In this document: positions 1 to 64,000 of the stretch, in pieces
Layout of the letters: every line of letters starts with the position of its first letter
Position numbering within the stretch: position 1 is the first letter of the stretch
The notes under the pieces: generated by a model
The model's database searches: none
What the model saw: the letters and a program-made list of their open reading frames with translations, nothing else
What the model was told of the DNA's origin: nothing
Translations under genes and position numbers: made by a program
NCBI GenBank assembly: GCA_965263375.1
Contig: OZ253669.1
Coordinates: 1,038,282-1,102,281 of the forward strand
Length of the DNA stretch: 64,000 nt
Direction of reading: 5' to 3'
Source: Parvularculaceae bacterium
GTDB taxonomy: Bacteria; Pseudomonadota; Alphaproteobacteria; Caulobacterales; Parvularculaceae

Positions 1-105
1 AAGAACGTCAACATCACCGCCGATAGCAAGGGCGGCTGTCACAGTTTTGTTTGTTGTTTCGTCGAGTGAGTTTCCGTGTACGTCTGCAATAACCAGGATC
101 GCCAT
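1..105 (-). CDS. etfA: electron transfer flavoprotein alpha subunit, N-terminal fragment (gene runs off the left edge)
   Basis: Reverse translation from ATG at 105..103 gives MAILVIADVHGNSLDETTNKTVTAALAIGGDVDVL, an EtfA-like N-terminus. It starts 1 nt after the etfB stop, matching the usual etfB-etfA order. Confidence 0.75.
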   Translation of the reverse strand, partial: MAILVIADVHGNSLDETTNKTVTAALAIGGDVDVL

Positions 106-106
106 C

Positions 107-856
107 TTATAAAACTCCCGCTTCGTTCTTTAATTTGTCAACAAGTTCTGAGACGCTTTCAACGATTACGCCAGCTTCGCGAGCGGCTGGTTCCGTTACT
201 TTTAGAACCTCTAGGCGTGGTGCGATGTCGACGCCAAAATCAGCAACTTCTTTGACATCAAGCGGTTTTTTCTTTGCCTTCATGATATTCGGCAATGAGG
301 CGTAACGGGGCTCGTTCAAGCGAAGGTCCGTTGTAACAATTGCGGGCAGTTTCAACGCAACTGTCTGTAAGCCGCCGTCAATCTCGCGGGTGACATTGAG
401 CGTATCACCCTCTTTTTCGACTTTTGAAGCAAAAGTACCTTGCCCCCATCCAAGAAGGGCGGCGAGCATTTGGCCCGTTTGGTTGCTGTCATCATCGATG
501 GCTTGTTTACCTAGAATCGCTAATTCTGGTTTTTCTTCTTCGATGATAGATTTAAGAATTTTAGCGACACCAAGCGGTTCGACTTCCTGGTCCGTTTTGA
601 CAAGAATGCCGCGATCAGCGCCAACGGCTAAAGCTTGGCGTATTTGGTCTTGCGCTTTTTCAGGGCCGATAGAAACGACGACGATCTCGCTTGCAATGCC
701 AGCTTCCTTAAGGCGAACGGCTTCTTCAACGGCGATTTCATCAAAAGGGTTCATCGACATTTTGACGTTGGCTAGGTCAACGCCGGTTTCGTCTGCTTTA
801 ACGCGTACTTTGACATTGTAGTCAATTACACGTTTGACAGGGACGAGAACTTTCAT
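107..856 (-). CDS. etfB: electron transfer flavoprotein beta subunit
   Basis: 249 aa. [19 protein letters not shown]...[16 protein letters not shown]... is the classic EtfB N-terminus, and the protein is full length. Confidence 0.93.
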
Positions 857-1049
857 AGAGGGGCTCCAGTCGGGTTAAAAGCAATTAAATTGGCGCAGCA
901 CGCCAGGGTAGTGGATCGTCTAAAGAAGACGAAATGGTGAATTTGCTCGGGACCTTACCGGTCCAATTATTCACATTCAACACGCTAAAACAGTGAGTTT
1001 GTTTTTGACGCAGAAGAGTTGATCAAGCAGTAACCTATTATTTAGCCTA

Positions 1050-1253
1050 CTAAGATCCGTTTGTACTTAGCCATAAGAAGAGCATCATAAGTGCGATTGC
1101 GATAGCTTGGGCGGAAACACGCATGCGCATAAGTTTATTCCCGTTTTCTTTTGCAAACGCACCCCCGCGGGCAAGGGAATAGATGCCAACAAAAAGAATA
1201 ATCGCCGTTGCAGCCAAGGCAAATGGGATCAAGAAGAATAAAAAGGCGCTCAT
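1050..1253 (-). CDS. twin transmembrane helix small protein (HIG1-like)
   Basis: 67 aa with two hydrophobic helices separated by ARGG..KENGNKLMRMRV. Resembles the small alphaproteobacterial HIG1-domain proteins. Confidence 0.55.
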   Translation of the reverse strand: MSAFLFFLIPFALAATAIILFVGIYSLARGGAFAKENGNKLMRMRVSAQAIAIALMMLFLWLSTNGS

Positions 1254-1325
1254 AATACGCTCCTATGAAAGGTGGAGATGTGCGGTTGTACTTAAACGTT
1301 TGTACGAATGCGAGGTTTTCGCGGA

Positions 1326-3125
1326 TTAAGGGCGAAAAGCCGCATCTTGATGCAAGGTATCCGCATCCGCCCTTCCAAGGCCATTGATACCGGCTAAAAA
1401 CGCGCGAATATCAGCATCTGCCGGTCTTTCAACACCAAGCCCGCCATGCTCAGGTTTTGCGGCCATGGGCGCTTTTAATTCATCCGCGGTGAAGTCCATG
1501 CGGATATCATAAGTGCGCTCAGCTTGGTTACGAAGATAACGTTGCGCAGCGTACCATTTATCTTTGTCGAGGTCATCGGTGCAGCTAGCAAGCTCTGCCC
1601 CCTTGGCGCCCCAACGCCGTTCTGGACAATGGAATGGATCAAAGGACAGATCAAAAAGGCGGTCCATAACATGACCCAGGTTTAGCTTTACACGAACCCC
1701 ATCCGATTTTTTGTATTTGATCTGACAGGCGTCTTTTTCTTCGTTAAAGGCCTTCCAAAGATCTCCCGAGAGATCATTCCCACCATATGTGAAGGCCGGG
1801 TCGCCAGCCAGAGCACGGCGATAATTGTCCTCGACCGTGCGGCGCAGCTCAATAAAGCTGACTTTCAATCGGGCATCGCGGGAAGGCGTGGAATAAGCCT
1901 CCCAACTGCCATAAGCGCCGTAAATATTTTGCGGCAGGCGCGTTGGATGGGGTTTTAGCGGCATTTTTGCGGCGACAGCGCGGTCAACCGCTACTTTGCG
2001 CGCTTTAATATCGGTGCAAATCGCGCGAAGGCCGTGGCGCAACTCGTCAACCGGGTTATAGGCGAAATCCGGCGCGGCGAGCTTGCGGCGAACGTAATCG
2101 TAGTAAGTGAGCATGCGCCCAGCGAAGCGGAATTCCCCAAACCGCCAGTCCCCGCTGGGGTGTGGAGTGTTGCCGATATATTGCTCAACAGAAAAGTCAG
2201 CGATGTCTTTATTGGCCGCCGCCCGGATGACGCCGCCTTTGTACGACCCGTCATCCGCCTTTGTTGCGCCATGGAGATGAATAGGCCGCCACGCTTTTAA
2301 TCCAGCGCCAAGCGATGGCTTTGAACGCATAAAGTTTGGGCCATAGACGGTGCGTGTGACTGAGTTATCCGGGTGTGATGCGACAATCATCACCCGCCCA
2401 TCGCGCTTCACGTCATAGACGATGCCAACATGGCCAAAGATGTCATAAGCGATGACGCCTGGGCGTATGGCGTCACGGTTGATCGCAACGGGATAAAAAT
2501 CATCGAATAATTTTCGGTCGCCAAGGTCTGGGTGCGTGCGGAACATGGCGGTTGAAACCTCGCCCCCTATACGCCCAATAAAAGAGGGCGCAGATATAGG
2601 CGTCGATCCGACGGCGTTTCGTCGGGCGTAAACTTTATTGCCATTAGTAGAATAGCGCAGGTCTTCTAATGCGCCGTCGGCGGTGCGCATCTCGCTTTGG
2701 TATGAGAAGACTAAACCGTTTTTCCACGCGTAATATGCGCGTAAGATATAGGCCATATCAGCGCAATCGCCCGAAAAGCTGCGCTTGTCTGATTCGCGGT
2801 AAGGGTTCGCCGGATCGCGCAAACATTCCCAAAGGGTTTTACACTTAGAATTACCGATGGCGGCGACAAAGGCCGAATAGCCAGCTTCGTCTTCTTTATC
2901 CCAGTCTGGTTTATAGATCTTCCACTGGGCGCCATTATTGACGATTTCTGGAATTTTGAGTGTTTGTTCTGCGTGGCTTGCGGAAACATTCGCCAAGTTC
3001 GCGCTTGCGCCAAAGATGGCTGCGCCGCCAAGCATTAAAGCCCGGGCGGCTATAGCGGACTTGCGCCCTCGATGGGCGAGTCTCCCCGCAAAATTGGATA
3101 CCAACTCAAACGCTCGCATATGCAA
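1326..3125 (-). CDS. secreted hypothetical protein, possible papain-like (NlpC/P60-type) Cys/His fold
   Basis: 599-aa ORF with a signal-like N-terminus (ALMLGGAAIFGASANLANVSASHA). The only clues are a Cys motif (GDCADMAY) and a later His motif (FGHVGIVYD). Start codon uncertain. Confidence 0.5.
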   Translation of the reverse strand: MHMRAFELVSNFAGRLAHRGRKSAIAARALMLGGAAIFGASANLANVSASHAEQTLKIPEIVNNGAQWKIYKPDWDKEDEAGYSAFVAAIGNSKCKTLWECLRDPANPYRESDKRSFSGDCADMAYILRAYYAWKNGLVFSYQSEMRTADGALEDLRYSTNGNKVYARRNAVGSTPISAPSFIGRIGGEVSTAMFRTHPDLGDRKLFDDFYPVAINRDAIRPGVIAYDIFGHVGIVYDVKRDGRVMIVASHPDNSVTRTVYGPNFMRSKPSLGAGLKAWRPIHLHGATKADDGSYKGGVIRAAANKDIADFSVEQYIGNTPHPSGDWRFGEFRFAGRMLTYYDYVRRKLAAPDFAYNPVDELRHGLRAICTDIKARKVAVDRAVAAKMPLKPHPTRLPQNIYGAYGSWEAYSTPSRDARLKVSFIELRRTVEDNYRRALAGDPAFTYGGNDLSGDLWKAFNEEKDACQIKYKKSDGVRVKLNLGHVMDRLFDLSFDPFHCPERRWGAKGAELASCTDDLDKDKWYAAQRYLRNQAERTYDIRMDFTADELKAPMAAKPEHGGLGVERPADADIRAFLAGINGLGRADADTLHQDAAFRP

Positions 3126-3306
3126 TATATTAACAAGCTCTTAACGCAAAATGTAGGCTTGTCTCGCAAAATGACGAATTTTTGAGGAGGAAGCGTTGCC
3201 GGAAGGCCGCGCTTATAGGCTTCTGGCTCACTTGACCGCAAGGCGGACCGCGCTTAGAGCCATGCGAGAACTAAAAACGCCTGTAAAGACAAGTCTGTGA
3301 CACGCT

Positions 3307-4242
3307 ATGGATGAAAAGAAGAAAACCTCCTTTCAAGGGCTGATTCTAACCTTGCAAAACTATTGGGCTGAACGGGGCTGCGTGCTTCTGCAACCCTATG
3401 ACATGGAAATGGGGGCGGGCACTTTTCACCCGGCGACGACCCTGCGTGCGCTTGGGCCAAAACCGTGGAAGGCGGCTTATGTTCAACCTTGCCGTCGCCC
3501 GACCGATGGGCGCTATGGCGCGAACCCGAACCGTTTCCAACACTATTACCAGTTCCAAGTGGTCTTGAAGCCAAGTCCGGACAATATTCAAGAGCTATAT
3601 CTCGGCTCCCTTGACGCCATAGGCGTTGATCGGTCTATCCATGACATTCGGTTTGTGGAGGATGATTGGGAAAGCCCGACGCTTGGCGCCTGGGGCCTTG
3701 GCTGGGAGGTTTGGTGCGACGGCATGGAAGTCACCCAGTTTACATATTTTCAACAAGTTGGCGGTTTTGAGTGCAAACCTGTAACGGGCGAGATTACATA
3801 CGGTCTTGAGCGACTCGCCATGTATGTCCAAGGGGTCGATAATGGCTATGATCTAGACTTTAATGGCGCCGAAGGCGAAGACGCGATGACTTATGGCGAT
3901 GTGTTCCACCAACAGGAAGTTGAGTTTTCCGCCTATAATTTTGAAATAGCGAACACGGATGACTTGTTTGATCAATTTAAAGAGGCCGAGGCTGCGTGCC
4001 TGGCGATTTTAAAAACAGGTGAAGAAAAAGGCCGCCCCGTGCCGCTGCCTGCTTATGATCAGTGCATAAAAGCCAGCCATCTGTTCAATTTGCTTGATGC
4101 GCGCGGTGTGATCTCTGTTGCTGAACGCCAATCCTATATTTTGCGTGTGCGGACATTGGCCAAAGCCTGCTGCGCCGAATGGCTTGACAGCCCCCAAGGG
4201 CGCACCGAAGGTGCCGGCGTTGTCGATTATGAGGCGGTTTAG
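3307..4242 (+). CDS. glyQ: glycine--tRNA ligase alpha subunit
   Basis: 311 aa. [62 protein letters not shown] and [16 protein letters not shown] are near-identical to canonical GlyQ blocks. Confidence 0.95.
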
Positions 4243-4351
4243 TCAGGCTTGGAAGGTGAGTTAAGGGAGCGGCTCATCCAAAAAAGGGATAATTTCGGCA
4301 AGTAGAAATTATGAAACCCCAGGTTTTTGCAAGCCCCCCTAAGGAATTATT

Positions 4352-4726
4352 ATGGAACATATTTTGCTCGCTGCGGCTTCTTTATTGTGCGTTATTTCTG
4401 CGTTCATTCATTCATATGTGGGTGAAAAGAAGTTAATTGCGCCCGTCATCAGCTCTAAGCATGGCGTATTGACGGATCCGTTGGCCAGGCAGGTGATGCG
4501 TTTTGCCTGGCATTGGACAAGTCTGTTATGGGTGTCGGTCGCAGCCTATCTGGCATTTGCCGCACAAGGACAGATTGTTCATCGCCCCCTTTTGTTGGGC
4601 ATCGGATTTATCCATTTGATCACAGGGCTCGTTGACGGTGTATTCACCCGCGGCAAACACATAGGCTGGCCCCCGATAACATTGATCGGCGTATTGGTGT
4701 TGGCGGCGTGTTTAGCCATTGATTAA
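4352..4726 (+). CDS. hypothetical integral membrane protein (about 4 TM)
   Basis: 124-aa ORF with four hydrophobic segments. No recognisable family. Confidence 0.5.
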   Translation: MEHILLAAASLLCVISAFIHSYVGEKKLIAPVISSKHGVLTDPLARQVMRFAWHWTSLLWVSVAAYLAFAAQGQIVHRPLLLGIGFIHLITGLVDGVFTRGKHIGWPPITLIGVLVLAACLAID

Positions 4727-4845
4727 GTCTTGTATTGCGGCGGTCTGACCGCTCAGAACGGTGCGCTGACCACATATTCTTGCTGTGGGCTTTAAAGCGG
4801 CTTATCACTTTGGTGAAGTCAATTTTGAGGGGTAACCTTGGCCGC

Positions 4846-5283
4846 ATGATGAATGCGCTTCAGCTCCTGATGCCAGTTTTATTTCCATCCTGGCGGTTCT
4901 TTCCTGAGGTCGGGCCTTCACCGCGCATTGAGTATATGCTTTTAAGTCGAGCTGATGACAAACAATCAGCATGGGCGCAATTTTGTCCCCACCCTGAAAG
5001 CCTCTCGTTTTTCCAATCCGCTAAAGGTCTTTTGTGGAACCCTGAGCGTAATAGGGCTTTGTTCCTAGTCACTTGCTCTGAACAGTTTTTAGCGAATGAC
5101 TCAAAGCCTGCTCTGGAGCACCTTGTTGCGCTGGTGCGGGCAGGGTTGATGAATGAGAATGCGGTTGAGCATGATTATTTTCAATTCCGCTTGATGGTTA
5201 TCTTCCGCGAAGGGGACGAACTTGAACGCGAGGAAGTCTATCGCTCCTCCGTGATGCCCTTAAAAGAAGGCGCGATCACGTGA
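4846..5283 (+). CDS. hypothetical protein
   Basis: I prefer the ATG at 4846 (MMNALQLLMP...), which has a GAGGGG about 14 nt upstream. Its 3' end overlaps the next ORF by 4 nt (GTGA), suggesting an operon. Confidence 0.4.
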   Translation: MMNALQLLMPVLFPSWRFFPEVGPSPRIEYMLLSRADDKQSAWAQFCPHPESLSFFQSAKGLLWNPERNRALFLVTCSEQFLANDSKPALEHLVALVRAGLMNENAVEHDYFQFRLMVIFREGDELEREEVYRSSVMPLKEGAIT

Positions 5284-5966
5284 CTGTTGATTTCGCCGTT
5301 CGGCTTACCGAAATTTTGCTGGGTATTGCTCTTGTTCAGCAATGTGCTGAATATTCCGTATTATTACCCCGGCACCGTTTGGTTGTTGCTGTGCGACTGC
5401 TTTTCAGCGGGCTTCTTATTGTCGGCGTTGCCCCAGTGGCCGCGACCTCAGCCTTGATTATAATTGGCCTTTGGCTGCTCATAAAATTTAACGGGCCATA
5501 TAACGGTGGCAGTGATCGTATGAGCCTGCTTGTCTTGATATGCTTGTGGGGTGCGCATTTAGCGCCGAACCAATATTGGCGAGAGATCGCGTTTGCATAT
5601 CTGGCCTTGCAGCTTGTTCTTTCCTATTTTCTATCGGGGGCGGTAAAAATTGTGAAAGCTGACTGGCGAAATGGCAGGGCCTTGCGCGATGTGTTTTTGT
5701 TTTCAGCCTATCCAGTGGCGGAAGCAACGCGCAAATGGGCTGACAGTCCGCGGCTTTTATTTGTGATGTCTTGGGCCGTCATGCTTTTTGAGCTTATTTT
5801 TCCGGTCGTGATTGTGTCTCAGGCTGCATTACTCATTGCACTGTTCTTTGCATTCGTCTTCCACTTATCCAATGCGTATTTTTTCGGATTGAACCGGTTC
5901 GTTTGGGCCTGGGGTGCGGCGTATCCCTCATTGCTCTGGTTTCAGGGAAAGATGTTCCCCGGTTAG
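5280..5966 (+). CDS. hypothetical polytopic membrane protein (possibly HTTM-like)
   Basis: 228 aa with multiple TM segments, coupled to the preceding ORF. The family assignment is only a guess. Confidence 0.5.
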   Translation: MTVDFAVRLTEILLGIALVQQCAEYSVLLPRHRLVVAVRLLFSGLLIVGVAPVAATSALIIIGLWLLIKFNGPYNGGSDRMSLLVLICLWGAHLAPNQYWREIAFAYLALQLVLSYFLSGAVKIVKADWRNGRALRDVFLFSAYPVAEATRKWADSPRLLFVMSWAVMLFELIFPVVIVSQAALLIALFFAFVFHLSNAYFFGLNRFVWAWGAAYPSLLWFQGKMFPG

Positions 5967-5979
5967 TCGTTGTTCTCCC

Positions 5980-6423
5980 TTATGTTTTCTTAGGAATGCC
6001 GGGAAGGCCAAAAATAGCGAGTTGTAGGCTTTGTGCGATACGCTCTGCACGCTCCATAAAGTAATTTACAACGGCGGGGGAAGGAGCGGTGTCCTCAAGG
6101 GTCTGGCGGAATAGCGCAAGCCAAATAGAAAAATGCCAGTCTTTTACTCCGTCTAACTGTTGATGTTTGGGGACAGGTTTGCCGGAATAACGCCCCGCGT
6201 TTAATGCGACTGAGGCCCAAAAATCCTTCATTCGCGCCAAATGCGGATCCCATTCGTCGCCAATCGCTTTTTCAAAGATTGGACCGATCAGCGTGTTTTC
6301 GCGTATCCGCTCATAAAAAGTATCGACCAATAGGGAAATATATTCATCATCAATCCCCATCTTGGAAGCGTTTAATTGAACTTGCTGTCTTCGTTCATCA
6401 GCTAATTGGATAGGGCCGCCCAT
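5980..6423 (-). CDS. group III truncated haemoglobin
   Basis: 147 aa. The FYERIRE..LIGPIF..AIG.EW..HL.RMKDFW....GRYSGKP..KH ... WLALF ... RAERIAQS pattern matches Ctb-like group III trHb as I recall it. Confidence 0.75.
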   Translation of the reverse strand: MGGPIQLADERRQQVQLNASKMGIDDEYISLLVDTFYERIRENTLIGPIFEKAIGDEWDPHLARMKDFWASVALNAGRYSGKPVPKHQQLDGVKDWHFSIWLALFRQTLEDTAPSPAVVNYFMERAERIAQSLQLAIFGLPGIPKKT

Positions 6424-6863
6424 TATGCAACTTCCTCAAACAATAGTTTGTGCAGTTTTGTGTTTCGCTGGGTGAGTTGTTGAATGGTGTACTGATCTAA
6501 GACAAATAGAAATGCTTCTAGTGCTTCTGCTAGCACATTTTTTAACGCACAAGCTGGGGTAATAAGACACCCACCATCCCCGCCTTGAAAGCACTCTACG
6601 ATCGCAAGATCCGCCTCAGTCGCACGGACGATTTCTCCAACAACTAATTGTGACGCTGGTTTGGCAAGGCGCATGCCGCCTGTCCGCCCACGCACTGTTT
6701 CTATTACCCCTTCCTTACCGAGCAGGTGAGCAACTTTCATTAAGTGGTTTTTCGAAATCTGATATCGCTCCGCAACATCAGCGATCGTCACCAATTTATC
6801 GTCGTTTACCGCCAAATGCATAAGTAGGCGTAGGGCATAGTCTGATTGTACATTCAGCCGCAT
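6423..6863 (-). CDS. nsrR: Rrf2-family transcriptional regulator, NsrR-like
   Basis: 146 aa. MRLNVQSDYALRLLMHLA...ISKNHLMKVAHLLGKEG.IETVRGRTGGMRLA is a typical Rrf2 wHTH. A Cys cluster (ECF..GGDGGCLITPAC) could ligate Fe-S. The stop overlaps the trHb start by 1 nt. Confidence 0.85.
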   Translation of the reverse strand: MRLNVQSDYALRLLMHLAVNDDKLVTIADVAERYQISKNHLMKVAHLLGKEGVIETVRGRTGGMRLAKPASQLVVGEIVRATEADLAIVECFQGGDGGCLITPACALKNVLAEALEAFLFVLDQYTIQQLTQRNTKLHKLLFEEVA

Positions 6864-6875
6864 GGGGCCTCCTAA

Positions 6876-6898
6876 AAGATGTATTTTATATATTGATT
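6876..6898. promoter_or_regulatory. candidate NsrR/Rrf2 operator in the nsrR / 6935-ORF divergent region
   Basis: AAGATGTATTTTATATATTGATT. The left half matches the AAGATGCATTT half-site I recall for NsrR boxes; the right half is poorer. It lies 13 nt upstream of the nsrR start. Confidence 0.35.
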
Positions 6899-6934
6899 TA
6901 TGGCCGATGCTGCAATATATAAGGTGTATATAAA

Positions 6935-7417
6935 ATGCATATTAAAGGATTGGCCATGTACGCGCAACAGTTAAATCCGATTGAACCTGCTGTTTTTCAA
7001 GCTGAATTAGATAGCCTCCGCGAGGAAAACACACGACCAAAGCTGACAGTCGTTGAGAATGTCTCAATAAATAATACCAGCTTGCCGGGCTCGCTGTTTA
7101 AACTTTTTGCGGCGGTCAATGCCGCAATATTAGGGGTTTTCTGGATGATATTCTCAGGGGACAAGGGCGCACTGTTTATGGTCACGATTAGCGGCGTTTA
7201 CTTGGCCGCCTATTTGGGAACACCCTATGTAATGACCCGGATTGGTCATATCGATGCGCCAAATAACTCTTCTTTTACTTCCTTTCTGAATGAGCCGTTT
7301 GAAACATGGACAGGCCTGATCAGCGGGCGCGATGCGGCCTTGCAAGTTCTCTTAATCCCAACCGCTATCTTAATAACAGTTACTGGCATTGCCCTTATTA
7401 TTGCGAGGGTTCAGTAA
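6935..7417 (+). CDS. hypothetical membrane protein
   Basis: 160-aa ORF divergent from nsrR, with three hydrophobic segments. The start may be the internal M at 6956. Confidence 0.5.
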   Translation: MHIKGLAMYAQQLNPIEPAVFQAELDSLREENTRPKLTVVENVSINNTSLPGSLFKLFAAVNAAILGVFWMIFSGDKGALFMVTISGVYLAAYLGTPYVMTRIGHIDAPNNSSFTSFLNEPFETWTGLISGRDAALQVLLIPTAILITVTGIALIIARVQ

Positions 7418-7442
7418 TCTTACGGTCTTAGCGATTAGCAAT

Positions 7443-7472
7443 AAAAAGCCCCGCGAGTGGCGGGGCTTTTTA
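7443..7472. terminator. bidirectional rho-independent terminator
   Basis: AAAAAGCCCCGC-GAGTG-GCGGGGCTTTTT hairpin flanked by an A-run and a T-run, between convergent genes (6935-ORF and sdhA). Confidence 0.75.
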
Positions 7473-7495
7473 ATTTGTTGCTCGTGTTGAAAGGT

Positions 7496-9283
7496 TTAGT
7501 AAACCCGAGCTTTCGGTTTTACATATTCCATTTCATCCGTCAGCGTATAGTCATGCACCGGACGGTAATCGATGGTCGCCGCGCCATTTGAGAACCAAGA
7601 AGCGGTGTGTTTCATCCAATTGGCGTCATCGCGATCAGGGAAGTCTTCACGGGCGTGGGCACCGCGGCTTTCCGTGCGGTTCGCGGCTGATTCCATTGTG
7701 ACAACCGCTTGACCGATCATATTGTCGAATTCAAGGGTTTCAACAAGGTCAGTGTTCCAGATCATTGTGCGGTCTTTAACACCGATTTCAGGCATGCGGT
7801 TATAAACGTCTTTAATCAGCTTGCGGCCTTCTTCAAGAACTTCGCCTGTTCTAAAGACAGCACAATTATTCTGCATCACCCGTTGCATTTCTGCGCGTAG
7901 CTCAGCGGTTGGCGTTGAGCCTTTAGCATAGCGGAAGCGATCAAGGCGGGAGAGGGCTTCCTCACCTGCATTTTTTGGCAAGTCTTTGTTGGACGATTTG
8001 CCGTCAACAATATCACCGCAACGAAGGCCCGCTGCGCGCCCAAAGACAACAAGGTCAATAAGCGAGTTTGAGCCAAGACGGTTCGCACCGTGAACAGATA
8101 CGCAAGCCGCTTCGCCGATTGCCATTAGGCCAGGCGCAACCGCGTCTGCGTCCTCACCGCGTTTAGTGACAACCTCGCCATGGAAGTTCGTCGGGATGCC
8201 GCCCATATTGTAATGAACCGTTGGAATGACCGGGATCGGCTCTTTCGTGACGTCAACGCCAGCAAAGACGCGGGCAGATTCTGAAATACCAGGCAGGCGT
8301 TCAGCAAGGATCTTTGGATCTAAGTGGTTCAAGTGAAGGTGGATGTGGTCTTTATTCGGGCCAACACCGCGACCTTCGCGAATCTCAATCGTCATGGAAC
8401 GGGAGACAACATCGCGGGAGGCAAGGTCTTTCGCGGATGGCGCATAGCGCTCCATAAAGCGCTCACCCTCAGAATTGGTGAGATAGCCGCCTTCACCGCG
8501 TGCTCCTTCAGTGATGAGAACGCCAGCGCCATAAATTCCCGTTGGGTGGAATTGGACAAATTCCATATCTTGTAAAGGAAGCCCAGCGCGCAGCACCATT
8601 GCGTTGCCGTCGCCAGTACAAGTGTGAGCAGATGTGCAAGAGAAGTAAACGCGTCCGTACCCGCCCGTTGCGAGCACCACCATTTTTGCGTTGAAACGGT
8701 GTATCGTGCCGTCATCAAGCTTCCAAGCGATCAGGCCTTGGCACTCGCCTTCGTCATTCATGATGAGATCAAGGGCAAAATATTCAATAAAGAACTGCGC
8801 ATTCTGCTTAACAGACTGACCATAAAGCGTGTGAAGGATCGCGTGACCGGTCCGGTCAGCGGCGGCGCATGTGCGCTGAACTTGGCCTTCGCCATAATTT
8901 CGGGTCATGCCGCCAAAGGCGCGTTGGTAGATTTTGCCTTCTTCTGTGCGAGAAAAAGGAACGCCCCAGTGTTCTAGTTCGTAAACAGCTGCTGGCGCAT
9001 TTTTGCAAAGATATTCGATCGCATCTTGGTCACCGAGCCAGTCAGAACCCTTGACGGTGTCATACATATGCCAGCGCCAGTCATCTTCGCCCATATTGCC
9101 AAGAGAGGCGGAAATCCCGCCCTGAGCCGCTACCGTGTGGGATCGGGTCGGAAAAACCTTTGTTACGCAGGCTGTTTTAAGCCCAGCTTGCGCTGCGCCA
9201 AGGGTAGCGCGAAGCCCTGCGCCGCCGGCGCCGACAACGACGACGTCATAATTATGGTCGATGATTTCATAAGCGTTGGACAT
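7496..9283 (-). CDS. sdhA: succinate dehydrogenase flavoprotein subunit
   Basis: 595 aa. N-terminal FAD fold ([14 protein letters not shown]), [14 protein letters not shown] and the C-terminal RGAHARED are canonical SdhA blocks. Confidence 0.95.
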
Positions 9284-9295
9284 GCAAAATCCTTT

Positions 9296-9628
9296 TTAAG
9301 CAGCAGCGTTCGCAAATAACGACCACCATGTCGCTATTGTTACGCTGATAGCGACTGCCCAGTTCAATGTGTTAAGAAGGCCGTTTATTTCGCCGTGGAT
9401 ATAGTCTTCAATAATTTCCATCATGCCGATACGCATATGGAAGGCGCCGACGGTCACCATCACGCCTAGCAATAACATATTTAGCGGCTTGGCCGCCCAT
9501 GCGCGGGCTTCCAGATAGCTATCGCCAGCATGGGCGACGACGCTGAATAGAAACCACAAAACAAGCGGCGCTAGCAAAATAGCGGTTGCGCGCTGATAGA
9601 CAAATGTAGATGTGCCTTTATTCGACAT
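9296..9628 (-). CDS. sdhD: succinate dehydrogenase membrane anchor subunit
   Basis: Internal ATG at 9628 (MSNKGTSTFVYQRATAILLAP...) overlaps the sdhC stop by 1 nt. About 110 aa with 3 TM, positioned between sdhC and sdhA. Confidence 0.8.
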   Translation of the reverse strand: MSNKGTSTFVYQRATAILLAPLVLWFLFSVVAHAGDSYLEARAWAAKPLNMLLLGVMVTVGAFHMRIGMMEIIEDYIHGEINGLLNTLNWAVAISVTIATWWSLFANAAA

Positions 9629-10059
9629 TACGCCCCCCGCGCTGCTAAACCAGCAAGCACAATAATAATGGTTAGCGTCAGGGACGCCCCATAAATCACC
9701 CAAGCCGTGGTTTTTGCAGTTTGATAATCAAGGCCGCGGCCAGAGTCCCAAAATAAATGCTTGATGCCGCCCATCATGTGTTGAAGCAGCGCCCAGGCGT
9801 ATCCTGCTAAAATGAAAAGCCCAAAAGGGGAGGTGAGGAAGTCGCCGAAAGGTTTAAAGGCTGCTGGCCCTTGGTTTAAAAATATGGCCCATAATGCAAG
9901 CAAGATAGTTCCTGCATATAACGCGACGCCTGTTGCACGGTGTGTGATGGAGCTCGCCATGGTGACAGTCCATCCCCAAATTTGTAGATGCGGCGAGAGC
10001 GGTCTTTGCACCGCCTTTGGCGTGGCTCCGGGTTTTTGCGTCCCGGCTTGATTTACCAT
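9628..10059 (-). CDS. sdhC: succinate dehydrogenase cytochrome b556 subunit
   Basis: 143 aa. RPLSPHLQIW.W...M..SI.HRATG motif, 3 TM, first gene of sdhCDA. Confidence 0.85.
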   Translation of the reverse strand: MVNQAGTQKPGATPKAVQRPLSPHLQIWGWTVTMASSITHRATGVALYAGTILLALWAIFLNQGPAAFKPFGDFLTSPFGLFILAGYAWALLQHMMGGIKHLFWDSGRGLDYQTAKTTAWVIYGASLTLTIIIVLAGLAARGA

Positions 10060-10262
10060 ATCGATCCCTCATGTAACCTGTTTGATCTGGACAATAGGCA
10101 GGGCCGCGTCTGTGTCAACGGCGACATCTTTTCCTATATATGACCCGAATTATGGTTTGGAATGTTTCGAGGGTGCGATGCAAGAGCAGAAACGACGCTT
10201 GCCTTATGGTTGTCCTTCAGCGCATGATATAGGCTTGTTTATATGGGGAATTGTGGGGCGTT

Positions 10263-10793
10263 ATGCGATTTTCGCGGCAGAATAAACGGTTTATTGGGTT
10301 GATTGCGGCGGCCAGTTTGGGTGCGGGCGTTTTGGGGGCTGGCGCACAAGCACAGGCGGAAACCAAGGACGCTTTAACGGGCGATGATATTCAACGCGTT
10401 CTTGAAACGGCAGGGCTTAGCCCGGCAATGACAGAGGATGCTGCGACCGGCTCGCCTGTCGCACGCGGACAAGCTGGCGCTGTTACTTTTTGGGTGCGCG
10501 CCTTGGGATGCGGCGGCGCGCCCCAAGCTTGCGACACCCTAGTTTTCTTCGCCAATTTCAACTTAGGACGAAGTGTGGCGGATACGGATTATCGCATCGT
10601 CAATCATTATAATGACAGTCAAGTTTTTGGCCGTGCCTATATTATTGAAGGCAAAGACCAGGTTGGGGTTGATTATGTGATTGAGCTTTCGGGCGGCGTC
10701 ACCGAAAATCACCTTTCTGAAAATATCAGTCGGTGGAGTGATGTTATCGCCGCCTTTGTTGAAAGCTTTGCATCAGGTGACACTGGCGTTTAA
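10263..10793 (+). CDS. YbjN-domain-like secreted protein
   Basis: The ATG at 10263 gives MRFSRQNKRFIGLIAAASLGAGVLGAGAQA (signal peptide). The remainder resembles YbjN/putative sensory-transduction-regulator family proteins of alphaproteobacteria. Confidence 0.55.
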   Translation: MRFSRQNKRFIGLIAAASLGAGVLGAGAQAQAETKDALTGDDIQRVLETAGLSPAMTEDAATGSPVARGQAGAVTFWVRALGCGGAPQACDTLVFFANFNLGRSVADTDYRIVNHYNDSQVFGRAYIIEGKDQVGVDYVIELSGGVTENHLSENISRWSDVIAAFVESFASGDTGV

Positions 10794-10822
10794 TCTAGCT
10801 ATAAGCTGGGAAAGCTTACACC

Positions 10823-11791
10823 CTAGGCGGCTTCATCATCCCCCACTAAGGCTTTTAGTTTCGGTGGTAATTCAGCATCAAGACTACGAAGGTGGGTGAT
10901 CAACGCCTTTTCAAAAGGCGCCAGGACCCCGTCTTTGTTGATGCGATCGGCGAGCCAGTCAGCTTCTTCAGCAGAAATTTTCTCCGCTTCGCTGGCTTGG
11001 CTCGTATTCATTTCATTAGCGAGTTTGTAACGCGCCTCAACTGCTTCATCGGGGCTTTTCCAAAGGGTCTTGACACGGTCCCATAGGCCCATAGGTTCGG
11101 GTGCTGGTTTCTTTTCGCCTTTAAGAAAACCGCTAGCGTTAAGGGCGGCGGCTCGGCCTAGGGGCTTGTATCCAATATGGGCCATTAGACTATTGGCGAC
11201 GGCTTTTTTAAATAAATCTTCCCAAGCCGGATCATTAAGAGCGTTTTTCGCTGCATCGTTTAGATCGAATAAAAATTCCGCCTCGTCACGTGTCACAGCG
11301 ATATTACCGTCGCCGCCAGCCGCGAAAAGAAAGCGACGCGCCATATCCGCGTCCTCTTTGGAAATAACCGGTCCGTCTGTCTTTTCTAAGATGTGCGCTT
11401 TGAGCTGCTCGCGAATAAAGACATGCATCGCGTCTGGCGTTGCAATGGCTTTTTCTAAGAGCTTCATGAAAAGCCCAAGCTCTAAGAAGCTAATTTTTGT
11501 TCTCTGTCGGGTAACTTGATCTTGCAGCCAAGTGAACTCTTCTTGCGTCAAGTAACCTTCTGGCTCCGCCTGATTCAGGAAGTAGTCGGCGCCAGCTTCT
11601 TCAAAAAACGACGCCCACTCTCTATCGCCTGCTGGCGCGCGCTCAGCGAGTTCAAGCAATTGGGCCATTTCATTGCGTGAAATAATACCATCGGCGAAGA
11701 CTTCGCGTCGTAGGAACAACACGTCGTCGGACCGCACATAACTGGTATTCGCAATGGGAAGAAGGTCGGAAGATGGCAGGGCGGTAGACAT
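10823..11791 (-). CDS. hypothetical protein with repeated TerB-like modules
   Basis: 322-aa acidic ORF. Repeated DG.IS..E / DG.I..DEAEFL segments are reminiscent of TerB-like domains. Confidence 0.45.
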   Translation of the reverse strand: MSTALPSSDLLPIANTSYVRSDDVLFLRREVFADGIISRNEMAQLLELAERAPAGDREWASFFEEAGADYFLNQAEPEGYLTQEEFTWLQDQVTRQRTKISFLELGLFMKLLEKAIATPDAMHVFIREQLKAHILEKTDGPVISKEDADMARRFLFAAGGDGNIAVTRDEAEFLFDLNDAAKNALNDPAWEDLFKKAVANSLMAHIGYKPLGRAAALNASGFLKGEKKPAPEPMGLWDRVKTLWKSPDEAVEARYKLANEMNTSQASEAEKISAEEADWLADRINKDGVLAPFEKALITHLRSLDAELPPKLKALVGDDEAA

Positions 11792-12058
11792 GATTTACTC
11801 CGGTAACGTTGAGCGCAAAATCATGCCTGAATGAAGTTAATATCGTGGAAATCACCAAAAGTTAATAAAAGGTTAATGAAATTGAGAAAATTGAGTGGAT
11901 CGCATTGCTCTAATAAGACTGGGCTTGCATCATCGAATTATTCGGCTATAAGCCACGATCTTTAGCGGTCGCCAGGCGTGAGGGCATGCCTGGGCGGCTT
12001 GAGTGCTTGGCCTTTTTATCAAAGGCCGGCTTTATCAAAAGCCAAAAGGAACAGCGAA

Positions 12059-12259
12059 ATGCCCAAGATGAAGACTAAGTCTGGCGCGAAGAAGCGCTTT
12101 AAAATGACCTCCTCTGGCAAGGTCGTCGCCGGCGGCGCTGGTAAGCGTCACGGCATGATCAAGCGCACGAACAAACAGATCCGTCAAAATCGCGGCACAT
12201 CCGTGCTTGCGGATCCTGATGCGCGCATTGTCAAAAAATATATGCCTTATAACCGGTAG
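12059..12259 (+). CDS. rpmI: 50S ribosomal protein L35
   Basis: [22 protein letters not shown]... from the ATG at 12059. The longer ORF from 11978 is an artefactual extension. Confidence 0.93.
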
Positions 12260-12272
12260 GAGGGATTAAAGA

Positions 12273-12629
12273 ATGTCACGGGTTAAACGGGGCGTTACAA
12301 AACACGCCCGCCATAAAAAAGTTACCAGCGCGGCGAAAGGCTATTATGGCCGCCGCAAAAACACTTTCCGCATCGCCAACCAGGCTGTGGAAAAAGCTGG
12401 CCAGTATGCTTATCGCGACCGCCGCGCGAAAAAACGCAATTTCCGCAGTCTTTGGATCCAGCGGATTAATGCGGCAGCCCGCGAGTTAGATATGACTTAT
12501 TCGCGCTTTATGCATGGCCTTGCACAAGCGGGGATTGAGGTTGACCGTAAGGTTCTTGCTGACATCGCAGTGAAAGAACCAGAAGCCTTTAAAGCCCTTG
12601 CAGAGCAGGCTAAAGCGGCTCTCGCATAG
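12273..12629 (+). CDS. rplT: 50S ribosomal protein L20
   Basis: [17 protein letters not shown]...YRDRR.KKR.FR.LWI.RINAA is canonical L20. Confidence 0.95.
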
Positions 12630-12650
12630 GACTAGAAAAAAGTTTTCCCC

Positions 12651-12683
12651 AAAAAACGCCGCTCAAAAGCGGCGTTTTTTTTA
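12651..12683 (+). terminator. rho-independent terminator after rplT
   Basis: ACGCCGC-TCAAAA-GCGGCGT followed by T8. Confidence 0.75.
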
Positions 12684-12946
12684 TGCGCGTTATTCAAGAA
12701 TGATGAGCAGAATTTGCCCGTATTTAGGTATGAGGATCATTTCGATTTAGATCCTTTTAACCAATCGTTCGGAGGCGAGGGAAAATTTGATTTTTGAGCC
12801 AAGTCAACTTGATGATGAATAAATTATAAAAAATTCATTGTTGCATATTGCGCTGCAGCAAGTTATTGCTGCGCTGCAAAATAAATAACGAAATGGTGAG
12901 TCTGGAAGCGCTCGGGAATTCGTTAACCTATTGAAAGGAAAATGAA

Positions 12947-13213
12947 ATGATCCGGTCTAAACTTTTCTCAGCTATCCTTGTCGCTGGTGTTGCTCTTACT
13001 TCTGCAGCGCAAGCAAATCAAATGTCCATCTCTTACGATTCATCTCGTATGGATGATCCTGCTTATGTTTCTGAGCTTCGCACGAAAGTGATGAAAGCAG
13101 CGCAAAACTATTGCCGTCAGCAATTAGCGGGCGCCTATACATACAGAGGCTTCAACAAATGTGTTGATGAAACTGTATCTCAAACGTGGGCTGGTCTTAA
13201 GTCACAAGCTTAA
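12947..13213 (+). CDS. UrcA-family secreted small protein
   Basis: 88 aa with a signal peptide. The pattern 'ISYDSS..DDPAYV..L..KV..AA..YC' with two Cys is like UrcA-family proteins. Confidence 0.6.
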   Translation: MIRSKLFSAILVAGVALTSAAQANQMSISYDSSRMDDPAYVSELRTKVMKAAQNYCRQQLAGAYTYRGFNKCVDETVSQTWAGLKSQA

Positions 13214-13257
13214 GCTTGCTTGTGTATCGCAAAACAAGTTTTCTTGTCTGAAAAAAT

Positions 13258-13295
13258 AAAAAAGCGGGCTCCTTTTTAAGGGGCCCGTTTTCGCA
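13258..13295 (+). terminator. probable rho-independent terminator after the urcA-like gene
   Basis: AAAAAGCGGGCTCC-TTTTTAA-GGGGCCCGTTTTC, an imperfect GC-rich hairpin followed by a T-run. Confidence 0.5.
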
Positions 13296-13539
13296 TTAAG
13301 GCGCTCCCGCGCGGCGGGGGTGACGCCCGCGCTAATTCCCGCTAAGCCAAGGGTTCCTATCTTGTACAATTATAAAGGAAGAGCTCTAATGGAGAGTTTT
13401 TATTATCGGTCTTGGTATCGATGAAAACGGCGATGGTCTACATGATCGAGCGCGAGAAAAAATATTACCAGCCATATTCAATGAAGAAACTATGTCTTTC
13501 GACATAATCAATCCCGAAACAGAGTAAAAATCCCATTCC

Positions 13540-14493
13540 ATGTCTGACCTAAACGTTCTTGAGCAAAATCTTACTGATGAAATCAATGCCGCCGCGGATG
13601 AAACGTCGTTGGAGGCTGTGCGCCTATCCGCCCTTGGTAAAGAGGGTGCGGTCAGCAAGCAGCTACAAACCCTTGGCAAGATGAGCATTGAAGAACGCAA
13701 ACAAATGGGGCCGGTCTTAAACGGGCTAAAAACGCGCATTACAAAAGCGATCGACGATAAAAAACTTCAGCTTGAAGAAGAAGCCTTTGAGGCGCGCCTT
13801 GCCAGCGAAGCGATTGACGTGACCCTTCCTATTCGGCCTGAAGCCATGGGCAAGATCCACCCCATCACACAGGTGAGGGAGGAGCTGGTCAGATTAGTCG
13901 CCCCCTTAGGGTTTGACCTTATTGATTCTGGACCTGGCGAAGGGGCTGCATTGGCCGCTCCCGTCGCCGCCCTAAAAGGGCGTACGGCGCCAACCCGTCT
14001 TATGCTCTTTAATCAAAACTTTGATGAAGATAAAAAAGATGGGTTCACCGGCCATTTGCTTGAAGGGGTCATCGTGGAAAAAGCGATCCATATGGGTCAT
14101 TTGAACGGTTTCTTCAAGACGGTTGTCAGCGCTTTTCTAGGGTTACCAATAGCGCCCATGCGCTTGCGCCCAGATTTTTATCCGGTTACGGAACCTTCTG
14201 CGGTGATGGAGCTGTCTTATGCGCAAACTGGCGGTCTATTAAAGGTTGGGGAGGGAGACCTTTGGGCGCCGGTTGCCGGGGGCGGTATGTTGCGGCCCCA
14301 GGTTTTGGCGGATAACGGCCTTAACCCCAGCGAGGTTCAGGCATGCGTTTGGCGATTTAGCCTCGATCGTCTCACCATGTTAAAATATGGAATTGGGGAG
14401 CAAAAAGAACTTTACACCGCTGATGCGGGTTGGCTCGCCCATTATGGTTTTGAGCCGCTTGTCCAGCCGAATTTAGTGACGGGATCAAACTAA
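13540..14493 (+). CDS. pheS: PheS-like protein (phenylalanine--tRNA ligase alpha-subunit homologue with eroded catalytic motifs)
   Basis: 317 aa. The N-terminal coiled-coil region and C-terminal ...DRLTMLKYGI...WLAHYGF are clearly PheS. The HPAR motif, the LLRTHTS...PGRxYR block, DATHxPxFHQ and motif 3 (GFAFGMGxxR) are altered or missing (see findings). Confidence 0.8.
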   Translation: MSDLNVLEQNLTDEINAAADETSLEAVRLSALGKEGAVSKQLQTLGKMSIEERKQMGPVLNGLKTRITKAIDDKKLQLEEEAFEARLASEAIDVTLPIRPEAMGKIHPITQVREELVRLVAPLGFDLIDSGPGEGAALAAPVAALKGRTAPTRLMLFNQNFDEDKKDGFTGHLLEGVIVEKAIHMGHLNGFFKTVVSAFLGLPIAPMRLRPDFYPVTEPSAVMELSYAQTGGLLKVGEGDLWAPVAGGGMLRPQVLADNGLNPSEVQACVWRFSLDRLTMLKYGIGEQKELYTADAGWLAHYGFEPLVQPNLVTGSN

Positions 14494-14891
14494 TGACCGC
14501 AGATGAACGACCTGAAGGCGCGCTGACGATACGCACCGTTGCGATGCCAGCGGACGCAAATGCTAATGGCGATATTTTCGGCGGCTGGGTCTTGTCACAG
14601 ATGGATATTGCCGGAGGTATAGCGGCGTCGGAGCGTTCCAACGGTCGGGCCGCCACTGTGGCGGTTGAGGCGATGACGTTTTTAAAGCCTGTCCATATCG
14701 GTAATGTTTTGTGCGTCTACACCCAGGTGCTTGGTGTCGGCAATACTTCTATGCGCATACAGGTAGAGGCTTGGGCGCGCCGTCAGCTTACTAATGATCG
14801 TGTTAAGGTGACAGAAGGGGTCTTCACATTTGTGGCGATTGATGAAAATCGGCAAAAGCGCTTGGTTCCAGCTGAAGGCGATCTGTTGTAA
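14493..14891 (+). CDS. yciA: YciA-type acyl-CoA thioesterase (hotdog fold)
   Basis: 132 aa. LTIRTVAMPADANANGDIFGGWVLSQMDIAGGIAA...VEAMTFLKPVHIGNVL is near-colinear with E. coli YciA as I recall it. The start overlaps the pheS-like stop (TAATG). Confidence 0.88.
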   Translation: MTADERPEGALTIRTVAMPADANANGDIFGGWVLSQMDIAGGIAASERSNGRAATVAVEAMTFLKPVHIGNVLCVYTQVLGVGNTSMRIQVEAWARRQLTNDRVKVTEGVFTFVAIDENRQKRLVPAEGDLL

Positions 14892-14918
14892 TTTATTGCT
14901 TGGATCTTTTTTGATATC

Positions 14919-16703
14919 ATGAAATTCTCTCTTAGTTTGCTTAAAGAGCATTTGAAGATAAATGCTGACCTTGATGAGATTGTTGCGGCAATGCTATCGC
15001 TCGGCTTGAACGTTAAGTCGGTTGATAATCCAGCGGAACGCCTAAAAGACTTTACGATCGCTGAAGTATTAGAGGCGGAAAAGCACCCAGATGCTGATAA
15101 GCTGCGGGTGTGTAAAGTCGCTACAAAAGATGGTGAAAAACAAATCGTATGCGGCGCACCGAATGCCCGGGCCGGAATAAAGGTCGCCTATGCGGCGGTG
15201 GGGACGTATGTGCCAGGTATCGATATCACCCTTTCTAAGGCGAAAATTCGCGGCGTTGAAAGCTTTGGCATGATGTGCTCAGCGCGCGAGCTTGAACTTG
15301 GTCAAGATCATGACGGAATAATTGAAGCGCCACAGGCGTCGCAAATCGGACAGGCGGTCGTCGAAGCGCTGAACGCCAACGATCCAATTGTTGAGTTCGA
15401 AGCTCCATCAAACCGTCCTGATGCAAATAAAATTGAGGGTGTTGCGCGCGAGCTTGCGGCTGCGGGGTTCGGGGAATTACTCGCCCCGATTGATGATGGC
15501 TCTTCGGTTATAAGGGAGCTTGAATTTTCCGCGCCGGAACTTCAAGCCCTGACCGGCGCCTCACTAGAGGCGATAACGGTCAAGCGGATTTTGGAAAGCC
15601 TTGGTTTTTCGATTAAAGAAAAAACCGGCTCCCTTTTGTCCGTCGGCATCCCTTCATGGCGTGCTGACGTGAAAGAAAGTGCTGATCTAGTTGAAGATAT
15701 TTTCCGGATTATCGGATATCGTGAAATTCCAGCTGTGCCGTTACCCGGTTTAGGGCATGTCCCGACCATATCGCCTTTATATATGCGCCAAGCGGGCGCC
15801 CGCCGTGTGTTGGCGTCGCGCGGTATGTTGGAATTGGTTGGTCATCCGGGTGCGTCGAATGAGTTCGCATCGTTCTTTCAAAGTAATAAAGACGAAGCTA
15901 ATGACGAAGCTAATGAAGCTCAGACGACACAGTCTCCTCAAAAGGACTTACTGTCCCAATCCCTTTTGCTAACCCTTCTTACTGCGATAAGGGAAAATGT
16001 TGATCGCGCTGCCGAGGGGCTTTCATTCTTTGAATTTGGTCCCATCGTGAAAGCTACGGCGGGGGCGGAGCATTTAACTGTTGTTGGCGGTATTCGTTCA
16101 TCGGGCCGCCCCCGTCACTGGCGGGATGGCTTGGGGCTGGTCGACGTGTTCAGTGTAAAGGCGGATGCTATGGCGACGCTTGAGGCGGCAGGCGCGAAGG
16201 TTTCCTCGCTTCAAACGGCGGTGGACGCGCCTACTTGGTTCCACCCAGGACGGTCAGGTGTTTTGCGCTTAGGGCCAAAGAATATTTTAGCCGCCTTTGG
16301 TGAAGTGCATCCCAAAATATTATTGGAGATGGGAATTGAAGATCGGGCGTACGCTTTTGAGGTCAATCTGAGTGCTATACCGGCCGCTAAACCGAGCAAG
16401 GGGACAGCAAAACCAGTTTATGAGGGTAGGGGTGAAACAGCCATTCGTTGTGATTTCGTCTTTACTGTCCCTAATGATGTGTCTGCCGAAGCGTTCCTTA
16501 ATGCCGTTAAAGGGACTGATAAAAAACATATTTCACATGTAAAGCTTACTGCGCTTAACGCAGCGGGCGAGCAAAAATCGTTATCCGTTGAGGTGACCTT
16601 TGCGCCAAAGGGTAAAACGCTGGATGACGAGGCGATTTCAGCGCTTTCAGCAAAAATTGCTGCTCAAGTGGATAAAGCCACGGGTGGGACGATGCTGAGT
16701 TAG
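14919..16703 (+). CDS. pheT: PheT-like protein (phenylalanine--tRNA ligase beta-subunit homologue lacking the B3/4 editing domain)
   Basis: 594 aa, versus about 800 aa usual. The tRNA_bind OB domain (HPDADKLRVC...VCGAPNA...RGVESFGMMCS), B5-like region (PSWRADV..DLVEDIFRIIGY..IP) and C-terminal FDX-ACB-like region are present. The roughly 200-aa B3/4 segment between SNRPDA... and B5 is absent. Confidence 0.8.
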   Translation: MKFSLSLLKEHLKINADLDEIVAAMLSLGLNVKSVDNPAERLKDFTIAEVLEAEKHPDADKLRVCKVATKDGEKQIVCGAPNARAGIKVAYAAVGTYVPGIDITLSKAKIRGVESFGMMCSARELELGQDHDGIIEAPQASQIGQAVVEALNANDPIVEFEAPSNRPDANKIEGVARELAAAGFGELLAPIDDGSSVIRELEFSAPELQALTGASLEAITVKRILESLGFSIKEKTGSLLSVGIPSWRADVKESADLVEDIFRIIGYREIPAVPLPGLGHVPTISPLYMRQAGARRVLASRGMLELVGHPGASNEFASFFQSNKDEANDEANEAQTTQSPQKDLLSQSLLLTLLTAIRENVDRAAEGLSFFEFGPIVKATAGAEHLTVVGGIRSSGRPRHWRDGLGLVDVFSVKADAMATLEAAGAKVSSLQTAVDAPTWFHPGRSGVLRLGPKNILAAFGEVHPKILLEMGIEDRAYAFEVNLSAIPAAKPSKGTAKPVYEGRGETAIRCDFVFTVPNDVSAEAFLNAVKGTDKKHISHVKLTALNAAGEQKSLSVEVTFAPKGKTLDDEAISALSAKIAAQVDKATGGTMLS

Positions 16704-16785
16704 ACGGGACGGCTCCTCTTGCCTTGACGATAAAGGCGGGGTATCACCGCTATTCGCTCGTAGCCAAGTGCTCAGCACTTAATAT

Positions 16786-16861
16786 GCCGCATTAGCTCAG
16801 CTGGTAGAGCACATCATTCGTAATGATGGGGTCAGGTGTTCAAGTCACCTATGCGGCACCA
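16786..16861 (+). tRNA. tRNA-Thr (anticodon CGU)
   Basis: Manual cloverleaf: acceptor GCCGCAT/ATGCGGC, D-arm GCTC-AGCTGGTA-GAGC, anticodon arm CATCA-TTCGTAA-TGATG, T-arm AGGTG-TTCAAGT-CACCT, encoded CCA. Confidence 0.9.
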
Positions 16862-17086
16862 GTAAAATCAATGACTTAGATGGGTTTTGTGGTTTGGTTC
16901 AAGGTAGTGTGCTACCAGGGCGCTACCATGAGGATTGATTTCACGGCTATTGATACCTCCCGTCTAAAGAGGTTTTATAGAAAAATAATTAATGCAGTTT
17001 TTCTGGCCAATACCCGAATTATACAAATCATGGAGAATATTGGCAAAGATAGCCATTTGAATGATATTAACTGATAGGGGGAGCTG

Positions 17087-18220
17087 ATGAATAATCATAC
17101 TACCAGTAAAGATGCTGAAAACTCCAATCTTGGATGGCTTAGAAAAGTTTGGAGACAATTCAAAAAGACAGACACATATGGCATCTTAGTTGATGTTATA
17201 GCAGGTGGGGTACCTTTTGGTTTGACGTTGGGTGGCCTCTTGTTGATAGTAATTGGAAGCATCCCTGAGAAACCAGACATATTTATGCGGTCGGTGGCAG
17301 GGGCTGGCAGCGCTATTTTAGCAGGTGGCGTATTCTCTGTGATACTCAAAACAATGCAAGTTAGAGGCGTTTTTCAAGATACTCTCAGCAAAGTTTTGTT
17401 TGATGAGCCTTATCTTAAAAAACGGAATGACCTAAGGGAGTTGTGGTCAAAGGTGACTAGCCTGATTTCGAAACAAAGATTTTCGACATTAGAGAGTCAT
17501 ATGCATGAAGCAATAATGGAGCATTATATTCCAACCAAAGATGATTATTATTTTGAAAATTATTATCGAACATGTGTGGTTAGGTGGAACAATGAAGAAA
17601 CTACAGAAATTTCGCTGAGTGAAGAGATTTCACTGCACATTGTTCCCACGAGTGCAGATGCTGAGATTACATATAAATTTTCATCTAGTCCAAGCCCGGG
17701 AGTGCCTTTAGAAGTGGCTTGTCCGAAAGTTGATTATCTAAAGATAAATAACAAAGTTTATTTTGAAAACGGAAAACCCTTAAAAGAAGAGTATATACAG
17801 GAAGGCAAGGGGAAAGAGGGCGAGGAATTTAAAGTCGCAATACCGCTTGCGGGCTCGAAACGCTACGTAGTTGAAAGACGGTCTCACCGAACATTTCCTA
17901 TGGGGGTTGATCCATTTCAGCGCTATGTTTCGCCAAGATTTATTAAAGGCGCTAAAATTAACGTTCACTGCATTGCTAAAAACTTGCGCGTTCGTTTTGT
18001 ATCGCTAGGAACGCCAAATGAGTTTTCAAGCTTTTTCCCTAAGGAGATTGCGGACATATCTCGTGCGGGGGATATCAACCGCGAATACCCAGGTTTGCTA
18101 TTTCCTGAACAAGGGTATCTACTCGTCTTTCATTATCTTGATCCAAAACTTGTGAAGAGGTTTGATGTTCAGACAAATACGGCCTCGGAAGAAGGCGCGG
18201 CCGCATCTGCCAAAAATTAG
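17087..18220 (+). CDS. orphan hypothetical protein with two N-terminal TM helices and a roughly 280-aa soluble domain
   Basis: 377-aa ORF preceded by a GGGGGAG RBS. Markedly AT-rich coding sequence compared with the flanks. No family recognised. Confidence 0.6.
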   Translation: MNNHTTSKDAENSNLGWLRKVWRQFKKTDTYGILVDVIAGGVPFGLTLGGLLLIVIGSIPEKPDIFMRSVAGAGSAILAGGVFSVILKTMQVRGVFQDTLSKVLFDEPYLKKRNDLRELWSKVTSLISKQRFSTLESHMHEAIMEHYIPTKDDYYFENYYRTCVVRWNNEETTEISLSEEISLHIVPTSADAEITYKFSSSPSPGVPLEVACPKVDYLKINNKVYFENGKPLKEEYIQEGKGKEGEEFKVAIPLAGSKRYVVERRSHRTFPMGVDPFQRYVSPRFIKGAKINVHCIAKNLRVRFVSLGTPNEFSSFFPKEIADISRAGDINREYPGLLFPEQGYLLVFHYLDPKLVKRFDVQTNTASEEGAAASAKN

Positions 18221-18474
18221 TCCCGCGGACGCCGATAATTACGGACAGTAAAACAACGAGTTATTTTTGTCATGTTTGGTGCGCTGCCGTGGTGCGAATC
18301 TTGCGATAAATTGAACACACCCTGCTGAGAGTTAACCTAGCTTTGACAAAAATCAGCCCAATATCTCTGTAGTCAGGGTTGAGATGGAGTTAACCTTTTG
18401 TTAACTGTTTCACCTGCCAGTTGATTCTATAGAAGTTTATTCCGCCTTTACCGATGTTTAGAAAGGGTTTAGAA

Positions 18475-18630
18475 ATGGCTAGTTACCTAGGTTTTTGTTT
18501 GGAGTATCAAACTTTGGCTTCACTAGTGCCCTCAGCTCTTGGAACTGAAACCATGCTTGGAACTGAAACCATGCTTGGAACTGAAACCATGCTTGGAACT
18601 GAAACCATGCTTGGAACTGAAACCATGTAG
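18475..18630 (+). CDS. possible micro-ORF: 51-aa peptide MASYLGFCLEYQTLASLVPSA(LGTETM)x5
   Basis: ATG at 18475 with an AAGGG 7 nt upstream. The ORF reads through all five repeat units and stops at TAG directly after the last unit, with a strong terminator 27 nt downstream. Coding status unproven because other frames of the repeat are also open. Confidence 0.3.
   Translation: MASYLGFCLEYQTLASLVPSALGTETMLGTETMLGTETMLGTETMLGTETM
18538..18627. repeat. perfect tandem direct repeat, 5 x 18 bp (CTTGGAACTGAAACCATG)
   Basis: Read directly: units at 18538-18555, 18556-18573, 18574-18591, 18592-18609 and 18610-18627, with no mismatches and no spacers. Confidence 0.97.
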
Positions 18631-18657
18631 CTAGCTTTAAGATTTAGAGCTGTTAGT

Positions 18658-18683
18658 GCGGGGCAAATTGCCCCGCTTTTTTG
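18658..18683 (+). terminator. rho-independent terminator
   Basis: GCGGGGC-AAATT-GCCCCGC followed by TTTTTT. Only the + strand has the U-run. Confidence 0.75.
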
Positions 18684-18724
18684 TCTAAGTTGAAAAATGG
18701 TTGCCGATTAGAATACCATGAGCG

Positions 18725-19168
18725 CTAGCTACGGAGGCTATAAATTACCAGGTGAGACGTAGCGTTTTTTTTCACTCCATTATCAGCCAGTCCCAATTCC
18801 CGTGCAATGATGTTGGCGTTCAGCATGCTGGCCGCGGCGCCTTCAAATTTCTGCACCCAAATGATGCTCTCCGCTCGTGTAATGATATCAAGAAAACCTT
18901 CGCGCTTTTTGTAATTGAGCCAGGTGGGCAAGCTTATATCGAGGTGTCGGCATAAACCGCTAAGGGTCATGGCGCGCATCTTGGGAATGTCTATGACGGT
19001 GACAGCACCACGATAGGTGAATGCCTTTCTTCGATAGAGCGGGTTCGTCTCCACCCATTCGAAATATTGTTCGCACGCGTCCCACAACTCATCCGGCGAA
19101 GCGAATTTCGGCTTTCGCCCGTGGGGCGTGCGTTGCTTCCAAAATTGATTTCCTTTAGCGGCTGACAT
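18725..19168 (-). CDS. phage terminase small subunit / DNA-packaging protein (orphan)
   Basis: 147 aa. GNQFW..R..HGRKPKF.SPDELWDACEQYFEW...NP ... MTLSGLCRHLDIS..TWLNY resembles the HTH-type small terminase family. No large terminase is adjacent. Confidence 0.6.
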   Translation of the reverse strand: MSAAKGNQFWKQRTPHGRKPKFASPDELWDACEQYFEWVETNPLYRRKAFTYRGAVTVIDIPKMRAMTLSGLCRHLDISLPTWLNYKKREGFLDIITRAESIIWVQKFEGAAASMLNANIIARELGLADNGVKKNATSHLVIYSLRS

Positions 19169-19225
19169 GGTCAGTATCTCCTTATGGGATAGTCCGTGGC
19201 CGCTATCCGCCTGTTAAAATACTCC

Positions 19226-19576
19226 CTAACGGATAAGCCTTACCCCGGGCCCTTCGCCTTCGAGAAACTGAATGCCGCGGGCGGTAAACGCGTCAACGAT
19301 ACGGTCAATCGCGAAACCTGCCATGCCCCATTTTTCCTCCCGGGCTTCCCAATGAGTGAGGGTCTTCGGGTGAAGCCCGGCCGCCTGAGCAAGTTGCTTT
19401 TGCGAAAGGCCGGCTAAGGCGCGAGCGGCGGCAATCTGACGACCCGTTGTAATTGTGCCTGTAGAAATCAATACCCGGTTCCGGGTGATGGGAGCAACAG
19501 GCAGCTTCGAACTTGTCTGCTTGGTTGGTTCGCCATCGAGCGATAGAAAACCCATGTTTGCTGTTTTTGTCATCAC
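19226..19576 (-). CDS. XRE-family helix-turn-helix transcriptional regulator
   Basis: 116 aa. GRQIAAARALAGLSQKQLAQAAGLHPKTLTHWE is a classic XRE HTH. A GGAG RBS lies upstream of the ATG at 19576. Confidence 0.75.
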   Translation of the reverse strand: MMTKTANMGFLSLDGEPTKQTSSKLPVAPITRNRVLISTGTITTGRQIAAARALAGLSQKQLAQAAGLHPKTLTHWEAREEKWGMAGFAIDRIVDAFTARGIQFLEGEGPGVRLIR

Positions 19577-19746
19577 AAAGTTTCTCCAATTTTCAATTGC
19601 ACCATTCCACTCGCCCTGGATGCCCCCTCAATCGCCCCAGATTGAGTCAGGATTCGCAAATGCACCTCTTTTGCACCCTTACCGTGACCCGACCCCTTTG
19701 AACGCAGCCGATTTGAAGTAGTACAAATTAGCAAAGGAGACGTTCA

Positions 19747-20019
19747 ATGTCTGGGAAGAGATACGGGCCGGAAGAGGCCATCAACAAATTACGTGAAGCC
19801 GATATTCTGTTGGGCCAGGGTAAAACAGTTGGCGAAGTGATCCGTCAGCTCGGTGTGAATAAAGTGACTTACTACAGGTGGCGCCGAGAGTTTGGCGGCA
19901 TGAAAGTCGAACAGGCGAAACGGCTGAAGGAACTGGAAAAAGAAAATGGCCGGTTGAAGCGTCTTCTGGCTGACGCCGAACTCGATAAAGCGATCCTCAA
20001 GGAAGCCGCGTCGGGGTGA
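19747..20019 (+). CDS. IS3-family transposase OrfA (HTH / leucine zipper)
   Basis: 90 aa. ...VTYYRWRREFGGM..EQAKRLKELEKENGRLKRLLADAELDKAILKEAASG is typical IS3 OrfA. It ends at TGA 20017-20019. Confidence 0.85.
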   Translation: MSGKRYGPEEAINKLREADILLGQGKTVGEVIRQLGVNKVTYYRWRREFGGMKVEQAKRLKELEKENGRLKRLLADAELDKAILKEAASG

Positions 20020-20934
20020 TTGAATTCAATCACGGTAGGGCCTTCACGCAAACGCGACTTTATTGAACATGCTTGCGATAAGCTCGGCGTCTCAGAACGC
20101 CGGGCTTGTCGCCTGCTCAAGCAACATCGTTCAACGCAGTGGCGTAAACCGCAAAAAGTTGACGATGAAGATGCGCTGACCATCGCCATTATTGAGCTGG
20201 CGAGCATCTATGGCCGCTATGGCTACAAGCGGATTACGGCGTTGCTGAAAGCAATTGGCTGGCATGTGAACCACAAACGCGTGGCGCGTATCTGGAAGCG
20301 TGAAGGCCTGAAAGTTCCGAAAAAACAGCCCAAACGCGGCAGGCTATGGCTGAATGGCGGGTCGTGCGTTCGCTTGCGGCCGCAACACCGCAACCATGTT
20401 TGGAGTTATGATTTCGTGCAGGATAAAACCCGCGACGGGAAGAAGTTCCGCATGCTCACCGTCATTGATGAGTTCACCCGCGAATGTCTGGCAATTACTG
20501 TCGCACGGCGGCTGAACAGTCAGGACGTTCTTGATGTTCTGGCCGATCTGATGACGACGCGCGGCGTCCCCGATCACATTCGTTCAGATAACGGCGGCGA
20601 ATTCCGGGCCAAAGCGGTACAGAAACTACTCGGCAAAGTCGGCGTGAAAACCCTTTACATAGAACCGGGTTCGCCATGGGAAAACGGATACAATGAATCT
20701 TTCAATGGCCGATTGCGTGACGAGTGCTTAAACGTGGAGCTTTTCAATAATTTGATGGAGGCCAAAATCATCATTGAGCAATGGCGTGTCCGATACAACA
20801 CAATCCGTCCGCATTCAGCCTTGCAGTACAAACCGCCAGCGCCGGAAACATTAAACCCGGCCGATCTGGCTCCCGCTATTTGGCAGCTCCCGCCAGACCG
20901 GCCTTCCATCGAAAGCAATAGTATGGTTGCATAG
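20020..20934 (+). CDS. IS3-family transposase OrfB (rve/DDE integrase core), in the same frame as OrfA
   Basis: ...[17 protein letters not shown]...[10 protein letters not shown]...HVWSYDF...[12 protein letters not shown]...IRSDNGGEF...[18 protein letters not shown]... The frame continues directly from the OrfA stop codon. Confidence 0.85.
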
Positions 20935-21101
20935 AAGGTGGCTGCGCCATCGGGGTTTCGTCAGATTTACCCTTGCAACAATGGCGATGGCTGGATTTCG
21001 GATCAATTTGATCGCCATCGGCATAATCACTTTGGTCGGTTATTATCTAGCGCCTATGGTATTAAGGTAGTTTGATTTATCTCATTTCTTGAGAGGAATA
21101 C

Positions 21102-22082
21102 CTAAATTTCCGTCCGTATGTGCTCACGTACCTCGCGCATATAGAATTCACGAAGATCATTGTGAAGCGAGCCAGATAGCGGGGGGAGCTCACAAGCAGC
21201 CGCATTTTGTATCGCCTGTTCGGGCCGGGAAGCGCCGGCGATGACTGTGGTGACGGCGTCATGATCAAGAATCCACCGCAAAGCGAAGTTGGAAAGCGGA
21301 TAGTCCGCAGGCTTAATCGATCCTAGCGATTGTAATAGCTCAATCCCTTTTTCGAACGGAATGCCATTAAATGTCTCCCCAACGGAAAATGCGGCGCCAT
21401 CTTTGTTGTAGTTGCGATGATCACTTTCATCGAATTTGTGGTCCTTTTGGAATTTCCCAGTAAGAAGGCCGCTCGCTAGCGGGAGTCTTACAATTATTCC
21501 GATTTCCTTTTTTTGTGCTTCATCGAGCAGTTCCCAAGCCGCATCTTGACGGAAGACATTAAAAATAATTTGGAGCGACGTAAGACCACCTGTGTCTAGG
21601 CATATTTTGGCCTCTTCAATTGATTCAACGCTTGCGCCCCAATGTTTGAAGAGGCCTTCATCGCGTAAAGCTTCCATTGTGTTAAAAATAGTTCCATTAC
21701 GAAGAATATTAGTTGGTACACAGTGAAGCTGTATAAGGTCTATCGACTTCGTGTTGAGCCTTTTAGCTGATGCCGATATGCACCGCCTAACATCATCAAT
21801 TGCATAATTATTCGGATATAATAATGGGTCGCGACCGACTTTGGTCGCCACAAATGTGTTAGGCGCCTTTTCGCTGACATAGGCGCCAACCAATTGTTCG
21901 CTTTTTCCGCCGCCATAAACATCAGCTGTATCGAAAAAGTTGATACCAGCCGCTGATGCGGCTGTCATTGTTTCATTGGAATTTTCATTGCTGATTGGAC
22001 CAAAATCGCCCCCAAATTGCCAGCAACCCAGACCAATTTCAGAAAGTAGAAGTCCGGATTTTCCTAATTTTCTTGTTTTCAT
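21102..22082 (-). CDS. aldo/keto reductase family oxidoreductase
   Basis: 326 aa. MKTRKLGKSGLLLSEIGLGCWQFGG...INFFDTADVYGGGKSE... is a typical AKR N-terminus. Confidence 0.9.
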   Translation of the reverse strand: MKTRKLGKSGLLLSEIGLGCWQFGGDFGPISNENSNETMTAASAAGINFFDTADVYGGGKSEQLVGAYVSEKAPNTFVATKVGRDPLLYPNNYAIDDVRRCISASAKRLNTKSIDLIQLHCVPTNILRNGTIFNTMEALRDEGLFKHWGASVESIEEAKICLDTGGLTSLQIIFNVFRQDAAWELLDEAQKKEIGIIVRLPLASGLLTGKFQKDHKFDESDHRNYNKDGAAFSVGETFNGIPFEKGIELLQSLGSIKPADYPLSNFALRWILDHDAVTTVIAGASRPEQAIQNAAACELPPLSGSLHNDLREFYMREVREHIRTEI

Positions 22083-22597
22083 TTTTATGCCTTTGTGAAA
22101 TTGAAAAGAAACTGCGTCAACGCATGCGCTTGAATGGCTATGATGAGATGTTTACGGAAGGTATTACCAAACGGAAAATATTATAGATATTGAAGATAAC
22201 AACCTAAGTACGATACTCGAAGTAAGATAATTATGGATTGTTTTGATTCAAGGGATTGTTTGCTGTCTGGAATAGTACCGAGATAAGTCTGTTTCTCAAA
22301 CAAAAGCCTGCTTTTTTTGAAAAATACACTCGCTTTTTGGTGCAGTGCAAACTTTGCCTGGGGAGGCTAAATTTTGGACCACTTCAAAAAGAAACGGAGC
22401 ATCGCGGCATATAAATGCAGAGCAAAACCTTTAGATGCTTTCACGCGCCATTCCATAAGTTTATACAGGTAAAGTTTTCTCCCACGAAAAATATCAACTT
22501 ATCAGAAGGCCGAGTAAAGCCATTGGGTTGTTCGATAAAAGCTGGGGCGACTGACTAGTTTGACGTCAATTGATATGAAAAGTGTTCTTCGCGTCTA

Positions 22598-23467
22598 TCA
22601 TTCGAGCGTATTTTTCAATTCCATCAAAAAGTCGATAACCACCCGAATACGCATCAGGTCCGCAATGTCGCTATGAACTGCGAGCCAAAGGGTTCGTTTA
22701 ACTTCAACTTCGTGGCTAAGAATTTTGGTTAGGTTTTGATTTCTTCTTGCCATAAAATCAGGGAGGATGCCGATCCCGGCGCCGGCGGCGATCATCTCCA
22801 TTTGAGCATTGATGCTTGGACTGCATAAATGTGGGGTGAGGCTAGGTAATACGTCCTCTAAGTATTTTAGTTGTGAGGAGTAGATCAAATCATCTGTGTA
22901 GCCTATTAAGACGTGTTCTTTAAGGGAGGCGCGATCAAAAATAGCAGGGCGCTGGTTGAGATAGGGCTGAGCGGCGTAAAGGTGTAAATGATATTCTGAA
23001 AATTTAACAACTTTTATGCGCCCGCTTGTTGGGCGTGTAAGCAGGATAGACATGTCCGCCTGACGCTTGGGTACACTGACGAAACCAGAAAGCGCAATCA
23101 AGTCTAATTCGATCAAAGGATAGGCCGCATTGAAGTTTTTTAGAGAGGGGGCAATAATATTTGTGCCTAAGCCTTCTGGCACGCCCAGCCGAACCCGTCC
23201 GGCTGTCACTTCTTCACCTTCTGCTTTAACTTGAATATCGAGGGACGCAGCCTCCATCTTTTCCGCCAACGTGGCCAATTGCTCACCCGCTGGCGTTAGG
23301 GAGTGTCCGCGCCGGGTGCGCTCAAATAATGTGCGTCCTAAGTCTTTTTCTAAACGCTTGATGCGCCTGCTAATCGTAGTCGCATCAATGTTGAGGAGCG
23401 CGGCGGCTTCATCCAGCCTTGTTTGCCGACTGACAGCGAGAAATAGCTTTACATCATCCCAATTCAT
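22598..23467 (-). CDS. LysR-family transcriptional regulator (divergent from the mmsA operon)
   Basis: 289 aa. MNWDDVKLFLAVSRQTRLDEAAALLNIDATTISRRIKRLEKDLG is a LysR HTH. Confidence 0.9.
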   Translation of the reverse strand: MNWDDVKLFLAVSRQTRLDEAAALLNIDATTISRRIKRLEKDLGRTLFERTRRGHSLTPAGEQLATLAEKMEAASLDIQVKAEGEEVTAGRVRLGVPEGLGTNIIAPSLKNFNAAYPLIELDLIALSGFVSVPKRQADMSILLTRPTSGRIKVVKFSEYHLHLYAAQPYLNQRPAIFDRASLKEHVLIGYTDDLIYSSQLKYLEDVLPSLTPHLCSPSINAQMEMIAAGAGIGILPDFMARRNQNLTKILSHEVEVKRTLWLAVHSDIADLMRIRVVIDFLMELKNTLE

Positions 23468-23578
23468 TGGTTGATTTTATCCTGCATAAATGCAGTTGTC
23501 ACCTGTAAAAATATCTATGTACCGGCAAAATGCTATACTGTAATAAAGCTGTAACAGGAATAAGTGAGGGAGCAAGCG

Positions 23579-25075
23579 ATGCGCGAAGTGCACCACTTTA
23601 TTGGCGGTAATGAATTCATTGGTGAATCAGGCCGTTTTGGCGACATATACAACCCAAACACAGGGGAAATTCAGGCCCGTGTTCAGCTAGCTACGACGGC
23701 GGAAGTCGCAAAGGCCGTTGAAAACGCGAAGGCTGCCTTTCCCGAATGGGCGGGGACTAACCCACAGCGCCGTGCGCGTGTCATGTTTGAGTTTAAGCGC
23801 CTTTTAGAAGCCAATATAAATGAAATGGCTGAGCTTTTGTCCAGCGAGCACGGTAAGGTCATCGCTGACTCTAAAGGTGACATTCAGCGCGGTATTGATG
23901 TGGTTGAGTTCGCTTGCGGTATTCCGCATTTACAAAAAGGCGAATATACCGAAGGCGCGGGCCCAGGGATTGATGTTTACTCCATGCGTCAGCCGCTTGG
24001 CGTAACGGCTGGCATAACGCCATTTAATTTCCCAGCCATGATCCCATGCTGGATGGCGGCTGTTTCAATTGCCTGTGGCAACACATTTATTCTAAAGCCG
24101 TCAGAAAAAGATCCTAGCGTTCCGCTGCGTATTGCGCAGCTAATGCTAGAGGCGGGCGCGCCAGAAGGCGTGTTAAACATGATCAACGGCGATAAAGAAA
24201 GTGTTGATGCCTTGCTGACGCACCCTGATGTTAAAGCGCTTAGTTTTGTTGGTTCGTCAGATATTGCTCAATATGTTTACGCAACGGGCACGGCCCATGG
24301 CAAGCGCGTTCAGGCGATGGGCGGCGCAAAAAACCATGGCGTTATTATGCCAGACTGTAATATGGAACAAGCGGTCAAAGATATTGTGGGCGCTGCATAT
24401 GGTTCTGCTGGGGAACGCTGTATGGCGTTGCCGGTTGCTGTAACTGTTGGGCAAAAAACCGGTGATGAGTTTGTTGAACGGATGTTAGAGGCTGCGCGCG
24501 GTCTTAGGGTTGGCGTTTCCACTGATCTTGATGCGCATTACGGACCAGTTGTTTCAGCAGCACACAAACAGAAAGTTGAATCATATATCCAAATGGGGGT
24601 TGATGAAGGGGCGGATCTGAAACTCGATGGACGTGGCCACACTTTGCAAGGTCATGAGAATGGGTTCTTTATCGGTCCAAGCCTTTTTGATCATGTAAAG
24701 CCTGGCATGAAGTCCTATGAGGAGGAAATCTTCGGACCGGTCCTACAGGTGGTGCGTACTGAAAGCCTTGAGGAGGCGGCGGCGCTGCCAACAAACCATC
24801 AGTATGGTAATGGTGTGGCGATCTTCACGAGCAATGGGCGCGCGGCGCGCGAATTTGCAGCGCAAGTCAATGTTGGTATGGTTGGTGTGAATGTGCCGAT
24901 ACCTGTTCCTGTAAGCTATCATACTTTTGGCGGCTGGAAGCGGTCAGCATTTGGCGACACTAATCAGCACGGACCTGAAGGGGTGCGTTTTTGGACAAAG
25001 ATAAAAACAATCACCCAACGTTGGCCAGAAGGTGATATTGGCGATCAAGCTTTTGTGATACCAACAATGCAATAA
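23579..25075 (+). CDS. mmsA: methylmalonate-semialdehyde dehydrogenase (CoA-acylating)
   Basis: ATG at 23579 preceded by GAGGGAG. HFIGG..., FNFPAMIP.WM, LKPSE.DP and GERCMA are MmsA/ALDH hallmarks. Confidence 0.92.
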   Translation: MREVHHFIGGNEFIGESGRFGDIYNPNTGEIQARVQLATTAEVAKAVENAKAAFPEWAGTNPQRRARVMFEFKRLLEANINEMAELLSSEHGKVIADSKGDIQRGIDVVEFACGIPHLQKGEYTEGAGPGIDVYSMRQPLGVTAGITPFNFPAMIPCWMAAVSIACGNTFILKPSEKDPSVPLRIAQLMLEAGAPEGVLNMINGDKESVDALLTHPDVKALSFVGSSDIAQYVYATGTAHGKRVQAMGGAKNHGVIMPDCNMEQAVKDIVGAAYGSAGERCMALPVAVTVGQKTGDEFVERMLEAARGLRVGVSTDLDAHYGPVVSAAHKQKVESYIQMGVDEGADLKLDGRGHTLQGHENGFFIGPSLFDHVKPGMKSYEEEIFGPVLQVVRTESLEEAAALPTNHQYGNGVAIFTSNGRAAREFAAQVNVGMVGVNVPIPVPVSYHTFGGWKRSAFGDTNQHGPEGVRFWTKIKTITQRWPEGDIGDQAFVIPTMQ

Positions 25076-25084
25076 GGGCTTAAG

Positions 25085-25861
25085 ATGACGCAATTTGAAA
25101 CGATAAAAGTTACGACTGAGGGTCGTGTGGCGACGGTAACGCTGAGCCGTCCGGATGCTCTAAATGCGCTCAACAGCAAAGTTATGAGCGAAGTCGTTAC
25201 CGCCTTCGAACAGATCGATCTTGATGCGTCGATAGCGGTCAGCATTTTAACTGGCGAAGGCAAAGCTTTTGCTGCTGGCGCTGACATTAAAGAAATGCAG
25301 CCGCAGTCTTTTACAGATATGTATGTAAATGACTTTTTTGCGGGATGGGATCGATTTGCAGCTTGCCGCAAGCCTGTTATAGCGGCGGTCAATGGCTTTG
25401 CGCTTGGAGGCGGGTGTGAGCTTGCCATGATGTGTGATCTCATCATTGCTTCTGAAAAAGCAAAATTCGGTCAGCCTGAAATTAGACTTGGCGTGACACC
25501 GGGAATGGGTGGATCGATCCGCCTCACCAAAGCGGTCGGGAAGGCGCGTGCTATGGATATGGTGCTGACCGGGCGGATGATTGATGCTGAGGAGGCTGAT
25601 AAAATTGGTCTGATCAGTCGCGTGGCCCCCCATGAGCAATTGCTGGAAACAGCACAAGAGATTGCTAACACGATTGCAGGATATTCCATTCCTGCAATTA
25701 TGGCTGCAAAGGAAATGGTGGCAAGGTCGTTGGAGCTTTCAACAAGTGAAGGCGTCCGCTTTGAACGTCGTCTATTTCATGGGCTGTTTGGGACGCAAGA
25801 TCAAAAAGAAGGTATGAAGGCGTTTGTCGAAAAGCGTGAACCAAACTTTAAGGATGAATAA
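25085..25861 (+). CDS. enoyl-CoA hydratase (crotonase family)
   Basis: 258 aa. RPDALNALN, AFAAGADIKEM, AAVNGFALGGGCELAMMCD. Confidence 0.9.
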   Translation: MTQFETIKVTTEGRVATVTLSRPDALNALNSKVMSEVVTAFEQIDLDASIAVSILTGEGKAFAAGADIKEMQPQSFTDMYVNDFFAGWDRFAACRKPVIAAVNGFALGGGCELAMMCDLIIASEKAKFGQPEIRLGVTPGMGGSIRLTKAVGKARAMDMVLTGRMIDAEEADKIGLISRVAPHEQLLETAQEIANTIAGYSIPAIMAAKEMVARSLELSTSEGVRFERRLFHGLFGTQDQKEGMKAFVEKREPNFKDE

Positions 25862-26997
25862 TGCGGCTTTCTGATGAACAGCAGATGATTGTCGATATGG
25901 CCGAGACTTTCTCGCGCGATCAATTACGTCCCCATGCTGAGCGATGGGATCGCGAGAAAATGCTGGATCGCAATGTCTTAAAGGCCATGGCTGAGCTGGG
26001 ATTTGGCGGGATCTATACCCAAGAAGAACACGGCGGATCAGGCCTATCGCGGCTTGATTCTGTCCTCATATTTGAGCAGTTGTCAAAAGGGTGCATCAGT
26101 CATGCATCCTTTTTGTCTATCCACAACATGGTGACATGGATGGTTGATCGCTTTGGGGACAATGCACTGCGCGCTAAATATATCCCCAAATTAACCGCTG
26201 CTGATATGATCGGATCATATTGCTTAACCGAACCTGGGGCGGGGTCTGATGCTGCGAGTTTGAAAACAAGTGCGAAGGCTGATGGTAATTCTCATTATGT
26301 TTTAAATGGCGCCAAAGTATTTATCTCTGGCGGCGGGTTTTCTGATGTGTACCTTGTTATGGCGCGTACCTCAGATGATGGCGCCCGCGGCGTTTCAGCA
26401 TTTCTTGTCGACAATGGAACACCTGGACTTTCATTCGGCAAGAATGAAGAAAAGATGGGCTGGCGCGCGCAGCCAACCGCTATGGTGAATTTCGACGATT
26501 GCCGCATTCCTGCAGAAAATAAGATTGGGCCAGAAGGGGAGGGGTTTAAGTTTGCGATGGCCGGTTTAGATGGCGGGCGGCTAAATATTGCGGCTTGTGC
26601 GCTTGGCGGTGCGCAAGATGCGCTTGATCGTGCGCTGACATATTCCAAAGAGCGCCAACAGTTTGGTCGGGCGATTGCAGATTTTCAGGTAACCCAATTT
26701 AAGCTTGCTGATATGGAAATAGAGTTGCTTGCCGCGCGCGCTTTGCTTCATCAAGCTGCTGAGAAACTAGATGAAAAAGAGCCTGAAGCGACGAAATTCT
26801 GTGCTGCGGCCAAGCGCTTTGTTACGGATACGGCCTTTAAAGTCGCTAATGACGCGTTGCAGATCCATGGCGGCTATGGATATTTAGCTGATTATGAAGT
26901 CGAACGCATTGTTCGTGATCTTAGGGTGCATCAAATTCTTGAAGGCACAAATGAAATTATGCGCCTTATTGTTGGGCGCGAACTATTGAAAGGCTAA
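25861..26997 (+). CDS. acyl-CoA dehydrogenase (isobutyryl-CoA dehydrogenase by context)
   Basis: 378 aa. CLTEPGAGSDA..., QIHGGYGY...ERI.RD.R...I.EGTNEI. The start overlaps the previous stop (TAATG). Confidence 0.88.
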   Translation: MRLSDEQQMIVDMAETFSRDQLRPHAERWDREKMLDRNVLKAMAELGFGGIYTQEEHGGSGLSRLDSVLIFEQLSKGCISHASFLSIHNMVTWMVDRFGDNALRAKYIPKLTAADMIGSYCLTEPGAGSDAASLKTSAKADGNSHYVLNGAKVFISGGGFSDVYLVMARTSDDGARGVSAFLVDNGTPGLSFGKNEEKMGWRAQPTAMVNFDDCRIPAENKIGPEGEGFKFAMAGLDGGRLNIAACALGGAQDALDRALTYSKERQQFGRAIADFQVTQFKLADMEIELLAARALLHQAAEKLDEKEPEATKFCAAAKRFVTDTAFKVANDALQIHGGYGYLADYEVERIVRDLRVHQILEGTNEIMRLIVGRELLKG

Positions 26998-27002
26998 CTG
27001 GG

Positions 27003-28070
27003 GTGAGTGACGATATCGTTGTTGAAAAAACGGGCGCATGGGGCGTTATTACGTTAAACCGCCCAAAAGCGCTAAACGCGTTAAACTGGGATATGGTGAA
27101 GGTATTCCTGTCCACGCTAACCGCTTGGGACCAAGACGATACAGTCAAGGCCGTATTGGTCAAAGGCGCTGGCGAAAAAGCTTTCTGTGCTGGCGGTGAT
27201 ATTCGTTGGTTGTGTGATGCAGCTAAGGACGATCCGGCGACCGCGTGCCGCTTTTTTTATGATGAGTATAGCAACAACGCGAAGATATATCACTTCACTA
27301 AGCCTTATGTCGCTCTAATCGATGGGATTGTGATGGGCGGCGGCGTTGGGGTTTCCGTGCACGGTGATTACCGTGTCGCCGGTGATAAAACTATGTTCGC
27401 CATGCCAGAAACTGGTATCGGTCTGTTCCCAGACGTTGGCGGCGGACATTTCATGTCTCGTCTTGCTGGCGGCTTGGGGCTGTATTTGGCTTTAACCGGA
27501 CAACGGATGAAGGCGGCTGATTGCGTTTATTCCGGAGTTGCGACGCATTATACGCCCTCCGATAAGCATGCAGAACTTGAACAGGCCTTGCTAGGAGAAA
27601 TTTTTTTTGGGGGGTTATCTGCAAACGAAACGGTTGCTGCGGTGTTGGATAAGTTTTCGCAAACTCCTGTCGACCCTGCGCCGCTTTCAAAAAATTCTGA
27701 TGAGATTGATCGTTTCTTTGTTGGACAAGAAACTTATCTTGATCTTTTAAGCGCGCTTAAAGAAGATGGCGGAGCATTTTCTGAAGGTACAATTTCTGTG
27801 CTGAATAAAATGTCTCCTACTTCATTGCTTTTAACCTTTGAGCAGATGAAGCGCGCAGCATCTTTGGACTTTGATGATGTGATGAAGATGGAATACCGCA
27901 TGGTTAGCCGCGTTATGGAGGGGCATGACTTTATTGAAGGCGTGCGTGCACTGATTATTGATAAGGACGGCGCTCCCCAATGGCTTCCAAATACGGTTGA
28001 TGATGTAAACAGCCAGGATATCGAAGCTTATTTCGCAGACCTTGGCGACAAAGAATTACGCTTATCCTAA
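27003..28070 (+). CDS. 3-hydroxyisobutyryl-CoA hydrolase (ECH_2 family)
   Basis: 355 aa. LNRPKALNALN, FCAGGDIR, VALIDGIVMGGGVGVS, and the long C-terminal extension typical of HIBYL-CoA hydrolases. Confidence 0.85.
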   Translation: MSDDIVVEKTGAWGVITLNRPKALNALNWDMVKVFLSTLTAWDQDDTVKAVLVKGAGEKAFCAGGDIRWLCDAAKDDPATACRFFYDEYSNNAKIYHFTKPYVALIDGIVMGGGVGVSVHGDYRVAGDKTMFAMPETGIGLFPDVGGGHFMSRLAGGLGLYLALTGQRMKAADCVYSGVATHYTPSDKHAELEQALLGEIFFGGLSANETVAAVLDKFSQTPVDPAPLSKNSDEIDRFFVGQETYLDLLSALKEDGGAFSEGTISVLNKMSPTSLLLTFEQMKRAASLDFDDVMKMEYRMVSRVMEGHDFIEGVRALIIDKDGAPQWLPNTVDDVNSQDIEAYFADLGDKELRLS

Positions 28071-28094
28071 AAACATAATTAGAAGGCGATAGTA

Positions 28095-28982
28095 ATGAAA
28101 ATTGGTTTTATCGGTCTTGGGAATATGGGCGGCCCTATGGCGGCCAATTTGGCGAAGGCCGGGCATGACGTTGTTGCGATGGATTTGTCGGCTGAAGCCG
28201 TGGCGCGCGCTGTGGATGCTGGATGCTTGCATGGAGAGACAATCGCGGCCGTTGCTGAAGGGGCTGAGGTCATTGTAACGATGTTGCCAGCTGGCGCCCA
28301 TGTTCGCTCGGTATATATGGGTGATGATGGCATTATGGCTCATGCTCCAAAGGGGGCATTACTGATCGATTCATCAACCATTGATGTTGAAACCGCAAGA
28401 CAAGTCATCGCGGCCGCGAGCGAACGAGGTTTCCAGATGGTGGACGCTCCGGTTTCGGGCGGGGTTGCTGCGGCTAGCGCGGGAACGCTTACCTTTATGG
28501 TCGGCGGTGCGGAAGGCGCCTATCAACATGCTAAGCTCGTTCTTGAGGTTATGGGGCAAAACATTTTCCATGCCGGCGCTGCGGGCAATGGCCAGGTTGC
28601 AAAAATTTGCAACAACATGTTGCTCGGCATATCAATGATTGCGACAAGTGAAGCGTTTAACCTAGCGGAAAAACTTGGACTGGACGCCCAGACATTCTTT
28701 GATATCTCCTCGACGGCGTCTGGCCAGTGTTGGTCGATGACACAATATTGTCCGGCCCCGGGGCCGGTGGCGAAAGCACCGTCTAATAATGATTATCGTC
28801 CGGGCTTTGCTGTTGGGATGATGTTAAAAGATATGCGTCTGGCTCAAGATGCCGCGCATAAGGCGAAAGCGTCGACCCCCCTTGGCGCACAATCAGAAGC
28901 CTTATACGCGTTAATGGAATCAGCAGGAAAAGCGGATCTAGACTTCTCTGCTGTCATGAAACTACTTCGCGGCGACCTTTAG
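28095..28982 (+). CDS. mmsB: 3-hydroxyisobutyrate dehydrogenase
   Basis: 295 aa. MKIGFIGLGNMGGPMAANL..., DAPVSGG...A..GTLTFMVGG, KICNN. Confidence 0.9.
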   Translation: MKIGFIGLGNMGGPMAANLAKAGHDVVAMDLSAEAVARAVDAGCLHGETIAAVAEGAEVIVTMLPAGAHVRSVYMGDDGIMAHAPKGALLIDSSTIDVETARQVIAAASERGFQMVDAPVSGGVAAASAGTLTFMVGGAEGAYQHAKLVLEVMGQNIFHAGAAGNGQVAKICNNMLLGISMIATSEAFNLAEKLGLDAQTFFDISSTASGQCWSMTQYCPAPGPVAKAPSNNDYRPGFAVGMMLKDMRLAQDAAHKAKASTPLGAQSEALYALMESAGKADLDFSAVMKLLRGDL

Positions 28983-29007
28983 TTTTCGAAAATAGATAGT
29001 TGGGGCA

Positions 29008-29424
29008 TTATCCGGCTTTTAGCCTGGAAAATTCTTCGCGCGTTTGCTCTTCTTTTTTCTGGGCAAGCGCTTTTTCTTCTTTCTGCTTTTTTTCTTCAAG
29101 ACCTTCCCAAGCCTGCATCGCACGGAGAGCGTCTTGCAGGGCTGCACGGCGCTCAGCAAGCAGCTCGTTTAGGCCTGTTGCAGCTTCGCGAGCTTCATCA
29201 GCTTTGTGGGCGCGAAACACCATATGATTTTGAAAAGCGTGAAGGTCGCCGCCTGTCAACGGTTCTTCTTGCTCAAGGCTCATCGATAGCGCCGCGGTTT
29301 TATGGGCCTCAGCGCGGTCAAGGTGCGCTTGCTGGGCCAATTGCGCTTGCTTATAGCTTTGTTCTTCGCGGCGCTTACGGCTTTCAACAAGGTCTTTTAA
29401 TTGCTTAATTGTCTTGAGATTCAT
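29008..29424 (-). CDS. fliJ: flagellar export protein FliJ-like (coiled coil)
   Basis: I prefer the ATG at 29424 (MNLKTIKQLKDLVE...). 138 aa, all-helical and charged, immediately downstream of flhB (20-nt overlap). The assignment rests on context and composition. Confidence 0.5.
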   Translation of the reverse strand: MNLKTIKQLKDLVESRKRREEQSYKQAQLAQQAHLDRAEAHKTAALSMSLEQEEPLTGGDLHAFQNHMVFRAHKADEAREAATGLNELLAERRAALQDALRAMQAWEGLEEKKQKEEKALAQKKEEQTREEFSRLKAG

Positions 29425-30514
29425 TGCTATAGCCTTTTGTTGCTTTCTTGCGGACTTCATCCGCATAGTGAATGGCGGCGGCGACGGCGGCAAAATGCTC
29501 GCGTTGTATTTCTTCTCCGATTTCAACTAGGGCGTAGATTGACCGCGCCGTTGGCGGATCACGAGAAATTGGAACGCCTGCTTCTGATGCAACTTCACGG
29601 ATGCGGGCGGCGACCTCGTCGACACCTTTCGCGATACAGACTGGCGCGCCTGGCGCATCTTGGCTCCATTTAAGGGCGACCGCATAGTGTGTTGGGTTGA
29701 CGATCACAACATTTGCGTCAGGAACATCAGAGAGCATACGGTTGGTGGCAATTTCTTGCGCCCGTTTTTTACGCTCATTTTTCATGAACGGGTCGCCTTC
29801 GGTTTCTTTGTTTTCTTTTTTCAATTCTTCAAAACTCATGCGCAATTTTTTTTCGTGCATGAATTTTTTCCAAGGAAAGTCAGCCGCAGCGACCGCGACA
29901 GCGGCGGCGGTCGTTAAGCCTAAGAAGAAGACGGCTTCGCGATACATTGTCGGTCCGAAAGCCTGCACAGGCAAAGCCGCAAGAAATGGGAGCTCTAAAA
30001 AGCGGTCCTTAAAGGCAAAAAGTAAAATACATATGGTGACGCTCATCTTCGTCATGCTTTTGACGAATTCGCCAAGCCCATTGGGGCCATATTTGTTCTT
30101 TGCGTTATCGATGATGGATAGGCGGTTAAGCTTTGGCTTTATCTTTGTTGGGGCAAAGACAACAGCACGCTGTGCGACAAGCGATAATATCGTGGCGATG
30201 GCAAGCGGCGCGAAAATCGGTGTGACGGCAACGAACAGCTTCACTAATAACGATAACATAAATTGTCTGCCATTAGATGACATCAGTTCAGCGGCGATCA
30301 CGTCGGGGTGGGCGAAAAAGCTAAGAAGAATACTGCCGATATTGGTTGCGACCATTCCCCCAGCGATGATGATGGCAAGATATAATGCGCCGTATGTGGC
30401 GGCCGTTGTAATTTCTGTGGAGTAAGCAACGTCCCCTTGTTCGCGTGATTTTTCCAGCTTTCGCTGGGTGGGGGCGTGTGATTTATCCTGACTGTCGCCG
30501 CCTTCTCCGCTCAT
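29405..30514 (-). CDS. flhB: flagellar biosynthesis protein FlhB
   Basis: 369 aa. N-terminal KSHAPTQRKLEKSREQGDVAYS, 4 TM, NPTHYAVAL autocleavage motif. Confidence 0.93.
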   Translation of the reverse strand: MSGEGGDSQDKSHAPTQRKLEKSREQGDVAYSTEITTAATYGALYLAIIIAGGMVATNIGSILLSFFAHPDVIAAELMSSNGRQFMLSLLVKLFVAVTPIFAPLAIATILSLVAQRAVVFAPTKIKPKLNRLSIIDNAKNKYGPNGLGEFVKSMTKMSVTICILLFAFKDRFLELPFLAALPVQAFGPTMYREAVFFLGLTTAAAVAVAAADFPWKKFMHEKKLRMSFEELKKENKETEGDPFMKNERKKRAQEIATNRMLSDVPDANVVIVNPTHYAVALKWSQDAPGAPVCIAKGVDEVAARIREVASEAGVPISRDPPTARSIYALVEIGEEIQREHFAAVAAAIHYADEVRKKATKGYSNESQDN

Positions 30515-31296
30515 AGGGCGCCGCCGATCAAGTTTTGCATAATTTGATCAAGGAGCGCTGACCATGTTCCCAAAAGAACGGGTGCTGATAGAGCTAACAA
30601 AACCATGCCTGCCAATGAAACAGCCGGGGCCCCGATAAGGGCGACCATCAATTGCGGCATGGCGCGGTTAACGGCGCCGATCGCAAGGTTATAGATAAAG
30701 CCCAGCAGCACAAACGGCAAGGCGAGCGCTAAGGCCGCAGCGAATGAAAAAGCGGCGCGTTCCGCCGCCCATCCGCCGGTTTCAACACCGCCAGGAAAGA
30801 CGCCAAAGGGCATAATGATAAAGGATACTGCAAGGGCGCGAACCGCTTCAAAATGAAGGCCCAAAATGACTGCGATTGTCATCCCTGTGACCACCAAAAT
30901 TGTGCCGATAGGTGGTTCTGGGGTTGTTTCGAGCCCACCAAATAGTTGTGATAATGACATTGCTTGTGCAGCAATGGAACCCGCCGTCTGTAGGATATAG
31001 ATTGCTATGCGGATGCTAAAACCTAAAATGGCCCCGGCGACAGCTTCTGCGGCTAACAAGGCGGTTAGGCCCGCTGTCGTTTGTGGCGCGGTTACATTTT
31101 GAGCGAGCACGATAGGGGTCACAATAAGCGCTATGCTCAGCGCTGCTGCTAGACGCGCTTGCGTAGGAACAAAGCGTTCGCCAATCCCGGGCAGGAAAAA
31201 TACAAGGGCTGAAATTCGTGTGAGTACGCCGAAAAAAACTGCTAAAGCCGAAGTGCTTAAGGTTGTTAACGGCGCTAATGTTTGGAGCATTTCCAT
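30511..31296 (-). CDS. fliR: flagellar biosynthetic protein FliR
   Basis: 261-aa polytopic membrane protein between flhA and flhB. 4-nt overlap with flhB. Confidence 0.85.
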   Translation of the reverse strand: MEMLQTLAPLTTLSTSALAVFFGVLTRISALVFFLPGIGERFVPTQARLAAALSIALIVTPIVLAQNVTAPQTTAGLTALLAAEAVAGAILGFSIRIAIYILQTAGSIAAQAMSLSQLFGGLETTPEPPIGTILVVTGMTIAVILGLHFEAVRALAVSFIIMPFGVFPGGVETGGWAAERAAFSFAAALALALPFVLLGFIYNLAIGAVNRAMPQLMVALIGAPAVSLAGMVLLALSAPVLLGTWSALLDQIMQNLIGGAL

Positions 31297-31305
31297 CGGC
31301 TGATC

Positions 31306-33399
31306 TTACGCAACGCCCAAGATGGCTGGTTGTTCTGTCGGGTCAATTTCCTCGTAAGAGATAACAGAGTTGCGAACGCCTTTGGCGCTTAAAACGGCGC
31401 TTAAAAACCGCCGCCTTTTTGTGCTGGTGACAATTGCTGGGAAGACGCCAGTTGAAATCGCTTGGGAGATTTTTTCTTTCACCGCAGAAGCAAGCCTATT
31501 GAACTCTGTAGGAGAAAGGGAAACGTCTGACGTGCCGCCTTCGCCTTCACGCTCATTTTCTTGGAATAATTGTTCCCATTCTGGTGAGAGTTGGATGAGG
31601 GGTAATTTGCCTTCTTCGTCACGCAATTTAGAAACAAATTGATAGCCAATCCGTTGGCGAACATACTCTGAAATTTGCTCTGGTGAGTTAAGAACTGAGC
31701 GACCTTCTGAGATAGCCTCTAAGATTACAGATAGATTGCGGATTGAAATCCGTTCCTGTAGCAGCAATCTAAAGACAGACTGAACCAACTCGTGGGGTGT
31801 TTTATCGTTGATAAATTCGTCCAATATTTTACGGTTGGCTGTTGATCGCGCTTGATCTGAGGTTGCAACAAACTCATCCAAAATACGTTGCAGTGCGCGC
31901 CGGGTCATCAGGCGTGCGAAATTCCCTTTAATGACTTCAAGTAAGTGGGTGGCGGCGACTTCCGTCGGTTCAATAATAGGCAGACCAAGGGCCGCAGCTT
32001 CTTCTTGGTGCTCCGCAGGAATCCAGCGCGCAGGGGCGCCGTAAACTGGTTCTTTAACATCTTTACCAGGAATATGTAACGGCATATCTTCGCGGGTGAG
32101 GACAAGCACGCCGTTCGGATCAAGGGTAGAACGCGCGACTTCAACCCCGTGAATACGGATTGAATATTCATTTAGTTGAAGGGCCGCATTATCCGTTAAC
32201 CGGATTGCGGGTACGATAAACCCAAATTCTGAAGCGACAAATTTTCGGATCTTTGTAATGCGGGTGTCTAAGCCAGCCTCTGCTTCCATCGCTATCGGAA
32301 CAAGGTCTTGGGCGAATTCAACATTAATCTCATCAAGATCTAGAATATCCCCAAGAGATTCTTCAACGTTTTGTTCCTCTTGGGTGGCCGTCCGTTCCTG
32401 GGCTTCTTTTTCTGCTTTTATTTGGTCCTGGCGTTGAAACGAGTAAAAAGCAAGAGCCCCAATGGCCAGTGCGCCAACCATAAACGGCAAAAACGGTAGA
32501 CCAGGAACAAGCGCGAAGATCGCAAGCATGCCGGCAACCGTGGAGAGCGCCGCAGGGTGATCGGTAAACTGATCGAGGATGGCTTTATCCGCTGACCCAG
32601 TCACGCCGCCTTTTGAAAGTAAAAGCGCAGCGGCGACTGAAATAATCACGGCTGGAATTTGTGATACCAATCCGTCGCCAACGGTTAGGATTGAATAGGT
32701 CTCAATCGCAGCGCCAAAAGACATATTGTGAACACCGATACCGATGGCGAGGCCCACAATAAGATTGAGTAGTGTGATCAATAGGCCCGCGACCGCATCG
32801 CCTTTCACAAATTTAGATGCGCCATCGAGGGAGCCGAAAAACGTTGTTTCTTCCTGTTCGACTTTGCGGCGTTCCTTGGCTTCTTCATGGCTGATGGCGC
32901 CAGCGGCGACGTCAGAGTCAATCGCAAGCTGTTTACCGGGCATGCCGTCCAAAGCGAAACGGGCGCCAACCTCCGCCATACGTCCCGCGCCTCTGGTGAT
33001 AACAAGGAAGTTAACGAGCAGTAAAACGATGAAAACGACCATGCCTAAAAATACATTGCCGCCCATGATAAAGCTGGCAAAACCGGCGATAACGCCGCCT
33101 GCGGCGTCGGGCCCTGTGTGACCATTGCCAATGATCAGCTTGGTCGAAGAAACGTTCAGCGACAACCGTAATAAAAGAGAGCCGAGAAGAACCGTCGGAA
33201 AGGAAGAAAAATCAAGCGGGCGCTCAATAAATAAAACGGTCGTAAAAATCAAAATCGCAATCGTGAATGAGGCTGTCAGGCCGATATCGACAACCCACGC
33301 AGGCGCAGGCAGAACCATCATAACAATCACCGCCATCAAAGCGATTGCCAGAAGAACCGTTGGTTGAAAAATATTTTTAGTATCAGCCTCTGGCATCAA
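31306..33399 (-). CDS. flhA: flagellar biosynthesis protein FlhA
   Basis: 697 aa. FTTVLFIERPLDFSSFPT.LL, RFALDGMPGKQLAIDSD, FFGSLDGASKFVKGDA and the C-terminal cytoplasmic domain. Confidence 0.95.
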   Translation of the reverse strand: MMPEADTKNIFQPTVLLAIALMAVIVMMVLPAPAWVVDIGLTASFTIAILIFTTVLFIERPLDFSSFPTVLLGSLLLRLSLNVSSTKLIIGNGHTGPDAAGGVIAGFASFIMGGNVFLGMVVFIVLLLVNFLVITRGAGRMAEVGARFALDGMPGKQLAIDSDVAAGAISHEEAKERRKVEQEETTFFGSLDGASKFVKGDAVAGLLITLLNLIVGLAIGIGVHNMSFGAAIETYSILTVGDGLVSQIPAVIISVAAALLLSKGGVTGSADKAILDQFTDHPAALSTVAGMLAIFALVPGLPFLPFMVGALAIGALAFYSFQRQDQIKAEKEAQERTATQEEQNVEESLGDILDLDEINVEFAQDLVPIAMEAEAGLDTRITKIRKFVASEFGFIVPAIRLTDNAALQLNEYSIRIHGVEVARSTLDPNGVLVLTREDMPLHIPGKDVKEPVYGAPARWIPAEHQEEAAALGLPIIEPTEVAATHLLEVIKGNFARLMTRRALQRILDEFVATSDQARSTANRKILDEFINDKTPHELVQSVFRLLLQERISIRNLSVILEAISEGRSVLNSPEQISEYVRQRIGYQFVSKLRDEEGKLPLIQLSPEWEQLFQENEREGEGGTSDVSLSPTEFNRLASAVKEKISQAISTGVFPAIVTSTKRRRFLSAVLSAKGVRNSVISYEEIDPTEQPAILGVA

Positions 33400-34151
33400 C
33401 GCCCCTCCGGAATAATTTTTGTAAAGGAGGATTGTTCAAACATAGGGCCGCGATCAGAAAAGATTGCAAGGGAGACTGCGGCGCGCGGTGCGGCGTCCTC
33501 AGCATTGTTACCTGTAAAGATGAGCGTTGCTTGCTCCGATAAATCGATTGCGCGCGCCGGTTCTTGCCCCGGATAGACGGTTGCAACTTGCGCGGCCGGA
33601 ACGTTTTCTTTTGTCGGCTTCTTCGCCAAGGCGGCGTGGGCGCGCATTACCTTTTTGCGATAGCGATCGCCTTTCACTTTTTTACGGGAGTGATAAGCGC
33701 CGATGGCTTTTTGCCAAGAACCCATTTGGCCATAGAGGTCTTTTAAAAAACGAGCCGCGTAATCAGCACTTATAGCCGGATCAAACATTGACGATGCATT
33801 CTTAAAAGCTTCGCCATGCCATTTTGTATTGATCTGGAAACAGCCAAGATCCATGGATTTTTTGCCCGCTTTTAGTTTTTGGTTAGCAAAGTTTTCGGCC
33901 GCGTCGCGGGTTTTAAACCAATGACCGCGGCCATCTAAGTTGATGGTCCACGGCCAGGCTTTCGCATCTTCAAGCTTTGTCTTGGTCGTTTCAACAATGG
34001 AGATTGCGGACAATACCCCAGCAGGCAAGCCATAGGTCTGCTCTGCGAAAGCCGCGGCTTTCGCACAGATGGCGGCGCCGTCATCAGCCCGTAAAGGAGA
34101 AGCCGCCAACAAAAAGGCGGTAAGAAGGATTATGCCGCAAGCGCGGATCAT
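33396..34151 (-). CDS. flagellar-cluster lytic transglycosylase (SLT domain)
   Basis: 251 aa with a signal peptide. LPAGVLSAISIVET...WPWTIN...GCFQIN.KWH...AIGAYHS are SLT-type motifs. 4-nt overlap with the flhA start. Confidence 0.8.
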   Translation of the reverse strand: MIRACGIILLTAFLLAASPLRADDGAAICAKAAAFAEQTYGLPAGVLSAISIVETTKTKLEDAKAWPWTINLDGRGHWFKTRDAAENFANQKLKAGKKSMDLGCFQINTKWHGEAFKNASSMFDPAISADYAARFLKDLYGQMGSWQKAIGAYHSRKKVKGDRYRKKVMRAHAALAKKPTKENVPAAQVATVYPGQEPARAIDLSEQATLIFTGNNAEDAAPRAAVSLAIFSDRGPMFEQSSFTKIIPEGR

Positions 34152-34154
34152 GGT

Positions 34155-34421
34155 TTAGTTCCCTGAAATAACGCTAATCACCCGTTGATCAAAAAGGGTC
34201 ACCATTGCGCGTGAAGCGGGACCCATAGACAGGATCAGGGCGAGGAGTATGCCGATTAATTTAGGGACGAATGTTAACGTTAATTCTTGAACAGAGGTTA
34301 ACGCTTGCAATAAACCGATGACAACACCGATAACCAATGCCGTCATTAAAGCAGGAGTGGCAATCCACACGCCTGCCCATAAAAACTCTCGCAAAAGGTC
34401 GATAACTTCTGTTTCACTCAT
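34155..34421 (-). CDS. fliQ: flagellar biosynthetic protein FliQ
   Basis: 88 aa, 2 TM. ...ALVIGVVIGLLQALTSVQELTLTFVPKL. Confidence 0.9.
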   Translation of the reverse strand: MSETEVIDLLREFLWAGVWIATPALMTALVIGVVIGLLQALTSVQELTLTFVPKLIGILLALILSMGPASRAMVTLFDQRVISVISGN

Positions 34422-34433
34422 GTAAATTCTTCT

Positions 34434-34748
34434 TTAGATCGGCATGCGTAGTAGTTCTTGATAGGCTTCTACGACGCGGTTGCGAAGGGTGACGGCTGTT
34501 TCTACGGCCACCTCAGCGGAAGCCAGCGCCTCCACCACGGAGTGGGGGTCCGCTTTACCCGCCATAAAGTCGGCTGATGCTTTTTCGCCGCCGGCGACCG
34601 CTTCACCCATTTGCTTGACCATTTTGGTCGCGGCTTCAAAACCGTCTTTGCTGCCGCCGTCTGCATTTGCGGGCGCTTTTGCTTCAGGGCGAAGGGTTTT
34701 TTGAGCGGTTCCGTAAGCTTGGGCGGCGTTAAATGCTTTAATATCCAT
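34434..34748 (-). CDS. fliE: flagellar hook-basal body complex protein FliE
   Basis: 104 aa. C-terminal ...AEVAVETAVTLRNRVVEAYQELLRMPI, adjacent to flgC. Confidence 0.8.
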   Translation of the reverse strand: MDIKAFNAAQAYGTAQKTLRPEAKAPANADGGSKDGFEAATKMVKQMGEAVAGGEKASADFMAGKADPHSVVEALASAEVAVETAVTLRNRVVEAYQELLRMPI

Positions 34749-34759
34749 TGTTCAATTCC

Positions 34760-35155
34760 TCACCGCTTTAATAGGTCGAGCAAGCTGGCGTACATTTGTT
34801 TGGCTTGTTTGAAGGTCGCAAGGTTTGCTTCATAAGACCGGCTTGCCTCGCGTCCATCAGCCATTTGCATCATTAGGTTTACATTTGATAGCTCGACATA
34901 GCCATTTTCATCGGCAAGCGGATGGGCGGGGTCATACTTATTTTCTAACGGTGTTTGTTGATCCAGCTCGATTTTACCGACTTGGACGCGGTTAGCGTCC
35001 GCGGAACGGTCGTAGACATTGTCGAATGTCAGTGTTTTGCCGCGATAACCTGGTGTGTCGGCGTTGGCGACATTTTCGCTGACGACGCGTAGGCGAAAAC
35101 TCTGCGCGTTCATGGCGCTGGTAGCCGCCGTCATCGCTTTTAAAAAAGAGTTCAC
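34760..35155 (-). CDS. flgC: flagellar basal-body rod protein FlgC
   Basis: 131 aa. RLRVVSENVANADTPGY and C-terminal YEANL..FKQAK.M. Confidence 0.9.
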   Translation of the reverse strand: MNSFLKAMTAATSAMNAQSFRLRVVSENVANADTPGYRGKTLTFDNVYDRSADANRVQVGKIELDQQTPLENKYDPAHPLADENGYVELSNVNLMMQMADGREASRSYEANLATFKQAKQMYASLLDLLKR

Positions 35156-35196
35156 CTTTATGTTCCTTTCCTAGCTCGCGCTGGCGAGCGTACGCG

Positions 35197-35583
35197 TTAC
35201 AAGTTTCGTCCTAAACTCATCCGTAAAATATCGAGCGCCTTTTTGTAGATTGTTGTGGCGGCGTCATGGTCGGCTTGGGCCTTAACGCTGCGTGTGATTT
35301 GATCTTCAATGGATACGTTGTTGCCATTGGGCGAGTGCGCGCCGTCGCTCGCCATCTCATAGGCGCGCCACTGCATGTTATGGCTTGGGTTTAGTGCGCC
35401 GCTTGCCATTCCTGTTCCGCTTTTGACTTGACGCATGTAGGCTGTTTCAAAAGACTCAAGATCTTTTGCTTTATAATTGCGCGTGTCGGCATTCGCGATA
35501 TTTTCTGAAATAACGCGGTGACGTTCAGCAGAGTGGCGGCTCAGCGCTGACGCCATATTGAATATTTTAATGTCATCGAGCAT
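35197..35583 (-). CDS. flgB: flagellar basal-body rod protein FlgB
   Basis: 128 aa. RHRVISENIANADTRNYKAKDL motif. Confidence 0.88.
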   Translation of the reverse strand: MLDDIKIFNMASALSRHSAERHRVISENIANADTRNYKAKDLESFETAYMRQVKSGTGMASGALNPSHNMQWRAYEMASDGAHSPNGNNVSIEDQITRSVKAQADHDAATTIYKKALDILRMSLGRNL

Positions 35584-35614
35584 ATTTTCGACATCTCGTT
35601 AACAATTACACAGT

Positions 35615-36994
35615 ATGTCAATAATATCCAAAGCTGAACATTCGCTTAACAATTTGAGGCGCCCCATTTACCAACCGGCAACATACTCCCCGACGATTGA
35701 TCCTGAAACGCTAAGCCCAATAAAGGTATGGGGCCGCATTAGCGCGATTGACGGCGGCGTTATGCGCGTTAAGGGCCTTAATGGCTTTGCGCGAATTGGT
35801 GATGAAATTGCGTTGGCGCCAAACGGAAAAGCAGCCGGAGAGATCATCGCCGTAGATGGTGATGAAAGCTTAATCATGCCTAATATTCCGTTAACGGGTA
35901 TTGCAACTGGTGCGCGTGCGTACATAAAAAAAGACCATGGCGTGCGGCCATGCATCGGTTGGCTTGGGCGAGTGCTGAATTGTAATGGTCAAGATTTCGC
36001 TGGCGGCGCGACGCCGCAAGGCGAAGAGGAGCGTAGCCTGGTTGCCCAGCCGCCTTCCCCCAGCGAGCGTCGGCGGTTGGGTGCACGCGTTGATAGTGGG
36101 TTAGCGGTCTTTGACACTTTTCTTCCCCTGTGTAAGGGGCAACGCGTTGGTCTTTTTGCGGGGTCGGGCGTGGGTAAATCATCGTTGCTTGCCGCTCTGG
36201 CTAAAGGTGTTGATGCGGATATTGTCGTGGTTGCATTGATCGGCGAACGCAGCCGTGAGGTGAGGGAGTTTGTAGAGGAAACTCTTGGCGAAGAAGGCAT
36301 GAAGCGTTCCGTTGTTATTGCCGCAACCTGTGATGATCCTGCTCCTTCAAAACGCCGTGCAGCATTGCTCGCCCTGACGACAGCGGAATATTTCCGTGAT
36401 CAAGGGCTGCATGTATTGTTGCTTTTTGATTCAATTACGCGCTTTGCGGATGCTCACCGAGAGATTGCTTTGACAAGCGGCGAGACACCGTCTTTGAGAG
36501 CCTATCCGCCATCAACAACAAGGGCGATTTCAGCGCTTGCGGAACGCGCCGGCGCTGGCGGCGGCGCCATGGGCGATATTACAGCCGTTTTTAGCGTGCT
36601 TGTGGCCGGTTCAGATATGGAGGAACCGGTCGCGGATATGGTGCGCGGGATTTTAGATGGTCATGTCGTTCTCGATCGCGCCATCGCAGAGCGCGGACGG
36701 TTTCCCGCGATCGATGTGCGGCGCAGTGTTTCACGCTCTCTACCTAAAGCGGCGAGCGAAGAGGAGAATGCCTTGCTTGCCGCGGGAAGGCGCTTGATCG
36801 CTGCTTATGAAGAAGCGGCGCCAATGATTCAAACAGGGTTATATGCAGCCGGTTCTGATCCGATCATTGATCAGGCGATAAGGCTGTGGCCTTCGTTAGA
36901 CAGCTTCGTGAGCGCCAATTCTGCATCGTGTACGGAAAGCTATGAGATGTTGGACGCGATTTTAACGCAAAACGCTCAACCAGAAGGCGCCTAA
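35615..36994 (+). CDS. fliI: flagellum-specific ATP synthase FliI
   Basis: 459 aa. Walker A GSGVGKSSLL, Walker B LLLFDSITRFA, ...GDITAVFSVLV.GSDM.EPVAD..RGILDGH. Confidence 0.93.
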   Translation: MSIISKAEHSLNNLRRPIYQPATYSPTIDPETLSPIKVWGRISAIDGGVMRVKGLNGFARIGDEIALAPNGKAAGEIIAVDGDESLIMPNIPLTGIATGARAYIKKDHGVRPCIGWLGRVLNCNGQDFAGGATPQGEEERSLVAQPPSPSERRRLGARVDSGLAVFDTFLPLCKGQRVGLFAGSGVGKSSLLAALAKGVDADIVVVALIGERSREVREFVEETLGEEGMKRSVVIAATCDDPAPSKRRAALLALTTAEYFRDQGLHVLLLFDSITRFADAHREIALTSGETPSLRAYPPSTTRAISALAERAGAGGGAMGDITAVFSVLVAGSDMEEPVADMVRGILDGHVVLDRAIAERGRFPAIDVRRSVSRSLPKAASEEENALLAAGRRLIAAYEEAAPMIQTGLYAAGSDPIIDQAIRLWPSLDSFVSANSASCTESYEMLDAILTQNAQPEGA

Positions 36995-37023
36995 AGATAA
37001 GGCAAACGCTGGGAAAACAGTAC

Positions 37024-37866
37024 TTAGGCTTGGGACAATAGAAAATTCGCCGCGCCGCCGCCGGTAAGTGGGCTTGATTGCAATAATGTCAAGGCGCCAA
37101 GACCGGGGGTGAGGGCGGAGGGACCGTTTTCAGCCTGGCGGAATAAGAAAAACCGCCGGATCATTGTTTCAATATTTTCAGGGTCTTCAAGCGCTTTAAC
37201 AGTACTCTCGCCAAAGAGCGACTGAGCTTTTTCCTGGAAGATCTCATTTTGCCGGTCGAGATCTAATGCGGCGACGCTATCAGGAATGCCTAGGGCTGTC
37301 GCCACAAGGGTTCTTAAGGGCAGTTGCCCCATCACTTGAAACCAGCCAGAACGTTCGGCAGTACTTGATGTGGCAATATCACCAATTTGTCGCTTAAAGT
37401 TTAGCGCTAAGCGCATGTCTTCATCTACATTGCCAATCGCCGTCTCAAATTCTAGTGTTTTGTAACGCGCGATAACGTCTTCACGAAACGATTCAAGAAG
37501 CACATTCGTGCCCTGAGAAACATCTCCATATCCAAAGGCCGACGCAAAATCGCGAAACCGCTGATCAGCAATCCGGTTTGCGAATGCATCAGACGATTGC
37601 GTGCCTTCTTCTAGGATTTTTTGAATGTAAGCGCGTTTATTAATTTCATCCCCAAGGCCATAGGCTTTTAGGGCGACATCAAGTAATCGGCGATCATTGA
37701 CAAGTACTTCGGCGGTTGTAGCGTTTTCAATATTTTCACGAAAATATTGCGCTTCGCGAGCAAGAAGAGGGGAGCCTTCAAATGCTTCGCGCTGGCGGTC
37801 ACCGGTCGCCTCCAAGATGCGCCATCCGCCATACCCCCCGACACCGATGATTGGTTGAAAGAACAT
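37024..37866 (-). CDS. DUF1217-like flagellar-cluster protein
   Basis: 280 aa. GVGGYGGWRIL...REAFE.SP...REAQYFRENI....TAEVLVNDRRLLDVALKAYGLGDE matches my recollection of DUF1217 proteins. Confidence 0.65.
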   Translation of the reverse strand: MFFQPIIGVGGYGGWRILEATGDRQREAFEGSPLLAREAQYFRENIENATTAEVLVNDRRLLDVALKAYGLGDEINKRAYIQKILEEGTQSSDAFANRIADQRFRDFASAFGYGDVSQGTNVLLESFREDVIARYKTLEFETAIGNVDEDMRLALNFKRQIGDIATSSTAERSGWFQVMGQLPLRTLVATALGIPDSVAALDLDRQNEIFQEKAQSLFGESTVKALEDPENIETMIRRFFLFRQAENGPSALTPGLGALTLLQSSPLTGGGAANFLLSQA

Positions 37867-38315
37867 TATGCTTCTTTCTGATCGCCCTCAAAAAGGCTAT
37901 TGATGCTGGCGACGCTAAGTAATGCCGCCTCGTGCGGTGTTACGCGAAGAAGGCTGCGCATGACATGGTAAAATCGTTTTTCCTCAGCGTGGGTTAAAGC
38001 CTGTTCGATTTCTTGTTTGCAATCGCTTTCCTCGCCAAAGGCTTCGTTCAGCGCATTTAAGCCGTCAACCAACTGACTTTTTGCTTCATCTGGATTGGCT
38101 TCGCCGACGACAGCAAGCTGAGCAATATAGTAAAGCCGCTTGGCTGGGGTATTGGCTTCATCAGGGTGGATTGCATCACGAAAGCGTAATATATTTGCGT
38201 TTTCGCTGCGAATACGCAGGCGCGTACGGCGGTCGCCATTTTCCATAACGACTCCATTGACGAGAAATTTCTCGTTTGGGCGTAGTCGTAGAATTAAACC
38301 GCCTTTATCGTCCAT
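37866..38315 (-). CDS. flbT: flagellin synthesis repressor FlbT
   Basis: 149 aa. LILRLRPNEKFLVNGVVMENGDRRTRLRIRSENANILR is typical FlbT. Confidence 0.85.
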   Translation of the reverse strand: MDDKGGLILRLRPNEKFLVNGVVMENGDRRTRLRIRSENANILRFRDAIHPDEANTPAKRLYYIAQLAVVGEANPDEAKSQLVDGLNALNEAFGEESDCKQEIEQALTHAEEKRFYHVMRSLLRVTPHEAALLSVASINSLFEGDQKEA

Positions 38316-38701
38316 TATTGCGACCTTTTTTCCGTTTGCGGATTGCCTTTCAGGCCCTGCATTACGGTCAAATTAATATCAATGAGTGGGTCGAGATCAG
38401 CTTCGCCAGCAAGCACCTTGTTGCTATGTTGGCGGGTGAATTCGGAAAGGTAAAATAATTTTGAACGCAGCTCCGCCGGTAAGCCATTGCCTTCGAGGGC
38501 GACATCTGCCGCGATAATCGTCCACATACGCATATTGCGATGGATCGCAGCGGCGAGCTTTGGGAATTCTGTCTTATCAAAGCTTTTGGCTTGTGAAAGT
38601 TCTCGCGTTACTCGGGAAAAAACTTGGTACTCAACGCCGCGCGGCGACGCTGTTGTTTGTGATGCGCTTGCATATCCGTTAGCCGCAAGAACCGATTCCA
38701 T
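38315..38701 (-). CDS. flaF: flagellar biosynthesis regulator FlaF
   Basis: 128 aa. ...ASPRGVEYQVFSRVTREL... and ...N.R.W...A.DVA...N.LP.ELR..L..LS.F. Overlaps flbT by 1 nt. Confidence 0.8.
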   Translation of the reverse strand: MESVLAANGYASASQTTASPRGVEYQVFSRVTRELSQAKSFDKTEFPKLAAAIHRNMRMWTIIAADVALEGNGLPAELRSKLFYLSEFTRQHSNKVLAGEADLDPLIDINLTVMQGLKGNPQTEKRSQ

Positions 38702-38786
38702 TTTACGCCTTTTAATTCTTCGTCTTTGTAATTTTTAGTTAAAAAAGAGGGGGCGGACGTTGCCGCCCCCTCTAAATACCGTTCTA

Positions 38787-39989
38787 TTAACGGAAGAGAC
38801 CAAGAAGCGACTGAGGCTGCTGGTTCGCGATGGAAAGCGCCTGAACGCCAAGCTGTTGCTGAACCTGCAAAGACTGCAAGCGAGCAGAAGCTTCTTCCAT
38901 GTCTGCGTCCGTTAGGGCGCCGATACCAGTTTTCAATGCGTCCATCAGATTAGTGACGAACTCACTTTGAATATCGATCCGCTTACCAGCAGAACCGAAC
39001 TGCGCAGCAGCGTCGATACCTGTTTGGATCATTGTTTCGATATTCGCCAAAGCAGCATCACGGTCAGCAACCGTAGATGTCGCACTAACGTCCAGGCCTG
39101 TCAAAAGGCCAAGACCGCCGCCTGATGTACCACCTGTACCTTCAGTAACCGTCAACGGGATGTTGTCGACACCAGAGGAGTTGGCGACAGAAAGCGTTGC
39201 GGCGCCAGCGTCTGGGTCAACAGCTGTACCGTAAGTCGCGCTGATACCGTTGATGCCAGCGGAGTTGATTTGGTCAGCAAGGTTGCGAACCGCGTCGTTG
39301 ATGGTTGAGTTGCCGTCAGATATAAACTCAAACGTATCTGAACCAACTGTCAATTGAACACCGTCCCCATCTGCCAAAGCGCCAGTTGTGGTGAGTGTGA
39401 AAGACTGAGATGCACCGTTATCAACATCAGCCGCACTAACAGCAACTGCTAAGTTAGCGCCGTCACCAGCCGCAAATGTACCGCCGGTTGTGCTCAAGTT
39501 TGATTTCGTAACTGTGATACTAGAAGGCGTCACGTTTGCACCAGAACGGTCAAGAGACGACAAAATGTCGATAGAACCATCAGAGTCAATTAGGTTCAAG
39601 CCGTTGAACTGAGCAGCGTTAACGATCGAACCGATCTGATCACGAAGGTTTACGATATCTGTTTGGATCTTGTCACGGTCAACGTTGTCTTCTTGCGCAG
39701 CAACAACTAGACCTTTAATTTCCGTCAACAGACCAGTTACTTGTTCTGAAGCTGTCCGAGCAACAGCAACAGTAGAAGAACCAAGGCTGAGTGATTCAGA
39801 AATAGATTTAAAACCTTCAACGTCTGATTCCATGACTGTGGAAACAGCCCAGATAGCAGCGTTGTCACGCGCACTGGCGACGCTTTTACCTGTTGAAATT
39901 TCAGACTGAGTTGTTGCTAGATTTTTGTTGATAGAACGCAATGTGTTAAGTGCCACCATTGCGCTTTCGTTTGTAAGGATACTCGTCAT
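38787..39989 (-). CDS. flagellin
   Basis: The ATG at 39989 gives MTSILTNESAMVALNTLRSINKNL.TTQSEISTGK. C-terminal ...LQSLQVQQQLGVQALSIANQQPQSLLGLFR. The variable middle is rich in T/S/G/A. Confidence 0.9.
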   Translation of the reverse strand: MTSILTNESAMVALNTLRSINKNLATTQSEISTGKSVASARDNAAIWAVSTVMESDVEGFKSISESLSLGSSTVAVARTASEQVTGLLTEIKGLVVAAQEDNVDRDKIQTDIVNLRDQIGSIVNAAQFNGLNLIDSDGSIDILSSLDRSGANVTPSSITVTKSNLSTTGGTFAAGDGANLAVAVSAADVDNGASQSFTLTTTGALADGDGVQLTVGSDTFEFISDGNSTINDAVRNLADQINSAGINGISATYGTAVDPDAGAATLSVANSSGVDNIPLTVTEGTGGTSGGGLGLLTGLDVSATSTVADRDAALANIETMIQTGIDAAAQFGSAGKRIDIQSEFVTNLMDALKTGIGALTDADMEEASARLQSLQVQQQLGVQALSIANQQPQSLLGLFR

Positions 39990-40360
39990 TGATATAGTCC
40001 TACTTTGTGCGTCATCTTTCGACGCTGGGTCAACGCCCGGAACCGGCTTTTGCCGTGCTTTCCGAATTTTCAGCGTCATTCTAACGCGATGGACCGCTTT
40101 CTGCGTATCCATAACGGCCAACTTGGGCCGTGGCGAAACATTATGGCGGGGAGGATAATTTTCCGTTAAATGAATGCGTTACGTATAAAGACTTGATGAA
40201 AATATTTGATGAATAACCTAGTGAAACTAGTCTCAGACGCCGCTATAGTTTCTATTAATATCAATGATTTAAAAGGTTATTTTTAACGCGTGCTTAGCGT
40301 TGCTAGTTGATGCTTAGTCAAGTTAAAAAGAATTTTTAAATAAGGTTTATAAAGAGTGTA

Positions 40361-40747
40361 TTAAGCGATTTTACAGCGTGATACGCCCGCGTTTGGCATC
40401 ATTAGCTTGTCGCCCGTTTGGCCATAAACCCCGACATTGCGTTGCTTGTTTAATAAATCGTGAATGCGAGAGTGCGCTTGAGAGGCGCCTGTTTTAGCTG
40501 CTTCCAGCAAGTCTTCATTTTCTTTGGCAAGCCTTACAAGAGATGACAGTGACTTTCGATAAATTGAAGCTTTCTTAGCAATTTGTTTGTCGACCAATAA
40601 GCGGTCTAACCGTTCGCTTAAGGATTGCTTCATCTCAATTAATGAACTTAAATCTTCATAGCGGCCAGCAATAAGACGTTTTTTTTCTTCTTTTAAAATT
40701 TTAGTCAATTGAGAGATGACAGTGTTCAGCTCTTGCTCATTCGCCAT
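40361..40747 (-). CDS. FlgN-like flagellar chaperone (tentative)
   Basis: 128-aa helical protein downstream of, and overlapping, the rod-binding gene. The assignment rests on size, context and composition only. Confidence 0.4.
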   Translation of the reverse strand: MANEQELNTVISQLTKILKEEKKRLIAGRYEDLSSLIEMKQSLSERLDRLLVDKQIAKKASIYRKSLSSLVRLAKENEDLLEAAKTGASQAHSRIHDLLNKQRNVGVYGQTGDKLMMPNAGVSRCKIA

Positions 40748-41057
40748 TGTTCAATTCCTTGCTTCGCAATTGCTGATAAATGTTTTCCGCCAGGCCAAAG
40801 CCGCCTTGGTCGGCTAGACTTGTGGCGACTTCCTCTATCATCAAGCTTGCAAAAGCTTCGCCGCCAAATCCGCTTTCGGAACTTATCGCCTCACTTAAGC
40901 CGCCATGTTTCAACATTTGCGCTACAAACGCGGCTTCAAATTCTTTTGCTCGCTGCTTTATGAGCTCATCACGTTCTGGCGATAAAGCGTTAGCGGATTG
41001 TTGGTTTATAGGCGCGAGGGGCGCGCTAATCGATGCTTTCGCAAGCGGGTCCGTCAT
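40737..41057 (-). CDS. flgJ: rod-binding protein (single-domain FlgJ/CheL-like)
   Basis: 106 aa. ...AKEFEAAFVAQMLKH...GGEAFASLMIEEVA..LA..GGFGLAE.IY.QL is the rod-binding motif. No muramidase domain. Confidence 0.7.
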   Translation of the reverse strand: MTDPLAKASISAPLAPINQQSANALSPERDELIKQRAKEFEAAFVAQMLKHGGLSEAISSESGFGGEAFASLMIEEVATSLADQGGFGLAENIYQQLRSKELNNGE

Positions 41058-41162
41058 TTTTTACGCCTTTCAAAAAGCTTGAGTAGATCATTAAAATTCA
41101 AACGAATGGTAACCTTTTGCCGTCATATTAGACCGATAAAATTTTAAGAAAGGTTTTTACCG

Positions 41163-42506
41163 GTGGAATTTTTGCGAGCTCAAAACTCAGCGCTTGATCT
41201 TATTAGCGGCGGTAACACAAATTCTAGCGTTTCGAGCGCCTCCTTTAAGGGTGAACAATCACAAACCGCAAAAGATTTTTCCAAGGAGTATGATCGTTAC
41301 GATCAAAACGACCGACGTGCGAACTCTACTTCATCTTCACAGAAGAGTAATGAGAAACCGGCTTCAAGCAATGCAAATGAGTCCCAAAGGGCAAACGAAA
41401 GTAATGAAAAGCCAGCAGAAGAGACCACAGATGCCAAACAAGATGCATCTGAAAGTGTTGATGGAAAGGAAAAGTCTGAACTAGGCGAAACGGCTAATGC
41501 TTCACAGCATAACGCCGAAGAACAAGCGCCAGAGATTAGTATTGATCCAGTACATTTATTATCCACCGATTTGATCACGAAGCTAGAGTTAATAGAGGCT
41601 CAGCTTCCTAAGCTAGGAGCCGTTGGTGGTTTCATGCAGCTTTTACCCGGCGGCCTACAACATACAATTGATTTTGATAAGTTACTGCAGGTTGAGCAAA
41701 CTCATGATGAGTTGATAGATATGAGCGTCCTGGATAAAGGCAAAGACCTTGTCGTCCCGGGAACCATCAAAAATCTAACAGAACTTCCAACGCAAATCGT
41801 AAGTCCATTTATGGGGCTGCCTGGTATCGACCTGGAAGGTTTGTCACCTGATAGTTTTGCTCAGCTAGATTTAGACGAGCTTGAGATTGATTTAAGGCCC
41901 ATAATGCCTACAAATGCTGTGCGTGTTGAGGCAAATGCTTCGTTCACCCCGCTTATAAGTGGACTTGGTGATATAAAAGACATCATCGCCAACTTTGAAG
42001 CATTTGATGAAAATTCAATGCCACTTAGCGAGGGTGCGCGTTTCGGTGATATGAGAAGTGACGCCGTGCGGCCGAGGTTAGATTTTGTTGCTGGCCTTCA
42101 ACAAACTGGCGGTGTGGATGCGGCGCGACAGGTCGTAGCCGCAATTAGAGCAAATGCAACTGGTGGCGCCATTGAAGTGCGCCTTGATCCACCGGAATTG
42201 GGACAGGTAAAAATTTCCTTTCAAATGGAGCGCACGGATATAGTCGCTGCGGTTGTGAACACCGAAAAAACAGACACCATGGATATTATGCGCCGGCATG
42301 CGGATGAGTTAACCCAAGCCTTGGAAATGGCTGGCTTTGGAGGGGTAGACTTACAATTTCAATCTCAAGGTGGCGATGGTCAATCTTCAAATAACGAAGA
42401 TACTCGTTTTGGAGAACAGGAGCTTTGGGGAGGGGATTCGCAAATTCCCGGAGAAATAATCTACTTATCTATGCGCACTGATAACCGCCTTGATCGATTG
42501 GTTTAA
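41163..42506 (+). CDS. fliK: flagellar hook-length control protein FliK
   Basis: 447 aa with a low-complexity S/N/E-rich N-terminal half. The C-terminal IEVRLDPPELGQVKISFQMERTDIVAAVV...RRHADELTQALEMAGF is a Flg_hook-like block. GTG start. Confidence 0.75.
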   Translation: MEFLRAQNSALDLISGGNTNSSVSSASFKGEQSQTAKDFSKEYDRYDQNDRRANSTSSSQKSNEKPASSNANESQRANESNEKPAEETTDAKQDASESVDGKEKSELGETANASQHNAEEQAPEISIDPVHLLSTDLITKLELIEAQLPKLGAVGGFMQLLPGGLQHTIDFDKLLQVEQTHDELIDMSVLDKGKDLVVPGTIKNLTELPTQIVSPFMGLPGIDLEGLSPDSFAQLDLDELEIDLRPIMPTNAVRVEANASFTPLISGLGDIKDIIANFEAFDENSMPLSEGARFGDMRSDAVRPRLDFVAGLQQTGGVDAARQVVAAIRANATGGAIEVRLDPPELGQVKISFQMERTDIVAAVVNTEKTDTMDIMRRHADELTQALEMAGFGGVDLQFQSQGGDGQSSNNEDTRFGEQELWGGDSQIPGEIIYLSMRTDNRLDRLV

Positions 42507-42527
42507 GAATAAAGAAAGTATCAAGCT

Positions 42528-43316
42528 ATGATTAACACCGATAATACGGCTGCTAGCTCATCGTCTTCTCCACTAAGTGGTGCTGGTGGCACGTCATCTG
42601 CCAAAGAATCGGAAAATAGTTTTAATACAGATTTTCAAAGCTTTCTCACGCTTTTAACAGCGCAGCTACGTAATCAAGATCCGCTTACGCCCATGGATTC
42701 AACGCAATTTGTTGAGCAATTGGCGAGCTTCTCAGGCTTAGAACAACAAATTGAAACTAATAAGCTTCTTGAAGAAATGGTGGGCGCTTCAGGTGTTTCT
42801 GAGTTAGAGAACGCCACCCAGTGGATTGGTAAAGAAGTTGATGCGCCCAGCGGGGAAGTCACCTTTTTAGGCGAACCAATCGAAATGAGAATTCCCGCTA
42901 GTGAGAAGGGAGCCCCAAGTGAGATTGTAATGCGTAATAGTACGACTGGGGCGATTGTCCATCAAGCGTCGCTAGCTGAAGGACAAACATCTCATATTTT
43001 TGACGGTAAGCGTGAAGACGGAACTTTTCTGCCAAACGGTAAGTATGAAGTCACTATCAACTATGTGAACGATGATGGCGACATTAGCTCACAAGACCCG
43101 ATTATAAACGCAAAAGTAAATGAGGCGCGTCTTATCGAGGGGTCCTTAAAGTTAGTGCTTGATAATGGTGCGCTAATCGATACCGCTTCAATAAAAGCGG
43201 TTCGTGAGCCTGCTGCTTCCTTGCCAATCGAGGAAGAAAGTGTCGTAGAAAATGATGAAGCTGGCGAGGAAACAGCGGTTGAGCAAGATACTGACAATCC
43301 TGATGTTGCTGCGTAG
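42528..43316 (+). CDS. flgD: flagellar hook capping/assembly protein FlgD
   Basis: 262 aa. FLTLLTAQLRNQDPLTPMDSTQFVEQLASFSGLEQ. Confidence 0.88.
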   Translation: MINTDNTAASSSSSPLSGAGGTSSAKESENSFNTDFQSFLTLLTAQLRNQDPLTPMDSTQFVEQLASFSGLEQQIETNKLLEEMVGASGVSELENATQWIGKEVDAPSGEVTFLGEPIEMRIPASEKGAPSEIVMRNSTTGAIVHQASLAEGQTSHIFDGKREDGTFLPNGKYEVTINYVNDDGDISSQDPIINAKVNEARLIEGSLKLVLDNGALIDTASIKAVREPAASLPIEEESVVENDEAGEETAVEQDTDNPDVAA

Positions 43317-43437
43317 TCGTATCGCAGTCTCGCACTTATTTAACCCGATACATTCTTTATGAAATGAACCAGCATGGGGGCTGGTTTGTGTTATATTAGC
43401 GTTGGTATATGCGATAAATGGTGCGTGAAAAGAAACA

Positions 43438-44070
43438 TTACAGTTTTTGACGCGCAATATTTAAAATAAGAATACTCTGGGCGTCCTCTCCGATCACTGA
43501 CTGAGCTGCTGTTAATAGCTCAGACCGCACATTGTTGAGGTTTTCTTCGGTCAAGATCTTTGATCCGAACGCTCCGCCATTTGACAGCCGAAATAATGCC
43601 TTCAATAAGACATCCCGTAATTTAGGCTCTAAATTATATGCGCTTGATGCGCCGCTTGGAGAAGATTCTATGTTGATATCAAGAACAACAACAAAGCCGG
43701 GGCCATCAGCATTGATGACAGGGACAATAAATTGGCGGCTAAATTTAATAAAGCTTGCTGGGTTGCCGTAAGCTTCTTCCCCTTCGTAATCTTTATCTTT
43801 TCCCTTGTCTTTTTTCTTTTTATCTTTTTTATCACCCTTCTTAGCTTTGTCTTTCTTTTTATCCTTTTTCTTGTCTTTATCCTTCTTTTTATCTTTATCT
43901 TTTTTCTTGTCTTTGTCGCCCTTATCCTTTTTGCCTTCGTCTTTTGTTTTGTCGCCTTCTTCGGCGGTTGCGGCAACCGGTTCCGGCGCTGGTCTCATGG
44001 TTAGGCCAGCATAAGCGCCGCCTGATACCGCGATCACTTGCAAGACAATAGGGAGGATTTTATCGATCAT
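43438..44070 (-). CDS. FliL-like basal-body-associated protein with a K/D-rich low-complexity insert
   Basis: 210 aa with an N-terminal TM helix. About 60 aa of KKDKDKKKDK-type repeats. The C-terminal FIKFSRQFIVPV....VVLDINIE...LEPKLRDVLL resembles the FliL fold. Confidence 0.55.
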   Translation of the reverse strand: MIDKILPIVLQVIAVSGGAYAGLTMRPAPEPVAATAEEGDKTKDEGKKDKGDKDKKKDKDKKKDKDKKKDKKKDKAKKGDKKDKKKKDKGKDKDYEGEEAYGNPASFIKFSRQFIVPVINADGPGFVVVLDINIESSPSGASSAYNLEPKLRDVLLKALFRLSNGGAFGSKILTEENLNNVRSELLTAAQSVIGEDAQSILILNIARQKL

Positions 44071-44072
44071 AA

Positions 44073-44828
44073 TTAAAAAGGTAAAATGCTGTCTAGGGCG
44101 CGTTGGCCGTAACGTGGTTCTTGAACTGCTGAAATTGTTCCGCGGCCGCCATATAGAATGCGTGCGTCCGCAATTTTTTCATAGGTAATCGTATTGCGAC
44201 GAGAAATGTCCTCGCGCCGTATTATGCCCGCCACTTGTAAGTCACGCAGCTCATGATTGACACGGACTTCTTGGCTGCCAGCTACGACCATATGGCCATT
44301 GGGTAAAACATTGACGACCGTCGCCGCGATTTGCAGCGCGATCTTTTCTTCTCGTGTGATAGCGCCATCGCCGCTGCTTGATGAATTTGAGCTCGCGTCA
44401 ATGGCCGGATCTAAGGTTGCATCGCCTGGCAACACCCGAGAGGCGAGGCTAGGTAAACCAAAGAATGACGGTACAGATACGCCTTCATTTGCATCGCGGC
44501 TTCGGTTCGTCTGATTACGCATTTCCGCTTGATCATCAATTTCAATAACAATCGTCACAATATCGCCAACGCCGTTTGCACGGCGGTCTCCGAAAAGGGA
44601 GCTGGGGCCAGACCGCCAAAGCGAACCCGATGCGACGTCCTCTTCGCGGGCAGGTGCAGATGTATGCGCCAACGCGATACGATTTGTTGCCGTTGGGGGC
44701 AGGGCGTAACGCGGCGCCCCAGGTGCGCTGATCGCAGGCCCTTGGCCAAGCGGGTCGACACGGCCAGCACAGGATGCGCTCAAAAGAGCAAAACCAATAA
44801 TGGCGAATTTCGTCGTTTTTAATTTCAT
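44073..44828 (-). CDS. flgH: flagellar L-ring lipoprotein FlgH
   Basis: 251 aa with a lipobox (LLSASC). GSLWRSGPSSLFGDRRA.GVGDIVTIVI. Confidence 0.92.
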   Translation of the reverse strand: MKLKTTKFAIIGFALLSASCAGRVDPLGQGPAISAPGAPRYALPPTATNRIALAHTSAPAREEDVASGSLWRSGPSSLFGDRRANGVGDIVTIVIEIDDQAEMRNQTNRSRDANEGVSVPSFFGLPSLASRVLPGDATLDPAIDASSNSSSSGDGAITREEKIALQIAATVVNVLPNGHMVVAGSQEVRVNHELRDLQVAGIIRREDISRRNTITYEKIADARILYGGRGTISAVQEPRYGQRALDSILPF

Positions 44829-45247
44829 TATTGCGCCCTTACGTGGTTCGCGGCGATAATCTCTGCTGTGACGGTCCGTTTAGATTGTAAATTAAGAACA
44901 CGAATGCGCTCTCCTTTCCCGCCCTCATCAAGTGCTTGAGCTTCGACTTCAATCAACATAGGCCCTTTTTTATAAGTCATCGTTATAATCGCGTTTCTAT
45001 GAATAAGCCGTGGACGCCGGATATCTATCTCGCTAATTGTCTTGCCTTTATAAAGGTTTCGTTCTGCCTCTTTTCCGATCATTGCTGCGGCTCGGCGTAA
45101 ACCGCCAGGAGTTTGAGGGGTAACAAGGTGTGCAGCCGAAATTTTTTCACCGGCGCGTAAACTGCGCGCAACGATGATTTCTTCCGCGGCGGCCTGCGCC
45201 GTCGCGAATGTTAGCGTAATAAGAAAAAGGGCAAGAAAACGTTTCAT
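44828..45247 (-). CDS. flgA: flagellar P-ring assembly chaperone FlgA
   Basis: 139 aa with a signal peptide and a SAF-like segment (...R.L.AGE.IS...L...). Position flgG-flgA-flgH. 1-nt overlap with flgH. Confidence 0.8.
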   Translation of the reverse strand: MKRFLALFLITLTFATAQAAAEEIIVARSLRAGEKISAAHLVTPQTPGGLRRAAAMIGKEAERNLYKGKTISEIDIRRPRLIHRNAIITMTYKKGPMLIEVEAQALDEGGKGERIRVLNLQSKRTVTAEIIAANHVRAQ

Positions 45248-45251
45248 AAAT

Positions 45252-46037
45252 CTATCGAATTTGCGATGCCGCGCCCATCATCTGATCAGCCGCAGAGATA
45301 ACCTTTGAATTTAATTCGTATCCGCGTTGAGCTTCAATCAATTCAGCAATTTGAGATACAACATCAACATTGGACTCTTCCAAATATCCTTGACGCAGCG
45401 TGCCGAGCCCATTTGTTCCTGCTTGTCCGACAACGGGACCGCCAGATGCTTCTGTTTCGCGATAGAGCGTGCCGCCTAAAGGCTCTAAGCCCTTAGCATT
45501 GGGAAATTCAACAAGATTAATGGTGCCCACCAATTGAGCTTGTGCAGAGTTTGCAACTTGGGCGTAAACCTCTCCTTGCGAATTAATAGTAATTGAGCGC
45601 GCGCCATTTGGGAGGGTAATGTTATTTGCGAGTGGATAACCCTCACTGTTAACCATTAATCCTTCGGCCGTGCGTTTAAATGCGCCAGCACGTGTATAGG
45701 CGGCTTCGCCAGTGGGCAGAGTGATTTCAAAAAAGCCGCGTCCTTCAATCGATAAATCAAGATCCCCGCCGGTCTCTTTCAGGGAGCCTTGCGACATTTC
45801 CATTGAGATCGCAGATGTGCGCACACCCAAGCCCAAATGAACGCCTTCAGGAACGACGGATCCGTCTGACGCGGAAGGCGCACCGGACGGCTTGGTCGTT
45901 TGATACATCAGGTCGGAAAATTCAGCCCGCCGAGCCGCATAGGCCGTCGTGTTCATATTCGCTAAGTTATTGGAGATGGTTTCAACGCGGGTCTGTTGCG
46001 CATCCATACCAGTCGCAGCAATACTTAATGCACGCAT
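45252..46037 (-). CDS. flgG: flagellar distal rod protein FlgG
   Basis: 261 aa. MRALSIAATGMDAQQTRVETISNNLANMNTTAY... and C-terminal ...GYLEESNVD.V..I.ELI.AQR.YE.NSKVI. Confidence 0.93.
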   Translation of the reverse strand: MRALSIAATGMDAQQTRVETISNNLANMNTTAYAARRAEFSDLMYQTTKPSGAPSASDGSVVPEGVHLGLGVRTSAISMEMSQGSLKETGGDLDLSIEGRGFFEITLPTGEAAYTRAGAFKRTAEGLMVNSEGYPLANNITLPNGARSITINSQGEVYAQVANSAQAQLVGTINLVEFPNAKGLEPLGGTLYRETEASGGPVVGQAGTNGLGTLRQGYLEESNVDVVSQIAELIEAQRGYELNSKVISAADQMMGAASQIR

Positions 46038-46066
46038 GATTTATTCTCCTTCACTAGTCCTACTTC

Positions 46067-46780
46067 TTATTCCGTCATTTTACGGATTGTATCTTTTATT
46101 CGGTCGTCTTCTTGTTGGAGCATGCGCTGCCCCATTTCATAGGTGCGCTGAACCTCAATCAAATGGGCGATTTCAGTAACAGCATTGACATTTGAACCTT
46201 CAACAGCGCCCTGTAAAAGGCGCGCATCAGTCGCTGGCTCGTAACCTTCTTCAGTGGAAAAGACATTGTCGCCCTCGCGAGTTAAGCTCGCCCGATTGGT
46301 TGTGACCATGCCGATTTGGCCGATCGCTTGTCCATCAGCGCTTAAAGTGCCGTCTGCCGAAGCCGTTATGGCGCTTGTTCCAGCTGGAATAGCTAATGCG
46401 CCGCCGCCATTGTTCAATACACGGAAGCCTTCTTGCGTTGAAAGCTCGCCTTGGCCGTTTAAGGTGAATGAACCAGCGCGGGTTAACCGCTCGCCATTGG
46501 GGGTTTCAACAAGGAAAAACGCGTCACCTTCGATTGCAAAGTCAAGTTTGTTATCGGTGACAGTAACTTCCCCTTGGCTTAAATCGATGATGTGGCGGTT
46601 CATCACCGCCATGGAAAGGCTGGGGTCTTCCATGTCGAGAGCTTTAATATGCTCTGAAAAAGAAGTGGCTTCACGGCGATAGCCCGCCGTGTTTACGTTC
46701 GCAATGTTATTCGCGATTATGTTGAGCTGTTTAAATAACCCAGACTGACGGGTGAGGGCGACATAGCTAGCGTTATCCAT
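46067..46780 (-). CDS. flgF: flagellar proximal rod protein FlgF
   Basis: 237 aa. MDNASYVALTRQSGL...L..IANNIANVNT.GYRRE and C-terminal ...GAVEGSNVN.V.E...LIEVQR.YE. Confidence 0.88.
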   Translation of the reverse strand: MDNASYVALTRQSGLFKQLNIIANNIANVNTAGYRREATSFSEHIKALDMEDPSLSMAVMNRHIIDLSQGEVTVTDNKLDFAIEGDAFFLVETPNGERLTRAGSFTLNGQGELSTQEGFRVLNNGGGALAIPAGTSAITASADGTLSADGQAIGQIGMVTTNRASLTREGDNVFSTEEGYEPATDARLLQGAVEGSNVNAVTEIAHLIEVQRTYEMGQRMLQQEDDRIKDTIRKMTE

Positions 46781-49202
46781 TGCGCAGCGCCTCCTTGATC
46801 ATTTGCAACTCGTCACGCGCTTCTTGGGCTGCAATTTGGCCTTGGTTTAAAACCGATCCTGTTGGTTGATCAGCAAACAGTGCTTTAACGCCATTTAGCG
46901 CCGTACTATCTTCTTTCGTTAAAACAGCTTCAACAATTGCTGGGGGCTTTTCAGCGCCGGTCATATATGAGGAAAGGGCGTATTGAATGGCGGTTTTTTC
47001 ACCAATTAAAACGGGATTTAATGCGGCAAAAGCGCGGTTAGCGCTTTGCCAATCACCGGCGCGCCAAGCCGCTTGCGCCATAAGAACGGCTTTTTTATCC
47101 GATTCTGGTAAAGCCGTCGCCGCGGCGAGGGCGGCGTAGTTTCGTTCAAGCTGAAGGTTCGCTTTAACTAATAACTCTGCAAACGCTGGTTGATCGGCAT
47201 ATGCTGATGCAGTTGATAGCGTTCTGTCTGGAACATCTGCTTTTAGGGCTGCTTGTGCTTTTTGTAAGGAGTAGTCAGCGTTGCCTTGATACGGATTATG
47301 GTGAAGCACCTTAAACGCTACATTCGGCAGCCCGATTTCCATAGCTGTAACTGCTACCGTTTTGCGAAAGGCTGCATCATCATCGGGCGTATCGACAAAG
47401 GAGCGATGGCGCAAATATGCCGATACTGCGGAAATCTTTTTGTTTTGCTTATCATGGCGTAGGGAGTTGGCGATGAGTTCGCGAGATTTCTCAAGCGCCT
47501 TTTGCGCGTATGCCTCATCCTTTTTTGCAAGGCTGCGCAGCATTAAAATTGCCGCCTCTAATTCCCCTTCATTCGCCCAAGCAACCGCTTCTAGGAACTG
47601 TGCTTTAGAGCTGGTTTCAGAACCGCGAGTGGTCGTGGCAACTGCGCCGATATCATCATAAAACCCTTCGTGGGGTTCCTCGCCGTTCGCATATTGTTCC
47701 GCGAGCGCCACAAGTGCGTCTTTCGATGCTTCATTGTCTTTGCCAGCAATGCTCAACAGGGTTTCACGCGAAGAGACGCCATCGCCCTCATGAGCTTGCA
47801 ATTGAGCCTGCACGAAGGTGAGGTCAGGTGAGAATACTTCTGAAACATCTGCGGCAAAATCGAAAAAACGTTGCGCCTGTTCCCAATCGCCTGCTTCCAC
47901 CATTTTTCTGGCGATCCGTGTTGCGATCAATGCTTGCAAGCGTTTTGGTAAGGTTTTTACAGCGTCGCCGGATTGGCGGGCAGGGCCCACCGCGTCTTCT
48001 GGAGTATTTGCGGCCGCTTGCCAAAGGGCGTGAGAATTTTTGCAGTCGATGGCGCTGAGTAAAGGGCCACCTTTAGGCAAGGTCGTTTCAGCAAGCGCGC
48101 GCGCCATATCGGCGCGAATGGTGCGACCGGCGCCATGATCAGATAGTATTGCAAGGGCCTCTTCGCCAAAGCCGATTGATAAAAATCCATCCGCCAATTG
48201 CTCGGCTAAGGCGCGCTGTCCGTCATAATCTGCATGGGCAAGTTCGGTTTGCACTTCAGATATTGCAACAAGCGGCTCGTCCTCAAAAGGCTTGCCATTG
48301 ATTTTGAAAGCTTGCTCAGGATAGCACTCGCCTGGTTTGATTCTTCTTGCTGTCTTCTTTTGCTTACCGCCTGGCAATAACAAGTGATCGGAAAGTTCGT
48401 CAGCGGCTTTTTTGTCGTCCTTGGCGCTGGCTACTTCTTCATATAGCGGAATTTTATCTTTCGCATCATCGCGAATGTTGATCAAACCTTCTTTTGCGGC
48501 TTGGCGAAGCAGGTCGAGCATGCGGTTATGCGCCCGCTCAACTGATAAGAGGTCTTCTTTTTCGTTGTCAGCTTTATCGATCGATATTTCATTGATCGCT
48601 GGTTTAGGCTTATCGATTTTTTTCGGTTCTAAGTTTGAGGGCTCTGTTGATGTCAATGCAGCGGTGATTGCATCAGCGGGCTTTGAAGCTGGTTCAGGGG
48701 CCTTTGGTTTTGGCGTCTGCGCTGGCGTTTGCGTTGGCGTTTGCACTGGCGACTGCGCTGTCGACTGTGCGACTTTCGTGGCGGTTGTGTTCTTTGGAGC
48801 GACATCATTGTCATAAATATCGATAACTATTTTGCCGTTTGAAAGATTTTTGCTCAGGACTTCGCAATCACAAGTCAAAGTTAATGATACAAGCGTCCCG
48901 TTTTCATTAGGGCGTGCGCTTGCATTGAGGACACGATGTGCTTTGCGTCGTTCCAACAAATCAGCCAAGTTTATGTCTGATATATTTGTATCAAGAGAAA
49001 TTTTTATCTGTCGGCCTTGCTGTGTAATAGAAGTATTTTTTGCGTTTGCGGATAATACAACGCGTGAGTATGCACCGTGCTCGCCGGCTGATACCAATAC
49101 TGTCTCAGCGCCATAGGCAGATGAGAAAGATCCCACACAAACAGGAATAGCGGCCCATAGAAGGGCCGCAATTTTAGGGGATGTTGAAAATAGATTACGC
49201 AT
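46773..49202 (-). CDS. large periplasmic hypothetical protein of the flagellar operon (AMIN-like N-domain, P/T/Q linker, helical TPR-like C-terminal region)
   Basis: 809-aa ORF with a signal peptide. The start overlaps the motA stop (TAATG) and the stop overlaps the flgF start by 8 nt. No named flagellar family recognised. Confidence 0.6.
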   Translation of the reverse strand: MRNLFSTSPKIAALLWAAIPVCVGSFSSAYGAETVLVSAGEHGAYSRVVLSANAKNTSITQQGRQIKISLDTNISDINLADLLERRKAHRVLNASARPNENGTLVSLTLTCDCEVLSKNLSNGKIVIDIYDNDVAPKNTTATKVAQSTAQSPVQTPTQTPAQTPKPKAPEPASKPADAITAALTSTEPSNLEPKKIDKPKPAINEISIDKADNEKEDLLSVERAHNRMLDLLRQAAKEGLINIRDDAKDKIPLYEEVASAKDDKKAADELSDHLLLPGGKQKKTARRIKPGECYPEQAFKINGKPFEDEPLVAISEVQTELAHADYDGQRALAEQLADGFLSIGFGEEALAILSDHGAGRTIRADMARALAETTLPKGGPLLSAIDCKNSHALWQAAANTPEDAVGPARQSGDAVKTLPKRLQALIATRIARKMVEAGDWEQAQRFFDFAADVSEVFSPDLTFVQAQLQAHEGDGVSSRETLLSIAGKDNEASKDALVALAEQYANGEEPHEGFYDDIGAVATTTRGSETSSKAQFLEAVAWANEGELEAAILMLRSLAKKDEAYAQKALEKSRELIANSLRHDKQNKKISAVSAYLRHRSFVDTPDDDAAFRKTVAVTAMEIGLPNVAFKVLHHNPYQGNADYSLQKAQAALKADVPDRTLSTASAYADQPAFAELLVKANLQLERNYAALAAATALPESDKKAVLMAQAAWRAGDWQSANRAFAALNPVLIGEKTAIQYALSSYMTGAEKPPAIVEAVLTKEDSTALNGVKALFADQPTGSVLNQGQIAAQEARDELQMIKEALRNG

Positions 49203-50068
49203 TACGCAGCCTGTTTCATTTCCTTCAACGCCTCTTCCATATCGTTGAAGGATGGCCGGACCCCGCGGGGGGCGCTGCGCCGAGCGACCTCAACACAAAT
49301 TTGTGGCGTGTGTTTGTTTAGACTTGCGACCAACGCTTCACGGATCATATTATAAAAGGCGTGATCAGCATCATTGATCGCTTTGACTTTCGCAGCGAAG
49401 GGGCCAACCAGCGCGTAGGCCAAGAAAACGCCAAGAAACGTTCCAACCAAGGCGCCGCCGATCATACCGCCAAGAACCTCCGGTGGCTGATCAATCGACG
49501 CCATGGTTTTGATAACACCCAAAACCGCAGCAACAATGCCAAGCGCAGGCAAGGCGTCAGCCATATTTTGAAGCGCATGGGAGCCATGTTGACTGTCGTG
49601 ATGAAGAGATTCAAGTTGCTTTTCGAGCAGTTCTTCAACCTGATGCACATCGTCAAAGTTCATTATCATTGAGCGAATTGTTTCGCAGATTAGTTCAACA
49701 GCAGCGCCGTCTTTTGATATTTTTGGAAAATTATTGAAAATCGCCGACTCGGCTGGGTTTTCAATATGTTGTTCTATTTCTACCGGACTTTCTTTGGCTA
49801 TTCGGATCAATTCAAACATCAGGCACAATAAGTCCTGATAGTCTTTCTTTTTCCATTTTGATCCGGCGAACACTTTTGCTATATCACCGCCCGTGTGAGT
49901 GATAACGTGCATGTCGTTACTGACGAAGAAGGCCCCTACGGCGGCGCCGCCGATCATCATCATCTCAAAGGGGAGGGATTTTAAGATAATTCCCATCTTA
50001 CCGCCGGCTAGCGTATAGCCGCCGAATACCATTACCATTGTAATGACGATTCCAATGATCGAGACCAT
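49202..50068 (-). CDS. motA: flagellar motor stator protein MotA
   Basis: 288 aa. MVSIIGIVITMVMVFGGY.LAGG..., 4 TM, ...PALGIVAAVLGVIKTM... plug/channel region. Confidence 0.9.
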   Translation of the reverse strand: MVSIIGIVITMVMVFGGYTLAGGKMGIILKSLPFEMMMIGGAAVGAFFVSNDMHVITHTGGDIAKVFAGSKWKKKDYQDLLCLMFELIRIAKESPVEIEQHIENPAESAIFNNFPKISKDGAAVELICETIRSMIMNFDDVHQVEELLEKQLESLHHDSQHGSHALQNMADALPALGIVAAVLGVIKTMASIDQPPEVLGGMIGGALVGTFLGVFLAYALVGPFAAKVKAINDADHAFYNMIREALVASLNKHTPQICVEVARRSAPRGVRPSFNDMEEALKEMKQAA

Positions 50069-50154
50069 ATTGTAAACTCAGTCTTCCACGGATTAAAAAA
50101 CACCTAAAGAACAGATTAAAGCTGTTGGTTTAATATTAGGTGAATGGGAAGGTT

Positions 50155-50904
50155 TTATTCCAAATGAACGTCAGCATTGCGCCCAGCGATAATAACGCTT
50201 GCAGCGTAAGCCTTTTCCGTTTCCATATTGGTCAAAATGAGAGCGGCCGCGTCGCTGTTCATTTCCGTTAGGAAGCCAGCGGCGAAAGAGGGCTCCATCT
50301 GATTGAATATTTCCCCAGCCTTTGCTGGTTTCATCCGTTCATACAGGCCAGCTAGCTGAGTTATGTCTTCACGCGCCAGTTCTTGCGCATAGTTTAACCG
50401 GTCTTCTAGCGCGGCGGTCGCTGCTTCTAGCGAAGCGATTTTTTCTTCGACGCGTTTTTCAATAATCTCTAGAACACGCTTACGCTCAGCAATAGTCGCT
50501 TCGCGCTGATCAAGGGCTTTGCTACGTTGGCGGATTTCAGCCAGCAGTGCGTTATAGTCCTGGGCTGCGAAAGCTAGAGGGTCATATTTTTCATCATACG
50601 CATGCGGCTCTTTTTCAGAGTAATCGCCATCGCTTTCGTCTTTTTCTTTGTCATAATCAGCCTTTTTGGGCTCAGACTTTTTTTCACTTTTTTCGGTGGT
50701 TTTTTCTTTCTGTTTTTTATCGCCGTCTTTGTCGCCTTCTTCGTGCTTATCGGTTTTAGTTTCTTTGGAAGCTTCTTCGGTGTTTGTGGTTTCGCTCGTT
50801 TGCTCAGTTTCACCAGCCATGGCTGCGCTGGCGACATCAGCTATACGCGAGAAGAAGGACGCGGCGAAAATAAAGCCGATAACTAATAGCGGAGTCGGTT
50901 TCAC
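50155..50904 (-). CDS. MotE-like flagellar protein (MgtE_N-like C-terminal region)
   Basis: 249 aa with an N-terminal TM/signal segment, a K/E/D-rich low-complexity region and a coiled coil. The C-terminal ...LYERMKPAKAGEIFNQMEPSFAAGFLTEMNSDAAALIL is MotE-like. Confidence 0.55.
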   Translation of the reverse strand: MKPTPLLVIGFIFAASFFSRIADVASAAMAGETEQTSETTNTEEASKETKTDKHEEGDKDGDKKQKEKTTEKSEKKSEPKKADYDKEKDESDGDYSEKEPHAYDEKYDPLAFAAQDYNALLAEIRQRSKALDQREATIAERKRVLEIIEKRVEEKIASLEAATAALEDRLNYAQELAREDITQLAGLYERMKPAKAGEIFNQMEPSFAAGFLTEMNSDAAALILTNMETEKAYAASVIIAGRNADVHLE

Positions 50905-50907
50905 GAA

Positions 50908-51570
50908 TTATGCTCCTACAGCTGCCTTTTTCGCGCGAGGCGCAGGGGCCGCAACGTCTTCACTAGGCGCGTCATCTAGCTCCACATATGTGGTTTCATC
51001 ATCGATTTCGATGAACTCCATTGCGCCTTCTTCATCATCCTCAGCAGCTTCTTCAGCTGGGGCTTCTTCCTCTGTTTGAGGGGCGGGGGTGTCATCTCCC
51101 AATGTGATAGCACCCTCATCTGACGCAGGGGCGGGGATATCGGCGCCAAGGGTGGATATTTGCTGTTTTGCTTGTTCAATCACTTCGAACAATTTGTCTG
51201 CTGTTGAATTTGCATCATTGATAAACGGCGCCAATTTATCCATATAATCCTGGGTGGACGTTTCTGTTTGAGAAACAACATCATCTTTTATATTGATGAG
51301 CTGGTCGATCAATTTTTGCAAAATTTCAGCTTTTTCATCGGCCGACTTAAGGAGGATATCCATATCCGTCTTTGCACTGTCGGCTGATTGTTTGGTTTGT
51401 TCCAGGGCGGCTTTCATTTCTTCAGCAGATTGTGAAAGCGCAACAACGCTAGCCCCAAGACCATCATTAGTTTTGGTCAGCTTCTTTAGGCGCGTACTAA
51501 GCGCCCAACAGTAAAAACACGCGGCGCCAGAGGCTGCTAGTAATAAAAAATCTGTAACGAGATCCATCAC
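50908..51570 (-). CDS. membrane-anchored coiled-coil protein with acidic tail (uncharacterised, flagellar cluster)
   Basis: 220 aa with an N-terminal TM helix, a helical central region and a D/E-rich C-terminus. Lies between fliL and the motE-like gene. Confidence 0.5.
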   Translation of the reverse strand: MMDLVTDFLLLAASGAACFYCWALSTRLKKLTKTNDGLGASVVALSQSAEEMKAALEQTKQSADSAKTDMDILLKSADEKAEILQKLIDQLINIKDDVVSQTETSTQDYMDKLAPFINDANSTADKLFEVIEQAKQQISTLGADIPAPASDEGAITLGDDTPAPQTEEEAPAEEAAEDDEEGAMEFIEIDDETTYVELDDAPSEDVAAPAPRAKKAAVGA

Positions 51571-51576
51571 GAGTCC

Positions 51577-52095
51577 TTACGTTAAGACAAAGTCAGTTAT
51601 TAATACATCGTTTACCGCTTCTTGGTCGGCGACTATTTGAACACGACGTAACATTTGAGCGCGCAGCCTGTTCATCGATTTTGGATCGGCAAGATCGCTC
51701 TCCTCTACAGCGCGTAAGTAAGTGTTCAATACGTCTCTCAACTTTGGCGCTAACTCTTTAAGTTTTTCTTCATGCTCGCTCGAGGTTTCAAAGGCGATCG
51801 ATATTTTTAGGTATTTCGATTTCGCGCGTGGCCCAAGCGTTACAACCATTGGTTCTAGATTGACAAAAGCGACATCTTCCTCAGCGTAGTAAATATGGTC
51901 TTTAATTTCCTTACTTTCTTCCGGCGCTTTTGCTTGCTTTTCTTCATCGGCTAGAGATTTTTCACCCTCGTCATAACCCTCCTGCATGGCTACGGGCTCA
52001 CAGGCGGTTTGCTTAGAAGGGGCCATATACGCCACAGCGAACGCAACGCCGCCGGCGAGGATTGCAGAGATTGCACCAAAGATCATTGACTGCAT
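51577..52095 (-). CDS. fliL: flagellar basal body-associated protein FliL
   Basis: 172 aa with an N-terminal TM helix. ...FVNLEPMVVTLG......YLKISIAFE......LAPKLRDVLNTYLR... is canonical FliL. Confidence 0.85.
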   Translation of the reverse strand: MQSMIFGAISAILAGGVAFAVAYMAPSKQTACEPVAMQEGYDEGEKSLADEEKQAKAPEESKEIKDHIYYAEEDVAFVNLEPMVVTLGPRAKSKYLKISIAFETSSEHEEKLKELAPKLRDVLNTYLRAVEESDLADPKSMNRLRAQMLRRVQIVADQEAVNDVLITDFVLT

Positions 52096-52294
52096 AGCCT
52101 TCCATCCTACTAAAGATCATTTGAATGCCGAGACATTTTTAAGCTGTCTCTGTTCCAAATGGTCTTAACGCGTTTTTCCGGGGCGCCGAATTGCGAAAAT
52201 CCCCTCAAGCTTTCTTTGTCGCGTCCTCTATCTGTAACCTCCTCTTAATGATCAAATGGTAAATGAAATGACGCGCATGTGAATAAATTGGTTA

Positions 52295-53890
52295 ATGAGC
52301 GCGAAGCGGGCGAATGGTATGCAAGGTTTGTTGTCGGTATGGTCTTCTTTGTCGTTGTCCAAAAGGATTACGCTCGTCGCGGCGGTGTTAGCGACGATTG
52401 GGGCTTTTTCTTTATTAGCGCGCACCGCGTCCAATCCTAGTATGAAGGTGTTATATGCGGGGCTAGATGGTCGCTCTGCTGGTGAAGTCATTTCTGCATT
52501 AGAGCGTTTAAGTATCGATTTTGAAGTTCGTGGTGACGCCATTTATGTACCGGCCAGTCATCGTGATGTGGCGCGTATGACGCTTGCCGGTGAAGGATTA
52601 CCGCAGTCAGGCCAGGCAGGTTACGAGCTTCTTGATCAGCTTAACGGCTTTTCCACCACATCTGATATGTTTGACGCCACATTCTGGCGCGCTAAAGAGG
52701 GCGAGCTTGCAAGAACGATTTTATCAACGCCCGGTGTTTCTTCCGCGCGCGTTCATATCGCCCATGAAAGCGGGGGGCCTTTTGCCCGCAGTGTTGCAGA
52801 GCCTAATGCGGTCGTAACCGTTACGATGGGGCGCGGACAATTAGCGCCATCTCAGGCGAAAGCCATTCAATATCTTGTCGGCGCAGCAGTGCCCGGGATG
52901 GTGCCTGAGAAAGTCGCGGTTCTCGATTCTTCACGCGGCGTTATCTTAAGCCCTGGCGATGAAAGTACTAATCCTGCTGAACATGAGGATATTGGCGGTC
53001 GCGAGCGTAAGATTGAGATGGATATCCTTAATATTCTAGAAGCGCGTGTAGGGGCGGGGAATGCCCGTGTCCAGGTTGCACTTGATATAGACCGTGAGCG
53101 TGAGTCAATTTCGGAGCGTGTGTTTGATCCTGATGGCCGGGTAATTTCTGCTCGTGAGGTGAATGAGGTTACGGAAAGCTCGTCTGGCTCTGGCGGGCAA
53201 TCTGTTACTGTTGCGAGTAACTTACCTGAAGGAGATGACGAAGCGGGGGGCGCAAGATCAAATTCAAATCGTACCGAAACGAGGGAAGTCATTAGCTATG
53301 ACATGTCCGAAGTACGACGCGAACGTGAAAAATTGCCTGGATCTATTCGTCGGTTGAGCATTGCGGTGCTCGTCAATGAAGTTGTGGAACAGCCGGAAGG
53401 CGCCGACGCTGTGTTAAGAGAAGCTGGCGAGTTAGATACGCTAAGGGAGTTGGTGGCGCAGGCCGCTGGTTTTGACGAAGCGCGCGGTGATAGTTTAACT
53501 ATTCAAGCTTTGCCATTCCGCCCACGAAACAATGAAGGCGTTTTAGTGGAAGCCAATCCATTCGCCTCTTTTATGGGGCGGAATTTGATGTCAATTATAC
53601 AGCTTAGCGTTCTTGCTATTGTAACCCTTATTCTGGGACTGTTCGTTGTTAAGCCTGTTCTTGCCAGTCAACCAGCCGATGGCGGATCACTTCCGCTAGA
53701 TGATGAGCTTTCATTTGAACCGCTAGGTCAATTACCGACTTATGATGAAGCTCAATTGGCGCAAGATGATGATATAGGAGCAGTTGATCCGATTGAAACG
53801 CTGCAAGGAATTGCGAGTGAAAAACCGGAAGAGGCGACCGCTCTGTTAAAAGATTGGCTTGACTCTGAAGCAGCGGAGACAGCGGCATGA
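52295..53890 (+). CDS. fliF: flagellar MS-ring protein FliF
   Basis: 531 aa. ...LYAGLD..SAGEVISALE...I.FEVRGDAIYVPAS.....RM.LAGEGLP..G..GYELLD... The start may be the ATG at 52319. Confidence 0.92.
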   Translation: MSAKRANGMQGLLSVWSSLSLSKRITLVAAVLATIGAFSLLARTASNPSMKVLYAGLDGRSAGEVISALERLSIDFEVRGDAIYVPASHRDVARMTLAGEGLPQSGQAGYELLDQLNGFSTTSDMFDATFWRAKEGELARTILSTPGVSSARVHIAHESGGPFARSVAEPNAVVTVTMGRGQLAPSQAKAIQYLVGAAVPGMVPEKVAVLDSSRGVILSPGDESTNPAEHEDIGGRERKIEMDILNILEARVGAGNARVQVALDIDRERESISERVFDPDGRVISAREVNEVTESSSGSGGQSVTVASNLPEGDDEAGGARSNSNRTETREVISYDMSEVRREREKLPGSIRRLSIAVLVNEVVEQPEGADAVLREAGELDTLRELVAQAAGFDEARGDSLTIQALPFRPRNNEGVLVEANPFASFMGRNLMSIIQLSVLAIVTLILGLFVVKPVLASQPADGGSLPLDDELSFEPLGQLPTYDEAQLAQDDDIGAVDPIETLQGIASEKPEEATALLKDWLDSEAAETAA

Positions 53891-54801
53891 CGGGACTATC
53901 GCTCTATTTAGAAAGGTTCGACCGACCAGCTTCCGCTTATGAATTGAGTGCGCAAGAAGAGCGCATGCGTGAGATTGAAGAGGCGCGCTCGCAAGCTTAT
54001 CAAGACGGGGTTGAGGCCGGCCGGGCGCAAGCTGTTGAAGACAGAGAGCAAACCAACGAAACGTTGACGCAAATGTTGGCTTGTTTGGACGCGGAAATAA
54101 ACAACTTGCCAAGTCGTGTGCGATCAGAGGTCGCAGAAATGACGGCTAAAATCGCCGCTGCTATTTTCCCATCGTTTGCGGATGAAAATTTAGCCCGGCA
54201 TTTAATTACCCTTATTGAGCAGATGGGTGAACCTATTGCGGACACTAAAATTAGAATTAAAACCCCGTCTACATATCATAATAAAGTATCAACACTTTTG
54301 GCGGAAGCAGGGTATGAAGACAGAGTTAAGGTCGAAGAGGATGAAACAGCAAGCGGACCAATTGCTGACATTATATGGGCCGATGGCGGAATGAAGGTCA
54401 ATTTTGATGAGGCGATATCGACAGCCATTGAAGCGCTTAATTCGCAACAAACGCCTTGTGCTAATGAAAGCTTTGGTGCAGAAATAATTATAAATAGTGA
54501 TGCCGCAAATGAAGAAGAGTTACCTTCTTTAGGTGATTTTGAGGCTGATGTTCCATCGGGTGCAGAAGAAAATATCGATGAGACTAAGCTTAGCGCTATG
54601 CCTGTAATGGAAGACTTGGCTGACGCTGAGGAGTTATCGTCCGTTGAAGAATTAGACCTTAATTTGGGTGATATCGAAACAATAGATGATGCTGAACCAT
54701 CTGAGGATGAGTTAGAGACCGAAGAAGCTTCACCCATAAATATTGAAATGGCGCCCATTGAAGATTTGGCGTTGGATGACAACGAAGAAGAGGCTATGTG
54801 A
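53887..54801 (+). CDS. FliH-like protein with a long polyacidic C-terminal extension (tentative)
   Basis: 304 aa, located between fliF and fliN (4-nt overlaps on both sides). The N-terminal helical segment (...EEARSQAYQDGVEAGRAQA...) is FliH-like. The last roughly 100 aa are D/E-rich. Confidence 0.45.
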   Translation: MTGLSLYLERFDRPASAYELSAQEERMREIEEARSQAYQDGVEAGRAQAVEDREQTNETLTQMLACLDAEINNLPSRVRSEVAEMTAKIAAAIFPSFADENLARHLITLIEQMGEPIADTKIRIKTPSTYHNKVSTLLAEAGYEDRVKVEEDETASGPIADIIWADGGMKVNFDEAISTAIEALNSQQTPCANESFGAEIIINSDAANEEELPSLGDFEADVPSGAEENIDETKLSAMPVMEDLADAEELSSVEELDLNLGDIETIDDAEPSEDELETEEASPINIEMAPIEDLALDDNEEEAM

Positions 54802-55190
54802 TGAGTGACATGATTGATGAGCCGGGAAATCTTCCTGACGGCGGCGGGGATGATTTGGTCTTCGCTGAAGAAGAAGGCGCATTAGCGCCGACTGAAGAAA
54901 AAGAGTTTGAACGACGCGATCAATCGGAAGAAAATAAACTTAAACGGTCTATTTTCAGTGTTCCAATCGAGGTTACCGTTACCGTTGGGACAGCGCGCCC
55001 TCTAATCGGTGAATTACTCGGCATGGGGCGCGATCATCTATTGCCGCTTGATTCTAGCATTGACGATCCCGTTGAATTGCGTGTTAAAGACCGTGTTATT
55101 GCGCGAGGCGAGCTTACCCAAACTGATGAAGATCAGGGGAAACTGGGTATCCGCCTGACAGAGATTATTGAGTTAACGGACCTTACTTAA
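54798..55190 (+). CDS. fliN: flagellar motor switch protein FliN
   Basis: 130 aa. ...VPIEVTVTVGTARPLIGELLGMGRDHLLPLD.....PVELRVKDRVIARGEL is the SpoA/FliN domain. Confidence 0.88.
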   Translation: MMSDMIDEPGNLPDGGGDDLVFAEEEGALAPTEEKEFERRDQSEENKLKRSIFSVPIEVTVTVGTARPLIGELLGMGRDHLLPLDSSIDDPVELRVKDRVIARGELTQTDEDQGKLGIRLTEIIELTDLT

Positions 55191-55936
55191 TGGCGACTAC
55201 TCCGCGATATGCTTCTATCATTGCTGCTATAGCTGCTTGCTCCGTTCTTTTTTGCGCACCAGCTTTTGCGCAGGAGGCAGGGGGCGCTATCGATGCGGCT
55301 GGCGGGCTTAGCGCGCGGGTTGTTCAGTTATTTATACTAGTGACCGTTTTATCGCTTGCCCCGGGGCTTGCGATGATGATTACCTGCTTGCCTTTTATGG
55401 TGATCGTTTTTTCCATACTGCGTCAAGCGATCGGCCTCCAGCAATCGCCTCCGAATATGTTGATCATGAGTTTGGCGCTATTTTTGACGTATTTTGTTAT
55501 GGAGCCGGTATTTACGCAGGCCTGGCAAACTGGCATCCAGCCTTTGCTGGATAATCACATTACGGAAGACCAAGCCTTTGAACGTGCTTTAGCTCCATTT
55601 CAAACGTTTATGCTAGAGCGGGTGTCGCCAGTTGCGATTGAAAGATTGGGCGAAATCGCGCCAAGCGGCCCTGTTACAAAGGCGGAGGATGCGCCGGTTT
55701 CTGTTTTGATTCCAGCATTTATGCTGTCTGAAATTCAGCGTGCATTTGAGGTCGGTTTTGTAATTTTCTTACCATTTTTGATCATTGACTTAATCGTTGC
55801 ATCGGTACTGATGGCCATGGGTATGATGATGGTCCCGCCAGCGATTGTATCCTTGCCATTTAAGCTTGCATTTTTTGTTCTAGCAGACGGTTGGGTTGAA
55901 ATTGCTGGTGCTGTTGTAAAAGGTTATGGGGTATGA
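55190..55936 (+). CDS. fliP: flagellar biosynthetic protein FliP
   Basis: 248 aa. ...LTVLSLAPGLAMMITCLPFMVIVFSILRQAIGLQQSPPN... and ...F.LSEI..AF..GF.IFLPFLIIDL.VASVLMAMGMMM.PP. Confidence 0.93.
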   Translation: MATTPRYASIIAAIAACSVLFCAPAFAQEAGGAIDAAGGLSARVVQLFILVTVLSLAPGLAMMITCLPFMVIVFSILRQAIGLQQSPPNMLIMSLALFLTYFVMEPVFTQAWQTGIQPLLDNHITEDQAFERALAPFQTFMLERVSPVAIERLGEIAPSGPVTKAEDAPVSVLIPAFMLSEIQRAFEVGFVIFLPFLIIDLIVASVLMAMGMMMVPPAIVSLPFKLAFFVLADGWVEIAGAVVKGYGV

Positions 55937-57048
55937 ACAATCTGCCAATGAATGCTTTGCCTGATCTTGATGAGCCGGGGACGGAGCTTGCTTTGACAAG
56001 TGATTTCGACATGGCGCCAGTTCAGGAAGAGTTGAACCTAAGTCCAGCACAAAAAGCCGCGATTGTTATTGCCGCATTAGGGCCGGAGACGGCCGGGCCG
56101 ATCGTTCAAGGCATTCCCGACAACCAACTAAAATCTTTCGTACGCGCGTTTTCTGAGATTGATACGATCCCGCGCCAAGCTTTAGGTCAAGTAATTGACG
56201 AGTTTGTTGACCTTTTAAGTGGGGATGAAGATGAAATTAGAGGCGGGTTTGAACAGGCGCGCTCTTTGTTAAGCGAATTTAAAGGCGCAGATGAAGCCAT
56301 GCGTCTGATGGAAGATATTGGCGCGCCAACTGGACGAGATACATGGCAGCGCCTTGAAGAAGCGAATGATGAAGCGTTGACGGAGTATCTGTCAAAACAA
56401 CACCCTCAGACGGTGGCCGTCGTCTTGTCCAAGTTAAATTATGACAAGGGTTCTTTTATATTAGGCTTACTCGACGAGGAAGTTGCACGGGATGTGCTCG
56501 TGCGGTTGTCAAAGCCGATTTCTGTTGATACCCAAACGCTTGATGTCTTGGCGGATACATTCGAAAGGGAGTTTCTGGGGCCATCAAAGTCATCGAAGAA
56601 AGAACGAAATCCCGGACAAATGCTTGGCTCAATGATGAACAACCTTTCATCGGAACGCCGGGATGCGTTGGTGGCCCATTTGGCGGAGACCAGCCCAGAT
56701 ATTATGCCTGAAATTCAAAAGTTCATGCTGACATTTCAGGACTTTGCAACGCGCGTTCCTGCTAATTCCGTTGCTGTTATCATTCGATCAGTTGACGAGG
56801 AAATGTTTATTAAGGCGCTTAAGTTCGGTCGCCAGAATGCTCCTGATGTTGTCGATTTCATCTTGCAAAACATTTCTCAAAGGATGGCCCAGCAATATGA
56901 AGAGCAATTAGAAAAGCTACAGAAAGTTGCGGTCAACGAAGCTGAAGCTGCTCAACGTGATATTATGGCGGTTGTGCGTAAGCTTGATGAATCTGGTGAG
57001 ATTAAGCTTAATGAAATCGTTGTTGAAGGGGGCGAAGAAGACGAGTAA
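55933..57048 (+). CDS. fliG: flagellar motor switch protein FliG
   Basis: 371 aa. ...QKAAIVIAALG.E.AG.I...; QHPQTVAVVLSKL (EHPQ-type motif); C-terminal ...FMLTFQDF... and the charged helix region. Confidence 0.85.
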   Translation: MNNLPMNALPDLDEPGTELALTSDFDMAPVQEELNLSPAQKAAIVIAALGPETAGPIVQGIPDNQLKSFVRAFSEIDTIPRQALGQVIDEFVDLLSGDEDEIRGGFEQARSLLSEFKGADEAMRLMEDIGAPTGRDTWQRLEEANDEALTEYLSKQHPQTVAVVLSKLNYDKGSFILGLLDEEVARDVLVRLSKPISVDTQTLDVLADTFEREFLGPSKSSKKERNPGQMLGSMMNNLSSERRDALVAHLAETSPDIMPEIQKFMLTFQDFATRVPANSVAVIIRSVDEEMFIKALKFGRQNAPDVVDFILQNISQRMAQQYEEQLEKLQKVAVNEAEAAQRDIMAVVRKLDESGEIKLNEIVVEGGEEDE

Positions 57049-57125
57049 CAATCGCCCATAATTTCAGGGCGCCGCTTTATGGGTTAGGCGGCTTTAGAAA
57101 TTTAAAAATCCTGGCATAGATATTT

Positions 57126-57160
57126 AAAAGCTCCGCTATTATTAAAGCGGAGCTTTTTTG
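57126..57160. terminator. bidirectional rho-independent terminator between fliG and flgI
   Basis: AAAAGCTCCGC-TATTATTAAA-GCGGAGCTTTTTT. Confidence 0.7.
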
Positions 57161-57229
57161 ATATGTTTAAATTTTTTGAGCTATAACTGATGACAGCTAT
57201 ACAAATTTCGTTTTAGCGAAAGCGCAAGT

Positions 57230-58339
57230 TTATTGCACAACCAGCTCAGCATGCAGCGCGCCCGCAGATTTGATTGATTTTAAGATATCAATCATTTCAC
57301 GAGGACTGACGCCAAGAGCGTTGAGGCCGGAAACAAGATCAGCAAGTGTTACATTTTGCTCGATCAGCGCGACCTTACGATCTGCATTGTTATCTATCTC
57401 TATATCTGTACGGGGAAGGACCACTGTTTCGCCTACGCGAGAAAAGGGGTTGGGTTGCACTGCAAAGGGTGTTTCCTCGATACGAATAGACAAATTGCCC
57501 TGTGCAACAGCGACGCTGGAGATGCGCACATCTGCGCCAAGAACAATGGTGCCTGAACGTTGATCGACCACAATGCGCGCTTTTTGTGCTGGGCGAACTA
57601 AAATATTCTCCAGGGCGCTCATCATGTGGGCTGGCGAAGAATATTGCTCATCAAGCTTCATTTCAACGGCTGAAGAATCCAACATTGTTGCGATTGACTT
57701 GCCCGCAGACTGATTAATGGCCGCCTCTATGCGAGAGGCTGTTGTAAAGTCTGGGGAGCGTAGCGAAAGCCTGACGCTCTTCATGCTTTTAAAATCGAAA
57801 GGTAATTCGCGCTCTACGCGGGCGCCATTAGGCACCATGCCTGAGGTTGGAACCCCTTCGGTTACCGTCGCGGCGTCGCCTTGTGCCGTATACCCGCTAA
57901 CAATAATTGGCCCTTGGCCAACGGCATAGATACGCCCATCGGCGGCGTTGAGCGGCGTCATGATCAAGGTGCCGCCTTGTAAGCTTTTAGCATCGCCAAT
58001 AGCAGATACATTGACATCGATTTGCATGCCGGTGCGCGCAAAGGCGGGAAGGGTCGCAGTCACCATAACCGCAGCGACATTATTGGGCCTGAAGTCTTCC
58101 CCTTGTACGTTTACGCCAAGGCGTTCAAGTAAGCTAGAAAGCGCCTCTTCTGTATAGGGTGAATTTCGCAAGCCATCGCCTGTGCCATTAAGGCCGACAA
58201 CAAGGCCAAATCCGACAAGGTCGTTTCCGCGTACGCCCTCTATTTCAACAAGATCCTTCAGGCGAACATTCGCGGCCGCAGGAATCGCAAATGTCGCCGT
58301 CAGGAGGAGGGTAAGCAGGGAGTAAAGAAAAGAACGCAT
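57230..58339 (-). CDS. flgI: flagellar P-ring protein FlgI
   Basis: 369 aa with a signal peptide. ...RLKDLVEIEGVRGN.LVGFGLVVGLNGTGD... and the C-terminal ...L..LVSGLNALGV.PR.MI.IL..IK.AGAL.AELV. Confidence 0.93.
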   Translation of the reverse strand: MRSFLYSLLTLLLTATFAIPAAANVRLKDLVEIEGVRGNDLVGFGLVVGLNGTGDGLRNSPYTEEALSSLLERLGVNVQGEDFRPNNVAAVMVTATLPAFARTGMQIDVNVSAIGDAKSLQGGTLIMTPLNAADGRIYAVGQGPIIVSGYTAQGDAATVTEGVPTSGMVPNGARVERELPFDFKSMKSVRLSLRSPDFTTASRIEAAINQSAGKSIATMLDSSAVEMKLDEQYSSPAHMMSALENILVRPAQKARIVVDQRSGTIVLGADVRISSVAVAQGNLSIRIEETPFAVQPNPFSRVGETVVLPRTDIEIDNNADRKVALIEQNVTLADLVSGLNALGVSPREMIDILKSIKSAGALHAELVVQ

Positions 58340-58343
58340 AAGA

Positions 58344-59342
58344 TTAAATGTAATTTGATAGGGACAAGCGTGAAATCCGTGCAGTCATCAAATACGCGGA
58401 TTCAAGCTGTGTTTCTAAAAGTTGCAGTTGCGTCGCCGCTTCGTATGGGTCACGAGCTGTTCGCTCATTATAAAGATTGGTCAGAATAATTTCTTCTGCA
58501 TCATAACGATCTTTAATGCGTGAGATCTGACCTTCACTCGCGCCAATTACGGCCTGTTCAGCGATGATGTTTGTATTGGCGGTAACGGACAATGCGGCTG
58601 CGTCTTGTAAGACTTGTCGGCGCTCAGTCTCGCCGCCAGCTACAATTGCATCTTTACTGGCGAGAACGGCAAGTCCGCGCAACAGATCTTTGATAGGCTG
58701 CTCGTCTGCACGAACGCTGACATCAAGGCGAATGCCCGGCGATATTTCAATACCGGGAGCATTATTGACGCCGCCTTGATAAATATTGGTCGCATAGCCG
58801 CCAGCGGGATCGTTAAAGTAAGTGTCAAGCGCAGCGTTAATGGTCGCCGCATCCGGGCCAGCCGTTAATATTGCTTGTACATCTGCGATAAGGGTTTCAA
58901 CGCTAGCAAGTGGGGGTTGGTTGGTAACGTCTCCGCCAAATACACTTCGGCCTTCAAAACTTGTGTTTAAGCCGCTAAACGCTGAGGCCAGTGCGATCCG
59001 TGATTCATTGGTCAACGTATTAACAGCAAATTCGTCTTCTTGGCCAAGGGCGGAGAAAATACCTGTGGCGATCCGGGAAGTGTCTGCGCCAATATTACCG
59101 AGAACGGATTGAATCCGGGTAATACGGTTTTCTGCTTGCGTTAGAGTGCTTTGATACCCTTGAACATCATTAATCGCTTTGCGAAGCAGATGAACAGAGC
59201 CAATATCGCCGTTCACAGCTTCTTTCAGGTTTTCTATTCGTCCGGTAACCGCTTCGGTGCGGGCAACGTCTGCATCACTTTTCACTTTGTTAATATTACG
59301 CGAAAGCGAAGTTGTGGCCAATAGGTCTGGAACCGCAGTCAT
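58344..59342 (-). CDS. flgL: flagellar hook-associated protein FlgL
   Basis: 332 aa with a flagellin-like N-terminus. Position downstream of flgK, with only 1 nt between flgK and flgL. Confidence 0.8.
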   Translation of the reverse strand: MTAVPDLLATTSLSRNINKVKSDADVARTEAVTGRIENLKEAVNGDIGSVHLLRKAINDVQGYQSTLTQAENRITRIQSVLGNIGADTSRIATGIFSALGQEDEFAVNTLTNESRIALASAFSGLNTSFEGRSVFGGDVTNQPPLASVETLIADVQAILTAGPDAATINAALDTYFNDPAGGYATNIYQGGVNNAPGIEISPGIRLDVSVRADEQPIKDLLRGLAVLASKDAIVAGGETERRQVLQDAAALSVTANTNIIAEQAVIGASEGQISRIKDRYDAEEIILTNLYNERTARDPYEAATQLQLLETQLESAYLMTARISRLSLSNYI

Positions 59343-59343
59343 A

Positions 59344-60798
59344 TTAGAGCTCCATCAATGTTTGCAGCATTTGTTCTGCGGTTTGAATAACACGGGCGTT
59401 TGCGGCGTATGCTTGCTCGATCTCGAGTAGTTGTTGAAGCTCAGCGTCGGTGTCAACGGCCGTAACAGCTAATTCAGCATCGGCAAGGCCTGTGGCTCTT
59501 GCGGAAGAGGTTGCTAAAGTTCGGTCGGCGATAACGCTTGATGATCCGATGCGTGATGTGAAGCTCGCAGCAAGGCCTGCGGCTGATTGCTGGCCGCTGA
59601 CTTCTGCGCCAACTGGAGGAGTGCGTAACTCTGTTAGTGAGTCAAGCATTGTACGGATGAATGTGGCGTTGCCAGAGGGGCCTGGGCCTGCTGCGCCAAA
59701 TCCGTCACGAAGCAATGTCGTATCACCGCCCTGGCTGGGATCGATAATGGTGTTAACAGCAATACGTCCAGCTAGCCCAACCTCGTTTAACGGGTCAAAA
59801 ACACCGCCCGCGTCAGTGAAGAGCCCGGGGGAGCCGGGGGGTAAGGTGGCGTCAATTCCCTCGAACCGCTCTATCAAGTCGCGGGCCAAGGCGTCAATTT
59901 TGGTTTGGAAATCAGGGGCGATTTCATCGCGAATTTCAAAATGTCCCGCAATGGCGCCTTGGGTTGGGCCCATTGAGCCGACGCCAGGGGTAATGTCGAC
60001 CCCCTCAACGCTTAGGCCAGATAGACCGCCGCCGCCAAAAGAAACTGACGCATCCATACTAAACGCGGGATTGAAGTCGATTTGTCTTGCGGTTTCTGAG
60101 ACAAGGAAAACTCCTTGATCGGTCATAATGTCAACGCGGCCAAATTCGCGCTTAATTTCTTTAACCGGAATGACATCAGAAATTTGATCGATTAGGCGCT
60201 TTCTTTGATCTTTCAAAGAAGACGCGTCTTGCCCGCCAACTTCAAGAGCTGAAATTTCCGTATTGAGTTCAACAATCTCATTTAGAGCCGCGTTTGTATC
60301 GTTAACAGCGCGAGCAATAGCTTGATCAGAAGACAGACGCAAATCTTGTGTCTTTGTTGAAAGGTCATTGAAGCTATTGGTTAGCGTCTTAGCCGATTGC
60401 AGCACTTGGTCTTGAAGGGGGATAGATTCCGGCGTATTGGCCAAACTGCGCAGGGATGATTCAAGATTTGAGTATTGCGCGAAGAAACTAAACGGGTCTT
60501 CCGGATCGCCAAGTGCGTTATTAAACGTTGTATGCGTCTCAGCGACAAGCTGTTCGCGAGCGACTACGCTTTCCGCGCCACGCCGCTCGCGGGTGAGAAC
60601 GGGATCATCAGCGCGTTTCACGCCATCAATGATGACGCCGCCGCCGCCATTTATACCGCGTTCATTGACAACAATTTCACGCCGTGAATACCCGGGCGTA
60701 AGCGCATTCGCGATGTTGTTGGAAACAAGCTCAGCCCGCCGCTGGGTCGCGCGGAGCCCAGACGTGGCATTTGACAAAGCTGATGAAATGCTTCCCAT
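59344..60798 (-). CDS. flgK: flagellar hook-associated protein FlgK
   Basis: 484 aa. MGSISSALSNATSGLRATQRRAELVSNNIANALTPGYSRRE and C-terminal ...LLEIEQAYAANARVIQTAEQM. Confidence 0.9.
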   Translation of the reverse strand: MGSISSALSNATSGLRATQRRAELVSNNIANALTPGYSRREIVVNERGINGGGGVIIDGVKRADDPVLTRERRGAESVVAREQLVAETHTTFNNALGDPEDPFSFFAQYSNLESSLRSLANTPESIPLQDQVLQSAKTLTNSFNDLSTKTQDLRLSSDQAIARAVNDTNAALNEIVELNTEISALEVGGQDASSLKDQRKRLIDQISDVIPVKEIKREFGRVDIMTDQGVFLVSETARQIDFNPAFSMDASVSFGGGGLSGLSVEGVDITPGVGSMGPTQGAIAGHFEIRDEIAPDFQTKIDALARDLIERFEGIDATLPPGSPGLFTDAGGVFDPLNEVGLAGRIAVNTIIDPSQGGDTTLLRDGFGAAGPGPSGNATFIRTMLDSLTELRTPPVGAEVSGQQSAAGLAASFTSRIGSSSVIADRTLATSSARATGLADAELAVTAVDTDAELQQLLEIEQAYAANARVIQTAEQMLQTLMEL

Positions 60799-60827
60799 AA
60801 CGAATTACGCTTTACTTTCTATACCAA

Positions 60828-62138
60828 TTACCGTTTTAAGTTTGTGGTTTCCTGCAACATTTCGTCAACCGTTCGAATGATTTGTGCGTTTGACGAGTAA
60901 GCCCGCTGTGTTTGGATAAGATCGGTCAGTTCCTCGGCGATATCCGTTGTGGATTCGGTTAGTGAAAAGCCAACCGTGGTGCCCACTGGGCCCGTGCCTG
61001 CATCCCATAAAAACGCATTACCGCTGCGTTGCGACAGCTGGAAAGCCTGGTTATCAAGGGCGTCCAAGCCATTGATGTTTTGAACTTGAGCTAGCGGAAC
61101 CTGATAGATGATCCGTCGGAAACCATTATCGAAGAGGGCGGCAAGAAATCCATTTTCATCGATTTCAACACGGCTGAAACTACCGATTGGGGCGCCGTCT
61201 TTTTCAATACCAACAGGTGAGTAAACGGCAGCAAGCTGAGATAACGGACCGCCTTGGTTAGGAATACCAAGGTTAAGATTAATATCACCAGCAGTCGTTG
61301 TAACAGTTAAAAGCCCAGTCGCGGCATCCCATACAGCGCCGCTGCCAAGTCCGGTGACATCATTGATCGTACCACCGTTGATTTGATTGTCATTGAATTC
61401 AACAGTGAAATCGCCGATCGATGTTGCAGGAGTGGCGCTTCCTTGGTCAAAGACTTGAACGTTCCACTGGTTCGACGAGCCTGCGCCTGGTACGACTGGC
61501 GTAAAGACAACATTTAAAGTGTCTGTACCGCCGAGGTTATCGAAATATGCAATTGGCAATTCAAACGAGTCGCCGGATGACCCCGCGTTCGTCTCGGACG
61601 CAGGCAGATTGACCCCTAATTGAATATTTTCCGTCGGCGCGGCTGCAAATTGGTTTCTCGTCACATCGATCGGTTCTAGATCAACAAAACTATCGCGACT
61701 AAACGTAGGAATGGTGCCGTCTGGATCAGCCGGGATCCCCATCAAATATAGACCACTTAAGGAGCGTAATAAACCATCCTTATCAGGAGAAAAAGAACCT
61801 GTGGATGTTAACATGACAGGACGGTCGGCGGAGGTGGAATTGACGCCTTGAATAGTGGTGACAGGTAATAGTCCTGAGCCGGCTATTGAGACATCTGTAC
61901 TATTGTTAGTAGCGACGAGTGCGCCTTGAGCTGCGATGTCTTTAAAGGTTGCGGTGCGAACACCGCCAGCCGTATAAGCGCCCGTGCTTTGTTCCAGAAC
62001 CATACTGGAAAATTCAGATTTCGCACGTTTATATCCGAAAGTTTCGGAGTTCGCGATGTTGTCTGAAATCGTGTTGAGTTTGGTTGAATTCGCCGCCAAA
62101 CCCATAACCCCAGCATTCAGTGAAGAAGAAAGACCCAT
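60828..62138 (-). CDS. flgE: flagellar hook protein FlgE
   Basis: 436 aa. MGLSSSLNAGVMGLAANSTKLNTISDNIANSETFGYKR... and C-terminal ...LIQTQRAYSSNAQIIRTVDEML. Confidence 0.92.
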   Translation of the reverse strand: MGLSSSLNAGVMGLAANSTKLNTISDNIANSETFGYKRAKSEFSSMVLEQSTGAYTAGGVRTATFKDIAAQGALVATNNSTDVSIAGSGLLPVTTIQGVNSTSADRPVMLTSTGSFSPDKDGLLRSLSGLYLMGIPADPDGTIPTFSRDSFVDLEPIDVTRNQFAAAPTENIQLGVNLPASETNAGSSGDSFELPIAYFDNLGGTDTLNVVFTPVVPGAGSSNQWNVQVFDQGSATPATSIGDFTVEFNDNQINGGTINDVTGLGSGAVWDAATGLLTVTTTAGDINLNLGIPNQGGPLSQLAAVYSPVGIEKDGAPIGSFSRVEIDENGFLAALFDNGFRRIIYQVPLAQVQNINGLDALDNQAFQLSQRSGNAFLWDAGTGPVGTTVGFSLTESTTDIAEELTDLIQTQRAYSSNAQIIRTVDEMLQETTNLKR

Positions 62139-62225
62139 AGCTAAAACACGCCTCTACAATAATTTGTCCTACATACACTATGCAGGGTAGAGATTAAAAT
62201 ACTTATAATAAGTGTATTTTTATGA

Positions 62226-63083
62226 TTAACGCTTTGGAGAGTTTTGTTTCAAAAGCGTAATAGATATGCGCCGATTTTGCGGGTCCAACGGATCGTCCGT
62301 TAATGGTTCAGTATCCGCTTTACCTGTCACGGCGCTAATTTGATCAGGCGCGAGGCCTGAGGCGACCATCAATCTGCGTGCTGAGTTCGCACGGTCAGAC
62401 GAAAGCTCCCAGTTGGTGTAGTTTTCGCGAGGTATTGCAAAGCCAGTACTATCGGTATGGCCAACAATTTCCACCTGATTTGTAACAAGACTAACCGCGC
62501 CCGCAACCACTTGAATTAGGCGAACCATTGTTCTTGATGCTTGGAAGGAGCCTGGTTCAAATAACGCTTCGCCATCTGTCTCAACAAGCTCAATCACAAG
62601 GCCTTTTGGCGTTACGCGGGTTTGAATATGTGAGGCGAGACCTTCTTCTTCGCCGGCAAGCGCTTCTTTGATGAGTTGTTCTTGTAAAACGGCAATTTCC
62701 TCAGCCCTTGCCATTGCTTGGGCTTCGAGGTCTTCTTGCGCATCAGCGCCGACTGTGTCTTTTCCTTCTGCGCTTTGATCAAAGGGGGTTTTTGATCCGC
62801 CTGCGCCATCGCGGGCAAGGGTTTTTTCAGAAAAAACGGTTTCCCCGTTTAGGGCGTCTTTGCCGCCGCCTGAAACCTGAATAATAGGAACAGTGGGGTT
62901 AAAGTAATCGGCGATGCCCTTGCGTTGGTCTTCCGTTGTCGCCCCAAGAAGCCACATAAGAAGGAAGAACGCCATCATCGCGGTCACAAAGTCAGCATAG
63001 GCAACTTTCCACGCGCCGCCATGGTGGCCGTCGCCGCCGCCTTTTTTGATTTTTTTAATGATGATCGCGCCAGAATCCGCCAC
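62226..63083 (-). CDS. motB: flagellar motor stator protein MotB
   Basis: 285 aa. ...WKVAYADFVTAMMAFFLLMWLL (plug/TM helix with the conserved Asp) and an OmpA-like C-terminus (...IVGHTDSTG....NWELSSDRANSARR). Confidence 0.88.
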   Translation of the reverse strand: MADSGAIIIKKIKKGGGDGHHGGAWKVAYADFVTAMMAFFLLMWLLGATTEDQRKGIADYFNPTVPIIQVSGGGKDALNGETVFSEKTLARDGAGGSKTPFDQSAEGKDTVGADAQEDLEAQAMARAEEIAVLQEQLIKEALAGEEEGLASHIQTRVTPKGLVIELVETDGEALFEPGSFQASRTMVRLIQVVAGAVSLVTNQVEIVGHTDSTGFAIPRENYTNWELSSDRANSARRLMVASGLAPDQISAVTGKADTEPLTDDPLDPQNRRISITLLKQNSPKR

Positions 63084-63246
63084 GTTTACATCCGCCTTTT
63101 ACGTCTCGATAACGCTACTAATAGATGAATGATGTAAATCGGTGTTTAACGCCGGAATTTATTTCGCGTTAAGATTAGCATTCTTTCAATCTTTAACGCG
63201 CATACCTGAAAAAAAGTTACGGGATACAAATAGGCGGCGGTCTTTT

Positions 63247-64000
63247 ATGAGCAACGAAAGCGTTTCCATTATTGCGCAAAAAGTTCGCAGTGCGATGATC
63301 AATGCGGACGGTTTCCCTGAATTAACAAGGTTAAGTACGGTTGTCGCAAAGACGACGGCGGCGGCGGCTGGTGAAATGTTAAACGTTCCAGCCCAAGGAA
63401 TGGTCGCGTTTAAAAAGATTTATCAGTTAAAAGAAGCCCTAGATGATGCACCAGATTTTGGTTCTTTTTCTTGGATAAAGCATGGGCAAGGTCAAAAGGC
63501 GTTACTCGTCATTTTGGACAACCGCTTAGTCGCCTTGTTGACAGAACGTATGTTAGGCGGCGGGATTGTAAAACCGCCAGAAGACGCCACGCTCTCAAAG
63601 ATTGATGCTGCTTTGTCGTATAAATTTGTGGATGGATTGATTGGCCCTCTTAATCGGGCCATTCAAAAATTAACCGGTCCGCGACCTGACTTAATTTTGG
63701 GTAAACGCACTAGCATCAATACCCCTGAAGACGCTCTTGGCGAACTAGAAATGTTGACTATTTTCGAAGTTGCTGTCGATTTGATGATCGAGGAGAGCAC
63801 CATGATGGGCGCAATGCGCCTATGTTTCCCGGTTGATTATGTTGAGCAAGGCGACTTTCTAAAGGAACGCGCGGCCGCCTTAAAGACGAATGACAGCTCG
63901 CCATGGCGCTTGAAACTTGCCGCAAACGTAAAACAGCTAGAGCTCGATATCTCTATAGTATTATCGAAAATGTATTGTAGCGTGGGTGAACTATCCCGCT
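63247..64000 (+). CDS. fliM: flagellar motor switch protein FliM, N-terminal and middle part (runs off the right edge)
   Basis: My own translation from the ATG at 63247 stays open to the window end: MSNESVSIIAQKV...LVILDNRLVALLTERMLGGG.... The ...L..L..R.LGGG... block and the context (divergent from motB) suggest FliM. Not in the supplied ORF track because no stop lies in the window. Confidence 0.7.
   Translation, partial: MSNESVSIIAQKVRSAMINADGFPELTRLSTVVAKTTAAAAGEMLNVPAQGMVAFKKIYQLKEALDDAPDFGSFSWIKHGQGQKALLVILDNRLVALLTERMLGGGIVKPPEDATLSKIDAALSYKFVDGLIGPLNRAIQKLTGPRPDLILGKRTSINTPEDALGELEMLTIFEVAVDLMIEESTMMGAMRLCFPVDYVEQGDFLKERAAALKTNDSSPWRLKLAANVKQLELDISIVLSKMYCSVGELSR

What the first reader, a model, noticed from the sequence alone, without database searches (positions are those of the whole stretch)
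13540..14493. PheS homologue in the canonical rplT-downstream slot looks catalytically dead but is an intact ORF
Clearly PheS at both ends:
- The first roughly 105 aa (coiled-coil tRNA-binding arm, ...ARLASEAIDVTLP).
- The C-terminal ...DRLTMLKYGI...WLAHYGF.

Every class II signature I can recall is altered:
- 'ALNxPxxHPARxxHDTF' reads ALKGRTAPTRLMLF.
- The 'LLRTHTSxVQxR...PxRxxxPGRxYR' block seems to be deleted.
- From HP(I/V)T to the EG(L/V) of motif 2 I count 70 residues here, against about 105 in E. coli PheS as I remember it.
- 'DATHxPxFHQxEGL' reads KKDGFTGHLLEGV.
- 'GCGMVHPNVL' reads GGGMLRPQVL.
- Motif 3 'GFAFGMGxxR' reads ACVWRFSLDR.

The ORF has no stops or frameshifts, and its base composition matches the flanking core genes. 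This looks more like a retained pseudo-enzyme that still binds its partner and tRNA than a decaying pseudogene. A canonical PheRS would then have to be encoded elsewhere.
Basis: partly seen in the sequence, partly recalled or inferred. Interest (0 to 1): 0.8.

Follow-up and report, generated by a model that had tools for sequence, protein, structure and literature searches.

The report
Catalytically dead PheRS alpha/beta pair
The only phenylalanyl-tRNA synthetase genes in their usual place next to rplT encode an alpha subunit without its active site and a beta subunit without its proofreading domain. Both are still kept by selection, and at least two other alphaproteobacterial lineages did the same thing independently, so these bacteria must charge tRNA-Phe with something else.

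Summary
The 317-aa ORF (13540-14493) is a PheS homologue. Mapped to T. thermophilus PheS, it lacks H143-R146, W149, H178/T179/S180 and the motif-2 Arg204. It carries H212D, F216G, Q218L, F260V, E279P, A314V and G316R. It scores 127 bits against the pheS model (cutoff 237).

The partner PheT-like gene (14919-16703, 594 aa) has lost the whole B3/B4 editing domain.

Neither gene is a decaying pseudogene. Against a 96%-identical metagenome relative, dN/dS is 0.18 for pheS and 0.35 for pheT. Both are below neutrality and above the background of 0.075. Neutral simulations rarely keep these ORFs open.

The alpha coiled-coil arm keeps 26/27 clade-conserved positions and the beta OB-fold (B2) keeps 75/77. 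These are the only modules at full conservation.

A sister lineage has canonical pheST at the same locus. Roseivivax sediminis and a JGI metagenome contig carry independently derived versions of the same degenerate architecture.

The most likely reading is a non-catalytic alpha'/beta' complex that probably binds tRNA, left after PheRS function moved elsewhere. I could not locate the replacement PheRS with these tools.

The parts
12059..12259 (+). rpmI (ribosomal protein L35, 66 aa)
   Evidence: ORF. It is identical in L001, where it is called PF01632. It marks the canonical rpmI-rplT-pheS-pheT neighbourhood.
12273..12629 (+). rplT (ribosomal protein L20, 118 aa)
   Evidence: PF00453 in L001. 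69% identical to the Parvularculaceae L003 rplT. dN=0 against L001.
12652..12683 (+). Hairpin plus T-run after rplT (CGCCGC-TCAAAA-GCGGCG-T8), probably an intrinsic terminator. It would uncouple the pheS-like gene from rplT transcription.
   Evidence: Read directly from the sequence. The simple scanner did not report it.
12947..13213 (+). Lineage-specific 88-aa ORF with an N-terminal signal-peptide-like stretch, inserted between rplT and the pheS-like gene
   Evidence: no Pfam match. Conserved in L001 with dN/dS 0.07. Absent from 80 canonical pheST loci.
13540..13854 (+). PheS-like alpha', residues 1-105: coiled-coil tRNA-binding arm, fully conserved
   Evidence: PF02912, 68.8 bits. 64-66% identical to Hyphococcus PheS arms. 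Keeps 26/27 clade-conserved positions. dN/dS 0.14.
13855..14493 (+). PheS-like alpha', residues 106-317: degenerate class II core. The HPAR...LRTHTSPVQ segment and the motif-2 Arg are deleted, and motif 2, motif 3 and the Phe pocket are substituted.
   Evidence: 40% identity to canonical cores, which are 66-94% identical among themselves. The motif-2 region keeps 7/26 conserved positions. dN/dS 0.19. AF2 fold retained.
14493..14891 (+). yciA-like acyl-CoA thioesterase (132 aa). Its start codon overlaps the pheS-like stop codon.
   Evidence: PF03061, 67 bits. NF007970 YciA 148 bits against a cutoff of 162. Precisely deleted in L001 between CTGAAGGCG repeats. Absent from 80 canonical loci.
14919..15518 (+). 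PheT-like beta', residues 1-200: B1 plus the B2 OB-fold (tRNA_bind) domain, highly conserved
   Evidence: PF01588, 78.5 bits. 80% identical to the sister canonical PheT, with a run of about 65 identical residues. B2 keeps 75/77 conserved positions. dN/dS 0.19 against L001 and 0.06 against L083.
15486..15518 (+). Junction where about 200 residues of the B3/B4 editing domain (canonical residues ~190-402) are missing in frame
   Evidence: No PF03483 hit. BLASTP shows residues 1-190 matching canonical 1-190 and residues 196-594 matching canonical 402-804. 114-120 conserved canonical columns are deleted.
15519..16703 (+). PheT-like beta', residues 201-594: B5, B6-B7 (catalytic-like module) and B8 (anticodon-binding) domains, fast-evolving
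   Evidence: PF03484 71.5 bits, PF17759 83.1 bits, PF03147 34.2 bits. 37-44% identical to canonical PheT. Keeps 56-65% of conserved positions. dN/dS 0.50. AF2 pLDDT 77.7.
15887..15916 (+). 12-nt tandem repeat (DEAN DEAN) inside the beta' gene. Its copy number differs from L001 by an in-frame 4-aa indel.
   Evidence: The region has low AF2 confidence.
16786..16861 (+). tRNA-Thr(CGT), the conserved downstream landmark of the ancestral pheST locus
   Evidence: A 100% identical tRNA follows canonical pheT in sister locus L083.

Best explanation
**Proposal.** The native rplT-linked pheST genes of this lineage (close to Hyphococcus/Parvularculaceae) have been converted into a non-enzymatic alpha'/beta' pair.
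- The alpha' protein cannot bind ATP or Phe, because its active-site loops and the motif-2 Arg are gone.
- The beta' protein cannot proofread, because its B3/B4 domain has been excised in frame.

**Shown.**
- Both proteins remain intact ORFs under relaxed but real purifying selection.
- The two modules kept at full conservation are the alpha coiled-coil arm, which in canonical PheRS exists only to hold tRNA-Phe, and the beta B2 OB-fold of the Trbp111/YtpR type.

**Inferred.**
- The pair survives as a tRNA-binding, non-catalytic PheRS-derived complex.
- Phe-tRNA(Phe) is made by a different PheRS encoded elsewhere in the 3.3-Mb genome.
- The order of events was: replacement of function, then death of the alpha active site, then loss of the now useless editing domain. 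R. sediminis looks like an early stage; the window and L087 look like late stages.
For: **Catalytic and editing death**
- Residue mapping onto T. thermophilus numbering.
- Family-model scores well below the cutoffs, while canonical relatives pass.
- No B3_4 domain.

**Selection**
- dN/dS against L001 is 0.18 for alpha' and 0.35 for beta'. Both are significantly below neutral.
- Both are above a 16-gene background of 0.075.
- In substitution-only neutral simulations the ORFs stay open in about 4% (alpha' core) and about 0.2% (beta' C-terminal part) of runs at the observed divergence.
- All indels are in frame.

**Module-specific constraint**
- The arm keeps 26/27 conserved positions and B2 keeps 75/77. 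Other regions keep 27-73%.

**Positional orthology**
- Sister locus L083 has canonical pheS, canonical pheT and the identical tRNA-Thr.

**Convergence**
- R. sediminis WP_149755407.1/WP_149755405.1 and the JGI contig L087 show the same pattern. Their arms keep 28-29/32 conserved positions while their catalytic regions are destroyed.
- Each derives from its own clade's PheS.

**Fold**
- AF2 predicts retained folds.
Against: - No second PheRS was found. I could not search the genome, so the premise of functional replacement is unverified.
- No canonical PheS or PheT from the same 3,299,539-bp contig appears among the top 120 hits.
- tRNA binding is inferred from conservation only.
- In solved PheRS-tRNA complexes, as I recall them, B2 does not contact tRNA.
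- dN/dS comes from a single pair of close genomes (dS about 0.1). It is the highest among the 22 genes compared, so constraint is clearly weakened.
- There is no expression evidence, and no obvious Shine-Dalgarno sequence precedes either gene. Canonical relatives also lack one.
Confidence: 0.5

Rival explanations
1. These are young pseudogenes. The native pheST became dispensable after replacement and is drifting, and the ORFs are still open only because little time has passed.
For: - Both genes have the highest dN of 22 genes compared between the two strains. Fisher p=0.02 and 4.5e-8 against the background.
- There is large domain loss.
- The locus tolerates insertion and deletion of yciA.
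- The beta' C-terminal part has dN/dS 0.50.
Against: - dN/dS is significantly below 1 even in the dead core (p=3.5e-5).
- Divergence from the canonical ancestor is large: dN 0.41 against 0.13 for the PheS C-terminus.
- Neutral drift to that level rarely leaves both ORFs open.
- The arm and B2 are conserved as in working enzymes.
- Three independent lineages keep the same parts.
- R. sediminis keeps the Shine-Dalgarno sequence of its canonical relative.
Confidence: 0.15
2. Only alpha' is dead. Beta' still works as the partner of a second, canonical alpha subunit encoded elsewhere, giving an editing-less PheRS. Alpha' is a leftover or a modulator.
For: - Lone extra pheS genes without pheT exist in alphaproteobacteria, for example on Aminobacter aminovorans plasmid pAA02.
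- The R. sediminis beta' is nearly intact: TIGR00472 503 bits, above the cutoff.
- Beta' keeps the B5, B6-7 and B8 domains.
Against: - An essential beta subunit should be strongly constrained. Instead the interface and anticodon-binding parts of beta' evolve fastest (dN/dS 0.50, 56-65% of conserved positions kept).
- Alpha' is itself under selection.
Confidence: 0.15
3. Neofunctionalised enzyme: the remodelled class II core has acquired a new ligand or chemistry.
For: - The degenerate core is as constrained as the arm (dN/dS 0.19 against 0.14).
- The motif-3 Arg, Glu220, the TEPS strand and GxGM are kept.
- The fold is predicted with confidence.
- Deletions fall in the same lid region in three lineages.
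Against: - The motif-2 Arg, the adenine-stacking Phe and the Mg-binding Glu279 are gone, so nucleotide binding of the class II type is unlikely.
- The three lineages share no new motif that I could see.
- It is not the SrmL family: 26 bits against a cutoff of 300.
Confidence: 0.1
4. It is still the cell's only, active PheRS, with a highly unusual active site.
For: - It sits at the ancestral locus.
- No other PheRS from this genome surfaced in two protein searches.
- R. sediminis, a cultured isolate, has the same situation at its ancestral locus.
Against: - Residues that are invariant in the 8 canonical alphaproteobacterial PheS aligned here plus T. thermophilus, and that structural work implicates in chemistry, are deleted.
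- The protein searches list only the best 120 hits. They could not have seen a foreign-type PheRS.
Confidence: 0.05

Closest known systems
Canonical bacterial (alpha-beta)2 phenylalanyl-tRNA synthetase (PheS/PheT; T. thermophilus 1PYS/1B70/2IY5, E. coli 3PCO)
   Same: Clear homology of both subunits, the same rpmI-rplT-pheS-pheT position, the same alpha arm and beta B1/B2/B5/B6-7/B8 domains, and a predicted alpha fold that matches PheS chains.
   Different: The alpha active site is destroyed and about 43 residues are deleted. The beta subunit lacks the B3/B4 editing domain. Both score below the NCBIfam equivalog cutoffs.
HisZ, the catalytically inactive HisRS paralogue that regulates ATP phosphoribosyltransferase (from my own knowledge)
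   Same: A class II synthetase homologue that has lost aminoacylation and is kept by selection for a non-catalytic role.
   Different: HisZ is an old paralogue at a separate locus, with a known partner (HisG) and a wide distribution. Here the positional orthologue itself has degenerated, both subunits together, recently and repeatedly, and its role is unknown.
Stand-alone PheT-N-terminal/OB-fold tRNA-binding proteins (YtpR NF045760, TapR NF045867, Trbp111/CsaA)
   Same: The best-conserved part of beta' is this OB-fold. It scores 120.7 bits on the YtpR model (cutoff 100), and NCBI names the R. sediminis beta' 'YtpR family tRNA-binding protein'.
   Different: Canonical PheT proteins score the same on that model (115-118 bits), so the hit does not discriminate. 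Beta' is still a 594-aa multidomain PheT derivative, not a protein of about 200 aa.
Editing-deficient PheRS (human mitochondrial PheRS, a monomer without B3/B4; Mycoplasma PheRS; from my own knowledge)
   Same: Absence of PheRS proofreading.
   Different: Those enzymes keep a working catalytic core. Here catalysis is lost as well.
Roseivivax sediminis WP_149755407.1 + WP_149755405.1, and the pair on JGI contig Ga0620600_0000003 (L087)
   Same: - Short PheS-like protein (309 and 301 aa) missing the same inter-motif segment, with motifs 2 and 3 ruined and the arm conserved.
- Located at the ancestral pheST locus.
- L087 also has a 593-aa PheT-like protein without B3/B4.
   Different: - Each derives independently from its own clade's PheS, and the deletion end-points differ.
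- The R. sediminis beta' still has B3/B4.
- A different gene is inserted between alpha' and beta' in each case: yciA here, yrhK in R. sediminis, a nitroreductase in L087.

Membership tests
PheS, bacterial PheRS alpha subunit (TIGR00468 / PF01409 + PF02912) | Sequence homology to the PheS N-terminal arm and the class II core | tested here: met
   PF02912 68.8 bits and PF01409 99.6 bits. PDB PheS chains match at E=3.6e-37.
PheS, bacterial PheRS alpha subunit (TIGR00468 / PF01409 + PF02912) | Whole-protein score at or above the equivalog cutoff | tested here: not met
   127.3 bits against a cutoff of 237.45. Canonical relatives score 335-341.
PheS, bacterial PheRS alpha subunit (TIGR00468 / PF01409 + PF02912) | Class II motif 2 (fRxE arginine, adenine-stacking Phe216, Gln218/Glu220) | tested here: not met
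   Arg204 is deleted, with F216G and Q218L. Only Asp206 and Glu220 are kept.
PheS, bacterial PheRS alpha subunit (TIGR00468 / PF01409 + PF02912) | Phe/amino-group binding loop (His178-Thr179-Ser180), the HPAR segment, and the Phe pocket (Phe258/Phe260/Ala314/Gly316) | tested here: not met
   The loop and HPAR are deleted, with F258Y, F260V, A314V and G316R.
PheS, bacterial PheRS alpha subunit (TIGR00468 / PF01409 + PF02912) | Motif 3 (GFAFGxGxxR) | tested here: not met
   It reads ACVWRFSLDR. Only Arg321 survives.
PheS, bacterial PheRS alpha subunit (TIGR00468 / PF01409 + PF02912) | Genomic position downstream of rpmI-rplT and upstream of pheT | tested here: met
   Sister locus L083 and canonical locus L003 have the same order.
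PheS, bacterial PheRS alpha subunit (TIGR00468 / PF01409 + PF02912) | Phe activation and tRNA-Phe aminoacylation | not testable with these tools
   Needs ATP-PPi exchange and aminoacylation assays, or complementation of a pheS(ts) strain.
PheT, bacterial PheRS beta subunit (TIGR00472) | Full domain set B1-B2, B3/B4 (PF03483), B5, B6-7, B8 | tested here: not met
   PF01588, PF03484, PF17759 and PF03147 are present and PF03483 is absent. Canonical residues ~190-402 are missing.
PheT, bacterial PheRS beta subunit (TIGR00472) | Whole-protein score at or above the equivalog cutoff | tested here: not met
   341.1 bits against a cutoff of 402.65. Canonical relatives score 645-694.
Pseudoenzyme (dead homologue retained by selection, HisZ-like) | Catalytic residues lost while the fold is kept | tested here: met
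   AF2 pLDDT 81.6, with best Foldseek matches to PheS alpha chains.
Pseudoenzyme (dead homologue retained by selection, HisZ-like) | Intact ORF under purifying selection | tested here: met
   dN/dS 0.18 (alpha') and 0.35 (beta'), p<=1.3e-5 against neutrality. Neutral simulation. Constraint is weaker than background.
Pseudoenzyme (dead homologue retained by selection, HisZ-like) | An active enzyme for the original reaction exists elsewhere in the genome | tested here: inconclusive
   There is none in the 64-kb window. None from the 3,299,539-bp contig appears in the top 120 hits. The rest of the genome could not be scanned, because the genome-contig scan was flooded.
Pseudoenzyme (dead homologue retained by selection, HisZ-like) | A demonstrated non-catalytic function | not testable with these tools
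   Only conservation of the arm and the B2 OB-fold points to tRNA binding.
Pseudogene | Stops or frameshifts, or dN/dS of about 1 | tested here: not met
   There are no disruptions in two independent assemblies. dN/dS is significantly below 1.
SrmL, PheS-related 'mystery ligase' (NF051887) | Score at or above the family cutoff | tested here: not met
   26.2 bits against a cutoff of 300. Canonical PheS score higher on this model (131-132 bits).

The most novel reading that the evidence does not exclude
**Reading.** The dead alpha'/beta' pair is not a leftover. It is an obligatory tRNA(Phe)-binding platform or regulator that works with a separately encoded, possibly non-canonical, Phe-activating enzyme.

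**Why the evidence does not exclude it.** Alphaproteobacteria have reached this division of labour at least three times by the same route.

**What it would reveal.**
- An aminoacylation-independent function of the PheRS alpha arm and the beta B2 OB-fold. As far as I recall, the role of B2 in canonical PheRS has never been explained.
- An unrecognised replacement PheRS.
Probability: 0.15. Interest if true: 0.85.

Novelty: new variant of a known kind. Interest (0 to 1): 0.68.

Why it matters
- PheRS is essential. Annotation and phylogenomics treat its rplT-linked genes as universal, single-copy, vertically inherited markers.
- Here the genes at that locus are demonstrably dead as an enzyme, yet selection maintains them. 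The same end-state arose independently in a cultured Roseivivax and in a third lineage.
- This raises two concrete, testable questions:
  - What charges tRNA-Phe in these bacteria?
  - What non-catalytic job of the alpha arm and the beta OB-fold is worth keeping?
- R. sediminis is culturable, so both questions can be addressed experimentally.
- These genes would mislead marker-gene phylogenies and completeness estimates.
- NCBI's pipeline already declines to call the R. sediminis proteins pheS and pheT.

Tried and rejected
**Looking for a second PheRS**
- tblastn of a canonical PheS against the window found only the known locus.
- The look-up of encoding contigs has no gene positions on record for the window's genome. 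The listing of cluster members does show its proteins on a 3,299,539-bp contig.
- I used that contig length as a fingerprint. No canonical PheS or PheT from the genome is among the best 120 hits. This excludes a close vertical paralogue that stands as its own cluster representative. It does not exclude a foreign-type enzyme.

**R. sediminis**
- I tried to reach its rplT through the 90% cluster of the R. isoporae rplT. The cluster has 253 members, only 15 are listed, and R. sediminis is not among them.
- Its canonical PheS, if any, is not in the top 120. That is uninformative, because thousands of sequences score alike.

**Searches that gave nothing useful**
- Four literature searches found nothing on dead PheRS pairs, 'PheS family protein' or YtpR.
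- Rfam found no leader or T-box.
- The promoter and terminator scan was uninformative.
- Shine-Dalgarno comparison was uninformative for the window, because canonical relatives also lack one.
- The plasmid search mostly hit mislabelled chromosomes. It did show that a lone plasmid-borne pheS exists.

**Ideas considered and rejected**
- Sequencing or assembly artefact: rejected because two independent assemblies agree.
- Horizontal origin of the locus: rejected on composition and on synteny with L083.
Full report
**1. What is at the coordinates**

Window 13540-14493 (+) is an uninterrupted 317-codon ORF. It lies in the classical order rpmI (12059-12259), rplT (12273-12629), pheS-like, pheT-like (14919-16703). 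There are two lineage-specific additions:
- an 88-aa ORF (12947-13213) between rplT and the pheS-like gene;
- a yciA-like thioesterase gene (14493-14891) between the two PheRS-like genes.

tRNA-Thr(CGT) follows at 16786-16861.

The ORF matches both PheS Pfam domains: PF02912 at 68.8 bits and PF01409 at 99.6 bits, the latter split into two stretches. It scores only 127.3 bits on the NCBIfam pheS equivalog TIGR00468. The cutoff is 237.45, and canonical relatives scanned with the same model score 335-341.

**2. The active site is gone**

I aligned the protein with canonical alphaproteobacterial PheS and with T. thermophilus PheS. My recalled T. thermophilus sequence was checked as identical to PDB 1B70_A. 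The alignments are, and residues are tabulated. In T. thermophilus numbering:

| Status | Residues |
|---|---|
| Deleted | His143-Arg146 (HPAR), position 149, His178-Thr179-Ser180, Gln183, motif-2 Arg204 |
| Replaced | H212D, F216G, Q218L, F258Y, F260V, E279P, H287R, G312A, F313C, A314V, G316R, G318S |
| Kept | motif-1 Pro140, Asp206, His217, Glu220, Gly221, Thr261-Glu262, Gly282/Gly284, motif-3 Arg321 |

From published PheRS structures, as I recall them, the lost residues have these roles:
- the arginine that holds the ATP alpha-phosphate;
- the phenylalanine that stacks on adenine;
- the loop and glutamine that hold the amino group of Phe;
- the walls and floor of the Phe pocket.

One correction applies. 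ALKGRTAPTRLMLF aligns to the segment leading into motif 2, not to the HPAR motif, which is simply absent.

An AlphaFold2 model has mean pLDDT 81.6. It keeps the long coiled coil and a reduced class II sheet. Its best structural matches are bacterial PheS alpha chains.

**3. The partner gene is degenerate too**

The 594-aa PheT-like protein has the tRNA_bind (B2), B5, B6-7 and weak B8 domains but no B3_4 editing domain. It scores 341 bits on TIGR00472, against a cutoff of 402.65 and 645-694 for canonical proteins.

Residues 1-190 align with canonical residues 1-190 at 80% identity. Residues 196-594 align with canonical 402-804 at 44% (similar against L003). About 200 residues have been excised in frame at the domain boundaries.

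AF2 predicts the remaining domains with mean pLDDT 77.7. A low-complexity insert at residues 323-345 is disordered.

**4. It is not a decaying pseudogene**

The only close relative among 5.8 billion proteins is P0001, 96% identical. It lies on ENA metagenome contig L001, which carries the same rpmI-rplT-orf88-pheS-like-pheT-like arrangement.

Nei-Gojobori estimates between the two strains (dS about 0.1):

| Gene or region | dN/dS | Changes (syn / nonsyn) | p vs neutrality |
|---|---|---|---|
| alpha' whole | 0.18 | 23 / 14 | 7e-7 |
| alpha' arm | 0.14 | 6 / 3 | 0.0068 |
| alpha' degenerate core | 0.19 | 17 / 11 | 3.5e-5 |
| beta' whole | 0.35 | 37 / 42 | 1.3e-5 |
| beta' N-terminus | 0.19 | 16.5 / 10.5 | 8.3e-5 |
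| beta' C-terminal part | 0.50 | 20.5 / 31.5 | 0.02 |

Sixteen flagellar genes from a second contig of the same metagenome organism give a pooled ratio of 0.075, with a range of 0-0.19. Both genes are therefore less constrained than the background (Fisher p=0.02 and 4.5e-8). They are still clearly not neutral.

I also simulated neutral, substitution-only drift from canonical sequences to the observed amino-acid divergence.
- The alpha' core stays open in about 4% of runs.
- The beta' C-terminal part stays open in about 0.2% of runs.
- Frameshifting indels, which the simulation ignored, would lower both figures further.

Every indel actually seen is in frame. These are the roughly 43-residue and 2-residue deletions in alpha', the B3/B4 excision, and a 12-nt repeat-copy difference in beta'.

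Base composition matches the neighbouring genes.

**5. Constraint is concentrated in two modules**

I took positions that are at least 90% conserved among canonical proteins of the same clade and counted how many each region keeps.

| Protein | Region | Conserved positions kept |
|---|---|---|
| alpha' | arm | 26/27 |
| alpha' | motif-2 region | 7/26 |
| alpha' | other regions | 53-61% |
| beta' | B2 OB-fold | 75/77 |
| beta' | B1, B5, B6-7, B8 | 56-73% |

This inverts the normal pattern. Among canonical alphaproteobacterial PheS the core is more conserved (66-94% identity) than the arm (50-81%). The window protein is 64-66% identical in the arm but only 40% in the core.

**6. It is the positional orthologue of a working PheRS**

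The nearest canonical PheT (P0128, 806 aa) lies on Tara scaffold L083. It is preceded by a canonical PheS C-terminus and followed by a 100% identical tRNA-Thr(CGT). Canonical Parvularculaceae locus L003 has the same gene order, including the upstream 322-aa gene.

Pairwise dN values give three-taxon branch lengths (my own arithmetic):

| Region | Window branch | L083 branch |
|---|---|---|
| PheT C-terminal part | ~0.40 | ~0.11 |
| PheT N-terminus | ~0.09 | ~0.04 |

For the PheS C-terminus, dN is 0.41 between the window and L083, against 0.13 between L003 and L083.

The degeneration therefore happened at the ancestral locus after this lineage split from a relative with normal pheST.

The yciA gene was present in the common ancestor of the window and L001. 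L001 has lost it by a precise deletion between CTGAAGGCG repeats, leaving a 12-codon stub. None of the 80 canonical loci has yciA there, so yciA is not part of the conserved unit.

**7. The same thing has happened elsewhere**

An exhaustive HMMER search of 1.84 billion cluster representatives returned several short PheS-like proteins that align colinearly with the window protein. Two of them are degenerate in the same way.

P0256:
- It is Roseivivax sediminis WP_149755407.1 (309 aa). NCBI names it 'tRNA ligase subunit PheS family protein'.
- Its neighbour WP_149755405.1 (774 aa) is named 'YtpR family tRNA-binding protein'.
- The genes downstream of this pair are the same as those downstream of canonical pheST in R. 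isoporae: a nucleoside deoxyribosyltransferase-like gene, GST, mscL and a cation efflux gene. rpmI-rplT are no longer upstream.
- Its arm is 75% identical to the R. isoporae arm, and its beta' is 64% identical to R. isoporae PheT. It is a recent derivative within the genus.

P0261:
- It is 301 aa and lies on a 1.38-Mb JGI contig (L087, 63% GC).
- The arrangement there is rpmI, rplT, PheS-like, a nitroreductase gene on the other strand, then a 593-aa PheT-like protein without B3_4. This is the same architecture as the window.

Independence of the three cases:
- Window and L087 proteins are no closer to each other (34% and 32.5% identity) than to canonical proteins.
- The deletion end-points differ. 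R. sediminis keeps a remnant of the THTSPVQ strand.

All three alpha' proteins keep 28-29 of the 32 arm positions conserved across 222 canonical alphaproteobacterial PheS. They keep 10-55% in the catalytic regions.

Model scores form a series:

| Model (cutoff) | Canonical | Window | R. sediminis | L087 |
|---|---|---|---|---|
| pheS TIGR00468 (237.45) | 335-341 | 127 | 87.5 | 60.9 |
| pheT TIGR00472 (402.65) | 645-694 | 341 | 503 | 229 |

R. sediminis has a dead alpha' but a nearly intact beta'. This suggests that catalysis is lost first and the editing domain later.

Three further representatives from other taxa (P0291, P0317, P0334) lack the same inter-motif segment but keep motifs 2 and 3. 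I could not tell whether these are real early stages or assembly artefacts.

**8. What I think it is**

Shown:
- The enzyme chemistry and the proofreading domain are gone.
- The proteins are kept open and constrained.
- The constraint is strongest on the alpha arm and the beta OB-fold.
- The outcome is convergent.

From established knowledge of the T. thermophilus PheRS-tRNA complex, the arm serves only to bind tRNA-Phe, and the OB-fold belongs to the Trbp111/YtpR family of tRNA-binding domains.

Inferred:
- The pair persists as a non-catalytic complex that probably binds tRNA.
- Another PheRS does the charging.

I give this combined reading about 0.5. The rivals are:
- young pseudogenes (0.15);
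- a beta' that still serves a second canonical alpha (0.15), a possibility raised by a lone plasmid-borne pheS in Aminobacter;
- a new enzymatic activity of the remodelled core (0.10);
- an unusual but active sole PheRS (0.05).

**9. What I could not do**

The replacement PheRS was not found.
- It is not in the window.
- No canonical PheS or PheT from the window's 3,299,539-bp contig appears among the best 120 hits of either protein search. This argues only against a close vertical duplicate.
- The gene-position index holds nothing for this genome.

The corollary that a canonical PheRS is encoded elsewhere therefore rests on necessity, not on evidence.

**10. Comparison with what is known, and novelty**

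Dead synthetase homologues kept for other roles are known, HisZ being the classical bacterial case. So are stand-alone PheT-N-terminal OB-fold proteins (YtpR, TapR). Editing-less PheRS enzymes also exist.

I found no description of a bacterial PheRS alpha/beta pair that has died in place at the rplT locus and is retained, nor of its recurrence. Four literature searches returned nothing relevant.

The window proteins fail the membership tests for functional PheS and PheT. They meet the testable criteria of a pseudoenzyme. I therefore file this as a new variant of a known kind, with interest 0.68.

Noticed in passing
window 14493-14891; L001 3611-3650: A yciA-like acyl-CoA thioesterase gene is wedged between the pheS-like and pheT-like genes, and its ATG overlaps the pheS-like stop codon. 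In the 96%-identical relative it has been removed precisely between two CTGAAGGCG repeats, leaving a 12-codon stub. The two other degenerate loci also have an unrelated gene inserted at this position: yrhK in R. sediminis and a nitroreductase in L087.
   Followed up: partly
window 12947-13213: An 88-aa ORF with a signal-peptide-like N-terminus lies between rplT and the pheS-like gene. It has no Pfam match, is conserved in L001 (dN/dS 0.07), and is absent from 80 canonical pheST loci.
   Followed up: partly
window 16862-21000; L083 3182-5200: - Synteny with L001 ends directly after tRNA-Thr(CGT), and a low-GC stretch (0.39-0.45) begins.
- That stretch holds a 377-aa protein with no Pfam match, a perfect 18-nt x5 tandem repeat (18538-18627), a 147-aa ORF (18725-19168, minus strand) and an IS3-type transposase (19747-20934).
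- The sister locus L083 also has an IS3-type element after the same tRNA, so this tRNA looks like an integration hotspot.
   Followed up: partly
window 3307-4242: An intact glyQ (GlyRS alpha, PF02091 480 bits) has no glyS within the next 3 kb. Small membrane proteins and an HTTM-domain protein follow instead. I did not check whether glyS is elsewhere or whether this arrangement is normal for the clade.
   Followed up: no
window 15887-15916: A 12-nt tandem repeat encoding DEAN-DEAN lies inside the pheT-like gene, in a segment with no counterpart in canonical PheT and very low AF2 confidence. The copy number differs between the window and L001.
   Followed up: partly
window 13389-13424: A short upstream ORF, MESFYYRSWYR, rich in aromatic residues, lies about 115 nt before the pheS-like start. 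It could be chance, or a relic of a leader peptide. E. coli pheST is controlled by a Phe-rich leader (from my own knowledge).
   Followed up: no
window 46773-49202 (minus strand): An 809-aa protein with no Pfam domain sits inside the flagellar cluster, between a motA-like gene and flgF. It is conserved in L084, with dN/dS 0.09.
   Followed up: no
P0291, P0317 (L089 3760-4695), P0334 (L091 10001-10969): PheS proteins from other taxa lack the same inter-motif segment (HPAR...LRTHTS) but keep motifs 2 and 3. P0317 is followed by a 752-aa PheT with B3_4. They could be early stages of the same decay, or assembly or gene-calling artefacts.
   Followed up: partly
L090 6001-7068 (Aminobacter aminovorans plasmid pAA02, NZ_CP015007.1): A 451-kb plasmid carries a lone, canonical-looking pheS with no pheT beside it. 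Extra alpha-subunit genes therefore circulate on alphaproteobacterial replicons.
   Followed up: no

What the first reader, a model, noticed from the sequence alone, without database searches (positions are those of the whole stretch)
14919..16703. PheT homologue lacks the B3/4 editing domain and has a diverged core, but keeps its tRNA-binding modules
The protein is 594 aa, versus roughly 800 aa for bacterial PheT.

Well conserved:
- N-terminal B1 and the tRNA_bind OB fold (HPDADKLRVCKV...VCGAPNARAG...RGVESFGMMCS).
- B5-like region (PSWRADVKESADLVEDIFRIIGYREIP).
- The HPGRS...FGEVHP block.
- C-terminal FDX-ACB-like domain.

Missing or diverged:
- After '...VEFEAPSNRPDANKIEGVARELAAAGFG' the sequence passes through only about 25 residues straight into the B5-like region. 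The roughly 200-aa B3/4 editing domain therefore appears to be missing.
- In the B6/7 region, 'NPIS...MR.SLLP.L' reads SPQKDLLSQSLLLTLL.
- That region also carries an acidic insert made by a 12-bp tandem duplication (GACGAAGCTAAT x2 at 15891-15914, giving DEANDEAN).

Together with the eroded alpha subunit, this suggests a tRNA-binding complex without synthetase or editing chemistry.
Basis: partly seen in the sequence, partly recalled or inferred. Interest (0 to 1): 0.7.

Follow-up and report, generated by a model that had tools for sequence, protein, structure and literature searches.

The report
Dead PheRS pair kept at ancestral locus
At the usual ribosomal-protein/pheST locus, this marine alphaproteobacterium carries a phenylalanyl-tRNA synthetase pair that has lost its catalytic, proofreading and anticodon-reading parts but is still kept by selection, so another enzyme probably charges tRNA-Phe.

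Summary
The 594-aa PheT homologue (14919-16703) lacks the whole ~212-aa B3/4 editing domain. This was checked by Pfam, alignment to about 55 relatives and an AlphaFold model. A second assembly (L001, 95-97% nucleotide identity) has the same deletion, so it is not an assembly error.

The C-terminal B8 domain keeps its fold but has lost the residues that read anticodon base G34: the FDxY motif is substituted or deleted, and the penultimate Arg is now Leu.

The partner PheS (13540-14493) lacks the motif-2 arginines, the HPAR and THTSPVQ blocks and the Phe-pocket residues. It very probably cannot make Phe-AMP.

Both genes are positional orthologues of canonical pheST (rpmI-rplT-pheS-pheT-tRNA-Thr) and of vertical descent. 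Both evolve under purifying selection (dN/dS 0.18 and 0.35). Constraint has moved to the alpha coiled coil and beta B1-B2 and B5.

Best reading: a pseudo-PheRS retained for a role that does not involve aminoacylation, probably binding of the tRNA body. A working PheRS must exist elsewhere in the genome, but I could not search for it.

Among the 150 best of 1.84 billion representative proteins, only this lineage has this architecture.

The parts
12059..12259 (+). rpmI (ribosomal protein L35), the first gene of the conserved rpmI-rplT-pheS-pheT block
   Evidence: Translation. Identical protein in L001. The Ribosomal_L35p Pfam label is on the equivalent gene in L001, L083 and L084.
12273..12629 (+). 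rplT (ribosomal protein L20)
   Evidence: There are 0 non-synonymous and 6 synonymous differences to L001. This serves as the baseline for a strongly constrained gene.
12947..13213 (+). 88-aa ORF with a signal-peptide-like N-terminus, inserted between rplT and pheS'
   Evidence: It has no Pfam hit. It is conserved in L001 with dN/dS 0.07. It is absent from Hyphococcus DH-69, where rplT and pheS are 178 bp apart.
13540..13839 (+). pheS' N-terminal coiled-coil domain (aa 1-100), retained
   Evidence: Pfam Phe_tRNA-synt_N, 68.8 bits. Identity to canonical relatives is 64%, against 77% among the canonical relatives themselves. dN/dS is 0.10. The model shows long helices 2-89.
13840..14493 (+). pheS' eroded class II core (aa 101-317, plus the stop codon)
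   Evidence: The Pfam tRNA-synt_2d model matches only from profile position 95 to 245. TIGR00468 scores 127 bits against a cutoff of 237. About 40 residues are deleted (DFHNF..HPAR..DTF..LRTHTSPVQIR). PGRTYR has become FNQNF. Motif 3 GFAWGMGVDRL has become ACVWRFSLDRL. Identity to relatives is 32-44%, where canonical proteins share about 90%. dN/dS is about 0.2.
14493..14891 (+). yciA-like hot-dog thioesterase inserted between pheS' and pheT'. Its ATG overlaps the pheS' stop codon (TAATG).
   Evidence: Pfam 4HBT, 67 bits. NCBIfam YciA scores 148 bits, below its cutoff of 162. L001 keeps only a 12-codon remnant, after a 360-bp in-frame deletion between CTGAAGGCG repeats. The gene is therefore dispensable for the pheS'-pheT' pair.
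14919..15482 (+). pheT' B1-B2 (aa 1-188), including the tRNA_bind OB fold. This is the best-preserved part.
   Evidence: Pfam tRNA_bind, 78.5 bits. Identity to P0003 is 80%, against 84% among canonical proteins. 86% of the columns that are at least 90% conserved among canonical relatives are kept. dN/dS is 0.18.
15483..15512 (+). Junction linker (aa 189-198, PIDDGSSVIR) in place of the ~212-aa B3/4 editing domain
   Evidence: Alignments A1 and A3. No B3_4 Pfam hit. tblastn with the B3/4 region of P0003 finds nothing anywhere in the window.
15513..15728 (+). pheT' B5 domain (aa 199-270). It has diverged strongly but is now tightly constrained.
   Evidence: Pfam B5, 71.5 bits. Identity to relatives is 37%, against 66% among canonical proteins. 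dN/dS is 0.08, from 1 non-synonymous and 4 synonymous changes.
15729..16376 (+). pheT' B6/7 catalytic-like module (aa 271-486). The N-terminal half is eroded and the C-terminal half is conserved.
   Evidence: Pfam tRNA_synthFbeta, 83 bits. The N half is 32% identical (80% among canonical proteins), with dN/dS 0.91 and pLDDT below 50 at residues 324-344. The C half, containing the FHPGRSGVLRLGPKNILAAFGEVHP block, is 66% identical and keeps 85% of conserved columns.
15887..15916 (+). 12-bp tandem duplication (2.5 copies) encoding DEANDEAN, inside the relaxed half of B6/7
   Evidence: Tandem Repeats Finder, score 53. Sequence read. L001 has a single copy.
16377..16703 (+). pheT' B8 (FDX-ACB-like) domain (aa 487-594, plus the stop codon). 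The fold is kept but the anticodon-G34 contacts are lost.
   Evidence: Pfam FDX-ACB scores 34.2 bits against a cutoff of 31.1. The canonical 'LFDVYEG' is reduced to 'L----TALN' (F->T544, D->A545, Tyr deleted). The C-terminal '..LRx' has become '..MLS' (R->L593). These positions correspond to T. thermophilus Phe728/Asp729/Tyr731/Arg780, which bind G34 (PMC8136816).
16786..16861 (+). tRNA-Thr(CGU), the conserved downstream neighbour of pheT in this family
   Evidence: ARAGORN and Rfam. It is 100% identical in L002, directly after canonical pheT, and is present after pheT in many relatives. Synteny with L001 ends at its 3' end.

Best explanation
**Shown**
- pheS' (13540-14493) and pheT' (14919-16703) are the vertical, positional orthologues of the canonical pheST operon of a Parvularculaceae-like alphaproteobacterium.
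- The beta chain has lost the whole B3/4 editing domain and the B8 residues that read anticodon base G34.
- The alpha chain has lost the class II motif-2 arginines, the HPAR and THTSPVQ blocks and the Phe-pocket residues.
- Both reading frames are intact and show fewer non-synonymous changes than neutrality predicts.
- Constraint is concentrated on the alpha coiled coil, beta B1-B2 (OB fold), B5 and the C-terminal half of B6/7.

**Inferred**
- The pair can no longer activate Phe, charge tRNA or edit. It is a pseudo-synthetase.
- It probably still assembles through the retained motif-1 helix and the B6/7 interface.
- It is kept for a role that does not involve aminoacylation.
- The most likely such role is anticodon-independent binding of the tRNA body or another structured RNA, through the OB fold and the coiled coil.
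- Phe-tRNA-Phe synthesis must be done by another PheRS encoded outside this window. That enzyme is most likely a foreign (xenologous) one, because no close paralogue from the same contig appears in the database searches.
For: **Domain loss**
- No B3_4 Pfam hit, and scores below the equivalog cutoffs for both chains.
- A clean ~212-aa gap in alignments to 5 and then 55 canonical relatives.
- The AlphaFold models still match PheRS beta and alpha.

**Dead alpha chain**
- Only 73 of 142 columns that are at least 90% conserved among canonical relatives are kept. 20 are deleted and 49 substituted, including both motif-2 Arg residues.
- The pattern of constraint is reversed. The core is 32-44% identical to relatives that share about 90% with each other. 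The coiled coil is 64% identical against 77%.

**B8**
- The FDxY motif and the Arg are lost. Their roles are taken from PMC8136816.

**Orthology and vertical descent**
- The rpmI-rplT-pheS-pheT-tRNA-Thr order is shared with L002, L012, L083 and L084.
- The C-terminal 409 aa still match Parvularculaceae-clade PheT best.

**Selection**
- Against L001, pheS' has dN/dS 0.18 (14 non-synonymous, 23 synonymous; p = 7e-7).
- pheT' has dN/dS 0.35 (42 non-synonymous, 37 synonymous; p = 1.3e-5).
- About eight indels relative to canonical genes are all in frame.

**Not an artefact**
- The same architecture is present in the independent contig L001.

**No close second copy seen**
- No cluster among the 120 best PheT or PheS hits contains a second protein from the 3,299,539-bp contig.
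- There is none in the window either.
Against: - The second, working PheRS was not found. The rest of the genome could not be searched, so its existence rests only on the essentiality of PheRS.
- Only two sequences of this lineage exist and they are close (dS about 0.09). The selection estimates therefore rest on 37 and 79 substitutions and cover only recent history.
- dN/dS is relaxed compared with rplT (0). It is about 0.9 in the N half of B6/7, so part of the protein is drifting.
- tRNA binding is inferred from which domains are conserved. Nothing was measured.
- In solved PheRS-tRNA complexes the B2 domain is not a major tRNA contact (my recollection of the literature).
- No expression evidence is available.
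Confidence: 0.6

Rival explanations
1. Decaying relic. After a replacement PheRS arrived, the ancestral pheST became useless and is on its way to being lost. The open frames and apparent constraint would be leftovers of slow decay, with no present function.
For: - Catalytic, editing and anticodon determinants are all lost.
- dN/dS is 0.91 in the N half of B6/7, and a strain-specific 12-bp duplication lies there.
- Overall dN/dS is well above that of rplT.
- The lineage is very rare, with 2 sequences among 5.8 billion.
Against: - dN/dS is significantly below 1 for both genes (p = 7e-7 and 1.3e-5). It is 0.08-0.18 in B5, B1-B2 and the coiled coil.
- Sequencing errors in the 1.95x-coverage L001 contig would push dN/dS towards 1, not away from it.
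- 911 codons remain open despite 55-70% divergence in the eroded regions.
- About eight indels are all in frame, roughly (1/3)^8 by chance.
- Erosion is strongly domain-selective rather than uniform.
Confidence: 0.22
2. Modulator of the real PheRS. The dead subunits mix with, or dock onto, the working PheRS. They could form hybrid tetramers or hand over tRNA in trans. Either way they would tune charging or fidelity rather than act as a free RNA-binding complex.
For: - The interface elements are among the better conserved parts: the motif-1 helix of alpha' and the C-terminal half of B6/7 (85% of conserved columns).
- Pseudo-synthetases that regulate an active partner are known, for example HisZ with HisG (my own knowledge).
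Against: - No partner is known.
- If the working enzyme is foreign, its interfaces are unlikely to match.
- Nothing in the neighbourhood points to a partner. yciA is dispensable, and there are no PADLOC hits.
Confidence: 0.1
3. Still the cell's only, unusually minimal, working PheRS that has merely dispensed with editing, as mitochondrial PheRS has.
For: - It sits at the canonical locus.
- No second copy was seen in the window or among close database hits.
- Editing-free PheRS exists in mitochondria (my own knowledge; structures such as 3cmq appear).
Against: - Both motif-2 arginines are gone, and this motif is invariant in class II synthetases.
- HPAR and THTSPVQ are deleted and the Phe-pocket residues replaced.
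- TIGR00468 scores 127 bits against a cutoff of 237.
- The core is 32-44% identical where canonical enzymes share about 90%.
- G34 recognition is lost.
Confidence: 0.03
4. Assembly or sequencing artefact: a collapsed region or mis-join that removed B3/4.
For: An apparently B3/4-less PheT fragment (P0249) turned out to come from a scaffold gap of 100 N.
Against: - The same in-frame deletion, the same eroded alpha chain and the same synteny occur in an independent assembly from another sample, at 95-97% nucleotide identity.
- There are no N runs.
- The divergence extends far beyond the junction.
Confidence: 0.01

Closest known systems
Canonical bacterial (alpha-beta)2 phenylalanyl-tRNA synthetase (PheS/PheT; TIGR00468/TIGR00472; structures 1PYS, 3PCO, 4P71, 7K98)
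   Same: - It is the positional and vertical orthologue, with the rpmI-rplT-pheS-pheT-tRNA-Thr order.
- It keeps the same folds for the alpha coiled coil, the class II core sheet, and beta B1, B2, B5, B6/7 and B8.
- B1-B2 is 80% identical to close relatives.
   Different: - The B3/4 editing domain is absent.
- The G34-binding FDxY motif and Arg in B8 are lost.
- The alpha motif-2 arginines, HPAR, THTSPVQ and Phe-pocket residues are lost.
- Both chains score below the curated family cutoffs.
Mitochondrial (monomeric) PheRS, which naturally lacks the B3/4 editing domain
   Same: A PheRS relative with no B3/4 domain and hence no post-transfer editing. It keeps a B8-like domain (my own knowledge; weak structural matches to 3cmq and 3tup).
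   Different: - The mitochondrial enzyme is one chain: an active alpha-like core fused to an anticodon-binding domain that still works.
- Here there are two separate chains, the alpha core is dead, and B8 has lost its anticodon contacts.
- B1, B2, B5 and B6/7 are retained here.
HisZ and other pseudo-synthetases (catalytically inactive aaRS paralogues retained for another role)
   Same: The aaRS fold is kept, the catalytic motifs are lost, and the gene is under purifying selection. This implies a function other than aminoacylation. What HisZ does is my own knowledge.
   Different: - HisZ is an extra paralogue alongside the normal HisRS and has a known partner, HisG.
- Here the ancestral gene pair itself, at its native locus, has become the pseudo-enzyme.
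- Both subunits of a heteromer are affected, and no partner or ligand is known.
Stand-alone tRNA_bind OB-fold proteins (Trbp111, CsaA, YtpR)
   Same: They share the B2-type OB fold: PF01588 at 78.5 bits, and NF045760 YtpR at 120.7 bits over residues 17-146. A structural match to a YtpR model has rmsd 1.4. If the proposed role is right, it would work like these proteins, binding tRNA by structure and independently of the anticodon.
   Different: - Those proteins are small, about 110-200 aa, and stand alone.
- Here the fold is embedded in a 594-aa PheT remnant that is paired with a PheS remnant.
Mycoplasma PheRS with naturally inactivated editing sites
   Same: Natural loss of PheRS proofreading in a bacterium (my own knowledge).
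   Different: In Mycoplasma the B3/4 domain is present but carries point mutations, and the enzyme still charges tRNA. Here the domain is deleted outright and the synthetic site is also destroyed.

Membership tests
Bacterial PheRS beta subunit (PheT, TIGR00472 equivalog) | Full domain series B1-B2-B3/4-B5-B6/7-B8, including the Pfam B3_4 editing domain | tested here: not met
   Pfam finds tRNA_bind, B5, tRNA_synthFbeta and FDX-ACB but no B3_4. There is a ~212-aa gap in alignments A1 and A3.
Bacterial PheRS beta subunit (PheT, TIGR00472 equivalog) | Score at or above the curated equivalog cutoff | tested here: not met
   341.1 bits against a cutoff of 402.65.
Bacterial PheRS beta subunit (PheT, TIGR00472 equivalog) | B8 residues that recognise anticodon G34 (T. 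thermophilus Asp729, Tyr731, Arg780) | tested here: not met
   D->A545, the Tyr is deleted, and R->L593. Only the Asp696 equivalent is kept. Residue roles are from PMC8136816.
Bacterial PheRS beta subunit (PheT, TIGR00472 equivalog) | Orthologous position downstream of rpmI-rplT-pheS, and vertical descent | tested here: met
   Synteny with L001, L002, L012, L083 and L084. Both halves of the protein match Parvularculaceae-clade PheT best.
Bacterial PheRS beta subunit (PheT, TIGR00472 equivalog) | Tyr-tRNA-Phe deacylation and support of tRNA-Phe charging | not testable with these tools
   This needs enzymology.
PheRS alpha subunit (PheS, TIGR00468 equivalog; class II aaRS) | Score at or above the curated equivalog cutoff | tested here: not met
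   127.3 bits against a cutoff of 237.45. The Pfam core model matches only from profile position 95.
PheRS alpha subunit (PheS, TIGR00468 equivalog; class II aaRS) | Class II motif-2 arginine and the adenylate/Phe-binding residues (HPAR, THTSPVQ, Gln218, Phe258/260, Ala314) | tested here: not met
   PGRTYR has become FNQNF with the second Arg deleted. 20 conserved columns are deleted and 49 substituted.
PheRS alpha subunit (PheS, TIGR00468 equivalog; class II aaRS) | Motif-3 arginine and the N-terminal coiled coil | tested here: met
   R277 is kept, although the motif-3 glycines are replaced (G->R272, G->S274). Phe_tRNA-synt_N scores 68.8 bits, and the model shows helices 2-89.
Pseudo-synthetases (inactive aaRS homologues kept for another role, such as HisZ) | aaRS fold retained while catalytic residues are lost | tested here: met
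   The AlphaFold models match PheRS alpha and beta. Catalytic residues are lost.
Pseudo-synthetases (inactive aaRS homologues kept for another role, such as HisZ) | Maintained by purifying selection | tested here: met
   dN/dS is 0.18 and 0.35, p = 7e-7 and 1.3e-5, from a single pair of close sequences. All indels are in frame.
Pseudo-synthetases (inactive aaRS homologues kept for another role, such as HisZ) | Coexists with an active synthetase for the same amino acid | not testable with these tools
   - Only 64 kb of the genome is available.
- There is no second pheS, pheT or B3/4 in the window.
- There is no close paralogue from the same contig among database hits.
- The genome-contig scan did not retrieve this genome.
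Stand-alone tRNA_bind proteins (Trbp111/CsaA/YtpR) | tRNA_bind OB fold | tested here: met
   PF01588 scores 78.5 bits. NF045760 scores 120.7 bits over residues 17-146.
Stand-alone tRNA_bind proteins (Trbp111/CsaA/YtpR) | Small, free-standing protein | tested here: not met
   594 aa, with B5, B6/7 and B8 attached.
Mitochondrial-type monomeric PheRS | A single chain with an active alpha-type core fused to a B8-type anticodon-binding domain | tested here: not met
   There are two separate genes. The alpha core is inactive and the B8 contacts are lost.

The most novel reading that the evidence does not exclude
A foreign PheRS took over tRNA-Phe charging, and the native PheRS was not discarded. It was stripped down to the parts that serve a second, charging-independent job of bacterial PheRS: the alpha coiled coil, beta B1-B2, a remodelled B5 and the subunit interface. 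That would make this pair a natural separation-of-function allele. It would expose the long-suspected non-canonical role of the accessory domains, in tRNA-body or nucleic-acid binding.
Probability: 0.3. Interest if true: 0.78.

Novelty: new variant of a known kind. Interest (0 to 1): 0.62.

Why it matters
PheRS is universal and essential, and its pheST genes sit in one of the most conserved bacterial gene neighbourhoods.

Here the genes at that very locus have lost every determinant of charging, proofreading and anticodon reading, yet they remain under selection. Three things follow.
- It implies an unseen replacement of an essential synthetase.
- It adds a two-subunit pseudo-PheRS to the short list of pseudo-synthetases.
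- It shows by natural experiment which PheRS modules are worth keeping when catalysis is no longer needed. The purpose of the B1, B2 and B5 accessory domains of bacterial PheRS has never been settled, and this protein offers a direct handle on the question.

It also matters for annotation. Pipelines will probably label these genes as PheRS subunits, and metabolic reconstructions may wrongly count them as the cell's PheRS.

Tried and rejected
**Looking for a second PheRS**
- I scanned genome contigs with the closest full-length PheT, P0003. The scan uses exact peptide patterns that the window gene does not contain.
- I looked in the homologue lists for a second protein from the same 3,299,539-bp contig. 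None was found. This argues against a close paralogue on that contig. It cannot exclude a distant or foreign PheRS, or one on another replicon.
- I checked two 'ncbi,ena' PheT hits as possible second-replicon copies (P0024, P0008). Both are ordinary canonical loci of other organisms.
- Exact look-ups of window proteins to name the genome all failed: the window PheT and SdhA were not on record, and the cluster look-up for PheT and PheS gave no names or accessions.
- A tblastn search of PLSDB plasmids with a canonical PheS found plasmid-borne pheS in other taxa and none from relatives. A megablast search with the window's IS3 element found nothing.

**Looking for more members of the lineage**
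- A metagenome-contig scan with the diverged C-terminal 409 aa found no relatives.
- P0249, an apparently B3/4-less PheT, is an artefact of a 100-N scaffold gap.

**Hypotheses rejected**
- Chimeric origin, with the N-terminus from one lineage and the C-terminus from another. The C-terminal part still matches the same Parvularculaceae-clade proteins best.
- Part of an anti-phage defence system. There are no PADLOC hits for pheS', pheT', yciA, the 88-aa ORF or the 377-aa ORF.

**Uninformative**
- A comparison of Shine-Dalgarno sequences as a proxy for expression. Many bona fide genes in this window lack a clear site.
- I searched for an att-like repeat of the tRNA-Thr 3' end, to delimit an island. 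There is none in the window.
- Literature searches for a PheT without B3/4 or for a pseudo-PheRS found nothing relevant.
Full report
**What is at the locus**

The plus strand from 12.0 to 16.9 kb carries these genes:
- rpmI and rplT
- an 88-aa ORF
- a 317-aa PheS homologue (13540-14493)
- a 132-aa YciA-like thioesterase (14493-14891), whose ATG overlaps the PheS stop codon
- tRNA-Thr(CGU) (16786-16861)

**The B3/4 domain is absent**

- Pfam finds tRNA_bind, B5, the B6/7 catalytic-like module (tRNA_synthFbeta) and FDX-ACB in the 594-aa protein. It finds no B3_4 domain.
- The NCBIfam equivalog for bacterial PheT scores 341 bits against a cutoff of 403, and matches in two pieces.
- Close full-length relatives are 802-806 aa. 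Alignment to them shows one clean gap of about 212 residues, bridged by about ten residues (PIDDGSSVIR).
- An AlphaFold model built on 57 sequences (pLDDT 79) has a short linker at that point. Its best structural matches are bacterial PheRS beta chains.
- tblastn with a relative's B3/4 region finds nothing anywhere in the 64-kb window.
'NPISSDLxxMRPSILPNL' reads 'SPQKDLLSQSLLLTLL'. The FHPGRS...FGEVHP block is nearly unchanged. A 12-bp unit repeated 2.5 times at 15887-15916 gives DEANDEAN.

**It is not an assembly error**

- A search of 5.8 billion proteins found exactly one other protein with this architecture. This is P0002, 590 aa and 93% identical, on a 9.1-kb contig from a different metagenome (L001).
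- L001 is 95-97% identical to the window at the DNA level. It has the same gene order, the same eroded PheS and the same deletion.
- It lacks the DEAN duplication, so that duplication is recent and strain-specific.

**The genes are the ancestral pheST, not an extra copy**

- In relatives the order rpmI-rplT-pheS-pheT-tRNA-Thr is conserved. The relatives checked were Hyphococcus DH-69, a TARA contig carrying the closest full-length PheT (P0003), and others.
- The tRNA-Thr after the TARA pheT is 100% identical to the window's.
- Both the N-terminal 185 aa and the diverged C-terminal 409 aa match the same Parvularculaceae-clade proteins best. The protein is therefore a vertically inherited, fast-evolving orthologue and not a chimera.

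**The alpha subunit is catalytically dead**

I aligned it with Hyphococcus and E. coli PheS, with PDB sequences, and with 46 canonical relatives. It lacks:
- about 40 residues carrying DFHNF..LN.P..HPAR..DTF and LRTHTSPVQIR
- both arginines of motif 2 (PGRTYR has become FNQNF)
- Gln218 and Phe258/Phe260 (T. thermophilus numbering)
- the small residues of motif 3 (GFAWGMG has become ACVWRFS)

Only 73 of 142 columns that are at least 90% conserved among canonical relatives survive. The motif-2 arginine is invariant in class II synthetases (established knowledge). I therefore regard adenylate formation as excluded. The TIGR00468 score is 127 bits against a cutoff of 237. The fold itself is still predicted with confidence and matches PheRS alpha.

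The C-terminal B8 (FDX-ACB) domain is barely above the Pfam threshold, at 34.2 bits against 31.1. On its own it finds no PheRS in the PDB.

In solved complexes, anticodon base G34 stacks on T. thermophilus Tyr731 (M. tuberculosis Phe780). It is also hydrogen-bonded by Asp729 and Arg780 (PMC8136816). In relatives these residues lie in 'LFDVYEG' and in the penultimate Arg. In the window protein:
- Phe and Asp are replaced (T544, A545)
- the Tyr falls in a 4-residue deletion
- the Arg is now Leu593

L001 has the same changes. The module that makes PheRS specific for tRNA-Phe is therefore disabled.

**The erosion is selective**

| Region | Identity to canonical relatives | Identity among canonical relatives |
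|---|---|---|
| beta B1-B2 | 80% | 84% |
| beta B5 | 37% | 66% |
| beta B6/7, N half | 32% | 80% |
| beta B6/7, C half | 66% | 80% |
| beta B8 | 48% | 62% |
| alpha coiled coil | 64% | 77% |
| alpha core | 32-44% | about 90% |

The beta values are each against P0003; the alpha values are means over eight canonical relatives. The parts that are normally most conserved are now the least conserved, and the reverse is also true.

**The genes are still under selection**

Window against L001 gives dS of about 0.09.

| Gene or region | dN/dS | Counts (non-synonymous / synonymous) | p for dN/dS < 1 |
|---|---|---|---|
| pheS' | 0.18 | 14 / 23 | 7e-7 |
| pheT' | 0.35 | 42 / 37 | 1.3e-5 |
| B5 | 0.08 | | |
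| alpha coiled coil | 0.10 | | |
| B1-B2 | 0.18 | | |
| B8 | 0.36 | | |
| B6/7, C half | 0.53 | | |
| B6/7, N half | 0.91 | | |

- The name of the L001 contig indicates about 1.95x coverage. Random errors would raise dN/dS, so these values are conservative.
- About eight indels relative to canonical genes are all in frame, and 911 codons remain open.
- The caveats are that only one close pair of sequences exists and that the counts are small.

**Interpretation**

The pair is best described as a pseudo-PheRS.
- It cannot activate Phe, cannot edit, and cannot read the Phe anticodon.
- It is nevertheless kept, with constraint on the alpha coiled coil, the beta OB-fold domain, a remodelled B5 and the probable subunit interface.
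- In canonical complexes the alpha coiled coil touches the tRNA elbow.
- The beta OB-fold domain is the same fold as Trbp111 and YtpR.
- I infer that the pair still assembles and binds the tRNA body, or another structured nucleic acid, without anticodon specificity.
- That last step is inference only.

**What I could not establish**

PheRS is essential, so a working enzyme must be encoded elsewhere. I could not test this.
- The window has no second copy.
- No cluster among the top PheT or PheS hits contains a second protein from the same 3.3-Mb contig. This argues against a close paralogue and for a foreign or distant one.
- The genome itself could not be retrieved.
- Plasmid-borne pheS genes exist in other bacteria, so transfer of this gene does happen.

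**How unusual it is**

- An exhaustive HMMER search of 1.84 billion representative proteins listed the 150 best hits. Only the representative of this lineage aligns in one piece.
- The other 149 hits are 762-861 aa long and align as two blocks separated by the B3/4 domain.
- A search with the C-terminal part alone found only contig-end fragments of canonical PheT. One apparent exception was a scaffold gap.
- Literature searches found no described bacterial PheT without B3/4 and no pseudo-PheRS.
- Pseudo-synthetases as a class are known, HisZ for example. I therefore rate this a new variant of a known kind.

**Verdict**

It is wrong on the anticodon-binding domain.
- The finding is uncommon and interesting.
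- Its significance depends on finding the replacement PheRS and on showing what the remnant binds.

Noticed in passing
window 14493-14891; L001 3611-3650: A YciA-like acyl-CoA thioesterase gene sits between pheS' and pheT', with its ATG overlapping the pheS' stop codon (TAATG). In L001 a 360-bp in-frame deletion between two CTGAAGGCG repeats has reduced it to a 12-codon ORF (MTRDEQPEGDLS*). Other relatives carry different small genes in the same pheS-pheT gap: DUF302 plus a 96-aa ORF in L083, and a 143-aa ORF in L084.
   Followed up: partly
window 12947-13213: An 88-aa ORF with a signal-peptide-like N-terminus lies between rplT and pheS'. It has no Pfam family. It is conserved in L001 (dN/dS 0.07) and absent from Hyphococcus DH-69, where the rplT-pheS gap is 178 bp.
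   Followed up: partly
window 16862-20934: Synteny with L001 stops exactly at the 3' end of tRNA-Thr. Downstream in the window lie a 377-aa ORF with no family hit, a phage gp3-like DNA-packaging protein (18725-19168, minus strand) and an IS3-family transposase (20020-20934). This looks like the remnant of an element integrated at the tRNA. No att-like repeat of the tRNA end was found in the window.
   Followed up: partly
window 3307-5966: glyQ, the GlyRS alpha subunit (480 bits), is not followed by glyS. Three small ORFs follow instead (124, 182 and 228 aa), the last with a weak HTTM match. Where glyS lies is unknown.
   Followed up: no
window 46773-49202 (minus strand): An 809-aa ORF directly downstream of motA, inside the large flagellar gene cluster (about 29-63 kb), has no Pfam hit at E <= 0.001. 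I first checked it because its length is typical of PheT.
   Followed up: partly
L085 3000-4000: A run of 100 N in a scaffold splits a canonical pheT, so the gene caller reports a 424-aa 'PheT' with no tRNA_bind or B3_4 domain. Such fragments dominate the hit list when only the C-terminal part is used as the query, and they could be mistaken for editing-less PheT.
   Followed up: yes
PLSDB plasmids, e.g. NZ_CP079608.1, CP101362.1, NZ_CP083923.1: Complete pheS genes are annotated on ordinary-sized plasmids of Klebsiella (110-144 kb), Salmonella (12.9 kb) and Enterococcus faecium (21 kb). Extra, mobile copies of PheRS genes therefore do circulate.
   Followed up: no

What the first reader, a model, noticed from the sequence alone, without database searches (positions are those of the whole stretch)
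18340..18683. Perfect 5 x 18-bp tandem repeat forming a self-contained unit: candidate micro-gene for (LGTETM)x5, or a repeat-bearing RNA or DNA-binding site
CTTGGAACTGAAACCATG is repeated five times head to tail with zero mismatches (18538-18627). Features consistent with a discrete expressed unit:
- An ATG at 18475, with AAGGG 7 nt upstream, opens a frame that enters the repeat in phase. It gives MASYLGFCLEYQTLASLVPSA followed by LGTETM x5.
- The frame ends at a TAG placed immediately after the fifth unit.
- A strong + strand terminator follows 27 nt later.

Possible interpretations:
- A small repeat peptide, for example a multi-core precursor.
- A small RNA with five GGA-containing repeats acting as a protein sponge.
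- Iterons or a pac-like recognition array for the adjacent small terminase or XRE protein.

Perfect identity of the units implies very recent expansion or active homogenisation. One other forward frame of the repeat (LELKPC) and the reverse frames (for example MVSVPS) are also open, so coding is unproven.
Basis: seen in the sequence. Interest (0 to 1): 0.65.

Follow-up and report, generated by a model that had tools for sequence, protein, structure and literature searches.

The report
Repeat-peptide micro-gene partnered with membrane protein
The perfect 5 x 18-bp repeat is very probably the coding core of a tiny unannotated gene, (LGTETM)x5, that travels with the uncharacterised two-pass membrane protein gene upstream of it, a pairing found in distantly related bacteria and apparently not described before.

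Summary
In detail: CTTGGAACTGAAACCATG occurs 5.0 times with no mismatch at 18538-18627, inside an ORF (ATG 18475, TAG 18628) that is followed by a strong terminator.

The repeat has nothing detectable to do with the neighbouring terS or XRE genes. It belongs with the upstream 377-aa gene (17087-18220).
- That gene encodes two N-terminal membrane helices and an all-beta domain.
- An exhaustive HMMER search finds at least 589 clusters of relatives. None matches Pfam, NCBIfam, PADLOC or PHROGs.

I could fetch eight distinct homologues, 27-48% identical to each other. All eight have a micro-ORF just downstream carrying the same peptide motif, [E/Q/H]-T-[M/I/L].
- In some it is a tandem 18-nt array: M(M/I)STET x5, ISTETM x3, FQKETM x5.
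- In others it is a single 7-9-codon ORF: MLSHTQTI, MVIGHTHTI, MRVKETL.

So the micro-gene reading is supported, and the sRNA-sponge and iteron/pac readings are not. Function is inferred only. I think the peptide is most likely a cytoplasmic ligand or antitoxin-like partner of the membrane protein, in a mobile cassette that often sits among defence genes.

The parts
16786..16861 (+). tRNA-Thr(CGT), the left junction of the variable islet that carries the cassette
   Evidence: ARAGORN and Rfam. DNA identity with the contig of a relative whose PheT is 93% identical (L017) stops exactly at the tRNA 3' end, and different cargo follows in each genome.
17087..18220 (+). 377-aa protein, partner of the micro-gene: two N-terminal membrane helices, a helical linker, an all-beta domain and a C-terminal helix. 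It belongs to an uncharacterised family.
   Evidence: SD GGGGGAG precedes the ATG. No Pfam, PHROG, NCBIfam or PADLOC hit. An exhaustive phmmer search finds 589 cluster representatives at E<=1e-3. AF2 with a 40-sequence alignment gives pLDDT 86.7: helices 30-58 and 65-92, strands 154-350.
18389..18405 (.). Palindrome GTTAAC-N5-GTTAAC, which equals TTAA-N7-TTAAC on both strands (CtrA-box-like). It is a candidate regulatory site between the two genes; this is inference.
   Evidence: One search finds 4 strand matches at three places (3130, 11861, 18389/18390), against 0.48 expected. All three lie between ORFs of the list or, for 3130, a few bases from the start of one.
18475..18630 (+). Micro-ORF of 51 aa: MASYLGFCLEYQTLASLVPSA(LGTETM)x5, then stop. 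The start is uncertain: 18454 gives 58 aa, and the ATG that ends each unit is also in frame.
   Evidence: The same frame and motif occur in all eight homologous loci. The source's gene caller did not predict it, since a protein search returned no self-hit.
18538..18627 (+). Five identical 18-bp units CTTGGAACTGAAACCATG, i.e. five LGTETM hexapeptides
18658..18683 (+). Intrinsic terminator closing the unit. It is the first + strand terminator-like site after the 377-aa gene.
   Evidence: 8-bp stem with 7 G-C pairs, a 3-nt loop and a T6 run; no other + strand terminator-like site between 17331 and 18658. RNAfold finds comparable hairpins followed by T runs after the micro-ORFs of L018, L019, L151 and L154.

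Best explanation
The array is the coding core of a translated micro-gene (51 aa; five LGTETM hexapeptides ending ...ETM-stop). This micro-gene is the conserved partner of the upstream 377-aa protein. Together they form a two-gene cassette closed by one terminator, carried on a variable islet at tRNA-Thr.

Shown:
- The repeat, ORF and terminator are present as described.
- The upstream protein belongs to a large uncharacterised family.
- Every homologue examined has a downstream micro-ORF with the motif [E/Q/H]-T-[M/I/L], either once at the C-terminus or repeated with an 18-nt period.
- Variation inside arrays is confined to third codon positions.
- The flavour of the motif follows protein relatedness.

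Inferred:
- The peptide is made in the cytoplasm and binds the all-beta domain of the membrane-anchored partner. I place that domain in the cytoplasm from the K/R-rich N-terminus followed by a two-helix hairpin.
- Bound peptide keeps the partner in check, in the manner of an antitoxin. Tandem amplification of the motif raises dose or valency.
- When peptide supply fails, for example during translation shut-off on phage infection or after loss of the element, the two-helix module acts on the membrane.
- Perfect unit identity here and in L150 means a recent slippage or recombination expansion, so copy number is probably variable.

My estimates: real translated partner gene about 0.85; antitoxin-like ligand mechanism about 0.35. 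The single confidence value given (0.45) is for the whole statement, mechanism included.
For: Family and association:
- The 377-aa protein has 589 cluster representatives at E<=1e-3.
- Nine distinct loci including the window were examined. Their family proteins are only 27-48% identical pairwise.
- All nine have exactly one micro-ORF meeting the motif criterion within 520 nt downstream. The same criterion is met in 19 of 657 control windows, 2.9%.

Peptides:
- Window: (LGTETM)x5, stop.
- L018: MMSTET MMSTET MISTET MISTET MISTET M, stop.
- L020: MSTET MISTET MISTET MVVV, stop.
- L019: MRRISTETMIAPRSQRTAIQSTETMIGL.
- L149: ...RSRETMIHLSRETM, stop.
- L150: ...(FQKETM)x5..., on the opposite strand.
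- L151: MVIGHTHTI.
- L154: MLSHTQTI.
- L021: MRVKETL.

Coding signature: in L018, 5 of 5 variable columns of the 18-nt unit are codon position 3 of this frame (p=7e-4). In L020, 4 of 4 are (p=5e-3).

Co-variation: the closest protein pairs share peptide flavour. W/L018 (39%) have xGTETM and xSTETM. L021/L150 (48%) have KETL and KETM. L151/L154 (41%) have GHTHTI and SHTQTI.

Translation signals: SD-like purine runs precede most of the starts.

Operon: there is no + strand terminator-like site between the 377-aa gene and 18658. The gaps are only 73-84 nt in L151, L154 and L021.

Fold: two membrane helices plus a beta domain, pLDDT 86.7. The repeat tail of the peptide is predicted without secondary structure (low confidence).

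Context:
- bSEFIR is adjacent in L019, and RmrT/RmrA are adjacent in L151.
- L151 is Tn7-like cargo; L154 has ParE/RHH next door; L150 has PIN and a resolvase.
- The window copy lies in a tRNA-Thr islet with IS3 and phage remnants.
Against: - There are no expression, toxicity or binding data.
- Only nine loci of a family of about 590 clusters were examined, and the motif criterion was written after seeing the first loci.
- Antitoxins usually precede their toxin. Here the peptide follows, and in L150 it is convergent, so co-transcription is not universal.
- Family-wide conservation is dominated by G, P, aromatic and aliphatic residues, and no pore-forming signature is evident. Fold matches are weak (TM-score normalised to the query 0.23-0.30) and uninformative.
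- Four of the eight other loci (L018, L020, L021, L149) show no defence or mobile neighbours.
- The start codon in the window is uncertain, and its SD (AAGGG) is weaker than those of neighbouring genes.
- The source's gene caller did not call the ORF.
Confidence: 0.45

Rival explanations
1. The micro-ORF is a peptide precursor, RiPP-like or a signalling peptide. A leader is followed by one or several identical core hexapeptides that are cut out, possibly modified, and exported. The membrane protein would be the processing, export, immunity or receptor component.
For: - Several loci show a leader-plus-repeated-core layout: window 21-aa leader plus 5 cores, L149 29 aa plus 2, L150 28 aa plus 5.
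- Single-core versions of 7-9 aa exist. From my own knowledge they recall minimal precursors such as microcin C MccA or biarylitide BytA.
- Independent amplification of the core in different lineages is typical of multi-core precursors (knowledge).
- The partner is membrane-anchored.
Against: - No recognisable modifying enzyme, protease or transporter lies in the window or in any of the eight other loci.
- The partner family's invariant and near-invariant positions are G, P, aromatic and aliphatic residues, with no obvious catalytic set.
- By my reading of the model and the K/R-rich N-terminus, its beta domain is cytoplasmic.
- L018, L020, L151 and L021 have no leader before the first motif if the SD-supported start is used.
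Confidence: 0.2
2. The micro-ORF acts in cis as a nascent-peptide (arrest) sensor. The conserved C-terminal [E/Q/H]-T-[M/I/L] next to the stop codon stalls the ribosome under some condition. This changes the stability, termination or 3'-end processing of the cassette mRNA, and the released peptide has no role.
For: - Conservation is concentrated in the last three residues, and in 6 of 9 loci these are immediately followed by the stop codon. From my own knowledge this is the pattern of arrest and leader peptides.
- ORFs of 7-9 codons are typical of such sensors (knowledge).
- A hairpin and terminator follow within 22-45 nt.
Against: - No conserved gene lies downstream to be regulated. The neighbours differ in every locus, and in the window and L019 they are on the other strand.
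- The stop codon is too far from the terminator stem (27 nt in the window) for a stalled ribosome to mask it.
- I saw no alternative antiterminator pairing in the folds.
- Co-variation of peptide flavour with the partner protein is not expected for a ribosome-directed motif.
Confidence: 0.12
3. The functional product is RNA: a repeat RNA that is processed by, or binds, the partner protein (a type III antitoxin-like RNA) or another factor (a sponge). Translation would be incidental.
For: - The units are perfect at nucleotide level here and in L150.
- The unit has its own terminator.
- The core GAAACNATG is conserved at nucleotide level across arrays.
- The region folds somewhat better than shuffles, z = -2.2.
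Against: - Variable sites in L018 and L020 fall only on third codon positions.
- The Thr codon of the motif is ACC, ACG, ACT or ACA and the Glu codon is GAA or GAG.
- Single-copy loci keep a start codon, an SD and a stop around the motif.
- No Rfam family matches.
- The predicted folds give the units no repeated, unit-by-unit structure. By my reading of the sequence each unit could form only a 3-bp stem, UGG/CCA.
- The partner has no ToxN/AbiQ-type domain.
Confidence: 0.07
4. The array is a DNA-level element: iterons, a pac site or an operator for the adjacent terS or XRE proteins. Alternatively it is a functionless minisatellite in a decaying islet.
For: - It is adjacent to terS and XRE.
- Five direct repeats of 18 bp resemble iteron arrays in size (knowledge).
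- Perfect identity is what a young neutral slippage product looks like.
Against: - Sixteen loci with related terS genes (38-62% identity) have no comparable array beside terS, and share nothing else with the region.
- The array tracks the 377-aa family instead, in loci that lack terS and XRE.
- Frame-specific conservation is not expected for a DNA site or for neutral DNA between proteins only 27-48% identical.
Confidence: 0.04

Closest known systems
Type III toxin-antitoxin systems (ToxIN, AbiQ/antiQ, CptIN, TenpIN)
   Same: A short tandem array next to a single protein gene, closed by a terminator, on mobile or defence-associated DNA. Copy number varies between lineages. The logic I propose, a repeated and labile neutraliser of a harmful partner, is the same.
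   Different: - Those repeats are about 34-40 nt of non-coding RNA placed upstream of an endoribonuclease toxin (my knowledge of the family).
- Here the period is 18 nt and the array lies downstream of, or once convergent with, the partner.
- The array shows a coding substitution pattern.
- The partner is a two-pass membrane protein with no ToxN-type domain.
Multi-core and minimal ribosomal peptide precursors (e.g. cyanobactin PatE, fungal ustiloxin-type repeats, microcin C MccA, biarylitide BytA)
   Same: Very small ORFs in which a short conserved core is present once or as identical tandem copies, sometimes behind a leader. They are located beside a cognate protein gene.
   Different: No modifying enzyme, protease or exporter is recognisable in any locus. 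The partner shows no obvious conserved catalytic residues. The core motif [E/Q/H]-T-[M/I/L] returned no relevant paper in the searchable library.
Two-helix membrane effectors of abortive-infection systems (e.g. CBASS Cap15-type 2TM beta-barrel effectors, Pycsar PycTM)
   Same: An N-terminal two-helix membrane hairpin joined to a cytoplasmic, ligand-binding-sized beta domain. In some loci the genes sit beside known defence genes.
   Different: No sequence match to any PADLOC model for the window protein; among 40 family members only one weak hit (E 4.7e-4) to an unrelated model. No nucleotide-signal synthase is nearby. The candidate ligand would be a gene-encoded peptide.
Regulatory leader and arrest peptides (erm, cat and tna leaders)
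   Same: ORFs of 7-30 codons whose conserved residues sit at the C-terminal end next to the stop codon, followed by RNA hairpins.
   Different: No conserved downstream gene, and no overlap between the ORF and the terminator stem. The peptide flavour co-varies with the upstream protein.

Membership tests
Type III TA antitoxin RNA (ToxI-like) | Tandem non-coding repeats of about 34-40 nt located upstream of the toxin gene | tested here: not met
   The period is 18 nt. The array lies 318 nt downstream of the partner gene and is convergent with it in L150.
Type III TA antitoxin RNA (ToxI-like) | Partner is a ToxN/AbiQ/CptN/TenpN-type endoribonuclease | tested here: not met
   No Pfam, PADLOC or NCBIfam hit for the window protein. 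No family is shared among the members scanned: 10 against Pfam, 40 against PADLOC and NCBIfam. The AF2 model is two membrane helices plus a beta domain.
Type III TA antitoxin RNA (ToxI-like) | Repeats conserved as RNA, with no reading-frame constraint | tested here: not met
   All 9 variable columns in the L018 and L020 arrays are third codon positions of one frame.
CsrB/RsmY/RsmZ-type protein-sponge sRNA | Multiple GGA motifs presented in hairpin loops, and a match to a known covariance model | tested here: not met
   No Rfam hit at gathering score or at E<=1 apart from two sub-threshold matches over the terminator region. The MFE and centroid folds give no repeated unit hairpins. By my reading of the unit, its GGA would lie in the only possible stem (UGG/CCA). 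GGA is absent from several units of L018.
Iterons, or a pac or operator array of the adjacent terS/XRE | The array co-occurs with the binding protein's gene in related elements | tested here: not met
   Sixteen terS-related loci show no comparable array and no similarity to the intergenic region. The array co-occurs with the 377-aa family instead.
RiPP or signalling-peptide precursor | A short precursor with a conserved core, once or in tandem copies | tested here: met
   The core [E/Q/H]-T-[M/I/L] is present in 9 of 9 loci, in 1 to 5 copies.
RiPP or signalling-peptide precursor | Adjacent modifying enzyme, protease or dedicated exporter | tested here: not met
   No such gene is conserved or recognisable next to the cassette. 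Conserved positions of the partner show no obvious catalytic set.
RiPP or signalling-peptide precursor | A processed or modified mature peptide exists | not testable with these tools
   Needs LC-MS of cells and supernatant.
Leader-peptide attenuator | Short ORF upstream of a conserved regulated gene, with alternative terminator and antiterminator pairing that overlaps the ORF | tested here: not met
   Downstream genes differ in every locus, and in the window (terS) and L019 (integrase) they are on the other strand. There are 27 nt between the stop codon and the terminator stem in the window.
Toxin-antitoxin or abortive-infection two-gene cassette (generic) | Two adjacent genes that move together, found on mobile or defence-island DNA | tested here: inconclusive
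   Adjacency holds in 9 of 9 loci. Defence or mobile neighbours are present in the window and in 4 of the 8 other loci: bSEFIR, RmrT/RmrA with a Tn7-like element, ParE/RHH, PIN with a resolvase. The other four show none.
Toxin-antitoxin or abortive-infection two-gene cassette (generic) | One product is toxic and the other neutralises it | not testable with these tools
   Needs expression of the 377-aa gene with and without the micro-ORF.

The most novel reading that the evidence does not exclude
A gene-encoded, tandemly amplified hexapeptide is the labile neutraliser or ligand of a two-pass membrane effector. This would be a protein-level counterpart of the repeated RNA antitoxins of type III systems. 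It would define a previously unrecognised two-gene defence or addiction module with at least 589 protein clusters, reaching both Alphaproteobacteria and Bacteroidota, whose second gene is missed by the gene calling or annotation of some source records.
Probability: 0.3. Interest if true: 0.85.

Novelty: new variant of a known kind. Interest (0 to 1): 0.72.

Why it matters
If this holds, three things follow.

1. A perfect 'intergenic' minisatellite turns out to be a conserved protein-coding micro-gene. Gene callers were inconsistent on it. The window's ORF was not called. In L018 an ORF on the opposite strand was called instead. Only in L149 and L150 was it called in the right frame.

2. A family of at least 589 clusters annotated only as 'hypothetical protein' gains an obligatory partner, and with it a testable hypothesis: a peptide ligand for a membrane-anchored beta domain.

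3. The same short motif has been amplified into 18-nt arrays in at least three lineages, with different unit sequences: xGTETM/xSTETM, FQKETM, and the two xSRETM copies of L149. This suggests selection on peptide dose or valency. That principle is known for RNA antitoxins and multi-core natural-product precursors, but to my knowledge not for a peptide partner of a membrane protein.

The cassette is small and sits next to known defence genes in several genomes, so it is a cheap candidate for experimental testing.

Tried and rejected
- Exact 23- and 28-mers of the repeat had no match in viral, genome or metagenome collections. The DNA itself is unique to this genome in those data.
The hits I read were low-complexity stretches, a conserved large protein of gut bacteria, or, in L078, an alternative frame of an Asn-rich gene. 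None lies beside a family member, even at HMM E<=10.
- terS route: 16 related loci were fetched. Only terS is shared, and no comparable array lies beside it.
- Exact-sequence look-ups of the window's terS and 377-aa proteins were not on record.
- The word-index protein search called the 377-aa protein an orphan. The exhaustive HMMER search overturned this.
- The 58-aa ORF had no protein hit at all, not even itself.
- The search for related loci with family alignments either found no usable conserved stretch or found no viral relatives.
- The family is absent from the plasmid and phage collections, and one member's DNA is absent from E. coli genomes.
- Rfam gave nothing but the tRNA.
- Foldseek against PDB and BFVD gave only a weak likeness (TM-score normalised to the query 0.23-0.30) to N-terminal beta domains of M1 aminopeptidases and similar sandwiches. 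A PDB profile search gave nothing.
- No att-type duplicate of the tRNA 3' end is present, so the right border of the islet is undefined.
- Sigma-70 promoter scans of the spacers are inconsistent between loci. Who transcribes the micro-ORF is unresolved.
- A sigma-54-like TGGTGCG-N4-TTGCG at 18290-18305 was seen by eye. I dismissed it as within chance expectation.
- Literature searches for the motif and for comparable cassettes found nothing relevant.
Full report
**1. The observation**

The array is real and exactly as described. CTTGGAACTGAAACCATG occurs 5.0 times with 100% identity at 18538-18627. No other copy exists in the window even with three mismatches, against 0.06 expected.

The ATG at 18475, the AAGGG 7 nt upstream, the TAG at 18628-18630 directly after the fifth unit, and the terminator (stem 18658-18676 plus T6) 27 nt further on can all be read.

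Five of the six frames of the unit are open, so the open frame alone proves nothing. The TTGACA at 18343 has no usable -10 hexamer, and the scan reports no + strand promoter-like site between 17930 and 18690.

**2. Where it sits**

The window is a chromosome, not a prophage. The gene order is:
- rpmI-rplT-pheS-(thioesterase)-pheT-tRNA-Thr(CGT);
- then the region of interest;
- then metabolic genes and a large flagellar cluster.

PheT hits place the host among Parvularculaceae/Hyphococcus-like Alphaproteobacteria. A contig from a relative whose PheT is 93% identical matches up to the last base of the tRNA and then diverges completely. Everything after 16861 is therefore variable cargo at an integration hot spot.

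The cargo is small:
- a 377-aa ORF (17087-18220, +);
- the repeat unit;
- a terS of the GP3_package type (18725-19168, -);
- an XRE-type HTH gene (19226-19576, -);
- an IS3 element.

There is no integrase, terL or portal among the ORFs I scanned in 16.9-25.9 kb.

**3. The terS/XRE link fails**

I fetched sixteen loci encoding terS relatives (38-62% identity). They share only terS with the window. None has a comparable array beside it, and none resembles the intergenic DNA. Exact pieces of the repeat occur nowhere in the viral, genome or metagenome collections.

**4. The upstream gene is the partner**

The word-index protein search found only the protein itself. The exhaustive HMMER search of 1.84 billion representatives found 589 relatives at E<=1e-3 and 334 at E<=1e-10, typically 310-400 aa.
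- None of the members scanned matches a shared Pfam, NCBIfam or PADLOC family, and the window protein matches no PHROG.
- Named members are 'hypothetical protein' in Thalassospira and in the Bacteroidota genus Taibaiella.
- With a 40-sequence alignment AF2 gives a confident model (pLDDT 86.7): two membrane helices (30-58, 65-92), a helical linker, an all-beta domain (154-350) and a C-terminal helix.
- Structure searches return only weak similarity to generic beta sandwiches.

**5. The decisive result**

I could fetch DNA for eight distinct homologues. Every one has a micro-ORF within a few hundred bases downstream that carries the same short motif.

| Locus | Micro-ORF product | Note |
|---|---|---|
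| Window | ...(LGTETM)x5, stop | 5 perfect 18-nt units |
| L018 | MMSTET MMSTET MISTET MISTET MISTET M, stop | ends ...ACC ATG TGA, as the window ends ...ACC ATG TAG |
| L020 | MSTET MISTET MISTET MVVV, stop | |
| L019 | MRRISTETMIAPRSQRTAIQSTETMIGL | two separated copies |
| L149 | ...RSRETMIHLSRETM, stop | called as a gene in the source data |
| L150 | ...(FQKETM)x5... | five perfect 18-nt units on the opposite strand; called as a gene |
| L151 | MVIGHTHTI | SD-preceded; a hairpin plus T run follows |
| L154 | MLSHTQTI | SD-preceded; a hairpin plus T run follows |
| L021 | MRVKETL | purine run GGAAGGA 11 nt upstream; only a weak hairpin follows |

The shared element is [E/Q/H]-T-[M/I/L]. It occurs once at the C-terminus or is repeated with a six-residue period. 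In six of nine loci it abuts the stop codon.

A simple detector for such ORFs fires in 9 of 9 family loci and in 19 of 657 (2.9%) control windows. I wrote the detector after seeing the first loci, so the exact p-value should not be taken literally. The contrast is still very large.

**6. Peptide or RNA?**

The two imperfect arrays settle the frame.
- In L018 the five units differ at five of 18 columns, and all five are third codon positions of the M-x-S-T-E-T frame (p=7e-4).
- In L020, four of four variable columns are third positions (p=5e-3).
- Across loci the Thr codon of the motif is ACC, ACG, ACT or ACA and the Glu codon is GAA or GAG, while the residues stay fixed.
- The nine partner proteins are only 27-48% identical, so unconstrained DNA would have been randomised.
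- The flavour of the peptide follows protein relatedness: W/L018 xGTETM and xSTETM, L021/L150 KETL and KETM, L151/L154 GHTHTI and SHTQTI.

This is the signature of a translated product that co-evolves with its neighbour.

Against an RNA reading:
- Rfam finds nothing.
- The predicted folds give the units no repeated structure of their own.
- GGA is not conserved across arrays.

**7. What the array means**

The same motif has been amplified into 18-nt arrays with different unit sequences in different branches. L150 has five copies where its 48%-identical relative L021 has one. Two of the arrays (window, L150) are perfect, and one (L018) has accumulated synonymous changes.

Arrays therefore arise repeatedly by slippage or unequal recombination and are then kept in frame. 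The window's copy is young, and its copy number is probably variable between strains. This is inference.

**8. How it most likely works**

Shown: a two-gene cassette, membrane protein plus motif-bearing micro-protein, normally in the same orientation and closed by a terminator. In the window no + strand terminator-like site separates the two genes. In L151, L154 and L021 the gap is 73-84 nt.

Inferred topology: the N-terminus is K/R-rich and is followed by a two-helix hairpin. That would put the beta domain in the cytoplasm, where the peptide is made.

Inferred role: the family shows no obvious conserved catalytic residues. I therefore favour a binding role over an enzymatic one.

Context:
- The cassette lies next to bSEFIR in L019 and next to RmrT/RmrA inside a Tn7-like element in L151.
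- It lies next to ParE/RHH in L154 and near PIN and a resolvase in L150.
- In the window it lies in a tRNA islet with IS3 and phage remnants.

My best explanation is that the micro-protein is a cytoplasmic ligand that restrains the membrane protein, in the manner of an antitoxin. Tandem copies would raise dose or valency, and loss of peptide supply would free the two-helix module to act on the membrane. I put the coding and partner claim at about 0.85 and this mechanism at about 0.35.

Rivals:
- A processed or exported peptide precursor (0.2). It fits the leader-plus-cores layout but lacks any enzyme, protease or exporter.
- A cis-acting arrest peptide (0.12). It fits the stop-proximal conservation but has nothing conserved to regulate.
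- An RNA product (0.07).
- A DNA site or neutral minisatellite (0.04).

**9. Comparison with what is known**

The closest analogies are:
- type III toxin-antitoxin arrays: same logic, but those are longer non-coding units placed upstream of an RNase;
- multi-core or minimal ribosomal peptide precursors;
- two-helix abortive-infection effectors with a ligand-binding beta domain;
- leader and arrest peptides.

Each fails at least one defining feature tested here (see the membership table). Full-text searches for the motif and for comparable cassettes found nothing relevant.

I rate it a new variant of a known kind: a small repeat-peptide gene with a cognate partner. The bolder reading, a peptide counterpart of repeated RNA antitoxins that defines a new module, stays open at about 0.3.

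**10. Limits**

- Nine loci only.
- No expression data.
- The start codon in the window is uncertain (18475, 18454 or an internal ATG).
- Transcription signals are inconsistent between loci.
- The peptide-only AF2 model is of low confidence: pLDDT 67, a helix at 3-17 and a repeat tail without secondary structure.
- The palindrome GTTAAC-N5-GTTAAC at 18389-18405, a CtrA-box-like TTAA-N7-TTAAC, is one of three such sites in the window, all between or at the edge of ORFs. It may provide an internal regulatory input. This is untested.

Noticed in passing
window 14919-16703 (pheT); compare L017 3677-5449: PheT is only 594 aa and lacks the B3_4 domain (PF03483) that every other top hit (about 802 aa) carries. 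From my own knowledge this is the editing domain. A 93%-identical relative is also short, at 590 aa. This suggests a lineage-specific loss of PheRS editing.
   Followed up: partly
window 14493-14891: A 4HBT-type thioesterase gene lies between pheS and pheT in the window. It is absent from the close relative L017, where pheS and pheT are 66 nt apart.
   Followed up: no
window 16861/16862; L017 5607/5608: Sequence identity with the relative ends exactly at the 3' end of tRNA-Thr(CGT), and each genome carries different cargo after it. No att-like duplicate of the tRNA end was found in the window, so the right border of the islet is undefined.
   Followed up: partly
window 18725-19576 (- strand): An orphan small-terminase gene (GP3_package, PHROG 606) is preceded by an XRE-type HTH gene, with no terL, portal or integrase among the neighbouring ORFs scanned. 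It is either a prophage or satellite remnant cut by the IS3 next door, or a minimal terS-only hitchhiker. The best relatives are only 62% identical and come from very different taxa.
   Followed up: partly
window about 19686-20963: An IS3-family element (orfA 19747-20019, orfB 20020-20934) with terminal inverted repeats TGACCCGACCCC and TGACGAAACCCC, read by eye. It may have truncated the islet.
   Followed up: no
window 3130-3145, 11861-11876, 18389-18405: There are three TTAA-N7-TTAA(C) sites (CtrA-box consensus), all between ORFs or, for 3130, a few bases from the start of one. Two of them share the spacer CCTTTT(A/G). Two sit upstream of ORFs with no Pfam match (599 aa at 1326-3125 and 322 aa at 10823-11791).
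   Followed up: partly
window 46773-49202 (- strand) and 43438-44070 (- strand): An 809-aa ORF inside the flagellar cluster has no Pfam match and contains a 12-bp repeat (48711-48767). The neighbouring 210-aa ORF overlaps several imperfect T-rich repeats (43808-43914).
   Followed up: no
L151 4961-4975 and 5064-5079: Nearly the same 15-nt string (GGAAAATTCGTGCCC and AGAAAAATTCGTTCCC) follows both the stop codon of the family gene and the stop codon of its micro-ORF. This hints at a local duplication or a shared 3' signal.
   Followed up: no
L018 2891-3073 (- strand): The source's gene caller annotated a 60-aa ORF on the strand opposite to the M(M/I)STET array. It is an example of how these repeat micro-genes get mis-called.
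   Followed up: no
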